Below are positions 1 through 64,000 of a DNA stretch of 64,000 nucleotides, piece by piece. Position numbers and translations under genes: made by a program. Below the pieces are notes generated by a model that was given only the letters and a program-made list of their open reading frames with translations, had not been told where the DNA came from and did no database searches. This DNA is from Octopus vulgaris (lineage: Eukaryota): positions 92,690,001-92,754,000 of the forward strand of contig OX597814.1 in NCBI GenBank assembly GCA_951406725.2, in the 5' to 3' direction. Each line of letters starts with the position of its first letter. The first letter of the stretch is position 1.

Positions 1-43
1 GACGATATTTTCTTTTTGGTCGACACAAAATTTTCAATTTACT

Positions 44-345
44 GGAGTCCGTTGCTCTACTCTTAGCGACGTATAACTGCCGTGTGTAAACATCGGAGTG
101 GGTGAAAATACACTTACACGATCTATAGTTTGGCCTTGTGCCTTGTTTGCTGTGAACCTTTAGGGTTGCAAAAAGTCAAACTAAGACTTACCTCTCACTG
201 TTCTATGCGAATAATATCTGGATGTCCTGGTACCATGGGTTATTTTGATTGACAAAACTGTGACAACAGCCGCTTCGATTAGCCATTTCGAATCCTACTC
301 GAGACTAACAGACTTCAATAAACACTAAATAATCACACACTTTTT
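44..345 (+). repeat. Dispersed repeat, related copy at 8519-8960
   Basis: GGAGTCC(G/A)TTGCTCTACTC...GCCTTGTTTGCTGTGAA (~115 bp) and CACTAAATAATCA recur near 8519-8632 and 8823. Confidence 0.65.
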
Positions 346-3060
346 CCATTTTATCTTCGCTGTTAACCGTCCTCGCGACCCCATTCGTATCTGCGATGGG
401 GCCACGAACTATACAATGAAAATCCAGAGTTACTCGTGGTCGGTGATTTTTTTTATAAAAATGCGAAGGTGGTTTATCAATTCAAGAATCGATATCCACG
501 AAATAATCATACTTTCTGAGTTTTTAATGCTAAAAGTTCACGAATACATGAAAATCGAAAATTCGAAAACGAAAGTTTACGATGCCCTCTAGGATTTTCT
601 TAAATGAATTGCAATTTTCGTATCAACTGCACCACATAAACTCGCAGAGATACGACTCAACCATAGAACGGTGAGTGTCACAGCGTCGTTTATTACTTCG
701 CTTTACAGAGGCCCGTGTAGGTACCATCGGTTGCGAGTAGGTACCATTTTCGAGTTAATAAACTCAATGCTGTGGTTCACGAGTGCTACACACGAGTACA
801 CAGGTTACAGAACAGCTTGGCTCGTTACTATGGAAACAGGTGTCTGTGGCGTTCGACTGGCAAAAATTACCCAAAATTTGCAAACTTTAAAAGATATTAA
901 CTGCTTATTTATTAATTTGTGGCGAATATGAATTTCATTTCCATAATTAGCATACAAAACTACATCAATGCACCAAATTTGTAATTAAATGGAACAAAAT
1001 CGAAGGAGTTTAAAAGCGAAAAGCAAACAGAAAAGATCCTAAATCTATTTATCTAGGCCACAACGAAATTTAAATATTGCACACGTTACAGGGTACAAGC
1101 TTAAAGAATTTATTTCACTTTAGCTTGAGTCGTGGAGAGTTGATAATGCTTATTGAAATATCGCATTTCATAATCAAATTTAACATCATGAACATCGTTG
1201 CGAAATAATATCACACTTTTCAAGCATTATCTTGATAGTGTAACAAAGGAGGTTTCTTCATGTGATGGAATATAATATATTTCTTACATAATTAGGAAAG
1301 GTGCTCATGCAGTGCAGTTATTGGAAACATCCAGATAGAACAGCGTAATATGACACGTAGAGAAAGTCTTTGTTAAAAGATCAACATTTGGGCTAATTTT
1401 TACATACATATTCAGGTACGATGGCATGTCTTCTTCTTCGATCATTCCAAGTTGAATATGCAGCTATGAAAACAGCTTTTCAATCAAATGAAGATACCAA
1501 TTTGGTAAATTCACGCCTACCGATTGGCAAACGTGAATTTATGTCTCTTCTTTTGATAACTCTTTTTAGACATTTCTTAAGACATTTAGGAAGTAGAACT
1601 CTTATATTGTCTCGCATAGTAGTCGGTAGTTACAGCCATTTCTACGGAAATTTTGTCTTAAATTACAATACTTAATTCTCCCTCGCCTCAGTCTCGTTTA
1701 CAAATTCTGTCTGATTAAATTACTATTTTCTCTCTGTGTCCTGAGAGAAAGCTGTATATTTTATTCCCGATCTGACTGAGAAAATACAGCTAGAAGCCTT
1801 GTATATACAATATGTTAATAATAGCAGCAATACAACGTTGTTTTCAATAAATGTACATACAAAATTATGTATAATATGTTTAATAAAAAATAGTCTCGCT
1901 GAGGAAAGAAATATCGCAAACAAGCGAACAGTGTGTTCGGTAGATAAGAATGAACGAATCGACCGTCATGGGTTTCGTGTTAATTCCATTTTTTATGACT
2001 TATCAAGGCCGTTCACATCAGCTTGCACCATCCGAAGTTTTAAAGAATAAATCATCTTATCAAAAATGTAAACAAGTAGCCATTTGTATAATGCTATTTA
2101 CATGGTAGGAGTCTGACGGACGAGATTGATTAGTGAAAGTACCAACAAAACGTCGTTATAAATAAACACGAATATTAGACCGTATACAATGTGTTCATTG
2201 AACAGATATTTAGTCTCCCGTTGTAAATATACTATCGATAAGCCACAGTGTTCTTGGTTGTTATGAGTTGAGGAATCAACTTGCAAACGTTGTGGCTTGT
2301 TCACATGTTTATTAAATATATGGCATTATTTTGGTTTTCGTCTATTTCACATTCCGTGTAGGTAGAATGCCAAAAAACACCTTATATATATATATATATT
2401 TCATTTCATTTCATTTCATTTGAGTTTGAGTCTATGCTCAGGCCAAGTCGAAGACTCCATATATACACACACACTGTGTTCCTTTGTTTTCAGCTATAGA
2501 AATTAAAATTTTGCCAAAATAAATAGATGGATAGAATAAACAAATGAAAAACCAACCTTTTGTTTTTTGTTTTGTCTTTGTGTTTGGTTTTTTTTTGTTT
2601 TTTTTTTGTTTTTTTCTAACTTTTCGTAAAAACTTTTAGAGATTACATGTTTAGAAATACGGAGATCACAATTGCGATAATAAATAAATAAATAAATACA
2701 TAAATAAATAAATAAATAAATGAATAAATAAATAAATAAATGACTTTTTTTTTTTTCAAAATTTCAATATCAATTGCTTGCGGTAATTTCTGATTGCTGT
2801 TGTCGTTTAGCCACAAGCGGCCCTGGCAAAGTACGTTCAGACAGGTTGTGTATACTTTAGAGATTAGATTCTAGTATGCAATAAATCGTTAACTCTTCGC
2901 GATCTTAGTGGCTTCGGGTGGCTGTTTTTGTTTGTTTTTGTTTTCTTTTCTTTTTTTATATCAGACTGGTTTCTACCAATAACAGCTAGCTGGGTAATGT
3001 TTGTATTCTCAGTGAGCATTTGCTGGTAAAGGTCGATGTATGTATGTATGTATGTATGTA

Positions 3061-3573
3061 CCGTAAATCTTCGAGTATAATCCGCCCTTCAGTATAATAC
3101 GCAGGGAATTTTTAGGGGGTTGTACCTCTGAAAAACATAAACCTTGTGTATAATACGCAACCTTCTCTAACTTGAGTCAAGGAGGTCTATATAACGTCCT
3201 TGGTTTGTAAAAATGTATACGGTAACGTACTTTATTATTATTTTATATATAACAATAATGCAAACGTGTAGCTTTTTTGTGCATTTCGTTTGCAGAAAAT
3301 AAAGAAATAACAGTAATAACGTTTAATAAATGTTGCTTACTGCAAGTTATGGATGATTCTTTAATGACTTCATTGCTTTCAGGCTTAGCTTAAGGTATTT
3401 TCGCGCCCGACATCACAAAATGCGTCTGAATAAATATTGCCAGACAGCAAATAGGGACTCGGACATTACTTAGAAAATAATTTTCATTTTTAGCCTCGTA
3501 TATAGTACGCACTGGAGATTTTGACCTTTTTATTTTGCGGGGGAAAATGTGGATTATACTTGAGGATTTACGG
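3061..3573. mobile_element. Non-autonomous pogo/Tigger-type MITE
   Basis: TIRs CCGTAAATCTTCGAGTATAATCC / GGATTATACTTGAGGATTTACGG, flanked by TA on both sides; no ORF. Confidence 0.85.
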
Positions 3574-3914
3574 TATGTACATTCCTTCTTGGTTAAAGTT
3601 TTGACCGGAATGCCTGTTTGGAAACAAGATTGCAGAGAAATTAGGGGTTTCGTTCTTTCCATTATCATTTGATAGTCCCACAACTGTGTGAATCCATGTC
3701 CGGTAATTTCACCGTCATCAATTCACCGGGTTTTTTTCGGGGAGGTTTTTTCAATAAAATAGGTTTTAACTATTAATAGTGAGATACTATGGATATATTT
3801 TCTCGGTAAACTTTCCTCGCAGTGAACTTTCTTCATGGTAAAGCTTCTTCACAGTGAATTGATTGGGGTGAACTTACCTGTACTCATGTGAAACTTCGGT
3901 TTCACATAGCTTTG

Positions 3915-4470
3915 ATACTTAGACACTGTCTGGAGCCCTTGAGTCTCTGGACCTCCCTGTCCTGATCTATAATTGTGAGGCTTAGACACTGTCAAAGGCC
4001 CTTGGTCTCTGGGCCTCCCTGTCCTGCTCTATAGTTGTGAGGCTTGGACACTGTCAAGGGACCTTTAAAACTGCCTGAAATCCTTCGGTACTAGGATGCT
4101 TTGCGGGAGTATAGGTTACCAATAATCAGATTTTATATCCAACCAACGACTCTACTCAGATACTTGGATGCGTCTTATTCATTGTATGATTCGGGAGATC
4201 AGCCCAGACTGTTTGGCCATGTTACTCGATTTTCCCAGTTAAACCCTCCTACTTCATTCTCTTCACTAGGGATCCGGCTAGGTTGACGGCTCGTGTTGAT
4301 CGACCACATGTCACATGGTCACGGCAGATGAGGAGGTATCTTGTAGAGATGGGAACTGATTGGGCCCCTGTTCAATGGGTCACCTGGGAGAACCCAGGAA
4401 TATACCAACAAATGGTGAATGCAGCAAAGCACTGCAACGGCGTATACCCCCACATCTAATCCGACCCAAT
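3915..4470 (+). mobile_element. Decayed RTE-like LINE 3' fragment with a ~65-bp tandem duplication at its 5' end
   Basis: Translates to LPVLLYSCEAWTL...RLFGHVTR...RPHVTWSRQ, motifs of the RTE ORF C-terminus, with stops and frameshifts. Confidence 0.7.
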
Positions 4471-6534
4471 CTGAAGAGGATTTCGATGTGTTTGTTGGGA
4501 GGGACACATAAGTGAGTTGTTAAGAGTGTTGTTCAAAGGAATAACAAATTCCACGATGGGTGAACAGAGGAAATTCTTTCACAGTTGACAATGTTTTCAG
4601 TTTGGACTTTGCATTGTTCATTATTGTCAATTAAATGAATCTGTCTTATGTAAAGAAGACACTTGATATGGATTTCTTGTTCCTTAGGAGATGTTTATAA
4701 ATCCTTTAGTACTCCATGCTTAGGGTTTTAGTATCGCTTATTCCCTCTAAGGTATGTGTGTCTCTTTTTAAGTCTCTATAAACTAACGTTTCAGTGACCT
4801 AGTCTTCTTTTGTTTGTTTGTTAGGTTATTTTTTGCATTAAGTAGGATTTTATTTCATGGCTCTCTTCAAGTTCATTAACTATCATAATAATGTTTCAAT
4901 TTTTGCCCTTACAGACTTAAACGAAATAGTCATTGAGATTTTTTTTTCTTTGCTCTTTGCAGAAGATATTGCTTCAGTATTACAAGCCTATAATAATATA
5001 AATTTAAGACCGCAACTGCCGTCAATGCGTTGTAAACACTATAATTGGTGTACATACAGTTTAATGTTAAAATTCCAGACAACGAAGAGTAGTTTCCGTG
5101 TTATCACATCCATCTTATTAATTTCTTGTAGTGACGAATCCAGAACGTTAGAGAAGATAAGCAACTGTGTCTGACTTTCTGCAAAAGTTTTATGACCAAA
5201 AATCTTCTAGGAAATTTCCGAGTGCTAATGAATATATTTTCTACACTCTTTCGAGTTAATCATTTCTTCCCTATTCCCTGTTTAAGAATCTATCATATCA
5301 AATTTTTCCAAAGTACTAATTATTTTCACCAGAATGTAAAGAATGTACATATTGTCAAGCGGTTCATTTGCCAAAACGTACATTGGGACGCATTCAATTT
5401 CATATGTATGTAAAGAGAAATGATGTAAAAATATGAAAAAGTATATCCGCAGTAATTAAAAGCTCGAATAAATAACGCATATTTAAACATCAATGCGTAT
5501 TATAATGCAGTATGGATTATATATGGAAATTGAATCAGAGACTGAAAATGCACCTAGGTCTTAAAACGAATTTTAGGGGTTTTTAATTGCCATTCCAGTC
5601 TTAACATAGAGATTTTTTTTGTGTGTAGATGTGAGCGTTTTTTGTTTTTTTTTAGTAAATAAATAATAAAAAAGTTAAGATGAAAGCTTTAGAGAAAGAG
5701 AATTCACAAGAAAAGTTTGCATGGCAATAAAACGCTCATAAATTAATCGTTCAATAGATTTCTAAGCAAAATTATATGATGAAAATTAAAATGTTCAAAA
5801 AGTTTCACAGCCATAAGAAATGATGGAAGTTCAAATGTTCGATAAATTTTATTGCATCATGATAATAATTTGAAAGTTCAATAAGTTTTATAGCAATAAA
5901 ATACATTAGCAATTAGACGGGATGAAGATTTTAAAGTATACGAAAAAGAAACTTTTACATGCTCTTTTGTGTTGTGCGAAACAGAATTGTTAATCGTTTG
6001 TTAAACTAGTTTGAATGTGCTGACGTTGCCTTATATGTGTGAGCTTTAAGACATAGATTCAAATCCTGATTGGTTACTTAGTCAAAAACGTCACTTGTTT
6101 AGTCACAGGCAATACTTGACTGTCACAAGAAATCGAAATGTTGTTGCTTAGATCCAGATAAATCCAGATTGGGAAGATCTTTAATTGAATATAACCCAGT
6201 TATCACCATTCTGTCTTCTTTTTCTAAATGTTATGTGCCATGGACTACGCTATCCAACGTGCTCTTCTGTTTTTAAAGATTTGGCTGCCATTTGTCGAGC
6301 GGTGACATAAAAGCTTTCACATTAACTCATGAGTAGTTGTTGTTATGATTACTACTACTTAGCCCTAAGTTTTCCTTAACTGAACAGACCTATGATCAAC
6401 AACATTCCAGTCCTGACCATCCTGTTTTATTTTCTGGCATAGTGTATCTGGAAATACGTTATGCAATAAGTTAAGGACAACAATATAAGACGAGAGAAAA
6501 TTAAAATTTGTAAGAAATTCGGATTATTTATAAC

Positions 6535-6799
6535 TGTGGTTCTTTACCGGAGTCCATACGGCCTTTAGATGTCCATATAAGATTTTGTTGTTAAAAATTA
6601 TCTGCAATAAATTGTTCATAGTTATACAATACACAAAATATTAAAAAAAAATTTATACAATTCCTTATGATATTTAATTATAAATATATAATAGGATTAA
6701 TTATTTTATATATATATATATCGTGTGGATATGGAGGTCCAGTAGAGTAAAATAGGAATCAAAGGGGTCCATAGGAAGAAAAATGGTTGAGAACCAGTG
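6535..6799. mobile_element. hAT-type MITE, related to 30346-30685
   Basis: Ends TGTGGTTCT...TGGTTGAGAACCAGTG; internal GGGGTCCATA motifs shared with the 30.3-kb copy. Confidence 0.55.
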
Positions 6800-8518
6800 A
6801 TTTATAAGAAACAGAAGTAAACATAGAAATAAATAAAAACATAACCAGCCAAACTAAGTAAGTCTAAATATTTCTATTAATAATAGATTGAATATTAATT
6901 GAAGTAAAAGAAAAAAAGGAAAAAGTAAAAGAAACTTATGGCATAGTTTATAGTAGTGTTTCTCATGCGCTAGGGGTGTAAGAATTGAAAGGGACTAGCA
7001 CCGCAGCTCGGATAGGGCTGTCTTTCCTTGGCGAAGTTTTTGTACCTGCTGTATAAGTTTGTATAGGAAGTGGGGTGGAAACTCAATGGCTGCTCCGGCC
7101 AGCACAAATTCTAATTACACCACTGAAAGGGGGGGATCAAATTATTATGTTTAATAAAATTAGATGGTTTTAAACTTTTTTAAACTGGCCCCTGATCATG
7201 GCGAAAAATACACGAATTATATGAATGTAAACTCCGGTTTGTCTTCCCATTAATAAAGTTGCGATGGTAGGCAAAAAATACTAGTAAGTATTTCGGGTGG
7301 GGCCTAGTATTTAGAGTACACTAGCCTCAATCTGATATAGACAGGCTGTATTTACCAGGCATCCAAGGAAGAGAAGATACAATCATACAAATAAAGAGTC
7401 GCTATTAAATATATTTTGATAGAACTTATAGGCACCACCTAATATAAAATAAGAAATAAAGATAAATTCTTCAAATTAATTGGGGTGTGCGGTAAAAGTG
7501 GATAGTAAAAAACTATTTTCTATAGATAAGGAGGCAATTATGTACAGTACACAGGATAAGAAAACCACACCAGCTGACAAAGCAAGGGGAAAAATACGGA
7601 TTAAAACAAAGACTTGTAGATATATTTATAAAGAGGTGGAAACATAAGCCCCCTTTACGGTCAGTATCTCGCAAAACATGACAGAAGTGTGGTAAATATC
7701 AAAAGAATTCAAAAATAGCATGTCAGTACTGATATAAAAACTGGAACAAAAGGTTTCACATGGTTATGAAGTTCGCTTGGCAATGACATAGTTCTGGGTT
7801 CAATCCCATTGCGTGTCCTGGTTCTGAGTTCAATCCATTAGGCAGGTGTCCTCTACCATAGCGTCGGTTCAGTCTAAGCCTTCTGAGAGAAAATCAATAA
7901 GCAAAATATTCGATGTTTTTTTTTTTTTTGTTCTTCAGTCCAGCACTGTGTTTCTCATAGGATGAGGAACTCTAAGAAGATTGAAAAAGAGGAGGACAAA
8001 TTGCTGTGTTTAATATATTAAGATGGTTTTAAATTTATCCAACAACATAGCGAAGAAATAGGTATTATATGGATGCAAATTCTGTTTTACCTTTTCGTCA
8101 ATAAGGGCGTTTGGGCAAAATGTTTCAGATATCTAGGGATAGATTTGTATATGTAAGTTTAAGAACTTCTCGTTTAAAACCACTACCCAACACTTGAGTG
8201 TCTTAAGCATCCACACTGATACAAGATTTTGGACGAAGTCTCCAATGAAAAAATAATTCTATATTTTGATACTCTTATTCCTATTGCAGTTACCCATATG
8301 CGAGATGCGGTTTATTCTTCCTTTGACCCCCACCAGCTTAGGAAACTCTGCTAAAAGAATTATAAATTCTGTTTTCCTTCTGTGACTAAACCATAAAAAA
8401 ACGCTTACCGACCAGAAATTATCTGAAAAGTATCATAAACTAAGAGCAAATTATGCAGTAATCACCAGTAAACAATTGACCACATAGTCTTAAAAAGTTT
8501 AAATATTCACTCCAGTAG

Positions 8519-8963
8519 GAGTCCATTGCTCTACTCATAGCGACGTATAACTAGCCGTGTGTAAACGTCGGAGAGGGTAGAGAAATACACCTACATGATC
8601 TAAAGTCTGGCTCTGTGCCTTGTTTGCTGTGAATACGCGAGCGGAATCTTTAGGAATTTGCCCGTCTACGATGGGAAATAAAGGGACAGTATCGCAAATT
8701 TAAACCCTCTAAATTCACGAACTATACGGGTGGTGGTGATGGAGGATCCAGACTTAATCCTCGTTGCCGGAATTTTAACAAGAAAAAAATCAAAGGTGAT
8801 TTATTGATACAAACTCAATATCCACTAAATAATCATACTTTTTCACATGTTTTCCTGATTACTGCCTTCGTAATCCCGAAAGACATCGTAACCATTGGTT
8901 CAGCCGTTTGACTGTGAAGAGGAAACAGACAGACAGATGGACATAACGCCCATTATAGTAAGA
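8519..8963 (+). repeat. Dispersed repeat, possibly Helitron/Helentron-derived
   Basis: Homologous to 44-345; ends ACAGACAGACAGATGGACATAACGCCCATTATAGTAAGAT. Confidence 0.5.
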
Positions 8964-8974
8964 TTTTTTTTTCC

Positions 8975-9417
8975 TTCTTTCTTCAAATTTTCTTCCGTTT
9001 CTCGCCGAGTATTTTCCGTACACCTTGGGCAGAGAAGCTCATTGTATGCATTCTCAGATTACACACGCAAATTCACAGGTAAAATATGTATTTAAAAAAT
9101 TAATAAATAAATAAATAAATTCATGAATGGATGTTATTTTCACAGCGATAAAGCTCTTCTCAGTACATAGACCGTTCCAGTTAACACGATTTTTTGCACT
9201 TCCTGTAGGGATGGTAAGCCTGGTATCATTTTCAAATAGGTTTCAGTACCTTTTTTTGGCCTTGAGATGCCACATTTTTTCAATTTCTATTAGCAAGTCT
9301 TTATATTTACTGATCTTGTCAAATTCTTTCGCCGCTATATTGTGATCGCAAGGAATACTCATGTCAATTAATAAACACAGCTTTTTACCTGATCTTTTAT
9401 AATAATATCCAGTTTAT
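8975..9417 (-). mobile_element. 3' remnant of a restriction-endonuclease-type (R4/Dong-like) non-LTR element
   Basis: Minus strand reads NKLDIIIKDQVKSCVLLIDMSIPCDHNIAAKEFDKISKYKDLLIEIEKMWHL, a degenerate PD..D..K..KY REL endonuclease region. Confidence 0.7.
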
Positions 9418-9426
9418 TTATTATTA

Positions 9427-9489
<63 letters not shown>

Positions 9490-10235
9490 GTTTGTCCGTG
9501 ATTGTCAACGATGACCAAGGTCAGCACGTAAAAGAAGATGGATCGCGATGTGTCCAGCTGTGGTCGATAAATGCAGTTCGGTGCGTGGTTAGACGGCTTT
9601 GTCGTTGAACGAGTAGTAGTGGTCTACTAAGCCTGAAGGCAAGGATCTGACTGTGAAGTTATGCAGTTCACATTTCCTTTGTGCTTCTGCAATCCTGTTT
9701 TCGTAGGAGATGGCAGCTCTGTTGGTGCAGCTTCGCCAGGCAGGGCGATCCTGTGCTTGTATTTCCCAGGAATCGGGGTTGATTTCAAAGCAATTCAATG
9801 AGGCTTTGAGAAGATCATTGAATCGCCTTTTTTGTCCACCTGGTGTGCTCTTACCTTCCGCAGGTTCATTGTAAAACAGTCTTTTGGAGAGTCGTGTGTC
9901 AGGCATTCGAGAAAGATGGCCTGCCCACCCGACTTGCGCTCTCCTTAGCAGTGTGTAAATGTTTGGCAGATCAGCTCGAGAAAGAACCTGTGTTTCTAGG
10001 ACCTTGTCTTGCCAGATGATTTTCAACACCTTCCTCAGGAACTTCATGTGGAAACGTTTAAGCTTTTTCGCGTGGCGTTCGTAAACTGCCCTAGTCTCGC
10101 AGGCATACAGTAGTGTAGGCAGTACAACTCCCTGGTACACCTTCAACTCGGTGGCCAGACTAATGTCACTCCTCTCCCACACTGATTCACGTAGCCGCCC
10201 TGATGCTGAGCTTCCCTTTGCGATGCGTGTCCTAT
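9418..10235 (-). mobile_element. 5'-truncated RTE/BovB-like LINE with (TAA)n tail
   Basis: ORF 9589-10284: RIAKGSSASGRL...VYQGVVLPTLLYACET...WAGHLSRMPDTRLSKRLFY...AQDRPAWR; (TTA)n at 9418-9489. Confidence 0.9.
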
Positions 10236-10386
10236 GAAGAGCCACTCTAATGTTTAAAACAACAGATATTACGATAATTTTCACTTCGAATTTTTTTTAA
10301 ACTGGCGTTGCAAGCAGAAACGTTACAGAAACAATTGTAACTGATCAGTAAAGACGTGTTAAAGTATTTCTTTGTCTTATTAGTTG

Positions 10387-10421
<35 letters not shown>

Positions 10422-10426
<5 letters not shown>

Positions 10427-11697
10427 GGCAGGATTCGTGACAGACGAACTGAAGGCAGAAACTTCGCTGCGGACTAGCTAGGAAGTTTGTCAGCAGTAAA
10501 ACAAAAGGGACTTTCGGTAGGAGAAGGAAAACAAGAATGTCAACAGTGAGTGTGAAACGAATCTGAGTGAACTAGACAGAAATAACTGACGACTTAAGCC
10601 CTGAACCTTTGATAAATGTATTCTCGTCTCCACCAGTTTGTTTGTGTATAGCTTAACAAAGCTATAACTGGTGACCCCGACGATAGAACAACAGCTCCCC
10701 CTACCGAAACAAACATGACTAGCAACAAAACAACACTGAGGCTACCACAATTCTGGTCAAAGAGGGCTGAACAGTGGTTCGCGCAGGCAAGAGCCCAATT
10801 CTATATAAACAAGGTAACGGTTAATCAAACGACGTACTCGCACGTTGTGGCGGCACTAGACGAAGACAAGGCAACGAGGGTGCTGGACATTTTAATCCAT
10901 CCCCCACCAACGAAAAGATACGCCATATTGAAAGATAGGCTAATGGATACATTCCGACGCAGTGAAAGAGAAGCGGCAGCCAAGATACTAGAGGAAGAAT
11001 TAGGCGATTCCAAACCTTCGGAACTGATGGAGATGTTTCATTAGTCCCTCCACTCCACTGGTGAGTCATTTTCCTTTTTGCTTAAAGAAATATTCCTCTA
11101 CCTGACGCAAGAAAGTTTTCGACATCATTCACGGACTTTCCCACCCAGGTACTAAAGCCACACGGCGGCTACTGTGAAGCAAATTTATCTGGCACGGTAT
11201 GGCCAAGCAAATCGGGGGCTGGACCAGGTCCTGCAGCGCCTGTCAACAAGCCAAGGTCCATCAACACACCAAAGCACCCATCGGCAACTATGAACCACCT
11301 CAGGCCCAATTCAGACATATCAAGATCGACCTTGACGAGGGTTGCTCGTATCTATTAACCTTGGTAGATCGCTACACCCGTTGGCCTGAAGCTATCCCTC
11401 TCCGCAGCACGGAAACGCAAGAAGTCGGCCGAGCCTTCATCGCAGACTGGGTCGCCCGTTTCAGTGTCCCAGATAGCATCTCATCCAATCGGGGTCCACA
11501 ATTCACCTCAAGCTATGGAATAACATGTGTGATCTTTTCGGAATCACAATGAACCTCACAACAGCCTACCACCCACAGGCCAACGGATTAGTGGAGAGAT
11601 TTCACCGCCGCCTGAAGGAATCCCTGACAACCAGACTTAACGGGCCAAATAGGATTGACCAACTCCCATGGGTGATGCTCCACTAAGGAGGGAGCTG
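10422..11697 (+). mobile_element. Internally deleted Gypsy/Ty3 LTR retrotransposon (5' LTR, PBS, gag and integrase remnants)
   Basis: gag-like ORF 10715-11044 (LPQFWSKRAEQWFAQARAQF); integrase remnant 11100-11680 (H..HP...C..CQ, DRYTRWPEAIP, TTAYHPQANGLVERFHRRLK); protease/RT absent; no 3' LTR seen. Confidence 0.88.
10669..10682 (+). promoter_or_regulatory. Primer-binding site, tRNA-Trp type
   Basis: TGGTGACCCCGACG is complementary to the 3' end of eukaryotic tRNA-Trp; lies just upstream of gag. Confidence 0.8.
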
Positions 11698-11930
11698 ATT
11701 TCCAACAAACACACAAAGATCCGCCTTTGAGATGTAGTTAACACATTGGTAACTTGAGAAAAGTCTTACATATTTTTACTGTTCCACTCACAGATTACAC
11801 TATGTATGTAGGTATGTATGTATGTATGTAGTAAATCCAAAAAAAAAGAACAACAAACAAAAAAAACAACAATGCGAGGAAGTGGAACATTTAAAGTATT
11901 AGCAGACGCTCAGGGTAGGAACGAAAGATG

Positions 11931-11965
11931 GTTTAACGTTTCGAGCAACGCTCTTCTTCAGAAAC
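11931..11965 (-). ncRNA. Minimal type-I hammerhead ribozyme motif within a Penelope-like repeat (~11835-12030)
   Basis: Minus strand: GUUU CUGAAGA A GAGC-GUU-GCUC GAAA CG UU AAAC; stem III is palindromic with no loop. Confidence 0.65.
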
Positions 11966-12097
11966 AGAAGAAAGTCCAATAGAAAGGAAGACGGAGGAAG
12001 AAAATCGCCAACGGTTCACATGTGGTTACATTATGTATGTATTTATGCATGAATACATACATACATACATACAAACATACATACATACATACATACA

Positions 12098-12128
<31 letters not shown>

Positions 12129-12149
12129 GTATATGCATTTGCATTTACG

Positions 12150-12410
12150 CGTGTGTACGTGTGTGTCGTGAGTTGGTTTGACATCGTGAGATAGTTGTAA
12201 ACAAGTGTTATTATCATACAATGGAGTAATTCAATTCGAGTCTGCCGTGAAAACATTTTCCTGGACATGAGGAAATATTACCTTACTCAGAAACAGGTTA
12301 AGGCTGGCAACATGAAAGGCATTCAGTCGTAGAATATCTGGGTCGACAAATTCCGTCCAATCCATGCAAGCTTTTAAAAGTAGACGTTAAAACGACAACG
12401 ACGATGATTA
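12150..12410 (+). mobile_element. SINE-like repeat with RTE-derived 3' tail
   Basis: Ends CCGTCCAATCCATGCAAGC...GACGTTAAAACGAC..GATGAT, like the RTE 3' end at 62020-62078. Confidence 0.55.
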
Positions 12411-13376
12411 TTATTCTAAATGTCTCCAACCCGTTTCCACCGTGGTCGACTTTGCCTTTCATCCTTTCGGAGTCGATTAAATAAGTACCAGTTACGCACT
12501 GGAGTCGATGTAATCGACTTAATCCCTTTGTCTGTCCTTGTTTGTCCCCTCTGTATTTAGCCCCTTGTGGATAGTAAAGCAAACAAAAATGTCTCCAACC
12601 CTTTCCTCAGCAGTCTGTTGATTATCTTCCCCTTTTTTTCCCCCCTCTATCCCCATAGCGATCTTTCTCTCACTCTGCCCTCTCTCTGTCAGCCAATATG
12701 TAGCACTCAGTAATACACAACCAAAATAACTGATAAAAAGAATAACACAGAAGAACAAAGGCTTAACACAAAAGCTATTATTTAAATATAAAAGAGGATG
12801 TAAAGAAAATAATTTTAAAAAGAAAAACTAGAAAGCATCAGTAGCCAGAAAGAAACAAACAGTACAACAAAAGGAAGAGGTCATATTACAATTTGTAAAA
12901 AAAAAAAAAAGGGAAAATGAAAATAATACCATAAAATTTAATTAACCTGTCCAGTAGCTAAAAGGTTGTATACGTTATGAAGGGAGAAGGATGTCATAGT
13001 GGTTAAAAGTAAGGAGGTTCTAGATATCAAAATAAGCTAATCTGTAAGACAAAATATAAACCAGACAGATGTTGTAGTTGTTGCTGTTGTTGTTGTCGTC
13101 GTGTCAGGTCAGCCCAGATCAAGTAGACCTATGATCAAAGGTGTTCCAGCTATGACCTCAACCTGACTTCAGTCTTTTTATTGATTTTTATTTTTTTATA
13201 TATTTATTAGTTTGTTTTTTAGATAATATATGTAAAAAAAACATTACCAAGCATGTACTTCCGGTGAAGGGCGGAGGATGGAGGTGGAGGTTAAGATAGT
13301 ACGATGTGATGGGGGAGAGCTTTCGTTGATATTTTTAGCAGGTCAAGTAGCCATGTAAAATCAGGGTTGCCAAAAA

Positions 13377-13600
13377 TCTATATATATATAAAGCTGAAGT
13401 TGTCTGTGTATGGCAGGTTTGGTAGCCTTCAACTAACACTATCTCCTCCGAGACCCTGCGGCGCAAGTTGACCAAAATTGAGAGTATGATAGAAGAAGGC
13501 TTGCTCTCCCTTCCGTAGAAGAAAAAATTCAAATCGGCCCATGTTAACACCAAAAATTATTTACATCAAAAAGGTGCTTTTTTTTTTCTATGAAAGTTCC
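13377..13600 (+). mobile_element. Helitron-like 5' fragment just inside the hAT TIR
   Basis: Begins A|TCTATATATATATAAAGCTG, typical of non-autonomous Helitron 5' ends; no 3' end seen. Confidence 0.45.
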
Positions 13601-13981
13601 TATCAATTCCGTACAAGTCCACATCATCTTCATTCACTCCTTCAATGGTGATAGACACATTTTCTTCCTTTTTGAAGTTAAATCTACTCGTATATCTACA
13701 ATAACAAAACCCATCCACGGCATCTCTAATAAGTATAGCGTTCGGCTCCCAAGAAATGCATGACGCTCCCTTTCTTGTAATTACTTGTTAGTGAACTTTG
13801 ACTTTGTGCAATTTACTTGGGAAAATATGCACTCCACGCATGCTGATGAATGAGGTAACGCCGTCAAATTAGTCATGAATTTTGACAGCCTCTCAAATTT
13901 AGTGTGGTCAAGCCAGTCTTTAAGATTGCGTATGGAATACCAGAATTCAGGGATGCTTTTTGAGGAAACAAGAATATCTTT

Positions 13982-14644
13982 GACAGCAATAATAATTCTC
14001 TAAATGAGATATAGACAGTGACTGCTCCATAATATAAGGGACATTAGCCAACTGAATATGGCTAGGGACAGGGCAGGGTGGTGGGGGTGTCACTGTTGCA
14101 TTTAGCCCCAGGCGAACATCAACGTCACCAGATAGGCCGACGCCATCACGGCGTCCTCTATCTTGCAAAGGGAGATCATTCCCCAAGAAGCGGATGCCAC
14201 ACACGGACCTAGGTTTCAAGGTGTATTGCCTATTATCAACGTGTGGTAGGCACCGCTTCTCGACGAACGACACACCGTGCAAGATATATATAAAGATTTT
14301 CAAGTAAATACATTTACTGATTTCGAAAATCTGTTCGACAGCAATAATAATTCTCTAAATGAGATATAGACAGTGACTGCTCCATTATCTTGCACGGTGT
14401 GTCGTTCGTCGAGAAGCGGTGCCTACCACACGTTGATAATAGGCAATACACCTTGAAACCTAGGTCCGTGTGTGGCATCCGCTTCTTGGGGAATGATCTC
14501 CCTTTGCAAGATAGAGGACGCCGTGATGGCGTCGGCCTATCTGGTGACGTTGATGTTCGCCTGGGGCTAAATGCAACAGTGACACCCCCACCACCCTGCC
14601 CTGTCCCTAGCCATATTCAGTTGGCTAATGTCCCTTATATTATT
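13982..14644. repeat. Insertion made of a 49-bp direct repeat plus a ~257-bp segment in both orientations, 12-bp TSD
   Basis: TSD AAGAATATCTTT (13970-13981, 14645-14656); direct repeat 13982-14030 and 14337-14385; inverted copies ~14030-14286 and 14386-14643. Confidence 0.9.
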
Positions 14645-15452
14645 AAGAATATCTTTATATTGCCGAAATAATCTCCACTCACTGTCTAGTTCATCAAGTG
14701 TGTTTTCTGGTGCAATTGCTGGAAAGTTTAATGCCAAGGGAATTATAGACTGAGGAGAGTTAGTGAGATCGCGTGCTACTTTTGGATCAAGTATTTCTAA
14801 GAGGGCAAACTACTCCAGCTTCATCGAGAGGAAAGCGCATTTCTATTTGAGAGCATAATTCTATTTTAAAATGTTTGCAATCAGTTTTGAATCTAGCTGA
14901 GTCACCAACGATGGGGTTTTGTTCGAGATATCTCATTGCGCATCCATCGAGGTAAATGTCACTCATATCTTTGTGGTTTGTTGTATTATTAAGATCAATA
15001 TCTGATCATTTAGATACAGCTAAACCATTCTCATTTATAAAGCAACTAAGGATATTTTTATATTCACTGGATATAAGTATATGCAACAGATGCTATCAAA
15101 AGTGTTCCGATTGAAACTCGACATCAAGAGCATTTACTTTTTTTAATATATAATGTAAGAGCAGCACGTGCTTCATCCCTTTGTTAATCATTATTTCATA
15201 GATCCTTTTTTGGTCTGTACACTTTTTCTACTTTAGCCACTGACTGAAAATAAAGTACAGGGGCATCCCACTATTCAATTATAACATTAATTACATTTTC
15301 ACGTGATAACCATCTAATTTGCAAAAGCTTTGGAATCTTGTTTTCTTTTGTGCCAACAATACTCTCTATCATATTGAAGTCATTTTGACGTTTGCTGCTT
15401 CAAGAAAAGCAAAAAGTTAAGTCCTTTAAAAAGGACTCGAGATACGAAGGTA

Positions 15453-17049
15453 CCGTAATCCGGGTTGAATAGGGACAATAACCGGGGGAAAATATTTTAG
15501 AACAATAAAGTTAAGATGACTCAAATTGTGCTCGTTTCTTTCTAATTATTTTGTAGGTATATATATACATGCCTTTCGAACAATGACATCACTTTGATAT
15601 TATCACCCTGCCGGTAGCCATGGCAGCCGGAATTCCCAGTTTCGTTTTTGTCACGAAAAGGTAAAGTTGTTGGAACTTTCTTTTGCAGGAGAGGTTGTAC
15701 CAGCGAGGGTACTCCGACCTGCTCAGTCTCTTGTAGTAGGTTTACAAACACACAGAGCACGTGTCTGATTTCCCGGAAAATCCATTGTTATCCTTACCAC
15801 CGCCTATTTCTGCTTTCACTCCTATTTTGGTGTTTTGTAGGGGTGAATAGGGACACCATAGTGCGACAGTACAAACCAGTTCATGGAAAGAAAAAATACG
15901 CCAAAATAGATCCTGAGCGGCTAGAGGCCGCCAAAAGAGCTGTCGCCAACGGAATGACAATCAGAAAAGCAGAAGAGGACTTCAAAATTCCTAAGAGTGT
16001 TCTTTATCGGCTCATCAAGCTGGGGAAAGTATCAAGAAACATGGTGGACAGACTGTTTTATCTTCAGGTGAGGAGGAAATTCTTGTACAAAGGCTCGTGC
16101 TGTGCGCCTCTTGGGGCTATCCGATGGACTCCTATGATTTGCGACTGATCGTGAAACGATACCTGGATCGTCGAGGTGTCGATGTGAAAAGATTCAAAGG
16201 GAATATGTCTGGTGTAGTCATTTCTCATGAGACATAAAGACAGTTTAAGAGAACAAATATGCAAAAATATCAAAGAGCACGAGCCACCGTCTCTCGACCT
16301 ACAATAAACTCGTATTTCAACGATTTAGCCGAGAGCTTAGATGGTATACCTGCAACAAATATTGTGAACTACGATGAAACAAACCTAACGGACGAACCGG
16401 GACGGAAAAAAAGTCATCACCAAAAAGAATTATGAACACCTCTAAAGCATCTACTTCTTTGATGTACGCCGCCGCGGCTGATGTTACTCTTCTTTCTCCT
16501 TACATTGTGCACAAGGCTGTTAACCTGTACGACACATGGACACTCGGTGGGCCAAAAGGTGCCCGATACAACAAAAGTAAGTCGGGATGGTTTGATCTCT
16601 AAAGTTTCAGCGACTGGTTTACAACCCATAGCTTTACCTTATCTGAAAAAAACTGGCAGGAAAAAAGTTTTGATTGGCGACAATCTAAGTTCACATTTGT
16701 CCTTAGAAGTGATAAAAGCCTGTGAGGAGAACGATATATCATTCATATTTTACTTGTAATACATGTAGTCTTTTTAATTCTGCCAATAATCTGTTCACTT
16801 CGTATCACTTTGTTTACCTGTAGTTTTTTTTACTCTCCCTATTCACCTCAATCGACGAGATGAATAGGGACAGTGTTTTGTTTTTTTTTTAAATGGGTGT
16901 GCCAACGAATTTGGATAAAGTTTCCATGCGCGTCGGTAGGTTACCAGTAGGGACATAAATCCCACTAAATTAATCGGTAAATGCTATTGCAGTTGCTTAG
17001 TGATATGCATTTGAACCTCAAAATTGTCCCTATTCACCCCGGATTACGG
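15453..17049 (+). mobile_element. pogo/Tigger-family DNA transposon, frameshifted
   Basis: TIRs CCGTAATCCGGGTTGAATAGGGACA / TGTCCCTATTCACCCCGGATTACGG, TA TSD; psq-type HTH (MTIRKAEEDFKIPKSVL), NYDETNL and GDNLSSHLS motifs; excision restores hAT reading HAVKVLPSYL. Confidence 0.93.
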
Positions 17050-18092
17050 TAACACCTTCACTGCATGACTTGAACAAAGTGCAAACGAATGGCAAGCACA
17101 GCCTATCGTAAACAGTCGGAATATCGTTTCTCAATAACTTTTGAAACCCGCTCTTGTTACCCATCATTGTTAAGCAATCATCGCTGACGAATCCAAGTAT
17201 GTTGCTCATAGATACATCTTTTGTAAGCGTAGTCTTGACAGCATCGTACAAACCCTGAGATGAACCATTTTCTTCTACAACTGCATCTAGAGAGCATCCT
17301 TGACATTAAGCGATTGTTCATAAAAAAAAGCGAACAACTATTGCTAAGATTTGTATCACTGAGATGTCCGTACTCTCATCTCTCAATAATGAAAACTTTT
17401 GTTTCTTGAGAATTTCCAAGATTTCGTTTTGTTCATAATGTGCAATTCCGTCTAGCATAACGTACGTTAATTTTTTATTTTTTTTTCGTTTGCAGATTTT
17501 TAGCTATTTCACTATCGGGAAAGGCCTTTTTAGAAATTTCAGCCAAGTGATTTATATGGGTGAAAGGCATGTGATGTTCAGCAAAATAACCTGTTAGTAG
17601 CAAGTCTGCCTTAGTTACTTTTTCATTTAATGTATCATCTGGGTTTTTTTTGGTTTTTTAAAATAAATGAATCTAATTTAATAGCAGATTCCGCACAATC
17701 AAAAGCTTTCTTTTGTTTGGCAGTGTTTTTATGAGCTAACAGCATTGATTTGTTAGCATTTTTCAACACAGCGTTGCAACAAAAGCAGTAGCAGGTGTCC
17801 GGATTTTTATCATCTTGCCTTAATCAGTATTCTCCGACCACGACTTCTTAAAATGTTGGGTGTACCACTTCCTCTTTTGGGACACACTATTGTCTGCCAT
17901 TACTTTACAAAGGGTTACAAAACAAAAACACACACTTAAAATGTTGTTAAACAAATTTTAAATCGCGAGTATCAATTGAAGCGTACATCATCAACACAGT
18001 CAAGCTGTCAACTGACGGTGTCAAGAGTTTCAGACAAGTATACAAGCAGCCACCGACGCGTTGTAACTTGTTGTCCGGTATAAACAAATAAC

Positions 18093-18325
18093 AAAGGCGG
18101 CGAGCTGGCAGAAACGTTAGCACGCCGGGCGAAATGCTAGGCGGTATTTCGTCTGCGTTACGTTGTGAGTTCAAATTCCGCCGAGGTCGACTTTGCCTTT
18201 CATCCTTTCGGGGTCGATTACTTTAAGTACCAGTTACGCACTGGGTCGATGTAATCGACTTAATACCTATGTCTTTCCTTGTTTATCCCCTCTGTGTTTA
18301 GCCCCTCGTGGGTAATAAAGAAATA
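18093..18325 (+). mobile_element. tRNA-related SINE, family A, single copy
   Basis: AAGGCGGCGAGCTGGCAGAA...GAGTTCAAATTCC (B-box-like)...GTAATAAAGAAATA; 16-bp TSD GGTATAAACAAATAAC. Confidence 0.9.
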
Positions 18326-19000
18326 GGTATAAACAAATAACGAACGCGTACGATCGGTAATTACGTCACGTACAATATTTGTATCGATAAATTACTTACG
18401 TGAGATGATTATGGATAATATACAGAAAGTTTACAAAGTATTAGTAGAGGTGCAGCTTTGGTACATATTGCATACAAAGAGTATGACACCGAATTCTCTT
18501 TAAAAGATAAGTTTGCAGCCAAAATTAACTTAAAAACCCAGATTTAATGTAAATTTGGAAATTGAAACCCATAAACCTACCATTGCTCCAGAATCCCCAG
18601 ATCTGGGTGGAAAACCCCATCAGTGGCATCCCTGTGTAAAATCCTTCTTCAGATTCACTGGAAACATATGGTTGTTGTTGTTGTTGCTTGCTTGCTGCTG
18701 TTGTTTAGCTTTGATCAAGCAGTCATGATCAAAAGCATAGGGAACCCAAGGCCACATTATTGAACATGTCCTGTTTTAAGATATGAGAAAGATTTAGCTG
18801 CTATCTCTAGCAAGCAAACTGACAATTGACCACATGGAGGCCTTCTCTCATATTCAGAGGTAACTAACAGTGGTCTTCATATACAAAATCCATTTATCTT
18901 TTAGTTGTTTCACTCATTGGACTGTGCCCATGCTGGAGCACTGCCTTGAAGAATTTTAGTTGAACAAATTGACCTCAGTATCTATCTCCTTTTTAACCCT

Positions 19001-19423
19001 TATTTCTTTATTGCCCACAAAGGGCTAAACATAGAGGGTACAAACAAGGACAGACAAAGGGATTAAGTCGATTACATCGACCCCCCCCCCCCAGTGGGTA
19101 ACTGGTACTTATTTAATCGACCCCAAAAGGATGAAAGGCTAAGTCAACCTCGGAGGAATTTGAACTCAGAATGTAACAACAGACGAAATACCTATTTCTT
19201 TACTACCCACAAGGGGCTAAACACAGAGGGGACAAACAAGGACAGACAAACGGATTAAGTCGATTATATCGAACTCAGTGTGTAACTGGTACTTATTTAA
19301 TCGACCCCGAAAGGATGAAAGACTAAGTCAACCTTGGTGGAATTTGAACTCAGAACATAACGGCAGACGAAATACCGCTAAGCATTTCGCCCGGCGTGTT
19401 AATGTTTCTGCCAGCTCGCCTTT
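19001..19423 (-). mobile_element. SINE family A dimer (one head, two bodies)
   Basis: Junction GAAATACCTATTTC at 19185-19198; flanking duplication CCTTTTTAACCCT. Confidence 0.88.
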
Positions 19424-20501
19424 CCTTTTTAACCCTTTAACATTAAAATCAACCATATCTGGCCAAAATATTCTACCTGTTTTATCTCCAGACTGGTCAG
19501 ATCTGGCCTCTCACACCTACCCCACAGTATCATTTTAAAAATAAACACTCACATTGTCAAAACTTCAAAGCTATGAAATAATGCATGATTAATTTAAAAC
19601 GATATGAAAGCATAACCCCAAAGGGTTAAACATTGGACTTGGTGCCTTGCCATATTTCTTCTTGCTCTTTGCATACTGTGTTCAAATCTTGTCAAGGCTT
19701 ACTTGGATGCTGAACTGAATCCATCACCCAGTTTAACACCGCCACTACCACTTCCTGATCCTTGGATAACTTTAGCAGGGTCTACCACTAGTGTAGCTAG
19801 AGTACGTGCTGCCCAGGGTGGCTCTTCTGTTTGCCACCCCTGGACCCCACAAAAATACACATACTGCATACAGGAGACCCAAAAGTGCTGCCCCTTTAAA
19901 CGTGCTGTCCAGAGTGGACCATCCCTTCCAATGCAATGCTAGTGGGATCTACTTTTTGGCAAGCATTTAAGCCAGGTTTCTGGTTTGAGAACATTTTTCT
20001 CTTTTCTTCCCACAAGTCTCAGAAGCCTTTTAAATGGTCATAAGTACAGTCTTCACTCCTCACTAAAACATTAAAAAAAGTGATTTCAGAATTAGGCACA
20101 AAGCCACGCATTTTTAAGAAAAGAAGAACGAAATTCTGTAATGTTCCTCAATAATATTTATTACCAACAAAAATTATGTGAAATAACTGAGCTCCTACAA
20201 AATGTAATGCTTTAAGCTCCACAATGTTAAGCAATTGAAAGATGAATCTTCCTTGAAATAAGATACCTGCCAGTCTGTTACAGGTGGCATTTTCCTTAAC
20301 ACCTACCATCTATTTATAATTGTTTGGTACACTGATGTAATATAGTATTATATACCATGGCCATGCATAGAGATACAATCAACAGAACCTCTATACAGTT
20401 ACATTTAACCTGCTAGAAATAGCAACCCAATACAAGAGACCTGAACTTGTTTCAACCTGATATTGAAACCAGTTTGGAGGCCCACACATACAGAGCATAC
20501 C

Positions 20502-21103
20502 TATTTCTTTACTACCCACAAGGGGCTAAACACAGAGGGGACAAACAAGGACAGACAAATGGATTAAGTCAATTATATCGAACCCAATGCATAACTGGAA
20601 CTTAATTTATCGACCCCGAAATGATGAAAGGCAAAGTCAACCTCGGCGGAATTTGAACTCAGAACGTAGCGGCAGACGAAATACCTATTTCTTTAGTACC
20701 CACAAGGGGCTAAACACAGAGGGGACAAACAAGCACCGACAAATGGATTAAGTCAATTATATCGACCCCAGTGTGTAACTGGTACTTAATTTATCGACCC
20801 CGAAAGGATGAAAGGCAAAGTCAACCTCGGCGGAATTTGAACTCAGAACGTAGCGGCAGACGAAATACCTATTTCTTTACTACCCACAAGGGGCTAAACA
20901 CAGAGGGGACAAACAAGCACCGACAAATGGATTAAGTCAATTATATCGACCCCAGTGTGTAACTGGTACTTAATTTATCGACCCCAAAAGGATGAAAGGC
21001 AAAGTCAACCTCGGCAGAATTTGAACTCAGAACGTAGTGGTAGACGAAATACTGCTAAGCATTTCATCCAGCGTGCTAACAATTCTGCCAGCTCGCCACC
21101 TTA
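20502..21103 (-). mobile_element. SINE family A trimer (one head, three 184-bp bodies)
   Basis: Junctions GAAATACCTATTTC at 20678-20691 and 20862-20875; TSD ATACAGAGCATACC (20488-20501, 21104-21117). Confidence 0.9.
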
Positions 21104-21586
21104 ATACAGAGCATACCATTAATCTATCACACACTAAAGATAAAGTGAAAATAAATAAATAAATATAACAGCTATAGAAATTATGTACATCTATAGTACA
21201 AAGGGAGGTAAAGAGATAGACATAAAAGGCTTTCTGCTTTTTTCATATATACATATTCTATTACCATTATCATGTAATGTCTGATGTTCCATGTTGGCAT
21301 AAGTAGGAGGATTATCAAATGTCATTTCACCTTTCACAGTACTTTGTTTGTTTCACCACCTTCTCCCTTACCACCCGTCTTGTATTCCCACCCTTTTTGT
21401 CTTCCTAGCCATCTTGCTGTTTTTGCACTTAATTTTAGTTCTTAAACTCATTTGTTTTATCCTGCAGCCACTCACAGATATACCTATTAGATTAACACAA
21501 AACCACTCAGGTGACAAATGAATTCCCTGTGCTTATTAATTAGCCAAGGATTTCCTCACATGTACCTATAGCATAATAGGTACATG

Positions 21587-21910
21587 AAGGCGCATGGCTT
21601 AGTGGTTAGGGGCATTCGGCTCACGATTATAAGGTCGTGAGTTCAATTCCCTACGACGCGTTGTGTCCTTGAGCAAGACACTTTATTTCACATTGCCCCA
21701 GTCCACTCAACTGGCAAAAATGAGTAGTACCTGTATTTCAAAGGGCCAGCTTTGTCACACACTGTGTCACACTGAATCTCCCCAAGAACTACATTAAGGG
21801 TACATGTGTTTGTGGAGTGCTCAGCCACTTGCACATTAATTTCATAAGCAAGCTCTTCCGTTGATCGTACCAGCTGGGACCCTCATCGTCGCAACCGACA
21901 GAGTGCTCCA
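21587..21910 (+). mobile_element. tRNA-derived SINE, family C (related copies ~30050-30340 +, ~37510-37730 -)
   Basis: A-box TGGCTTAGTGG, B-box GAGTTCAATTCC, then TGTGTCCTTGAGCAAGACACTT central domain. Confidence 0.8.
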
Positions 21911-22785
21911 TATAGCCTAATATGAAATGATAACCTTTGGGAGATTATCTTTTAAGGAAATTTTTACTATCTTTATTGGTTGTGTATTTTTTTTGTATTG
22001 TTTACTTCTTCATCAAGCTATCTTTTAAAATATTTTGTTATGATCATTTTCACATGAGTACAGTATTAATTGTTTAGATATTTGATACTAAAGATATATA
22101 ATGTGTGCAACATTATTTTTAGTACTTGCACTTTTGCTGAATGAAACTTCTTAGTATAAAAATATTCACTACTCACAATTTAGGCTGAAAGAAATTATAG
22201 AAGTTTCTAATTACCTTTCTCTCTGTCCCAGACACAGTGACCACCTCTGAACTGTATTTTATTATTGGAGATGACAATAAAAAATCTATTGAATTACACA
22301 TTATTCAGCATAATTCTGATCTTTCATGGCAATTTCTATTTCTAAAAGCTGGTCTGAAATACTAAGCCACTGTAACATAAATTTTAAATAGATAAAGGCC
22401 ATTGAACCACATTACTTATGCTTTAACAAGTATTATGTTACATAATAATGTCCTCACACAGAAAGACACTTAGCACAAGTGGGTTAAAATATTGATTATG
22501 TGAATTTGTCATGCTTGTACAACCAAAGCTGTGCTGAGAAAATCAACAAGCCAAGCAATTGAAAGCACATGACATAAAAATAATAGTAGTCAGTGTGAGT
22601 TTAATCTGTGCAGTGTCACATTTTGGCGGGATGTCATGGTTCATGTATCACTACAATTAATTCTTTAATATTTTATGTTTTTTGTGCATTGCCCTCAATC
22701 AAATATCTGTCAGATCAGGGTTATCTCTCTTTAGTATTCCCTACTGAGAAAGGTATGATAAGCCAGAAATGCAAGAGACAGTACC

Positions 22786-23018
22786 TATTTCTTTACTACC
22801 CACAAGGGGTTAAACACAGAAGGGATAAACAAGGACAGACAAACGGATTAAGTCGATTATATCGACCCCAGTGCATAACTGGTACTTAATTTATCAACCC
22901 CGAAAGAATGAAAGGCAAAGTTGACCTCGGCGGAATTTTAACTCAGCACGTAACGGCAGACGAAATACTGCTAAGCATTTCAGCTGGCGTGCTAACATTT
23001 CTGCCAGTTCGCCACCTT
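22786..23018 (-). mobile_element. SINE family A, single copy
   Basis: Full head and tail; TSD CAAGAGACAGTACC (22772-22785, 23019-23032). Confidence 0.9.
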
Positions 23019-24078
23019 CAAGAGACAGTACCACTGAGCTGATAATGGTGTATCTATTTTTCTACCACAAGCTAGAATTTTTCTCCACGGTAAACAGCAG
23101 TGAAATTGCCTTTCAAAATTGAAATATGTCACAAACTAAACTAATGGTTACACTTTGTTCTTGATTGCCTAAAATAACAAATTATACAGATAACTTGCAA
23201 AGCAAAGGGATTATACAATTACATGATAACAATGAATAATAAAACAGAAATGGTAAGTTCAGTCTCCCACTTTCCCAATGCATAGAGCCTTAGGAGCCAA
23301 GGCTCATGCACACAATCTGACTCAAAGCAATTCAGTGGTCAGCCACTCCCTAGTTTATAACTATCCAATCAGATTACTGAACCACTCTTACTATCTTATA
23401 CACTATAAATTAATATATATTATGTGTTTTATTATGAGAAATGAATAAAATATGCATGCATAAGTAAACTAAATAAAGAAGTGAATTTTTATAGATAGAA
23501 ACCTAACAAAATGTAGCTAATAATAACTGTAATAAATATCTCCATTAGAAGCTTTGAACATACTAAATCCCAGGGAACTGGGAAGTAAATCTATGCTATA
23601 CCCACTGCATGTCCCTACCCATCCTATCCTACCTCTGATATGAAAACATTTCTTCCATAGCTCGAAGTAAAATTATTTAGTGATTAGTCATGATTTGGTT
23701 CCTATCAATAGAGATTAATTAGTGAGCTATCTCTTATCATTTGAATCCAAAGTCATTTTCTGTTCAGACCCATTTTGTTTGTTTTTTTGCAATTCTTTCT
23801 CTTTTGAGAATTTTTATGGACTATCCTAAGATGTGATTGATACTGGATACTTGCTGCAAAGAGTATATAAATGCACAGAAATCATAGGATCTAAGTGGTT
23901 CCACCACCATTGCTGGACATTTCTTTTTGTCTGCTATTGATATTTTTTTGTCTCTTAGCAATATAAGAGGTTGTTTTGTGATGAATACCAGTACCACAGT
24001 ACTGAGGCTTTCTGGTAGCATATCCACATTAAGTAAGATATATAGATTGGTGTGTGTGTGTAGATAGATAGATATAAA

Positions 24079-24231
<153 letters not shown>

Positions 24232-24313
24232 CACACATTTATATACTAACACATATACATATATTTACATACACATTTATATATACTATATTTATCTGTC
24301 TATTTAGCTATAT

Positions 24314-24314
<1 letters not shown>

Positions 24315-24346
<32 letters not shown>

Positions 24347-26720
24347 GTTTAACGTCCGCTTTCCATGCTAGCATGGGTTGGACGGTTCGACTGATGACTG
24401 GCAAACTAGATGGCTGCGCCAGGCTCCAATCTGATCTGACAGAGTTTCTACAGCTGGATGCCCTTCCTAATGCCAACCACTCTGAGAGTGTACTGGGTGC
24501 TTTTACATGCCACCGGCATGAGGGCCAGTCAGGTGGTACTGGCAACGGCCATGCTCAAATGGTGTTTTTTACGTGCCACCTGCACAGGAGCCAGTCAAGT
24601 GGCACTGGTAACCACCTTGCTCGAATGTTTTTTCACATGCCACCGGCACAAGTGCCAGTAAGGTGATGCTGGTAATAATCATGCTCAAATAGTGCTTTTT
24701 ACATGCCACCGGCATGGAAGTCAGTTAGCTGCTCTGGCAACGATCATGCTCGGATGGTGCTCTTAGCGCTCCACTAGCACTGATGCCAGTCATTGAATTT
24801 GATTTTGATTTCACTTGCATCAACAGGTCTTCACAAGCAGAATTTAGTATCCAATGAAGGAAAGGTACGCATAAGTGGGCTGGTTACACACCTGTCATAG
24901 GCCACGAGGTTATGGTCTCATTTGGCTTGCCAAGTCTTCTCAAGCACAGCATATTTCCAAAGGTCTCAGTCACTAGTCATTGCCTCAGTGAGGCCTAATG
25001 TTTGAAGGTCATGCTTCACCACTTCATCCCAAGTCTTCCTGGGTCTACTTCTTCCACAGGTTCCCTCAACCACTAGGGTTTGGCACTTTTTCACACAGCT
25101 ATCTTCATCCATTCTCACCACATGACCATACCAGTGCAGTTGTCTCTCTTGCACACCACATCTGATGCTTCTTAGGTCCAACTTTTCTCTCAAGGTACTT
25201 ACACTCTGTCTAGTATGCACACTGACATTACACATCCATCAGAGCATACTGGCTCCATTCCTTGCAAGCTTATGCATGTCCTCAGCAGTCATGGCCCATG
25301 TTTCCCTGCCATGTAGCATGGCTGTTCGTACACATGCGTCATACAGTCTATCTTTTACTCTGAGCAAGAGGCCCTTTGTCACCAGCAGAGGTAGGAGCTC
25401 TCTGCACTTTGCCCAGGCTATTCTTATTCTAGCAGCTACACTTTCAGAGCATCCACCCCAGCTATTGACTTGGTCACCTAGGTAATGGAAGCTGTCAACT
25501 ACTTCTAGTTTTTCACCTTGGAATGTGACAGAAGTTGTTCTCTGCACATTTCCAGTGTTTATTGCTCCTGAGTTAGCCTTCCTTTGATATTTCTGCACCT
25601 CTTACGTGTTCATAGCTTACACTGGGTACATCTTAAATAGTTTCTACCTACACCTTTTCTACAGATCGAGCAGGGCTATCTACCTGAAGGGATTTGTGGT
25701 TTGTCTGCCTTCCTACTGATTAAGACTTTGGTTTTACCTAGGTTGACTCTAAGGCTCTTTGATTCTAATCCTTGCTTCCACACCTGAAACTTCTCCTCTA
25801 GTTCTGATAGTGACTCAGCAATAAGACCAAGGCCATCAGCATAGAGGAGCTCCCAGGGGCATCCTGTCTTAAATTCCTCTGTTATTGTCTAGAGGACTAT
25901 AATAAATAGGTAAGGGCTGAGGACTGAACCTTGGTGGACCCTTACCTCTACCTGGAATTCTTTACTCGTTGCCAACCCTCACCTTACTGGCAGCGTCCCT
26001 GTACATGGCTTGCACAGCTCTCACTAACCATTCATCTATCCCTAGTTCCCTCATTGACCACCAGATAAGGGGTCAGAGGACCCTGTCGAAGGCTTTCTCC
26101 ATGTCAATGAAAGCCAGGTATTTCTACTGCAGTTGTCTTACCAGAAATATAGCATCAGTGGTGCTTTTCCCTGGCACAAACCCAAACTGCATCTCATCCA
26201 GACTGACCCTCTCCCTAATTAGTTGGGTTATAACCCTCTCCGTGACTTTCATTACCTGATCCAACAATTTGATACCTCTGTAATTATTTGTATCTAATGC
26301 GTCACCTTTACCTTTGTAGCAGTTGACTATGGTGCTGCTACACCAGTCATTGGGTATGACTCCTTCATGTATCACCTGATTGACTATAAGGGTGACTAGA
26401 CTATAGCCTACTCCACCAGATATTTCAAGCATCTCTGCGATGATTCCTGATGGGCCGGATGCTTTCTCTGTCTTCATGCCCTTAATTGTTTTATCTACCA
26501 AGGTACTGTCAATTCGGATAACTGGTCCCTCTCTTGGGTCGACTTTTGGCAGACTCTCTTTCTCCCATTCATTCTCTTCATTTAGCAACCTTCCATAGTG
26601 GTGTCTCCAAGTCTCTCTGCAACCTCATTTAATGCAAGTGAACCATCATCTATGCGAACACATTTCTCTCCCATGACATCACAATTCTCTCTCACACACT
26701 GTCTCGCAGCACTAAATACT
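24315..26720 (-). mobile_element. 5'-truncated decayed RTE-clade LINE with (GAT)n tail
   Basis: RT motifs NYRGIKLL, QFGFVPGKSTTDAIF, ELLYADG; C-terminal WYGHVVRM..RPRKTW; GC-rich tandem subrepeats in the 3' UTR. Confidence 0.92.
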
Positions 26721-27509
26721 CAAGTCTTTGTGTGTGTATCTGAAAATGCTTCAGAAGTTATTCAGGTACTTCTTATTTGTGAATTGTGTTGTAAATGGAA
26801 CTTAAGGCCTGGGAATAACAACATCAAAAGTGTTTGCATGCACACACACACTTAAACATACTTGTGTGTATGTGTGTGAGTGTGTGTGTGTATTTAGATG
26901 TGTGTATGTGCCTGAGTGTGTATGAGTGTATTTGTGTACAAACACACACATGGCACACCGATACATACTCACACACACACACACACACAACCTACCTGTC
27001 ACAAATACATGCACTTCTTGGTTGATTGACAACTACAAGTTAACAAGTTGGCTTGCAAGTATTTTTACACCTTATCCTGGTTACATTCAGTCAACTCCTA
27101 AAATGTGACACAATGAAATACATAATGTGATAAACCACTTGTACAAAATCAGGGCCCATAGCACAGGTGGGTGGTTAAACATCAACCAAGCTAGTCTCAG
27201 ATCACACTGACTTTTCATACCAAAGATAGCTGACGCCACTAAACCTTTTCTTATATTATCTATTTTATGATTAGTCAATGGTTATTTTTTGCTTAATTTT
27301 TTTTATATATTTATATTTTTAGCTTATTTTATCATTTTTTTTTTCTCTTATTAATGAAACAAAATAGCTGTGAAGTCAAAAGGCTGACCTATTTGCCAGA
27401 GAGCTATGAGTTCAACCTCTACACAAACGGCTATATTTTATACATATGAAGTGCATGCATCTATATGCATGTTTATGTGTGAATGGGGGAGATGTGCATG
27501 CATACATGT

Positions 27510-27800
27510 TCTTTATTCTTTTTTTCTTTTACACATTTCAGTCATTTGAATGCGGCCATGCTGGAGCACCGCCTTAAAGGGTTCTTTTTTTAGTCAAAGA
27601 AATCGGACCCCAGGACTTATTCTTTGTAAGCCTAGTGCTTATTCTATCAGTCACTTTTGCCAAACCACTAAGTTACAGGACATACACACACCAGCATCAG
27701 TTGTCAAGTGATGGTAGGGGACAAACACAGACATGAAAACACACACACATAGATATATAGACACACACAAATATATATACATATATATATATATATATAC

Positions 27801-27891
<91 letters not shown>

Positions 27892-28339
27892 CATACATAC
27901 ATACATACATACATACATACATACATACACATATATATATACGATGGGCTTCTTTCAGTTTCCATCAACTAAATCCACTCAAAAGGCTTTGGTTGGCCTG
28001 AGGCTATAGAAGAAGACATTTGTCCAAGGTGCCACAAATTGAGACTGAACTCGTAACCATGTGGTTAGGAAGCAAGCTTCTTACCACACAGCCATGCCAG
28101 CACCTATAGCTATGAATATCTTATTACTTTTTTTTTTAGTCAATGGACTGTGGCCATGCTGGAGCACCAACATGAAGGATTTAGTTGAGCATATTTACCC
28201 CAGTACTTATTTTTAAGTCTGGTGTATAATATATTAATGCTCAGTTGTACAAACCAACACTGGTTGTCAAGGAGTTGCAGATGACCAACACAGCACAAAC
28301 TCAAAGATACAGACACATATACACACACATACATGCATG

Positions 28340-28385
<46 letters not shown>

Positions 28386-28424
28386 CATACACACACATAT
28401 ATATGAATACATACATACACACAC

Positions 28425-28467
<43 letters not shown>

Positions 28468-29165
28468 AACCACATGGTTCCAGGGTTCAGTCACACTGCG
28501 TGGCACTTTGGGCAAGTGTCTTCTACTATAGCCTCGGGTCGACCAGAGCTTTGTGAGTGGATTTGGTAGATGGAAACTGAAAGAAGCCCATCATATATAT
28601 GTATATGTATGTGTGTGTGTGTGTGTCTGTGTCTGTGTTTGTCCCCCCAACATCGCTTGACAACTAATGCTGGTGTGTTTACATCCCCGTAACTTAGCGG
28701 TTCAGCAAAAGAGGTCGATAGAATAAGTACTGGGCTTACAAAGATAAGTCGTGGGGTCGATTTGCTCGACTAAAGGTAGTGCTCCAGCATGGCTACAGTC
28801 AAATGACTGAAACAAGTAAAAGAGTATGTATATATATATGATTGATTGATTCTAGTTTCAGCTCACGAGCTGTGGCCATGCTGGGGCACCGATATATATA
28901 TATATATACATACATACATACATATATATACACACACACACACATATATATATGTGTGTGTGTGTGTGTATGTATACATACATACACACATAAATGCACA
29001 CACACACACATGATGGGCTTCCTCACAGTTTCCATCTACTACATTCTATCACTAGATATTGGTTGGCCCAGAGCTAAAATCAAAAACACTTGCTCAAGGT
29101 GTCATGTATTGAGACTAAACTTGAAACCACATGGTTACAAAGCAAGCTCATTAACCATAGAGCTG
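27510..29165. mobile_element. Cluster of SINE family B copies with internal microsatellites
   Basis: Recurrent CCAACCACATGGTTC.GGGTTCAGTC...GGAAACTGAAAGAAGCCC...GCTCCAGCATGGC..CAGTCAAATGACTGAAAC; more copies near 32440-32610, 39185-39565, 45443-45605, 46680-47030, 62090-62570. Confidence 0.85.
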
Positions 29166-29490
29166 TGTTTGTTCTTTGAAGTTTAGTTGAAATTACCAAT
29201 TGGAAGAGTTTCTTCTATGGCATTAATTGACTTTGAGAAAGACCTGTAGCCACAACTTTCCCCTGTGATCAATGAATGGTATACTACCAAAATTTTAAAC
29301 AATTAACAATCGTTTGACAACTGATTCACCTAAGTCCCTAACTTCTGACTTCAAATTCTGTACAAAAATTTCTGATATCAACAATATAATATCAACAACC
29401 TTCTAAAATTTCATCTAAATTCAAATTTAGTAATAATGGATTATTAAGAAAACACAGAACTCTTTTGAGTTTACATGTGTGTATGAGCAT

Positions 29491-29529
<39 letters not shown>

Positions 29530-29640
29530 TGTGCATGTGTGTGTGTGTGCATGTGTTGTATATATATTCCTGTATACATGTATGTGTATATGTGTGTGTG
29601 TGTGTGTGCTTGTGGATGTGTGTGTGTGTGTATATATATA

Positions 29641-29672
<32 letters not shown>

Positions 29673-29717
29673 CTTGTGGATGTGTGTGTGTGTATATATA
29701 TTCCTGTATATATATAT

Positions 29718-29950
29718 AAGGCGGCGAGCTGGCAGAAACGTTAGTGCACCAGGTGAAATGCTTAGCAGTGTTTCGTCTGTCGTTACGTTCTGAGTTCAAA
29801 TTCCACCGAGGTCGACTTTGCCTTTCATCCTTTCGGGGTCGATAAATAAAGTGCCAGTTTCGCACTGGGGTCGATGTAATTGACTTAATCCGTTTGTCTG
29901 TCCCTGTTTGTCCCCTCTATGTTTAGCACCTTGTGGGCAGTAAAGAAATA
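29718..29950 (+). mobile_element. SINE family A, single copy in TA/TG microsatellite
   Basis: AAGGCGGCGAGCTGGCAG...GGCAGTAAAGAAATA. Confidence 0.88.
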
Positions 29951-30011
29951 TATATATATATATATTCCTGTATATATATGTGTATATGTGTGTGTGCTTA
30001 CGTGTGTGTGA

Positions 30012-30052
<41 letters not shown>

Positions 30053-30345
30053 GGTGCATGACCTAGGGGTTAAGGTATTGCACTCACTCACAATCACTAG
30101 ATCACCATAGGTTTGATTCTCAGACCAGCTGACACAATGTGTTCTTGAGCAAAACACTTCATTTCACATTGCTCCACTCCACTCAGCTGCAGGTGGGTAA
30201 CCCCATGACAGAAGAACCTTATGATCAAAGACAACATTGGCCTGCTTACCTAGATTGCAGAGTGACATCATTTGAAAGCTAAAACAGTACGAAGGGCATT
30301 GTGACCAGCACCAGCAATTCATAACAACATCTGATAGTCTTGTCC

Positions 30346-30685
30346 AGTGGTTCTCACCCAGGGTCCATATAGACCTTGAAGGTCCATATAAGACTTTTGG
30401 GGGTCCACGTGACAAAATAGTAAATTGGGGATCCACAATAGTATTTTAAGGGCCCCTGAAAAAATTCTGCTTCACATGTATGTATTGGTGTGTATTGCAA
30501 GAAAAAACAAGGTTTCTTTCTCTAACATTTTACATAGTCCAACCTACACAAGATAATGTGTAGAAAGCAAAATAAGGATTTTGAAAGAAGTTTCTATAAA
30601 ACTAGTTTTTAAACATCAAATGGCTATGGGGTCTCCCAGAATAAAATAGGGGTCCATAGATAAAAAAAATGGTTGAGAGCCTTTG
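30346..30685. mobile_element. hAT-type MITE
   Basis: CAGTGGTTCTCACCCA ... TGGTTGAGAGCCTTTG imperfect TIRs. Confidence 0.6.
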
Positions 30686-32607
30686 GTCTAATTGATACCG
30701 TAATGAGTGAAATTTGATAGATGAAAGCTATACTTAGAATAACTCTAAGAAATGCATCAGGGCAGGTGCTTAACTCTATTTTCATAGTGATAAGTAGATA
30801 AGGAATTAATTTTCAGTTAGATAGAAGCCATCTATGTGGCTCTGGGTTCAATCTCATTGCATAACACTTTGGGCAAACGTGTCTTACTAGTTTATTGTTT
30901 CTAGTAGTTTGTTGTCACCTTGTAATACTAAGTGAAAAGTCCTGTTGTTGTTGCTGTCTCTGCCCAAAGTGTTACTTGGGTTTTGGTGTACTCTGGTTAG
31001 CTGGTGACCCCTGGACCTTGGCTAAATTTCTATAGCATAATATAATTTTTACTTACTCTTATAGAAATATGCACAAGTATATAGCTGGTATGTTTTGTAG
31101 ATAACTTAGTTGCAATGGATAAATATCAAAAATAGCATCTGTTTCTTCACAGAGCTTACTTTTGATCTATAGACTTCTGAGTTATGGGCCCAACACACTT
31201 AAGTGAGTAATTAAGCAAATATATAATGTATTATTTCTGGGTTACATTACTTCTGGTACATCATTCATCATATATAATTTATTTATTTTCATGCATTAGG
31301 CTGTGTCAAATAAATGAAACATAGTAATTACATAATACATACTACAATACTGGGATGTTGATTTTCTTACTGAAAGATGACATTTCACTCTGCTGTTACT
31401 CCAAAAGTCACATTCAACTAACCACATTCATAGATCTATGCAGTGCAAAGTTTTCTCTGTGTCTCTTCATTTGCCATTTTCAGATCAGCCAGAAGAAAAT
31501 CAATTCTATAAATGCTTCCCTTGCACAGCAACTGATCTTGCTATTAGTATACTATAGAAAATACACTTGATTGTCTTCCGCATTTTCTTGTCAAGATAAG
31601 CATAACATTATTGGATATTTTTGTGGAGGAATGAATATAACATGAGACATTAATGTGTGGCATTTATGGTTTTCTTAATGTTTCTAAAACATTTATGTTC
31701 CTAAAAGAAAATGGATAAAACTGGCAGTGGCAGAGGTAGAGGTGTGGGCAAAACAGAAATGCAGAATAGGCACATTTAATTGCTCATTATCACTTCCATA
31801 AAACGAGTGACAAATTAGGTCAAAGTAGTTACACCTATTTCTCATTATTAGCAACTTTAAAAATATCAAAATGTAACACAAATAGTAATAAATCACTTGA
31901 TCTTATTTTGAAGTATGATGGTATTATTGTTGTTATTGTTTAAATCTGAGTCCAGCTATGACCAACCCGTCATTTCTATTTTCAGTTTTTTCTAGATATA
32001 GTGTACTTTCAGACTACATTATTTAATGTGTCCTTCCATTTACCCTATAGTCAACTGTTGTCTCAGACTGAACAGGTCTCAACACTCAGGGTATCTAGAC
32101 TCTGGGGCACCTTAGTCATCCAGGAAAGGGAGAGTTACAATGCAGACAGTAATACAATATAAGTCAGTAGAGGAGTATCCAGGAGTCATGGCCTGGATGT
32201 AGCTTGGCCCCACCTTAGAGTGTAAAGGGGCCAAGGACCAAAACACTTGTATGACATGGGTAGTAGGAGCCTTCTTCTCTGAAGACTTTCTGCTGTTCAG
32301 CTTCCCTAATTCCTAATGATAATCAGATCCCTCTTGAATCACCTGCTATCCCTCTGGATTAACTAAATATTATTTATAAAGTAATATAAAAAAAATTACA
32401 TTTCATAATGCTTATACTAAAATTACCAAAATATGGATAAGACATAGGCTTGGCTATGTAGTAAGAAGTGTGCTTCCCAACCACATGGTTCTGGGTTCAA
32501 TCCAACTGTGTGGCATCTTAGGTGAGTGTCTTCTATTAAAGCTCTTGGCCACCCAAAGCCTTGTGAGTGAATCTCATAGACAGAAACTGAAAGAAGCCTG
32601 TCATATA

Positions 32608-32639
<32 letters not shown>

Positions 32640-32889
32640 ATTAAGATTCCATTAAATTAGGTACTGAAATTGAGGCACCTTGCTAGGTCAGTATAATTCA
32701 TATACCCAAGCAATATTAATTGAATGTTGAACATCAAGACTCCATGCTGGGGTGTTTGTACCTAATATTCCTGCTGTGCGTGCAGACAATGCAACTTAGC
32801 TAAGAGAAGATATCCACTCTTGGTAATTCAGACATGTACTTTCTACAATATTTTCAAAGTGCAGATTCCAAGTTAGGTGAATGAAATAT

Positions 32890-33295
32890 AAATAACAAGG
32901 ATGTCCAGGTGATAATTCATTACGGCTGTTTCAAGTGACTACTTTAATTGATTAATGTAAACATTACATCATTTGAAATAAACCGTTCTCGTCAGATGAC
33001 TGCATAAACTTCAAACATAAAGCATACAACCATTTCCTTAACATATTTGCATCAATAATGGAACTCAAGATATTTACATTGTTTCTTTTGTCATATCAGA
33101 CAGAAATATTTTGAGTTTTGTTATTGATTGATGTGGATATGTTAAGGAAATGGTCGTATGCTTTATGTTTGAAGTCTATGCAGTCATCTGACGAGAACGG
33201 TTTCTATCAAATGATGTAATGTTTTCATTAATCAATTAAAGAGGTTGCTTAAAACAGGTGTAATAAATTGACACCTGTACATCTTTGTTACTCAT
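32890..33295. repeat. Foldback/MITE-like element with ~165-bp imperfect inverted arms
   Basis: CCGTTCTCGTCAGATGACTGCATA.ACTTCAAACATAAAGCATAC.ACCATTTCCTTAACATAT is mirrored at 33137-33240; ~70-bp spacer. Confidence 0.85.
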
Positions 33296-33379
33296 TTATG
33301 TGTGTGTGTGTGGAGAGAGAGAGAGAGGTAAATGTATATATGTATATTCTCTTTCTCTTTTTAATTTAGAAGGGATTTT

Positions 33380-34100
33380 GACCAGCCACCTACATGGTAG
33401 CAAGGTTGTGAATGAAAGCATCTTGTTTTGGTCATCATCCTTTAAATCTTAAGAAGGTCTCACAGTTTTTATAGTCCCAGATATTGTGATCATTTGTAGT
33501 GTATGAATTAAGGATTTGCATTCTCATACCAAGAATCCAACTTCAGCCATACCTTGTTCAAGACAGGTTGCTCTAACGATAATAGGGAGGAAACAGCAAG
33601 TGTATCTTAGATACAGAATTAGCAAACACCTTATTAATGGTCCGTAGATGTCTTCTTTCTCTTGTATTTTCCTTACCACGCTAGTGCCTAGAGGGCAGCT
33701 GATTTCCACAATAGAACATATCTTTATCTTGTGGCCCCACACAACAATATCTGGCTGGCTGTGCTTTAACTTGGTGGTTGTTTTGATTTTTAAGTTCCAC
33801 CAATATTATTTTTACCTATCAGTCTTAATATAGTCAGCTTCGTCTGTAGGTATTTTCTTTTTTGTTGTCCTGTTCCAGGCTTTTCTGACCACAGCATCAT
33901 GCTTCATGGGAAGAAGATAACATCTGGAAAGCATTTTCTCACAGTTGGCAATAATGCTGTTGATGTTTTCAATCTTGGTCTTGTACAGCCTACATTTGTT
34001 GTCTGTCAATGATTTCTGCCTTTTATGCTGTAGGTACTTGGCAGGGATCTATTGTTCTTTCATAGCATGGGGGTAGCCTTTGAAGTGGGATGTCAGTATG
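33380..34100 (-). mobile_element. Decayed REL-type (R4/NeSL-like) non-LTR element 3' part
   Basis: DNKCRL...ENINSIIANC...KHDAV zinc-knuckle remnant, then KHSQPDIVV and IVEISCP...KIQEKEDIYGPL. Confidence 0.75.
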
Positions 34101-34116
34101 CCATGCCAAGCTTTTG

Positions 34117-34152
<36 letters not shown>

Positions 34153-34914
34153 ATGTGAACGTGTGTGTACGTGTGAACGTGTGTGCATATGTATGTTTAT
34201 CCCCCACCATTGCTTGACCACCAGCATTGGTTTGTTAATATCTCTGTAACTTGGGACTACAGCAAAATACTCTGATAGAATAGCCAGGCTTTAAAAAATA
34301 AGTACTGACATTGCTTAGTTCACCTAAAGTTCTTTGAGACAGTGCCTCAGCATGGCCACAGTTCAATGACAGGAATAAGTGAAAGAAAAGAAGATATAAA
34401 TGTCATAAAAATTATTTATTAGAATCTTTTGTTATGTTTCAAACACCAGCTTAATCATGGAGTTTATTATTTTACTTAAAGCCCACAATATTCATTATCA
34501 TTTTTGAAACTCTTTGAAACACCGTGTATTTTATTGGAAATATCATCACAAATAACTGAAGTTAAATGATTAAGCTGAAAGCACAGTTCAGGCTATAAAA
34601 AACTCACACTTTATTTCTGCTATCTTAATATTGTGAGAAGACCAAGTCAATAAAATATCACACAACCAGCTGAGAAATTGGTTTATGTGATATAAAAACT
34701 AAGCAATATTTTCCTATGTTTTTATCATTTTTTTTTCTTTTTCTTTTTCAAATAAAGAACAGAAAATTACAACTAGCATAAAAGAAATTGTGTGAACTTA
34801 TTCTCATAAATCATAAAATAGTTATTTTAGCAGTCATATTTTCTTTTTCTCAGCAGCAAAAATATTTTGCTGATTTCTTTTCACTAAGTACAAAGCCTAT
34901 TATTATTATTATTA

Positions 34915-35067
34915 TTGAGAAAGCAGTGAACTGGCAGAATTATTAGCAGTATTTCGCCTGTTGCTATTTTCTGAGTTCAAACACCTCCAAGCTCAACTTC
35001 ACCTTTCATCCTTTTGAGGTTGATAAATTGAGTACCAGTAATGTTGGTATGCCATGCCAAGCTTATG

Positions 35068-35104
<37 letters not shown>

Positions 35105-35307
35105 CGTGCATATGTGTATTTATCCCCCACCATTGCTTGACTACCAGTGTTGGCATTTCATCTATCCTTATCATCTGAGTTCAAATTCCGCCAAAGTCAA
35201 TAAATCAAGTACTATTTGTGTAATAGACTGATATAATAGATTGGCCCCCTAGTAATTGACTAGTTCTCTTCCCCAAAATTTCAGGCCTTGTGCTTTTAGT
35301 AGGAAAG

Positions 35308-35342
<35 letters not shown>

Positions 35343-35807
35343 GTATAAGGTGGTGAGCTGGCAGAATCATTAGCACACTGGACAAAATGCTTAGCAGTGT
35401 TTTGCTCATTGCTATGTTCTGAGCTCAAATTCCACCAAGGTCAACTTTGCCTTTCATCATTTCGGGGTCGATAAATTAAGTACCAGTGAAACACTGGGGG
35501 TCGATGTAATCAACTCATCCCCTCCCCCAAAATGGCTGCCCTTGTGAGAAAATTTGAAACAATTATTATTATCATTATTAAGGTGGCAAACTGGAAGAAT
35601 TGTTAGCATGCCAGGTGGAAAGCTTAGCAGTATTTCATTTATTGCTACATTCTGAGTTCAAATTTTGCCAAGGTCAACTTTGCCTTTCATCCTTTCGGGG
35701 TCGATAAATTAAATATCAGTCAAGTACTGGGGTTGATGTGATTGATTGCGCCACTCCCCACAAAAATTTAGGCCTTGTGTCTATAGTAGAAAGGATTATT
35801 ATTATTG

Positions 35808-35869
<62 letters not shown>

Positions 35870-36790
35870 TAGTTTTATATTTATAATGCGCTTTCACTTC
35901 ACTACCTAGCGCAGCTCTGTGTGCCTTGGGTATGTGCTGTGGTTTGCTGAAATTTGGGAGGAAGGTGACTAGTTGATTACATCAACCTCAGTATTTCACT
36001 GGTACTTGATTCATCAACCCTGAAAGGATGAAAGGTAAAGTCAATCTCAGTGAAATTTGAACACAGAATGTAAGGCAGCAAGCTGGCAGAATCATTAATA
36101 CACTGGACAAAATGCTTAGTAGCATTTCATCCTTCCTTACGTTCTGAGTTCAAATTCTGCCGAGGTCAACTTTGCCTTTCATCCTTTCAGGGTCAATAAT
36201 TTAAGTACCAGCTGAGTACTGTAGTCAATGTAATCGACTTACCCCATCTCCACCCAAATTTCAGGCCTTGTGCCTATAGCAGAAAAGATTATTATTATTA
36301 TTATTATTGTTATTATTATTATCATTATTATTATTATTATTTGAGTTCAAATTCCACCAAGGTTGACTTTGCCTTTCATCCTTCAGACTTGATAGAATAG
36401 GTACCAGTTGAGTACTGGGGTTGACGTAATCGATTTAGCCCCTTCCCAAAATTTCAGGCCTTGTACCTATAGTACAAAGAAATATTATTATTATTGTTGT
36501 TGTTGTTATTAAGGCAGCAAGCTGGCATTTCATCCGTCCTTGTCTTCTGAGTTCAAATTCCACCAAAGTCGATAAATCAAGTGCTATTTGTGTAATAGAC
36601 TGATCTAATGGATTGGCCCCCTTCCACAAAATTTCAGGCCTTGTGCCTATAGTAGAAAGGATCATTATTATTATTATTAAGGCAGCAAGCTGGCAGAATC
36701 ATTAGCTGGACAAAATGCTTAGTGGTATTTCACCCATTGCTACATTCTGAGTTCAAATTCCACTGAGATCGACTTTACTTTTCATCCTTT
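34915..36790 (+). repeat. Dense cluster of family-A-related SINEs with (ATT)n tails
   Basis: About eight or more full or partial units of CTGGCAGAAT...CTGAGTTCAAATT...TTTCAGGCCTTGTG, separated by (ATT)n; mostly + strand, one - copy near 35945-36070. Confidence 0.85.
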
Positions 36791-37739
36791 CCAGACACAA
36801 CACAGACCACACTTTCAGATTTTTAAAATAAAGTTTTCAGAAATAACCCAATAAGTTTACCATTAATTCTATGAAATATTCACAGTTCCTGCTAGTTATT
36901 ATTATTGTTATTATTAAGGCGACTAGTAGAAACTCACTATGGAGCAAGTGGGCAGCAGGAGAAATTTTCAGAGAAAGAACTCCCATCAAGCGTTTGGTCC
37001 ATCAGTTCCTAATATTCTAAGGAGCCAGGCCTACCTAGGTCATGACTCCTGGGTGTCCTACTTTTTTGAAATACCACCTTTAATGGGGATTGAACTAGGA
37101 ACCATCAGGTGATTTTATATCCCTGAACCGTGATGCATGTATCTCGGTCATGAACACCACAGGAAAAATTTGCTCTGTTGATATATTTTAAACAGGGTTT
37201 TCGTTCAACTATTTTTACTGGCTCAATGTTAAGTGATGTCCAAACCGCTTCATGGTATTTCGTCTATCTTTACATTCTGAGTTCAAAATCTTCCCAGGGT
37301 CCACTTTGCTTTTCATCCTTTCAGGGTCAATATAATAAGTACCAGTTGAGTGCTGTAATTGATTTACCCCTGCCTCTGAACCTGTTGGCCTTGTGCCAAA
37401 ATTTGAAACCATTGTTAAGTGATGTGCAATTATTTCCTTTTATGAAGAATATAGCTTCTGATTATTTTCCTGAAATCTTTGGTAGTGAAATCTTTGGTAG
37501 TGAAACAACTCTCTCTAAGGGCTGGTTTCCCGGTTTCTATGGTACATAAATTCCCCACCTGGACAGGATGCCAGTCCATATCAGAATCACTCATTTTTGC
37601 CAGCTGAGTGGACTGGAGCAATGTGAAATGAAGCCTTTTGCTCAAAAATACATGTCTCCCAGTCCAGGAACCAAAACCACAATCTTACAATCATGACTCC
37701 AACACCCTAACCACTAAGCCATGCAATTCCAGGCTCTAA

Positions 37740-38250
37740 GATGTGACATGGACTTCAGGAAAACCAAGTTTCCCAAACTGTGGTGGTTTTTTAGTGTGCC
37801 TCCAATGAGGATGACATCATGCCACCCCACACCTTAGAACAGGGCTTTAGGCTAAATTTAGATGGTTATGTGAAGTTGCTGGAGACTGTTGTCAAACCCT
37901 GGCTGGAGAGGGATGCTGCAGGAAAGCCATATGTATAGCAGCAGGATTCACCTTCTTGCCATGCATCTGGAAAGAGTCAGAAGTGCTTGTTGGAGAATTT
38001 CTACAACTTCACCAGCCCTAATTTCTGACCTCCTGATTCCCCTGATTATAATCTCATAGATTACTGTGTGGGACTCTGCTGAGAAAGACACCAACTGCTT
38101 TGCTTGCAACATCAAGGCTGAGCTGATGGCCAAGATCAAGAATGTGTTTTAAAGATCTTCCCAGAGATAAAGTGAGGAACACAGGCACCAGGTTCCAGAG
38201 TTATCTTGAGGCCATGGTGGAAGCTGAGGCTGAGTAATTTGAGTAAACTG
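37740..38250 (+). mobile_element. Tc1/mariner transposase C-terminal remnant
   Basis: QQDSPSCH...PPDSPDYNLIDYCVW; related minus-strand piece at ~45655-45835. Confidence 0.75.
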
Positions 38251-38367
38251 TTATCTACCAGCGTTAATCTAGATGACATTTAAAATTTTTTTTAATATTT
38301 TTACTTTTGAATGGGATGTGTTTTCTTTTCCATTTATACAAATAGTCGAATTTAGTTCAAACAACCT

Positions 38368-38409
<42 letters not shown>

Positions 38410-38712
38410 ATATCTATATTATACTAAAACTCAAAGTTTGTCTGTTTTCCTGAAATTTAAGATGATAAAAATTACAAATAAAATAGTCATTTTCTCCTTT
38501 AAGGAAAAAAAAATCAAGTTCAAAATGTCAACACTTCAAAGAGTCATTGAAGCTTCCATCATCTGTCCTTTTTTTTTACTATCTTTTTTCTTCCTTTAAT
38601 CATTTATACAACCTTTGGAGTGGCATGAACTTGAAAGATAGAAATTCTCCCTATATTTCTATAAGATATTTTTGAATCACAGGTACTTGATTTTTTTTTA
38701 AGGGAAAATTAC

Positions 38713-38814
38713 TTTTATGAATTTGCATTGCAAGGTAAACAAAATCATCACTCCAGCAGTGGCCAACAAGAATGCCAGATACATTTCAGACATTTTGGGC
38801 CTTTTCAATGACAT
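38713..38814 (-). CDS. Candidate first coding exon of a small or type-II membrane protein (MSLKRPKMSEMYLAFLLATAGVMILFTLQCKFIK)
   Basis: Non-repetitive sequence; acceptor TGTTTCTCCAG before 38953, upstream in-frame TGA, donor AAA|GTAATT after 38713; basic N-terminus plus hydrophobic stretch. No homology recognised. Confidence 0.3.
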
Positions 38815-39368
38815 GTACTCATCACTAGTCACACACCTGGATGAGAATTCATTACTTGGGATGATTTTTCATCTTCCACCTATATCCAGGGCACATCTAT
38901 GACAGATGTTACCTCGGGATGAATACAATGTACATCTTGCTAGGAAGTTTATTCTGGAGAAACACTTTGTTCTGGTTAGTTTAACAGAATCCTTAACAAA
39001 CACAAGATTAAGTCCTCTTTTTCTATTACACCTAATCTAGCCTATAACATTGCCACTATTAACTGTTTTAGGATTAATAACAATTTCCCAAGAAAGACTA
39101 ATATCATTAACCTTAACAGGTGCAGACCCCAAACACACGCTATTCTTGTTTTTTCTCAACATATCTATTAAATATATATATAGTCTTTTATTCTTTTACT
39201 TGTTTCAGTCATTTGACTACTGCCATGCTGAAGCACCACCTTTAGTCAAGCAAATCAACCTCAGGACTTATTCTATCAGTGTCTTTTGGTGAACTGCTAA
39301 ATTATGGGTACGTAAACACCAGCATCAGTTGTCATGTGATTTGAGGTTGGGGGGGGACAAACACTGAG

Positions 39369-39403
<35 letters not shown>

Positions 39404-39678
39404 CAATGGGCTTCGTTCAGTTTCCATCGACCAAATCCATTCACAAGGCTTTGGTCGGCCCGAGGCTATAGTAAAAGACACTTGCCCAAAGTGTCACACA
39501 GTGAGACTGAACAGGAACCACGTGGTTGGTAAGCAAGCTACTTATCGCACAACTACTCCTGTGCCTATATATATATATATATATAAAATATTATTAGAGA
39601 CAAAACCACTATTTTGCAAAACAAACAAGGAAAGACTTAATCAATACATAAAATTTTAATAAATAGTCAAAAAAACCG

Positions 39679-39721
39679 CCACTACAATCGTTTCTTGTCT
39701 TGATCGACAATCTTCAGGTGG
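39679..39721 (-). ncRNA. Type-I hammerhead ribozyme motif (left arm)
   Basis: Exact reverse complement of 45134-45176. Confidence 0.82.
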
Positions 39722-42700
39722 ACTTCAATCTAAAATATCAATATTTTAAAATATACAAATAATAATTTTAAAATAATTAAAGTATGAATGAAAAAATATA
39801 AATATATAATCCTTATATAACCTATATATAATCCATATATAATCAATATATAAACAATATATAAACTAAAATAAACCTATCAACAATTAAATATAAAATA
39901 TAAAATATAAAATATAAAACAAAACAAAAAAATAATAATAATATAATAATAAACTATATATACACCCATACACATATACCTAATTATATATAACCATATC
40001 TAACTACATACACTAAATCACACACCTATATATATATCCCTATACATACACATAAAAACGTCTAGGCAACTAAAAATAAATAAAATAGCTAAATACTTCA
40101 ACACAATACTTATTCATACTCCCACACACACACACATACAACCCACATTCACGCTCTAGAAAACGGACATCACTCAAAATTATGAACGGAGAAATGGAAT
40201 AAATGGAATTAAAAATTATATTCACTTGGTAAAACGAACACTACTTAAAAATTATGAATGAAACAATGCAATAAAACAACAGACATCGCAAATATACACA
40301 AATTACTACGAATTCCTTAACAAACCTACCATGATAAACCAAAACTCACAAAAACATATAATGATAAAATCTCCCTTTACTAAACTCTAAAACATACCTA
40401 TATAGCAATCCCCCTAACCTAAAAATTCACACACAAATACACACACGTAAACCACACACCCACGACATATACAAATACCCACACCACTTACACATACCAA
40501 TACATACATATAAACCTCAACATATACTCCAAAAACCCACTCAACCCCACACAGACAAATAAACACAAAAATTATGAATGGATTCTTTTATAAAACTACC
40601 ATGATAAGCTAAAACTCACAAAACAGAAATGATAAAACCTCCCTTTACTAAACACTATAACATACTTATATAGCAATCCCTTTAACCTATACATTCACAC
40701 ACAAAAACACACACGTAAACCACACACCCATAACAAATACAAACACCCACCCCACTCACACACACCCACAAGTACATATAAGCCTCAACATATACACCAA
40801 ACAAAATTACTTTACCAAGAACTTAACATATGTATAAAAAGTATAACCGCTCTGGAAACGAACATCTCTAAATTAATGAATGGAGAAATGGAATAAATGG
40901 AATTAAAAACAATATTCACGTGGCAAAACGAACACCACTCAAAAATTATGAATGAAACAATGTAATAAAACAACCAACATCGAAAATAGACAAATTACCA
41001 CGAATTCCCTAAAAAAACCATGATAAACCAAAACTCCCAAAAACATATAACGATAAAATCTCCCTTTACTAAACTCTATAACAAACCTATATAGCAATCC
41101 CCCTAACCTAAACATTCACACACAAATACACACACGTAAACCACAGACCCACGACTTATACACATACCTATACTAACTTATAAACCTCAATATACACCAA
41201 AACCCACTCCCTCCCCACACAAACAAATTAACACATACATCCCAAAACCTAAATAACAAACCCATATACACATTCACACACAAACACACACACACGCAAA
41301 ACACACACACACAACAGATACATATACTCCCTCACATATACGCATATACATACTCACTAAACTCGATATATACAACAATATTTACACACCCACACTCATA
41401 CAGATAAATAAATTATACAACTAAAAACTCACACACAATCTCATATACATAAACACTCCTATGAAAACAACATTAAATACATCGTAATTAACCAGATTAT
41501 CAAAAATAACAATATGACATAAGGATAAATAAAATACATACTTACAAGTCAGTTTCAAATTATAAAGTGAAATTAAATTCTTAGCCGTTAAAAAAATCAA
41601 ACCAAAATTACGTTACCATAGAAATAACTTATGTAAAAAAAGAATACGCGTCATGGAAAGTAAACGTCATTTAAAATTATGAATGGAGAAAAAGAATAAA
41701 TGGAACTAAAAACTATATCCACGTGGCAAACCAACACTACATAAAAAAATTTATTATGAATGGATTCTTTAAAAAACTACCATGAAAAATCATTATATAC
41801 ATTTATGAGCTTTATCTCACCTTAGCAGCTCTAACAAACAACTTGCAGCAACCCAAACCTATTCTCGATGCCTACCTCACTACTACACTATTCCACTCAC
41901 AATTCCAAGCAACACTAGTCCACCACCCGGTTACAATTCCCAACTCCACCCATTCATTCACAATTTCAACGACGTTCGCCTCCACAGCGCTACATATAAG
42001 CCTCAACATAAACACCGGAGAATTACATCCGTGCGGATGGGTGAGAGTAATTCCTTAACAAACCTACCATGATAAACCAAAACTCACAAAAACATATAAT
42101 GATAAAATCTCCCTTTACTAAACTCTATAACATACCTATATAGCAATCCCCCTAACCTAAACATTCACACACAAATACACACACGTAAACCACACACCCA
42201 CGACATATACAAATACCCACACCACTTACACATACCAATACATACATATAAACCTCAACATATACTCCAAAAACCCACTCAACCCCACACAGACAAATAA
42301 ACACAAAAATTATGAATGGATTCTTTAAAAAAACTACCATGAAAAATCATTATATACATTTATGAGCTTTAGCTCACCTTAGCAGCTCTAACAAAAAACT
42401 TGCAGCAACCCAACCCATTCTCGATGCCTACCTCACTTCTACACTATTCCACTCACAAATTCCAAGCAACGCTAGTCCACCACCCGGTTACAATTCCCAA
42501 CTCCACCCATTCATTCACAATTTCAACGACGTTCGCCTCCACAGCGCTACATATAAGCCTCAACATATACACCGGAGATTCACTTTCACATCCGTGCGGA
42601 TGGGTGAGAGTATACATTGAGTGTAGTGATGGGGCTCCCATTACTATACACATTTGTACCTGTGTGGTAGTCTCCATGTGTATATTCACGCACGGGTATA

Positions 42701-45133
42701 AATGCAGGGGGTACACGCGCACGTCATTAGCGTGTACCCCCTCACATGTACATATGCATGCTATTTGGGCTCGATATATGCAACATGGTAGGTTTGTTAA
42801 GGAATTACTCTCACCCATCCGCACGGATGTAATTCTCCGGTGTTTATGTTGAGGCTTATATGTAGCGCTGTGGAGGCGAACGTCGTTGAAATTGTGAATG
42901 AATGGGTGGAGTTGGGAATTGTAACCGGGTGGTGGACTAGTGTTGCTTGGAATTGTGAGTGGAATAGTGTAGTAGTGAGGTAGGCATCGAGAATAGGTTT
43001 GGGTTGCTGCAAGTTGTTTGTTAGAGCTGCTAAGGTGAGATAAAGCTCATAAATGTATATAATGATTTTTCATGGTAGTTTTTTAAAGAATCCATTCATA
43101 ATAAATTTTTTTATGTAGTGTTGGTTTGCCACGTGGATATAGTTTTTAGTTCCATTTATTCTTTTTCTCCATTCATAATTTTAAATGACGTTTACTTTCC
43201 ATGACGCGTATTCTTTTTTTACATAAGTTATTTCTATGGTAACGTAATTTTGGTTTGATTTTTTTAACGGCTAAGAATTTAATTTCACTTTATAATTTGA
43301 AACTGACTTGTAAGTATGTATTTTATTTATCCTTATGTCATATTGTTATTTTTGATAATCTGGTTAATTACGATGTATTTAATGTTGTTTTCATAGGAGT
43401 GTTTATGTATATGAGATTGTGTGTGAGTTTTTAGTTGTATAATTTATTTATCTGTATGAGTGTGGGTGTGTAAATATTGTTGTATATATCGAGTTTAGTG
43501 AGTATGTATATGCGTATATGTGAGGGAGTATATGTATCTGTTGTGTGTGTGTGTTTTGCGTGTGTGTGTGTTTGTGTGTGAATGTGTATATGGGTTTGTT
43601 ATTTAGGTTTTGGGATGTATGTGTTAATTTGTTTGTGTGGGGAGGGAGTGGGTTTTGGTGTATATTGAGGTTTATAAGTTAGTATAGGTATGTGTATAAG
43701 TCGTGGGTCTGTGGTTTACGTGTGTGTATTTGTGTGTGAATGTTTAGGTTAGGGGGATTGCTATATAGGTTTGTTATAGAGTTTAGTAAAGGGAGATTTT
43801 ATCGTTATATGTTTTTGGGAGTTTTGGTTTATCATGGTTTTTTTAGGGAATTCGTGGTAATTTGTCTATTTTCGATGTTGGTTGTTTTATTACATTGTTT
43901 CATTCATAATTTTTGAGTGGTGTTCGTTTTGCCACGTGAATATTGTTTTTAATTCCATTTATTCCATTTCTCCATTCATTAATTTAGAGATGTTCGTTTC
44001 CAGAGCGGTTATACTTTTTATACATATGTTAAGTTCTTGGTAAAGTAATTTTGTTTGGTGTATATGTTGAGGCTTATATGTACTTGTGGGTGTGTGTGAG
44101 TGGGGTGGGTGTTTGTATTTGTTATGGGTGTGTGGTTTACGTGTGTGTTTTTGTGTGTGAATGTATAGGTTAAAGGGATTGCTATATAAGTATGTTATAG
44201 TGTTTAGTAAAGGGAGGTTTTATCATTTCTGTTTTGTGAGTTTTAGCTTATCATGGTAGTTTTATAAAAGAATCCATTCATAATTTTTGTGTTTATTTGT
44301 CTGTGTGGGGTTGAGTGGGTTTTTGGAGTATATGTTGAGGTTTATATGTATGTATTGGTATGTGTAAGTGGTGTGGGTATTTGTATATGTCGTGGGTGTG
44401 TGGTTTACGTGTGTGTATTTGTGTGTGAATTTTTAGGTTAGGGGGATTGCTATATAGGTATGTTTTAGAGTTTAGTAAAGGGAGATTTTATCATTATATG
44501 TTTTTGTGAGTTTTGGTTTATCATGGTAGGTTTGTTAAGGAATTCGTAGTAATTTGTGTATATTTGCGATGTCTGTTGTTTTATTGCATTGTTTCATTCA
44601 TAATTTTTAAGTAGTGTTCGTTTTACCAAGTGAATATAATTTTTAATTCCATTTATTCCATTTCTCCGTTCATAATTTTGAGTGATGTCCGTTTTCTAGA
44701 GCGTGAATGTGGGTTGTATGTGTGTGTGTGTGGGAGTATGAATAAGTATTGTGTTGAAGTATTTAGCTATTTTATTTATTTTTAGTTGCCTAGACGTTTT
44801 TATGTGTATGTATAGGGATATATATATAGGTGTGTGATTTAGTGTATGTAGTTAGATATGGTTATATATAATTAGGTATATGTGTATGGGTGTATATATA
44901 GTTTATTATTATATTATTATTATTTTTTTGTTTTGTTTTATATTTTATATTTTATATTTTATATTTAATTGTTGATAGGTTTATTTTAGTTTATATATTG
45001 TTTATATATTGATTATATATGGATTATATATAGGTTATATAAGGATTATATATTTATATTTTTTCATTCATACTTTAATTATTTTAAAATTATTATTTGT
45101 ATATTTTAAAATATTGATATTTTAGATTGAAGT

Positions 45134-45176
45134 CCACCTGAAGATTGTCGATCAAGACAAGAAACGATTGTAGTGG
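45134..45176 (+). ncRNA. Type-I hammerhead ribozyme motif (right arm)
   Basis: CCAC CUGAAGA UUGUC-GAUCAA-GACAA GAAA C-GAUU-G UA GUGG: complete core, stems I and II, minimal stem III, predicted cleavage after GUA (45172). Confidence 0.82.
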
Positions 45177-45354
45177 CGGTTTTTTTGACTATTTATTAAA
45201 ATTTTATGTATTGATTAAGTCTTTCCTTGTTTGTTTTGCAAAATAGTGGTTTTGTCTCTAATAATATTTTATAATATTTTACTATAAAATTGGATTTAAT
45301 CCTAAATCTGATTTTTTCCATGTAATTTTGGATTTATTCCCTAATATTTATTAT

Positions 45355-45443
<89 letters not shown>

Positions 45444-47039
45444 GATGGGCATCTTTCAGTTTCTGTCTACCAAACCCACTCACAAGGCTTTGGTCAGCCC
45501 GAGGCAATAGTAGAAGACACTTCCCTAAGGTGCCACACAATGGGACTGAACCCAGAACCATGTGGTTGAGAAACAAATTTCTTACCACACAGCCGCTCCT
45601 GCACCTAAAATTACATAAAAATATTTTGAAATACTAAAGAGTATTTCAATAATATTGTCATTGGCTTCAACCACACCCTCCAGACGACTTCAGAATCTCC
45701 TGCAACTATTCCGGATTGTCTCCTTATTTAAATTGACAAATGCTACCATTATCCTTGCCTTCAGTTCATCTTTGGTGTTACAAGGAGTTTTGTTGGTCTC
45801 TCACTCAACTGCACCCCACACATAATAATCAAAGGCCCTGGTTTAGGAAGTTAAGCTTCAAGCATGTATACAGCTAGTATAGATGACAAAAGATGGACAG
45901 TATATGATAAAATAAGTTTATTAACCATCATAAGTTACACACTTTGTCCTATATAGAAATCAAAGGAATTTTCAATAAGCTGCCAATCAGTATACAACTC
46001 ATGATTTAGCAACCTTTGCCATTTTCTAGCTTCTAAGATATATATTTTGGGATAGTCTATATTCTTTCTTCACTCATTTATTATTGCTCTTATTTTAACT
46101 GATGTCTATTGTCTTTTGACACACATCACAGTGACCTCTTCAGTGACACTTTCTATCTTCATGTATGTTCCTGCTCCACTTAATCCATTCACACAGACAA
46201 TGGACATCAGTTAAAATAAGAACAGTAATAAATGAGTGAAGAATGAATATATAATGCGTGTGTTTATTCAGCAAAAAGAAAGAAAACAAAAGACCATCCA
46301 GAAATATAGTAATATCTGTTTCAACACTTGATTTCACATCAGGAATCTTGCAATACAAATTCACACACACACATATTATCAAATATGCATACTCAATACA
46401 TGTATGTTTTGCCTATTTGCCAGTAGGCTGAAATTTGGCATGAGCCCACCAGCAAATAAGCAAAGCACATCTATTGAGTATGTGTGTTCAATAATGTTTA
46501 CAGCACTAGCACAGCTTCTAATTTATATTTGAATACATATATACATGTACACACACTCATGCGAAATCAGACTGGATTGTAGTGCAGCTTCTCAGCTTGC
46601 CAGCTCTGGTCAAGCCATCCAACCTATGTCAGCATGGATGATGGACATTAAATGATGATGATGATAATGATATACATATATTCTTTTATTCTTTTATTTG
46701 TTTCAGTCATTTCAGTTGAACAGGACTTATTCTTTGTAAGCCTAGTACTTATTCTATCGGTCTCTTTTGTTGAACTGCTAAGTTATGGGGGATGTAAGCA
46801 CACCAACATCAGTTGTCAAGCGATGGTGGGGTACAAACATAGAAACACAAACACACACATACATACACACACACACATACGACGATCTTCTTTCAGTTTC
46901 CATCTAATCTACTCAAAAGCCTTTGGTCAGCCCGAGGCTATAGTAGAAGACACTTGCTCATGGTGCCATGCAGCGGGACTGGACCTGGAACCATGTGGTT
47001 GGTAAGCAAGCTACTTACCACACAGCCACTCAAAGATAT

Positions 47040-47400
47040 ATATATATATATATATATAAAACTGAGAATGTGTGTGTGTGTGTGTCTGTCTGTCTGTGTG
47101 TTTCCCTAAAACTTGAGAACTACACAACCAATTTCATTCAAATTTTACACATGCCTTACTTAGGGTCCATGTAATTTCATGGGCAAAAAAATGTTCAACT
47201 TCTTGCCTAGAGCGAGCCCATAGCAATATCATATCTTCTCCACTATTTCAGTATTACGTGTTAAAAGTGAAACAAAAACATTTCTCTATTTTATGTCAGA
47301 TACTTTCAGTTTAACAATAAAAATAATAATAACAATTGAATTATATGTAGTAAGTAATAATTAAAATCAAACTTAAGTATAATATTATCGTAACATAACA
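47040..47400 (+). mobile_element. Helitron-like non-autonomous element, 5' part
   Basis: (TA)n AAACTGAGAAT(GT)n(CTGT)n...CAACCAATTTCATTCAAATTTTACAC; a possible hairpin/CTAG-like end lies at ~58693-58736. Confidence 0.45.
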
Positions 47401-47776
47401 AAAGTAAAAATAGCAATTGGTATAAAATTGCATCAATGACTTGAACTTGAATCAGTGGTTTCACATGAATGGGAATAAATAAAAAATAAAATTTAAGTGC
47501 AGAAATGGAATAGTCCAGATGGAGGTGTGCACGGCTTTTACATTAGATTATTTGCTAATTAGCTAGCATTAAGCATTCTACTGAGTACCGCTTCTGTTAA
47601 TTGCGTTATTTTTCTGTTTGCGTTGTGAGAAAATTGCTGCTCCCATTTAAGAGAGTCGAAGTTGTGAATTTATTGTTTGTACCAACTGCTTTGAACAGTG
47701 CCCGTTGTGAAACGGTGATTTTCGCCCTACGGGGCAGAAAATTTTGTATTATTTGAAATTTGCTACCTTTGAGGTG

Positions 47777-48831
47777 ATGGAGTTCGACTTAACGTCGAAG
47801 GACGATTTTCCCGTGATGGGAAAAGGTGAAACCATGGAAAACCCAGTAACCAAACAGTCATTCTCGGCCGCGGTGGGCGGCGCTATGATAGAGGTCGAAT
47901 TCAAGATCGAACAGCTGTATGAATACAGGAATCTTGTAAAGGTGGAAGGAGGAGAGATAAGGCTGGTACCGCCGCAAGCGAAAGTGCAAGAAATCAAGGA
48001 AAGGATTGTAACTTATAAAGTGTATAGCTTTAAGGAAAAAAAGATTATGGACGCGAAAAACGAAATTGTTGAGAAGTGCCTGTCCCCGGTGTGGGACAGA
48101 ATTCGTCACATCGCGAGAGGCGCACGTAGTGCTACGGTAGAGGTGCACTTCGACACGGCAGAAGTGGCGAAGGAGGTGTCGTCGTTAACCTTAAAAAGCG
48201 ACGACATCATGTTGTTACCCTCGTATATGGGGAAACGAACTGCAAAGTTAGTGGTAGATGACATACCCAGAGGGTACGACATCATGTGGGTGGCAGCGGC
48301 GGTACTACACAACATGGAGCGGGAAATTTCAATTCTGCAAATGAGAAGGAAGGAAGTGGTACGCTGGAAGGGTCAGACCTTGGAACTCCTCGTACAGGCA
48401 GAGAACAAGATCTTGGAGAGCCTGCCTGACAGAATTTTTATGAGGACGGCACGTCCATGAGAGTGTCGGTGGAGGGACGTAGACCCAGATGCTTCAAGTG
48501 TGGAGAGAAGGGTCACGTCCGGTCCAACTGCATTAAGAAAAAAAGAACAGAAGAAACGCCTCCTCAAAGTGTACCTGTCACTGAAGGGGAGGAAACAAGC
48601 AAGAACAACCAAATGAAGAAGACAAGTACGGAAACGAAAACGGATTCAAAAGAACCAATGGACTACACACAAGTCACACACAAAAGAAAAAAGAGAACAC
48701 CCAGGACTCCCCTCCCCAAACAAGGAAAAAAACAACAAACACAGCAGACACACACATTAAACAAATCCCCCAACCCTACCCCCATGGCACTGTTTTCATT
48801 GGAAAACAGTTTGCCAAACCCCTCCCCATAA
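47777..48831 (+). pseudogene. ORF1 (gag-like CCHC protein) of copy A, broken by a 1-nt deletion near 48440
   Basis: ORFs 47744-48460 and 48457-48831 join to match copy B ORF1; TTTTTATGAG here versus TTTTTAATGAG in B; motif CFKCGEKGHVRSNC. Confidence 0.88.
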
Positions 48832-49199
48832 AACAAGACATCAAAAAGTGCATATCGAAAAACGAAAGAATTATAGCCTTTGATGAAAAAAATGAAAAAG
48901 TTTACAAATGCTGCAAACTCGCGAGATTTCCACTGTATAGTAGAACCTCAGATGGGAAGGCGACCGCTCGTTTCGCGAAGGTAGGGGAGAACGAGTGGAA
49001 GGAGGAGGTTCTTCAGGAACACCTGAGGAACCGTCTTATTAGAGATGTAACCAAGGAGGTAATGGAGGGTAAACTGGCAATAACTCCGGCAACCACACCC
49101 ACCCAGAGCCCAGTGGCAACGCCGGTCAAGAACCCTGCAGCAACGGAAGAAAGGGAAGCAGGCAGATTGAAACTGTCATGCTCCCTCTCGCAACCGTGA
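48585..49199 (+). CDS. Open -1 frame overlapping and extending ORF1, copy A (not in ORF track)
   Basis: 615 nt without an internal stop: ...PHGTVFIGKQFAKPLPIKQDIKKCISKNERIIAFDE...EWKEEVLQEHLRNRLIRDV...SLSQP*, ending 28 nt before the ORF2 ATG. Confidence 0.7.
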   Translation, partial: RGGNKQEQPNEEDKYGNENGFKRTNGLHTSHTQKKKENTQDSPPQTRKKTTNTADTHIKQIPQPYPHGTVFIGKQFAKPLPIKQDIKKCISKNERIIAFDEKNEKVYKCCKLARFPLYSRTSDGKATARFAKVGENEWKEEVLQEHLRNRLIRDVTKEVMEGKLAITPATTPTQSPVATPVKNPAATEEREAGRLKLSCSLSQP

Positions 49200-49227
49200 G
49201 TATATACATTTCCTTCTCTCACCCACA

Positions 49228-52200
49228 ATGGCTAAGCTGGGCTGTATAAATGTACGTGGAATGGGGTCGAAACGGAAACAAATTTGTTTCCTGAACGACC
49301 TCACGACACACAGTGTAGATATTGCTATTGCAACCGAGTCCAAGATGAGCGAGACCCAAGCGTTCTCGCCTCTTCTAAATGGTTTCGAGAAATTTATTTC
49401 TCCTAGCCGAGGAAGAGGCAGAGGCGTGGCAGTCTTCATCAGGAAGAGCTTGGACTTGCAGGTAAGTACTGTCTTTCTGGACCCAGAAGGCAGGCTGGTT
49501 GTCCTGGATGTGACTCACGTAAGTAAACAGTCCTTCAGGTTGGTAGCTGTCTACGCCCCGAACGAGGGTAGACAGACGGGTTTTTTCCGGAACCTGGAGC
49601 CCTTTTTAGCGACGTCGAAAACAGTAATCCTAGTAGGGGACTTTAACACTGTCCTTGAAGCGCACATCGACAGTGTTGGCTCAACCAATAGGAAGGGGAA
49701 CCCTAGCCTCAAGGGTCTACTAGAGAGCTTTGATCTAGTGGACCGTTACCGACTGGATGAGCCGAGCGTTCCACAGTGGACGTGGAGTAACAACGACGGC
49801 TCACACAGATCGTATCTAGATAGGATATTTATTAAGAAAAGAGATAAGGATACGTTTAGTTGTCCACAATTTCATATTGTACCTTACTCGGATCACAAAT
49901 TTGTGACGTGTGAGGTGCAATTAGACAAGTGTCATAGACAGGGACCCGGGTACTGGAAGCTGAACAAGGCTATTTTGAATTGTGAAGACTTCCGTACCCG
50001 GATTAAGGTGTTAGTTCAGAGGGCATTGTGTGGCACCATCATTAACAATAGATGGTGGCACGCCCTCAAAAGAGCCATTCGTTTAGAGTCCGTCAGATTT
50101 AGCAATCAGCTAAGGATAGATAGGGCTAGTCTAGAGGGCGATTTAGTCAAGAATCTAGACGAGGCAATGGAAGCTGGCTCTGCATCCGGAGTGTTGGCGG
50201 CAAGGACGGTATTGTACCGTCACCTTAACTCCAAGTACGAAGGTTGCAGAGTCAGAGCTAAGCTGCGTGCTGGGAAACGAGAAGGTATTAACGTGGCCGG
50301 ATGGGCCCGTCGTGTGGAGAGTAAGAGAGGCAATAGAGCCTCAATTAAATCTTTGACTGACGAACAGGGACAAAAGATCTATGGACAGGAGGAGATGCAA
50401 AAGTTTCTTCACCAGCATTTCGCTCGCGTGTTCGGGGGTGGTGGTTCGCTGGATCGGGGGAGGGCCTTAAAGGACTTCCTGGCCGGCGGACCGCGGCTCG
50501 CGGGGCGTGAAGTGGAGTGCTGTGAGGGAGCGATCACTCCCGCGGAGATAAAGGAGATACTGGCCGGATGCGCCGGGGAGAAGTCGCCGGGGTTGGATGG
50601 TCTGCCCTATGAGTTTTACCAAAGTATGCCGGACTTGTTCGGGGGAATACTGGCAGACGTCTACACGAACTGGCAGCAGAATGGGAGAATCCCCAGTTCT
50701 GTAAGCCGGGGAGTGGTGACGCTAATCCAGAAAGACCCGAGCAAGGGGGATAATATTAGTAACTACAGGCCCATAACTCTACTTAATGTAGAGTTAAAGA
50801 TTCTGGCCAAGGTGTTAGCAAAAAGGTTGACGGTTGTCGTGGAGAAACTTGTAGGGAGAGCACAGACATGTGCAATTCCAGGCAGGTCGATCCAGGACAA
50901 TCTTCACCTTATACGCTACACCTTAGATAGGGTGGGTAAATTAGCCGGCAAAGGTGGGGTAATGGTCCATTTAGACCAAAGTAAAGCCTTCGATAGGGTA
51001 GACCATGGGTACCTGGCGACGGTCCTCGAAGCGACTGGGCTGGGCCCTGAATTTCGCGGGTGGATCTCCGCTATGTATAGCGGCATCAAGTCCACCGTCC
51101 AGATAAACGGTTACCTAACGGAACCGTTTTCGATCAAGTGTTCAGTGCGTCAGGGGTGCCCCTTGTCACCACTTTTGTACGTATTGGCTCTTGAGCCACT
51201 GCTGCGAAAGTTGGAGAGGCTGGGGAGTAACTCGGATGAAATCGGAGGTGGGAGGACGGTTACTGCTTACGCGGATGACGTCACCCTCATCGTGTCCAAA
51301 GAGGCCCAACTACCTTGTGTGGAGGAGGTTATCAGAGGATACGAGGCGGTGGCAGGAGCAAAGGTTAACAAGGACAAATCGGTTGGCTTGCGCCTCGGCA
51401 CCTGGAGGAGCAAGCCGATATCGTCCAGTGTCGTGGGACACTGGACGGATGGCCCTGTTAAGTTGCTGGGAGTTTGGTTTGGACCAGACTCCCAAACGGA
51501 GAAGAACTGGAGCGAGGTGACGAGCAGGGTGGAGGCCATAGTACGGACCTGGTCCGGAAGGTCTCTGTCCCTGAAAGGAAGGGCGGAGGTGGTGCAGATG
51601 TTTATTGCATCTGTAATCACCTACCGCCTGACCGTTGTCCCTTGCCCCGATTCATGGCTTAACAAGTTGGAACGAATCCTTTTCCGCTTTTTGTGGAAAG
51701 GAGGAAAGCCACTTGTGAGACGATCCGTTTGCTGCCAAGAACCGTTAAAGGGCGGGTTAGGGATGCCTTGGTTGATGATGCGCAGACATGCGTTGAGGCT
51801 AAGGCACCTCTGGCACCACCTGGAGGGTGATAAGGTGTGGAGTCCGCTGGCAGAGGGATTTTTCCCGAGACCGGCCTCCTTAGTTAATTTTAAACCCGTT
51901 TACATCAAAAGATGGAAACTGACTCCATGGCAAAAAGAGTGCCGACAGGCACTCACGCTGATCCACAAGACGGGTAAGGCCGGCTGCGGAAATACCACCT
52001 CGGTATTTTATAGAGGGCTGGTGGAGGTAAAAAATGACGACGTCCTAGGAGGGGCTCTGGGGTTTGATGAAGACCAGCTCGCCAACCTGTTTAAAAAAAC
52101 TTTCAGGTCGGGGTATTTGGATAATTTCCAAAGATCCCTGGCCTGGCAGTGCTACAGGAATGCTTTACCTGTTCGCGAGAAGTTATCGCGGCACGGAGTT

Positions 52201-52617
52201 CAAGTGCCACCGACGTGTCCAAGGTGCGGGTTGGACGATGAAACCGTCCAGCACGCCTTTGTTCACTGTCGGAAGTTGTCCGACTTGATAAGTTACGCAG
52301 AACACGTGTTGTCCCATCTGGGACGAGTACAGCTGTCGGCTGAGTCTATGATTAAGATGATACCGCCAACTGGACTCTCGAAGGAAGGTGAGGCATGTTT
52401 CCACTGCACGGTGGCAGTGGTAAAGGAATGCATGTGGAGAACGAGAATGGAAGGAGCCGCGATAGGGTCCTTCATCTCCGGACCCGGCTTGCTCACTTAC
52501 TTCAGATATCATCTGAAGAGCAAAATGGGGCTGGAGAAGAGGACCCTGCCGCGGGGTGTGTACGAGAAAAGATGGAAGGAAGTAGAAAGAAAGGTGGGTG
52601 TGAGAAACCCAGCTTGA
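49228..52617 (+). CDS. ORF2: apurinic-like endonuclease, reverse transcriptase and C-terminal zinc finger, 1129 aa, intact
   Basis: NVRG, TES, VYAP, GDFN, YLDRIF, SDH (APE); GYWKLN; KSPGLDGLP, YRPITLLN, DQSKAFDRV, VRQGCPLSP, YADD (RT); CPRC..ETVQHAFVHC. Confidence 0.97.
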   Translation: MAKLGCINVRGMGSKRKQICFLNDLTTHSVDIAIATESKMSETQAFSPLLNGFEKFISPSRGRGRGVAVFIRKSLDLQVSTVFLDPEGRLVVLDVTHVSKQSFRLVAVYAPNEGRQTGFFRNLEPFLATSKTVILVGDFNTVLEAHIDSVGSTNRKGNPSLKGLLESFDLVDRYRLDEPSVPQWTWSNNDGSHRSYLDRIFIKKRDKDTFSCPQFHIVPYSDHKFVTCEVQLDKCHRQGPGYWKLNKAILNCEDFRTRIKVLVQRALCGTIINNRWWHALKRAIRLESVRFSNQLRIDRASLEGDLVKNLDEAMEAGSASGVLAARTVLYRHLNSKYEGCRVRAKLRAGKREGINVAGWARRVESKRGNRASIKSLTDEQGQKIYGQEEMQKFLHQHFARVFGGGGSLDRGRALKDFLAGGPRLAGREVECCEGAITPAEIKEILAGCAGEKSPGLDGLPYEFYQSMPDLFGGILADVYTNWQQNGRIPSSVSRGVVTLIQKDPSKGDNISNYRPITLLNVELKILAKVLAKRLTVVVEKLVGRAQTCAIPGRSIQDNLHLIRYTLDRVGKLAGKGGVMVHLDQSKAFDRVDHGYLATVLEATGLGPEFRGWISAMYSGIKSTVQINGYLTEPFSIKCSVRQGCPLSPLLYVLALEPLLRKLERLGSNSDEIGGGRTVTAYADDVTLIVSKEAQLPCVEEVIRGYEAVAGAKVNKDKSVGLRLGTWRSKPISSSVVGHWTDGPVKLLGVWFGPDSQTEKNWSEVTSRVEAIVRTWSGRSLSLKGRAEVVQMFIASVITYRLTVVPCPDSWLNKLERILFRFLWKGGKPLVRRSVCCQEPLKGGLGMPWLMMRRHALRLRHLWHHLEGDKVWSPLAEGFFPRPASLVNFKPVYIKRWKLTPWQKECRQALTLIHKTGKAGCGNTTSVFYRGLVEVKNDDVLGGALGFDEDQLANLFKKTFRSGYLDNFQRSLAWQCYRNALPVREKLSRHGVQVPPTCPRCGLDDETVQHAFVHCRKLSDLISYAEHVLSHLGRVQLSAESMIKMIPPTGLSKEGEACFHCTVAVVKECMWRTRMEGAAIGSFISGPGLLTYFRYHLKSKMGLEKRTLPRGVYEKRWKEVERKVGVRNPA

Positions 52618-53051
52618 TCATGGAGGAGAGAGAGGAAGTGGAAGCTGCAGGGCCTCACAAATTGCCGGGGTGTAAAAACGCCAGTGAGACGACAAGGTTA
52701 CCTACTGTTGTTTGCTATACTAGTTAAGCAAAGGTTAATATTTTTATAACGAATTTAAACAATTTTTAAACGATTCTCTTAAATGTTTTTGTATGTATGT
52801 CCTGTATTTGTAATTCTGTGTACCGATTTTTATAATCGTAATAAAGAAATATCTACTGAGTACCGCTTCTGTTAATTGCGTTATTTTTCTGTTTGCGTTG
52901 TGAGAAAATTGCTGCTCCCATTTAAGAGAGTCGAAGTTGTGAATTTATTGTTTGTACCAACTGCTTTGAACAGTGCCCGTTGTGAAACGGTGATTTTCGC
53001 CCTACGGGGCAGAAAATTTTGTATTATTTGAAATTTGCTACCTTTGAGGTG

Positions 53052-54107
53052 ATGGAGTTCGACTTAACGTCGAAGGACGATTTTCCCGTGATGGGAAAAG
53101 GTGAAACCATGGAAAACCCAGTAACCAAACAGTCATTCTCGGCCGCGGTGGGCGGCGCTATGATAGAGGTCGAATTCAAGATCGAACAGCTGTATGAATA
53201 CAGGAATCTTGTAAAGGTGGAAGGAGGAGAGATAAGGCTGGTACCGCCGCAAGCGAAAGTGCAAGAAATCAAGGAAAGGATTGTAACTTATAAAGTGTAT
53301 AGCTTTAAGGAAAAAAAGATTATGGACGCGAAAAACGAAATTGTTGAGAAGTGCCTGTCCCCGGTGTGGGACAGAATTCGTCACATCGCGAGAGGCGCAC
53401 GTAGTGCTACGGTAGAGGTGCACTTCGACACGGCAGAAGTGGCGAAGGAGGTGTCGTCGTTAACCTTAAAAAGCGACGACATCATGTTGTTACCCTCGTA
53501 TATGGGGAAACGAACTGCAAAGTTAGTGGTAGATGACATACCCAGAGGGTACGACATCATGTGGGTGGCAGCGGCGGTACTACACAACATGGAGCGGGAA
53601 ATTTCAATTCTGCAAATGAGAAGGAAGGAAGTGGTACGCTGGAAGGGTCAGACCTTGGAACTCCTCGTACAGGCAGAGAACAAGATCTTGGAGAGCCTGC
53701 CTGACAGAATTTTTAATGAGGACGGCACGTCCATGAGAGTGTCGGTGGAGGGACGTAGACCCAGATGCTTCAAGTGTGGAGAGAAGGGTCACGTCCGGTC
53801 CAACTGCATTAAGAAAAAAAGAACAGAAGAAACGCCTCCTCAAAGTGTACCTGTCACTGAAGGGGAGGAAACAAGCAAGAACAACCAAATGAAGAAGACA
53901 AGTACGGAAACGAAAACGGATTCAAAAGAACCAATGGACTACACACAAGTCACACACAAAAGAAAAAAGAGAACACCCAGGACTCCCCTCCCCAAACAAG
54001 GAAAAAAACAACAAACACAGCAGACACACACATTAAACAAATCCCCCAACCCTACCCCCATGGCACTGTTTTCATTGGAAAACAGTTTGCCAAACCCCTC
54101 CCCATAA
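53052..54107 (+). CDS. ORF1 of copy B (CCHC zinc-knuckle protein)
   Basis: First ATG at 53052 (MEFDLTSKDDFP...); single CX2CX4HX4C knuckle and basic tail. Confidence 0.88.
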   Translation: MEFDLTSKDDFPVMGKGETMENPVTKQSFSAAVGGAMIEVEFKIEQLYEYRNLVKVEGGEIRLVPPQAKVQEIKERIVTYKVYSFKEKKIMDAKNEIVEKCLSPVWDRIRHIARGARSATVEVHFDTAEVAKEVSSLTLKSDDIMLLPSYMGKRTAKLVVDDIPRGYDIMWVAAAVLHNMEREISILQMRRKEVVRWKGQTLELLVQAENKILESLPDRIFNEDGTSMRVSVEGRRPRCFKCGEKGHVRSNCIKKKRTEETPPQSVPVTEGEETSKNNQMKKTSTETKTDSKEPMDYTQVTHKRKKRTPRTPLPKQGKKQQTQQTHTLNKSPNPTPMALFSLENSLPNPSP

Positions 54108-54475
54108 AACAAGACATCAAAAAGTGCATATCGAAAAACGAAAGAATTATAGCCTTTGATGAAAAAAATGAAAAAGTTTACAAATGCTGCAAACTCGCGA
54201 GATTTCCACTGTATAGTAGAACCTCAGATGGGAAGGCGACCGCTCGTTTCGCGAAGGTAGGGGAGAACGAGTGGAAGGAGGAGGTTCTTCAGGAACACCT
54301 GAGGAACCGTCTTATTAGAGATGTAACCAAGGAGGTAATGGAGGGTAAACTGGCAATAACCCCGGCAACCACACCCACCCAGAGCCCAGTGGCAACGCCG
54401 GTCAAGAACCCTGCAGCAACGGAAGAAAGGGAAGCAGGCAGATTGAAACTGTCATGCTCCCTCTCGCAACCGTGA
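53861..54475 (+). CDS. Open -1 frame extending ORF1, copy B
   Basis: Same frame as 48585-49199; the one difference I saw (ACT/ACC, Thr) is synonymous in this frame. Confidence 0.7.
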   Translation, partial: RGGNKQEQPNEEDKYGNENGFKRTNGLHTSHTQKKKENTQDSPPQTRKKTTNTADTHIKQIPQPYPHGTVFIGKQFAKPLPIKQDIKKCISKNERIIAFDEKNEKVYKCCKLARFPLYSRTSDGKATARFAKVGENEWKEEVLQEHLRNRLIRDVTKEVMEGKLAITPATTPTQSPVATPVKNPAATEEREAGRLKLSCSLSQP

Positions 54476-54503
54476 GTATATACATTTCCTTCTCTCACCC
54501 ACA

Positions 54504-57500
54504 ATGGCTAAGCTGGGCTGTATAAATGTACGTGGAATGGGGTCGAAACGGAAACAAATTTGTTTCCTGAACGACCTCACGACACACAGTGTAGATATTG
54601 CTATTGCAACCGAGTCCAAGATGAGCGAGACCCAAGCGTTCTCGCCTCTTCTAAATGGTTTCGAGAAATTTATTTCTCCTAGCCGAGGAAGAGGCAGAGG
54701 CGTGGCAGTCTTCATCAGGAAGAGCTTGGACTTGCAGGTAAGTACTGTCTTTCTGGACCCAGAAGGCAGGCTGGTTGTCCTGGATGTGACTCACGTAAGT
54801 AAACAGTCCTTCAGGTTGGTAGCTGTCTACGCCCCGAACGAGGGTAGACAGACGGGTTTTTTCCGGAACCTGGAGCCCTTTTTAGCGACGTCGAAAACAG
54901 TAATCCTAGTAGGGGACTTTAACACTGTCCTTGAAGCGCACATCGACAGTGTTGGCTCAACCAATAGGAAGGGGAACCCTAGCCTCAAGGGTCTACTAGA
55001 GAGCTTTGATCTAGTGGACCGTTACCGACTGGATGAGCCGAGCGTTCCACAGTGGACGTGGAGTAACAACGACGGCTCACACAGATCGTATCTAGATAGG
55101 ATATTTATTAAGAAAAGAGATAAGGATACGTTTAGTTGTCCACAATTTCATATTGTACCTTACTCGGATCACAAATTTGTGACGTGTGAGGTGCAATTAG
55201 ACAAGTGTCATAGACAGGGACCCGGGTACTGGAAGCTGAACAAGGCTATTTTGAATTGTGAAGACTTCCGTACCCGGATTAAGGTGTTAGTTCAGAGGGC
55301 ATTGTGTGGCACCATCATTAACAATAGATGGTGGCACGCCCTCAAAAGAGCCATTCGTTTAGAGTCCGTCAGATTTAGCAATCAGCTAAGGATAGATAGG
55401 GCTAGTCTAGAGGGCGATTTAGTCAAGAATCTAGACGAGGCAATGGAAGCTGGCTCTGCATCCGGAGTGTTGGCGGCAAGGACGGTATTGTACCGTCACC
55501 TTAACTCCAAGTACGAAGGTTGCAGAGTCAGAGCTAAGCTGCGTGCTGGGAAACGAGAAGGTATTAACGTGGCCGGATGGGCCCGTCGTGTGGAGAGTAA
55601 GAGAGGCAATAGAGCCTCAATTAAATCTTTGACTGACGAACAGGGACAAAAGATCTATGGACAGGAGGAGATGCAAAAGTTTCTTCACCAGCATTTCGCT
55701 CGCGTGTTCGGGGGTGGTGGTTCGCTGGATCGGGGAGGGCCTTAAAGGACTTCCTGGCCGGCGGACCGCGGCTCGCGGGGCGTGAAGTGGAGTGCTGTGA
55801 GGGAGCGATCACTCCCGCGGAGATAAAGGAGATACTGGCCGGATGCGCCGGGGAGAAGTCGCCGGGGTTGGATGGTCTGCCCTATGAGTTTTACCAAAGT
55901 ATGCCGGACTTGTTCGGGGGAATACTGGCAGGCGTCTACACGAACTGGCAGCAGAATGGGAGAATCCCCAGTTCTGTAAGCCGGGGAGTGGTGACGCTAA
56001 TCCAGAAAGACCCGAGCAAGGGGGATAATATTAGTAACTACAGGCCCATAACTCTACTTAATGTAGAGTTAAAGATTCTGGCCAAGGTGTTAGCAAAAAG
56101 GTTGACGGTTGTCGTGGAGAAACTTGTAGGGAGAGCACAGACATGTGCAATTCCAGGCAGGTCGATCCAGGACAATCTTCACCTTATACGCTACACCTTA
56201 GATAGGGTGGGTAAATTAGCCGGCAAAGGTGGGGTAATGGTCCATTTAGACCAAAGTAAAGCCTTCGATAGGGTAGACCATGGGTACCTGGCGACGGTCC
56301 TCGAAGCGACTGGGCTGGGCCCTGAATTTCGCGGGTGGATCTCCGCTATGTATAGCGGCATCAAGTCCACCGTCCAGATAAACGGTTACCTAACGGAACC
56401 GTTTTCGATCAAGTGTTCAGTGCGTCAGGGGTGCCCTTGTCACCACTTTTGTACGTATTGGCTCTTGAGCCACTGCTGCGAAAGTTGGAGAGGCTGGGGA
56501 GTAACTCGGATGAAATCGGAGGTGGGAGGACGGTTACTGCTTACGCGGATGACGTCACCCTCATCGTGTCCAAAGAGGCCCAACTACCTTGTGTAGAGGA
56601 GGCTATCAGAGGATACGAGGCGGTGGCAGGAGCAAGGGTTAACAAGGACAAATCGGTTGGCTTGCGCCTCGGCACCTGGAGGAGCAAGCCGATATCGTCC
56701 AGTGTCGTGGGACACTGGACGGATGGCCCTGTTAAGTTGCTGGGAGTTTGGTTTGGACCAGACTCCCAAACGGAGAAGAACTGGAGTGAGGTGACGAGCA
56801 AGGTGGAGGCCATAGTACGGACCTGGTCCGGAAGGTCTCTGTCCTTGAAAGGAAAGGCGGAGGTGGTACAGATGTTCATTGCATCTGTAATCACCTACCG
56901 CCTGACCGTCGTCCCTTGCCCCGATTCATGGCTTAACAAGTTGGAACGAATCCTTTTCCGCTTTTTGTGGAAAGGAGGAAAGCCACTTGTGAGACGCTCC
57001 GTTTGCTGCCAAGAACCGTTAAAGGGTGGGTTAGGGATGCCTTGGTTGATGATGCGCAGACATGCGTTGAGGCTAAGGCACCTCTGGCACCACCTGGAGG
57101 GTGATAAGGTGTGGAGTCCGCTGGCAGAGGGTTTTTTCCCGAGACCGGCCTCCTTAGTGAATTTTAAACCCGGTTACATCAAAAGATGGAAACTGACTCC
57201 ATGGCAAAAGGAGTGCCGACAGGCACTCACGCTGATCCACAGGACGGGCAAGGCCGGCTGCGGAAATACCACCTCGGTATTTTATAGAGGGCTGGTGGAA
57301 GCAAAAAATGACGACGTCCTAGGAGGGGCTCTGGGGTTTGATGAAGACCAGCTTGCCAACCTGTTTAAAAAAACTTTCAGGTCGGGGTATTTGGATAATT
57401 TCCAAAGATCCCTGGCCTGGCAGTGCTACAGGAATGCTTTACCTGTTCGCGAGAAGTTATCGCGGCACGGAGTTCAAGTGCCACCGACGTGTCCAAGGTG

Positions 57501-57891
57501 CGGGTTGGACGATGAAACCGTCCAGCACGCTTTTGTTCACTGTCGGAAGTTGTCCGACTTGATAAGTTACGCAGAACACGTGTTATCGCATCTGGGACGA
57601 GTACAGCTGTCGGCTGAGTCTATGATTAAGATGATACCGCCAACTGGACTCTCGAAGGAAGGTGAGGCATGTTTTCACTGCACGGTTGCAGTGGTAAAGG
57701 AATGCATGTGGAGAACGAGAATGGAAGGAGCCGCGATAGGGTCCTTTGTCTCCGGCCCCAGCTTGCTCACCTACTTCAGATATCATCTGAAGAGCAAAAT
57801 GGGGCTGGAGAAGAGGGCCTTGCCGCGGGGTGTGTATGAGAAAAGATGGAAGGAAGTGGAAAGAAAGGTGGGTGTGAGAAACCCAGCTTGA
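54504..57891 (+). pseudogene. ORF2 of copy B, split by two 1-nt homopolymer deletions
   Basis: G5 to G4 at ~55732-55735 and C4 to C3 at ~56434-56436 relative to copy A; pieces 54504-55745, 55787-56596, 56413-57891. Confidence 0.9.
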
Positions 57892-58136
57892 CCATGGAGG
57901 AGAGAGGGGAAGTGGAAGCTGCAGGGCCTCATAAATTGCCGGGGTGTAAAAGCTCCAGTGAGACTACAAGTTCACCTACTGTTGTTTGCTATACTAGTTA
58001 TGCAAAGGTTAATATTTTATAACGAATTGAAACATAATTTTTAATCGAATCTCTTAAATGTTTTTGTATGTATGTCCTGTATTTGTCCTTCTGTGTATCG
58101 ATTTTTATAATCTTAATAAAGAAATATCTACTGAGT

Positions 58137-58560
58137 GCCGCTGTTAGTTTATTTCTGATCCATAAAGGCCTATAGCTTCAACAGAGTACTGCTTTTTGGT
58201 TTACCGTAAGGTTTGTTGTTATTATTATTTCTGTTTAACCATTGTTATCACGTTTGTTGGTTCCTTGTAAGGGAAGCATTGTTGTGTTGCGTTTGTTATA
58301 TAATTGTAAACCGTAACCCTCCCCCTTTGGGAGAAGGAGCTTTGGTTATTGTTTAAAAATTGAATTGTGTCCCTGTTTGGGGAAATTGACAATATTTTCA
58401 CTGTTTACACGGAAGTATTTTTGTTAAAATGTCTTCAATAGAAGAAAGTCCAAAAACGAATTTCGCTGCAGCCATCGGATTGTAGCCACACTTCTATACA
58501 AGAGGGAGGACAAGATACAATTGATCAAAATTACAAGAGACGGGCTAACAATTCCAGTCT
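58137..58560 (+). mobile_element. Probable 5' remnant of a diverged Tx1-like relative
   Basis: Starts GCCGCTGTTAG (A/B start ACCGCTTCTGTTAA), T-rich leader, then ATG 58429 MSSIEESPKTNFAAAIG (A/B: MENPVTKQSFSAAVGG). Confidence 0.5.
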
Positions 58561-59619
58561 GTTATATATTTTGAGTATTGTTATCACTAGCGATATCAAG
58601 ATATAACTTTGTATTTTGTATTTTATGTGTAGATGTATATATATATAGATGTACATGTAATATGTACACATATATATACACATATATACATGCACTAGCA
58701 CTATGACCCGGCAACGACAGGTCTTTAATGCTTGTACATATATATATATATATATATATATGTATGCATGTATGTATATATGTTTGTTTGTTTTTACTAT
58801 TTTCAGTATATGGAATTTTACACCATGTGTATACTTACACACACACTCATATATATGTGTTTATGTATATATACATATAAATGCATATATGTGTGTATAA
58901 AGAAATTTATTTATATTATATGTATGCATCTGTGTGTGTCTGTGTATGTAGGAACATACACACACATGCATAGACATGCACTCAAAAAACATTTACTCAT
59001 CCATTTATATATATATATATATATACACATGCATACATACATGCATACACACATGCATACACACATGCATACATACATACATACATACATACATACATAC
59101 ATACATACATACATACATACATACATACATACATACATGCATGCATGCATAAACAATGCATAGTATATCCACATTCACATTCAATTGGTGAATCAAAATT
59201 TGGGAGTGTTAATAAGAGAATAAGCAATATATATCTTGTTTGATTCTTTACAAATTTGTGCTTATCCATGTGAATAAGACACAGAAAATCACTCATGCAT
59301 ACACCCACATAAACACTTACCACATACACAATACACACATATATACTTTAAATCTAACAATATAATAATAGTAAGGTTAATACTAACTTTCAATGCGAGG
59401 GTCTCTATGACTTGGGTCATTCCCTTAGAAATAGCAGTCAAAATCTCTCTTAAATTACTCTCCACCATTTTCCAAGGAAGAATGAGACACATTGGATAAT
59501 GTGGTCTGAGATACACAATCCTTGAGTTAGAGATGAGAAGGATGGGGTCAGAAAACCTTTGATCAGAGATCTGATAAGATCAGAGCTCATCTAATATAAC
59601 ACAATAAGGACATGCAAAC

Positions 59620-62078
59620 AGTGTTGAAGGCTACTGACCAGATCTGTGGATGGTGCAAAGTCCCCTCTCGACCTAAGTTAATGTAGTGCTGGAACAATGT
59701 AGTTGACAGGACCATTAGGGAAAAGAAACAGATATAGAAGGACTGGAAGAATGGTGGTAGCAGGGAACTGCATCAGATCACAAGAAGGGAAGCTAGGAGA
59801 CAGGTTTACTTAGACAGAGGGGAAGCAGATAGGAAAAATTTGCAAGTGTTCTGTGTTGAGAGGACCAAAGACTTAAAGTGTTTCGTGTTGCAAGACTGTG
59901 TGAGAAAGAATCGTGATGTCATAGGAGAGAAATGTGTCCACATGGATGATGACTCACTTGCATTCAATGAGGTAGCAGAGAGACTTGGAGACACCACTAT
60001 GGAAGGTTGCTAAATGAAGAGAATGAATGGGAGAAAGAGAGTCTGCCAAAAGTCGACCCAACAGGGGGATCAGCTATCCGAATTGACAGTACCTTAGTAG
60101 ATAAAGCAATTAAGAGTATGAAGACAGAGAAAGCATCCGGCCCATCAGGAATCATCGCAGAGATGCTTGAAATATCTGGTGGAGTAGGCTATAGTCTAGT
60201 CACCCTTATAGTCAATCAGGTGATACATGAAAGAGTCATACCCAATGACTGGTGTAGTAACACCATAGTCAACTGCTACAAAGGTAAAGGTGACACATTA
60301 GATACAAATAATTACAGAGGTATCAAGTTGTTGGATCAGGTAATGAAAGTCACAGAGAGGGTCATAGCCCAACTAATTAGGGAGAGAGTTAGTTTAGATG
60401 AGATGCAGTTTGGGTTTGTGCCAGGGAAAAGCACCACTGATGCTATATTTCTGGTAAGACAGCTGCAGGAGAAATACCTAACCAAAGATAAATCTCTGTA
60501 CTTGGCATTTGTTGACATGGAGAAACCCTTTGACAGGGTTTCCCAATCCTTTATCTGGTGGTCAATATGGAAACTAGGGATGGATGAGTGGATAGTGAGA
60601 GTGGTACAAGCCGTGTACAAGGATGCTGTCAGTAAAGTGAGGGTTGACAACAAGTATAGTAAAGAATTCTGGGTAGGAGTAGAGGTATGCCAAGGATCAG
60701 CCCTCAGCCTCCTCTTATTCATCATAGTTCGCCAGGCAATAACAGAGTAATTCAAGACAGGATGCCCCTGGGAGCTCCTCTATGCTGATGACTTTGCTCT
60801 AATAGCTGAGTCACTATCAGAACTAGAGGAGAAGTTTCAGGTGTGGAAGCAAGGTCTAGAATCGAAGGGACTTAGAGTCAATCTAGCAAAAACCAAAGTC
60901 TCAGTAAGTAGGAAGGCAGACAAATCACAAATCCCTTCAGGTAGATGGCCCTGCTCAATCTATAGAAAAGGTGTAGGTAGAAACTCCATAAGATGTGCCC
61001 AATGTAATCTATAGACACATAGGAGGTGCAGCAATATCAAAGGGAGGCTAACTGGGAGGTGATTGTTTTTGTGTGTGGCAGATGCACAGGGGCAATGAAC
61101 ACTGAAAATGTGCAGAAAACAGCTTCTGTCACATGCCAGGGGAAAAAACTAGAAGTAGTTGATAGCTTTTGTTGCTTAGGTGACCAAGTCAGGAGCAGGG
61201 GTGGATAAAGCTCCTACCTCTGCTAGTAACAAAGGATATCTCATTCAGAATGAAAGGTAGACCATATGATGCATGTGTGCGAACAGCCATGCTACACAGC
61301 AGTGAAACATGGGCTCTGACTGCTGAGGACATGCATAAGCTTGCAAGAAATGAAGCTAGTATGCTTTGCTGGATGTGTAATGTCAGTGTGCATACACAAC
61401 AGAGTGTAAGTGCCCTGAGAAAAATGTTGGACATAAGAAGCATCAGCTGTGGTGTGCAAGAGAGACGACTGTGTTGATGTGGTCATGTGTTGCATATGGA
61501 TTAAGACAGCTGTGTGAAAAAGTGTCACACCCTAACAGTGGAGGGAACTTGTGGAAGAGGTAAACCCAGGAAGACCTGGGAGGAGATGATGAAGCATGAC
61601 TTTTGAATGGTGGGCCTCACGGAGCAATGACAAGTGACTGAGACCTATGGAGATATGCTGTGCTTGAGACCCAGCAAGCCAAATGAGACTGTAGCCATGG
61701 CCTATACCAGTGTCACATAACTGACTCATATAAGAGTACCCATCAATCATTGGGCAACATACTATGCTTGAGAAGACCTGCTGAATCAAGTGAAATCATT
61801 ATCATTCGAGTGTGGTCCTTGCCAGTGCCACATAAAATGCACCATTTGAGCATGGTCAATGCCAGTACTGCCTGACTGGCCTCTGTGCCAGTGGTATATA
61901 AAAAGCACCCACTGCACTCTTGGAATGGTTGGCATTAGGAAGGGTATCCAGCTGTAGGAACCTTGCCAGGTCAAATTGGAGCTTGATGCAGCCTTCTGGT
62001 TTGCCAGTCCTCAGTCAAACCGTCCAACCCATGCCAGCATGGAAAGCAGACGTTAAACGATGATGATGATGATGATGA
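59620..62078 (+). mobile_element. 5'-truncated decayed RTE-clade LINE with (GAT)n tail, same family as 24315-26720
   Basis: ORF 60007-60750 RT region, ELLYADD near 60780, tail GACGTTAAAC(GAT)n. Confidence 0.92.
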
Positions 62079-62276
62079 TATATAAAAGTATGCGCAGGAG
62101 TGGCTATAGGAGCAGGAATGTCTGTGTACTAAGCAGCATGCTTACCAACCACATGATTCTGGGTTCAGTCCCACTATGTGGCACCTTGGGCAAGTATCTT
62201 CCACTGTAGCCGCAGACCAACTAGAGTCTTGAGACTGGATTCGGTAGACGGAAACTGAAACAAGCCCATCATATAA

Positions 62277-62341
<65 letters not shown>

Positions 62342-62608
62342 TGTATGTATGTATGTATGTATGTATGTATGTATGTATGTGTATATGTTTGTGTGTCTGT
62401 GTTTGTCCTCCCAATATCACTTGACAACTGATGTTGGTGTGTTTATGTCCCCATAACTTAGAGGTTTGGCAAAAGAGACTGATAGAATAAGTCCTGCTCG
62501 ACTAACGGATGGTGCTCTAGCATGGCCACAGTCAAATGACTGAAACAAGTAAAAGAGTAAAGGAGTAAAAAAAGATATACATACACACACGCACATATAC
62601 ATACATAT

Positions 62609-62644
<36 letters not shown>

Positions 62645-62914
62645 ATGTGTGTGTTAGAAACCTCAAACCAAAAGCAAAGGAAAGGAAGAAAAAGGCAGTC
62701 AAGTTTACTTAATATTGCTTTGATCCTTTAAATAACCATTTTTAACATGAAGCTGTTATTACCGTAAAAATAAATTACAGACTAAGTATCAACCACTGTT
62801 GTGGTTTTAGTATTAGTATAGAATTAACATTTACCGTTAGGAGGTCAAAGTGAGGTCATACACTTGTTTATTTTCAGTAACCACACTGTTGGAACAGTAC
62901 CCTTACATTACATC

Positions 62915-63110
62915 ACTCCACACACACACACACATTTTAAGCTGCAACTTAGAGATGATCTAATTAGTAAACCTGAACTCACTAACTTGTACTATACGCA
63001 ATGGAGCCTCCACATGGTTGCTAGACCTTAAAGAAATAGCAGCTAAATTTGTACACTAACATCATGCCACATACACAACACACACACATACACAACACAC
63101 ACACATACAC

Positions 63111-63156
<46 letters not shown>

Positions 63157-63410
63157 TACACATTTTAAGCTGCAAATTAGAGATGATCTAATTAGTAAAC
63201 CTGAACTCACTAACTTGTACTATATGCAATGGAGCCTCCACATGGTTGCTAGTCCTTCAAGAAATAGCAGCAAAATTTGTACACTAACATCACGCCACAC
63301 ACAACACACACACACACACACACACATTTTAAACTGCAATTTTATGATGATCTCTTTACCAAAATCTGTACCCACTAACCTGCACTGTACACAGTGGAGC
63401 CTTTACATCA
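62915..63410 (+). repeat. Tandem repeat: ~145-bp unit plus variable (CA)n, two full copies and one partial
   Basis: CACATTTTAAGCTGCAA.TTAGAGATGATCTAATTAG...GGAGCCTCCACATGGTTGCTAG near 62932, 63159, 63323. Confidence 0.8.
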
Positions 63411-63504
63411 GCAGTTTTCAACCATATTTTTTACCTATGGACCTTTTTCATTCCTATTTTACTTGAGTGGACCCACACAGTTATTCAATGTTTAAGAAAT
63501 CATT

Positions 63505-63842
63505 ATATTGGGTTGTCAATAAAAAATAGCAACTAATTAATCAATTATGTATTCACCTTTGTTGTTTACAACTTCTTCCCAAAGTTCAACAAGATTTTCA
63601 ATACCTTGTTGGTAGAAATCACCCAATTTTGACTCGAAAAATTATCCAACCAAGCTCTCAATTCTGCATCAGTATTGAATGAAACTCCACGCATAGCATT
63701 TGAAAGAGATCAAAAGAGGTGGAAATCCGTTGGTGCCAAATCAAGAGAGTACGGCAGGTGTGGCAGCACTTCCCAGCCATGCATTTGAATGGCTTTCTTG
63801 GTCATATTGGCAATGTGAGGGCAGGCGTTGCCATGCAGCAGC
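63505..63842 (-). mobile_element. Mariner transposase C-terminal remnant with terminus
   Basis: LLHGNACPH...WEVLPHLPYSLDLAPTDFHLF; TA|TTGGGTTGTCAATAAAA end near 63506. Confidence 0.85.
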
Positions 63843-64000
63843 ATGGCCAGCATGGCCACAGTCAAATGATTGAAACAAGTAAAAGAGTACAAAAGCCTTC
63901 ATTTTCAACAGGCATTTATTCCCTACCCTTAATGAAGATTTTTAAATTTTTAAGAACTTCAAAACCAGAAAATTTCTTCCTCCTAACTGCTATTTGCAGT

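Follow-up and report, generated by a model that had tools for sequence, protein, structure and literature searches.

We identified in an Octopus vulgaris genome assembly an array that we read, with a probability of about 0.7, as a two-copy stack of a LINE lineage that is guided to RNA polymerase II (Pol II) start sites, borrows the promoter upstream, and re-enters the same site. The array lies in a 64-kb window, by which we mean the whole stretch of DNA that was analyzed (64,000 nucleotides; contig OX597814.1, positions 92,690,001 to 92,754,000). It consists of two Tx1-like LINEs, both full length and 5.26 kb each, arranged head to tail within a Helitron-like element. Its features, in window coordinates, are as follows.

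47036 to 47576, + strand: left arm of a non-autonomous Helitron-like element, "short" variant, whose ends are seen in empty copies
47578 to 47592, + strand: left target-site duplication, 15 bp, with the putative transcription start at the A at 47580
47593 to 52852, + strand: Tx1-like LINE copy A, of the youngest subfamily
47777 to 49199, + strand: ORF1 of copy A, with two RRM-like domains, a CCHC knuckle, and a small C-terminal domain
49228 to 52617, + strand: ORF2 of copy A, 1129 aa, intact, with APE endonuclease, reverse transcriptase, and zf-RVT domains
52840 to 52845, + strand: polyadenylation signal of copy A, 7 nt upstream of the middle duplication
52853 to 52867, + strand: middle target-site duplication, at the junction of copies A and B
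52868 to 58127, + strand: Tx1-like LINE copy B, with a young 5' part and an older-type 3' third
53052 to 54475, 54504 to 57891, and 58115 to 58120, + strand: ORF1, ORF2, and polyadenylation signal of copy B
58128 to 58142, + strand: right target-site duplication, with one A>G change relative to the other two
58143 to 58560, + strand: older Tx1 relative inside the Helitron, a 5' UTR and an internally deleted ORF1 piece
58561 to 58734, + strand: right end of the Helitron-like element, with a sub-terminal hairpin from 58705 and a decayed CTAG end

The first-pass annotation had described two full-length head-to-tail elements with a 10-mer at three junctions and no poly(A), and this description held. 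The 10-mer lies at 47577, 52852, and 58127, with a period of 5275, and does not occur again in the window; each unit carries AATAAA 7 nt before its end and lacks poly(A). The target-site duplication is 15 bp rather than 10 bp, which explains most of the resemblance that had been reported between the first bases of the element and the right flank. The remainder of that claim stood, in that the 5' end of an older Tx1 relative is present downstream. This piece has an ATG at 58429 and a deletion near 58477, and in the longer variant of the Helitron its ORF1 portion is 33% identical to ORF1 over 160 aa (E = 6e-28). Searches of the window with Rfam and ARAGORN gave no matches; the target is therefore no known RNA gene.

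The proteins agree with the annotated Tx1-like identity. ORF2 has the L1-like layout, with an N-terminal APE, an RT, and a C-terminal cysteine domain, zf-RVT (PF03372, PF00078, and PF13966), and its closest solved structure is human L1 ORF2p (E = 1e-67). ORF1, which is 474 aa long in intact copies, is of the Tx1 type, with RRM domains and a CCHC knuckle (PF00098) rather than the L1 coiled coil. It was modeled as a tandem RRM-like fold (mean pLDDT, 62), and a ZCCHC3-RBD cluster appeared at rank 18 among the structural matches (score, 0.90). Its C-terminal domain had no match in an Atlas search, and the fold predicted for it was unusable (pLDDT, 44). Pairing ORF1 with a stand-in animal TBP core scored 0.00, a result that counts neither for nor against binding. 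The single ORF1 homolog found is an Octopus sinensis protein nearly identical to the ORF1 of a sister family, and all relatives recovered with HMMER are at most 55% identical. In a quick tree, which holds no named Tx1 references (Tx1L, Keno, or Kibi), the octopus families form one clade among other proteins, and the promoter-targeting families group as one clade with a support of 100. The element is a Tx1-like LINE; the label rests on architecture and on features that we take to be those of the Tx1 clade in the L1 group. The ORF1 frame of copy A is interrupted at 48439 and 48686, both within homopolymer runs; at each of these positions, contigs from three public runs have one extra A, and the breaks are likely assembly errors. 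ORF2 of copy B has single-base gaps near 55731 and 56433.

An array of this kind could have arisen by a single insertion followed by tandem duplication, by copying of the Helitron, or by assembly of two haplotypes in tandem. An alignment of copies A and B over 5278 columns shows 59 differing columns, and because 54 of these lie in the last 1.55 kb, only 5 differing columns fall in the 5' 3.7 kb, as duplication would predict; unequal exchange may also have lengthened stacks, and the array is known from the assembly alone. However, among 35 aligned copies, the nearest to A is one on C27 (8 substitutions) and the nearest to B is one on C9 (2 substitutions), compared with 53 between A and B. Since the closest match of each lies on a different chromosome rather than beside it, A and B represent two insertions rather than a duplication, as the annotated claim of repeated independent insertion at one site implies. 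On many chromosomes there are stacks that combine different subfamilies. The first-pass annotation had reasoned that unrelated flanks around other copies would point to a duplicated single insertion, but the same flanks recur at other Helitron loci. In 45 locus pairs, the Helitron flanks differ by 0.8 to 4.3% (mean, 2.9%) where the inserts differ by less than 0.5% (mean, 0.17%), indicating that the LINE insertions postdate the spread of the Helitron. The two divergences are also uncorrelated, contrary to what Helitron-mediated copying would give. We consider this group of explanations very improbable.

The host of the array could be reconstructed from its other copies. Both flanks are halves of one Helitron-like element of about 1.15 kb that is empty at many loci. 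It has the anatomy of a non-autonomous Helitron, with a 5' TC, a sub-terminal hairpin, and a 3' CTAG, and it lies between an A and a T with no duplication; both ends are visible in the empty copies L007, L008, L009, L010, L013, L015, L022, and L026. The termini of the window copy have decayed, and its 5' TC has turned into an (AT)n run. The element carries the 5' UTR and partial ORF1 of the older Tx1 relative. A 16-mer spanning the target has 76 matches in the genome and a reversed control has 1, so that recurrence of the target is not due to chance. The LINE family is present in 12 such Helitrons, with 1 to 6 copies each and a site that is the same to the base. For the youngest LINE subfamily, this Helitron is the main landing pad: 17 of the 21 3' ends bearing the subfamily's tail are at the Helitron site.

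Two variants of the Helitron can be distinguished. In the long variant, present at 29 loci, a TATA-like box precedes the cut by 30 to 31 nt. The 47-bp piece that holds this box is missing from the short variant, which is present at 45 loci, the window among them; the window copy does not match the TATA consensus (3 mismatches) and offers just an A/T run at −30 to −24. Two of the 29 long-variant loci hold the LINE family, while kin 5' ends of a second type are present at 9 and those of a third type at 1; one more long-type locus contains a 1.67-kb ORF1-only kin, and at least four different kin 5' ends lie downstream of the same Helitron site. Through the Helitron, a predicted start site has reached at least 74 loci. 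We found no native, non-Helitron source of its promoter among the 29 long-variant loci. We also considered whether an old allele of the Helitron lineage accounts for the G in the right duplication; this was unsupported, as the sole other copy with G is a different variant.

The first-pass annotation had inferred that the family is specific for this sequence and targets the 5' ends of its own kin. On that model, the endonuclease recognizes a 15-mer that is itself a kin 5' end, hence the self-stacking. The identity of the site at 12 loci and the various kin 5' ends that follow it in the Helitron are in its favor, as is the presence of kin ORF1 or ORF2 downstream of three other targets. Neither inference survived a survey of other copies, and we now regard the model as improbable and largely refuted. 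A 3'-end pattern yielded 72 copies, a 5' pattern yielded 47, and a protein search yielded 150 relatives; we examined most of the non-Helitron loci of the first two lists and about 60 of the 150 relatives, calling duplications by matching the 3' flank to the sequence upstream, with promoter motifs ignored. Instead of one target sequence, the lineage occupies at least 25 target classes, and unrelated targets carry duplications of 13 to 25 bp. The endonuclease varies at 0 to 5 of 241 residues among copies in Helitron, RTE-like, and single-copy targets: an identical enzyme is found in an unrelated duplication on C2, and one that differs by 2 residues is found in an RTE-like promoter. A stack of at least 10 copies on C9, which runs into an assembly gap, occupies yet another sequence. 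Many targets are without kin downstream, and many of the downstream neighbors are instead RTE-like LINEs, Penelope elements, or U2 or zinc-finger genes. The kin that are often found downstream are most likely earlier entrants into the same start sites.

The targets themselves are diverse. Three related classes are the 5' ends of LINEs that we take to be RTE elements, with a 1015-aa APE-RT ORF in the sense direction. Three others are Penelope-like repeats. In one of these (L316), RVT_1 scored above its cutoff and GIY-YIG scored 22.2 bits against a cutoff of 22.6, both in sense; the other two were named from repeat anatomy and from a presumed hammerhead motif of such repeats, which Rfam did not call. 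Further targets are sites 2 to 4 kb upstream of C2H2 zinc-finger exons, the 5' region of a CR1-like LINE, U2 genes, and single-copy sites that are candidate promoters. Stacks comprise 2 to 4 copies at RTE-like promoters, 2 to 3 at Penelope-like repeats, and 2 at U2. At gathering score, U2 was the only Rfam match in the target flanks; an e-value scan of the flanks gave microsatellite-driven miRNA noise and no hammerhead. In a more distant kin family, for which we examined 20 regions covering part of 85 matches, ORF1-only forms also insert into each other's interiors.

What these unrelated sequences have in common is the position of the cut relative to a promoter element. TATAWAWR, with at most one mismatch, starts at −32 to −28 from the cut in 17 of the 25 target classes, compared with 1.35 expected from the same flanks; this count uses one representative per class, and the classes are not all independent, because the Helitron enters twice (short and long) and there are related classes among the RTE-like (three) and Penelope-like (two) targets. 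The −32 to −28 interval was picked after the first set (10 of 15 classes), and among loci fetched after the hypothesis had been written the count was 7 of 10 (0.68 expected). The profile peaks at −30 over a background of 5 to 6%, and the tail probability is 3e-9 even for a background of 15%. The test covers loci with a duplication, leaving aside those without one (for example, C1:20.5, C17:1.48, C27:8.5, C28:20.8, L151, L155, L157, and L159), ordinary repeats, stacks of ORF1-only kin (L211, L222, L225, and L229), and 60% relatives that target microsatellites (L206 to L208). Several observations count against a start-site reading. Eight of the 25 classes fail the strict test, the TATA-less variant in the window is occupied all the same, and the youngest copy on C9 is the third of ten. 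For the TATA-less variant, either the site is still a start site by way of an initiator, or homology alone is enough once a donor resides in the Helitron.

Several loci bear on the distance more directly. Two 5'-truncated copies, of 213 and 552 bp, sit at TATA+30, and their truncation rules them out as donors; no TATA-like sequence is seen at a truncated copy of 688 bp on C8, and among short 5'-truncated copies of a more distant relative, 2 of 7 have a TATA at the position. On C14, one RTE-like promoter carries a 6-nt deletion; there, the cut has moved 6 to 7 nt along the sequence, and its distance from the TATA box (−30/−31) has been kept. At U2 genes, the Rfam model begins at the duplicated base. 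A sister family (ORF2 80 to 81% identical) cuts 2 to 3 nt before U2 nucleotide 1 in two clusters with differing upstream DNA, duplicating nucleotides from about −3 to +14 and leaving the U2 gene complete on the downstream side. A Penelope repeat contains an element whose ORF2 is near-identical to that of the U2-targeting family and whose 42-nt tail is the same. Across unrelated sequences, then, the distance to the promoter element is fixed, with exceptions that include the window's own site, and the cut lies in the sense direction 0 to 3 nt before known (U2) or predicted start sites. Transcription in the Helitron would start at the A at 47580, since the 5' junction on C27 has an extra tag that begins at the equivalent A and the offset is the same as at U2 genes; such 5' tags are cited from single junctions.

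A second layer of specificity lies in homology between the RNA and its target. Subfamily and target class are associated. Among 31 sites picked as distinct, insertions of one subfamily agree at 2.76 of the 4 nt directly 3' of the element, compared with 1.76 after shuffling (P ≤ 5e-5), and the U2 and Penelope targets of one subfamily have 6 of the first 7 nt in common. These observations would also fit an explanation based on target memory without a protein tether, in which a read-through tail and 5' tag of the RNA anneal to accessible matching DNA, a subfamily returns to the class of its donor, and promoters are enriched because a promoter-less element is copied only from start sites. Occupancy of the Helitron by the LINE family agrees with this, being no lower in the short variant (10 of 45 loci) than in the TATA-bearing long variant (2 of 29; Fisher P = 0.11). 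There is precedent in R1Bm and SART1, for which target-derived bases of the RNA are reported to anneal to the nicked strand, and accurate priming by R1Bm is described as requiring the downstream target sequence (PMC7265360). Memory by itself, however, leaves unexplained about ten unrelated single sites that have 2 to 4 nt in common with the donor and a TATA box at −30, the two truncated non-donor copies at TATA+30, and the shift of the cut on C14. We judge it unlikely as a complete account.

The junctions also suggest how a stack grows. On C9, the G of the upstream flank is present in 7 promoter-side junctions and absent from 2 distal ones, from which it follows that the stack grew toward the promoter at least once. 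The promoter-proximal copy is of the youngest type in the window and on C5 and C27. In 3 of 12 Helitron loci, including the window, the left duplications follow the family norm and the right one departs from them (P about 0.015), and duplication variants of the same kind occur in 10 of 25 empty Helitron sites; the left duplication therefore looks RNA-templated, as far as these junctions tell.

We propose the following route for insertion guided to Pol II start sites. The ribonucleoprotein would be tethered to the Pol II pre-initiation complex, or would nick DNA opened by that complex. Transcription would begin within the left duplication, giving an RNA with a short 5' tag of target sequence that could template the new 5' junction; the shared upstream promoter suggested by the first-pass annotation is, in our judgment, likely. 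Because 7 nt separate the poly(A) signal from the end of the element, the RNA would end in target-derived bases. These may anneal to the nicked strand, which would yield precise 3' ends without poly(A) and favor start sites resembling that of the donor. The promoter and start site would stay intact on the left, where the next copy could enter, as the junction polarity on C9 suggests. It is reasonably likely that the lineage as a whole addresses the Pol II pre-initiation complex, inserting within about 3 nt of +1 on TATA, TCT, and snRNA promoters, and that, having lost its own promoter and remembering its last target in its RNA ends, it is a parasite of Helitron, RTE, Penelope, and host-gene promoters. 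Start sites other than those of U2 are predicted and the tether is putative, and the surviving copies have been filtered by selection.

The choice of target by LINEs is credited mainly to the sequence specificity of the endonuclease, and the transcription-factor-guided exception, TRE5, uses Pol III genes. If our reading is correct, a LINE at the Pol II +1 represents a new targeting rule and a Pol II counterpart of Ty3 and TRE5. It would explain how one Tx1 lineage switches among U2 genes, DNA transposons, and retroelements with an unchanged endonuclease, and other Tx1 families described as specific for transposable elements would be worth re-reading as promoter specific. Insertion between a promoter and its gene, together with a poly(A) signal, would silence downstream transposons, U2 copies, and octopus C2H2 zinc-finger genes. 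The rule can be tested directly, since some young copies are intact, and a start-site-seeking enzyme for target-primed reverse transcription (TPRT) would serve as a tool for promoter mapping or knock-in.

Several known systems resemble parts of this one. Tx1-clade elements reside in other transposons in Xenopus (Tx1L in Tx1D) and in crocodilians (Tx1-Mar and SINEU-3 in Mariner-N4_AMi) (PMC4494074). Tx1L and Tx1-Mar share with the octopus elements an APE-RT LINE at one position of a non-autonomous DNA transposon, tandems that sandwich the duplication, and possible transcription from the host flank, but they are described as having one target family, set mainly by endonuclease sequence specificity (PMC4494074), whereas the octopus lineage has a near-constant endonuclease and many promoters with a common position. 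Keno, a Tx1-clade element with APE, and Utopia likewise insert into U2 genes, sometimes in tandem; their reported insertion point is between nucleotides 38 and 39, with the downstream U2 starting from nucleotide 39 (PMC4640811), unlike the cut of the octopus sister family 2 to 3 nt before nucleotide 1, which sets that family apart from Keno. Targeting by Dada has been attributed to sequence (PMC8869645). A 2026 annotation of octopus repeats lists 13 recently active L1-Tx1 families, and the words "promoter" and "nested" are absent from its main text (PMC13282606). Within the open-access literature, a scope that leaves out Repbase, subscription journals, and supplements, we found no LINE at Pol II start sites.

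The P element, Tf1, and MLV prefer Pol II promoters. P-element dimers are described as products of double insertion (PMC5932611). These three are DNA or LTR elements whose insertions are spread over tens to hundreds of bases, whereas the octopus LINE inserts within about 3 nt of +1. Like R1, the octopus lineage inserts twice to form a tandem and retains the target between the copies (PMC5932611); like R2, it would have no promoter of its own and be cotranscribed with its host (PMC2881922); and like HeT-A, it forms head-to-tail arrays that would use an upstream promoter (PMC5537684). R1 and R2, however, have single sequence targets in rDNA, and HeT-A occupies chromosome ends. The HeT-A promoter is the 3' UTR of its neighbor, whereas the tail of the upstream octopus copy has no TATA at −30. 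HeT-A RNAs carry 5' tags.

Ty3 and Tj1 insert at Pol III start sites, and TRE5-A of Dictyostelium is described as a TFIIIB-tethered LINE whose ORF1 binds TBP, Brf1, and Bdp1 (PMC5911963). The octopus lineage shares with all three a position-specific insertion, which in those systems is set by the basal transcription machinery (PMC5911963). Ty3 and Tj1, however, are LTR elements at Pol III genes, and TRE5 inserts 44 to 54 bp upstream in the opposite orientation (PMC5911963), whereas the octopus LINE inserts in sense, at the predicted start of Pol II promoters, by way of a putative tether. The octopus lineage most likely combines placement like that of Ty3 or TRE5 with priming and promoter borrowing like those of R1 or R2, and is a member of neither group.

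The RTE-like LINEs targeted by this lineage (loci L100, L119-L121 and L129) have a 5' end made up of ~600-bp repeats in tandem, with a TATA box and a copy of the target site in every repeat. In these arrays, a single unit is filled and the adjacent units are empty. In the U2 snRNA gene arrays (L204, L231-L233 and L310-L311, in clusters on chromosomes C3 and C23), one or two LINEs of 5.5 kb lie between the promoter and the gene in some genes. The repeat units of the C3 array also contain fragments of the same Helitron that hosts the two copies in the window. Nine loci (L277, L278, L280, L283, L284, L286, L287, L292 and L293) form a Helitron subfamily in which the same start site is followed by a different Tx1-relative 5' end, which runs into the ORF1 remnant common to the Helitrons.

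Five loci (L211, L222, L226, L229 and L103) hold non-autonomous Tx1 relatives of 1.2 to 1.8 kb that have ORF1 alone and build stacks of their own; some are positioned ~30 nt downstream of a TATA box, and others are inserted inside each other. At L225 (G000 C6:120.419-120.424 Mb), a 159-bp unit that corresponds to a Tx1 relative's 3' tail is present in ~28 tandem copies. This array is a LINE end turning into a satellite.

The window also contains other repeats:

14029-14643, palindromic element of 615 bp, self-complementarity of 91 to 92%
24692-26730 and 59866-61908, RTE-like LINE fragments, both decayed, in mutually opposite orientation, ~80% identity
39577-42071 and 42784-45277, inverted repeat of 2.5 kb, arms 99.9% identical, spacer of 712 bp

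The palindrome is MITE-like. The inverted repeat either arose very recently as a foldback or reflects an assembly artefact.

In a quick tree, the promoter-targeting clade adjoins relatives inserted in (TC)n microsatellites at L206, L207 and L208, with endonuclease identity of ~60%. The microsatellite siting of these relatives resembles that of Kibi and Koshi.
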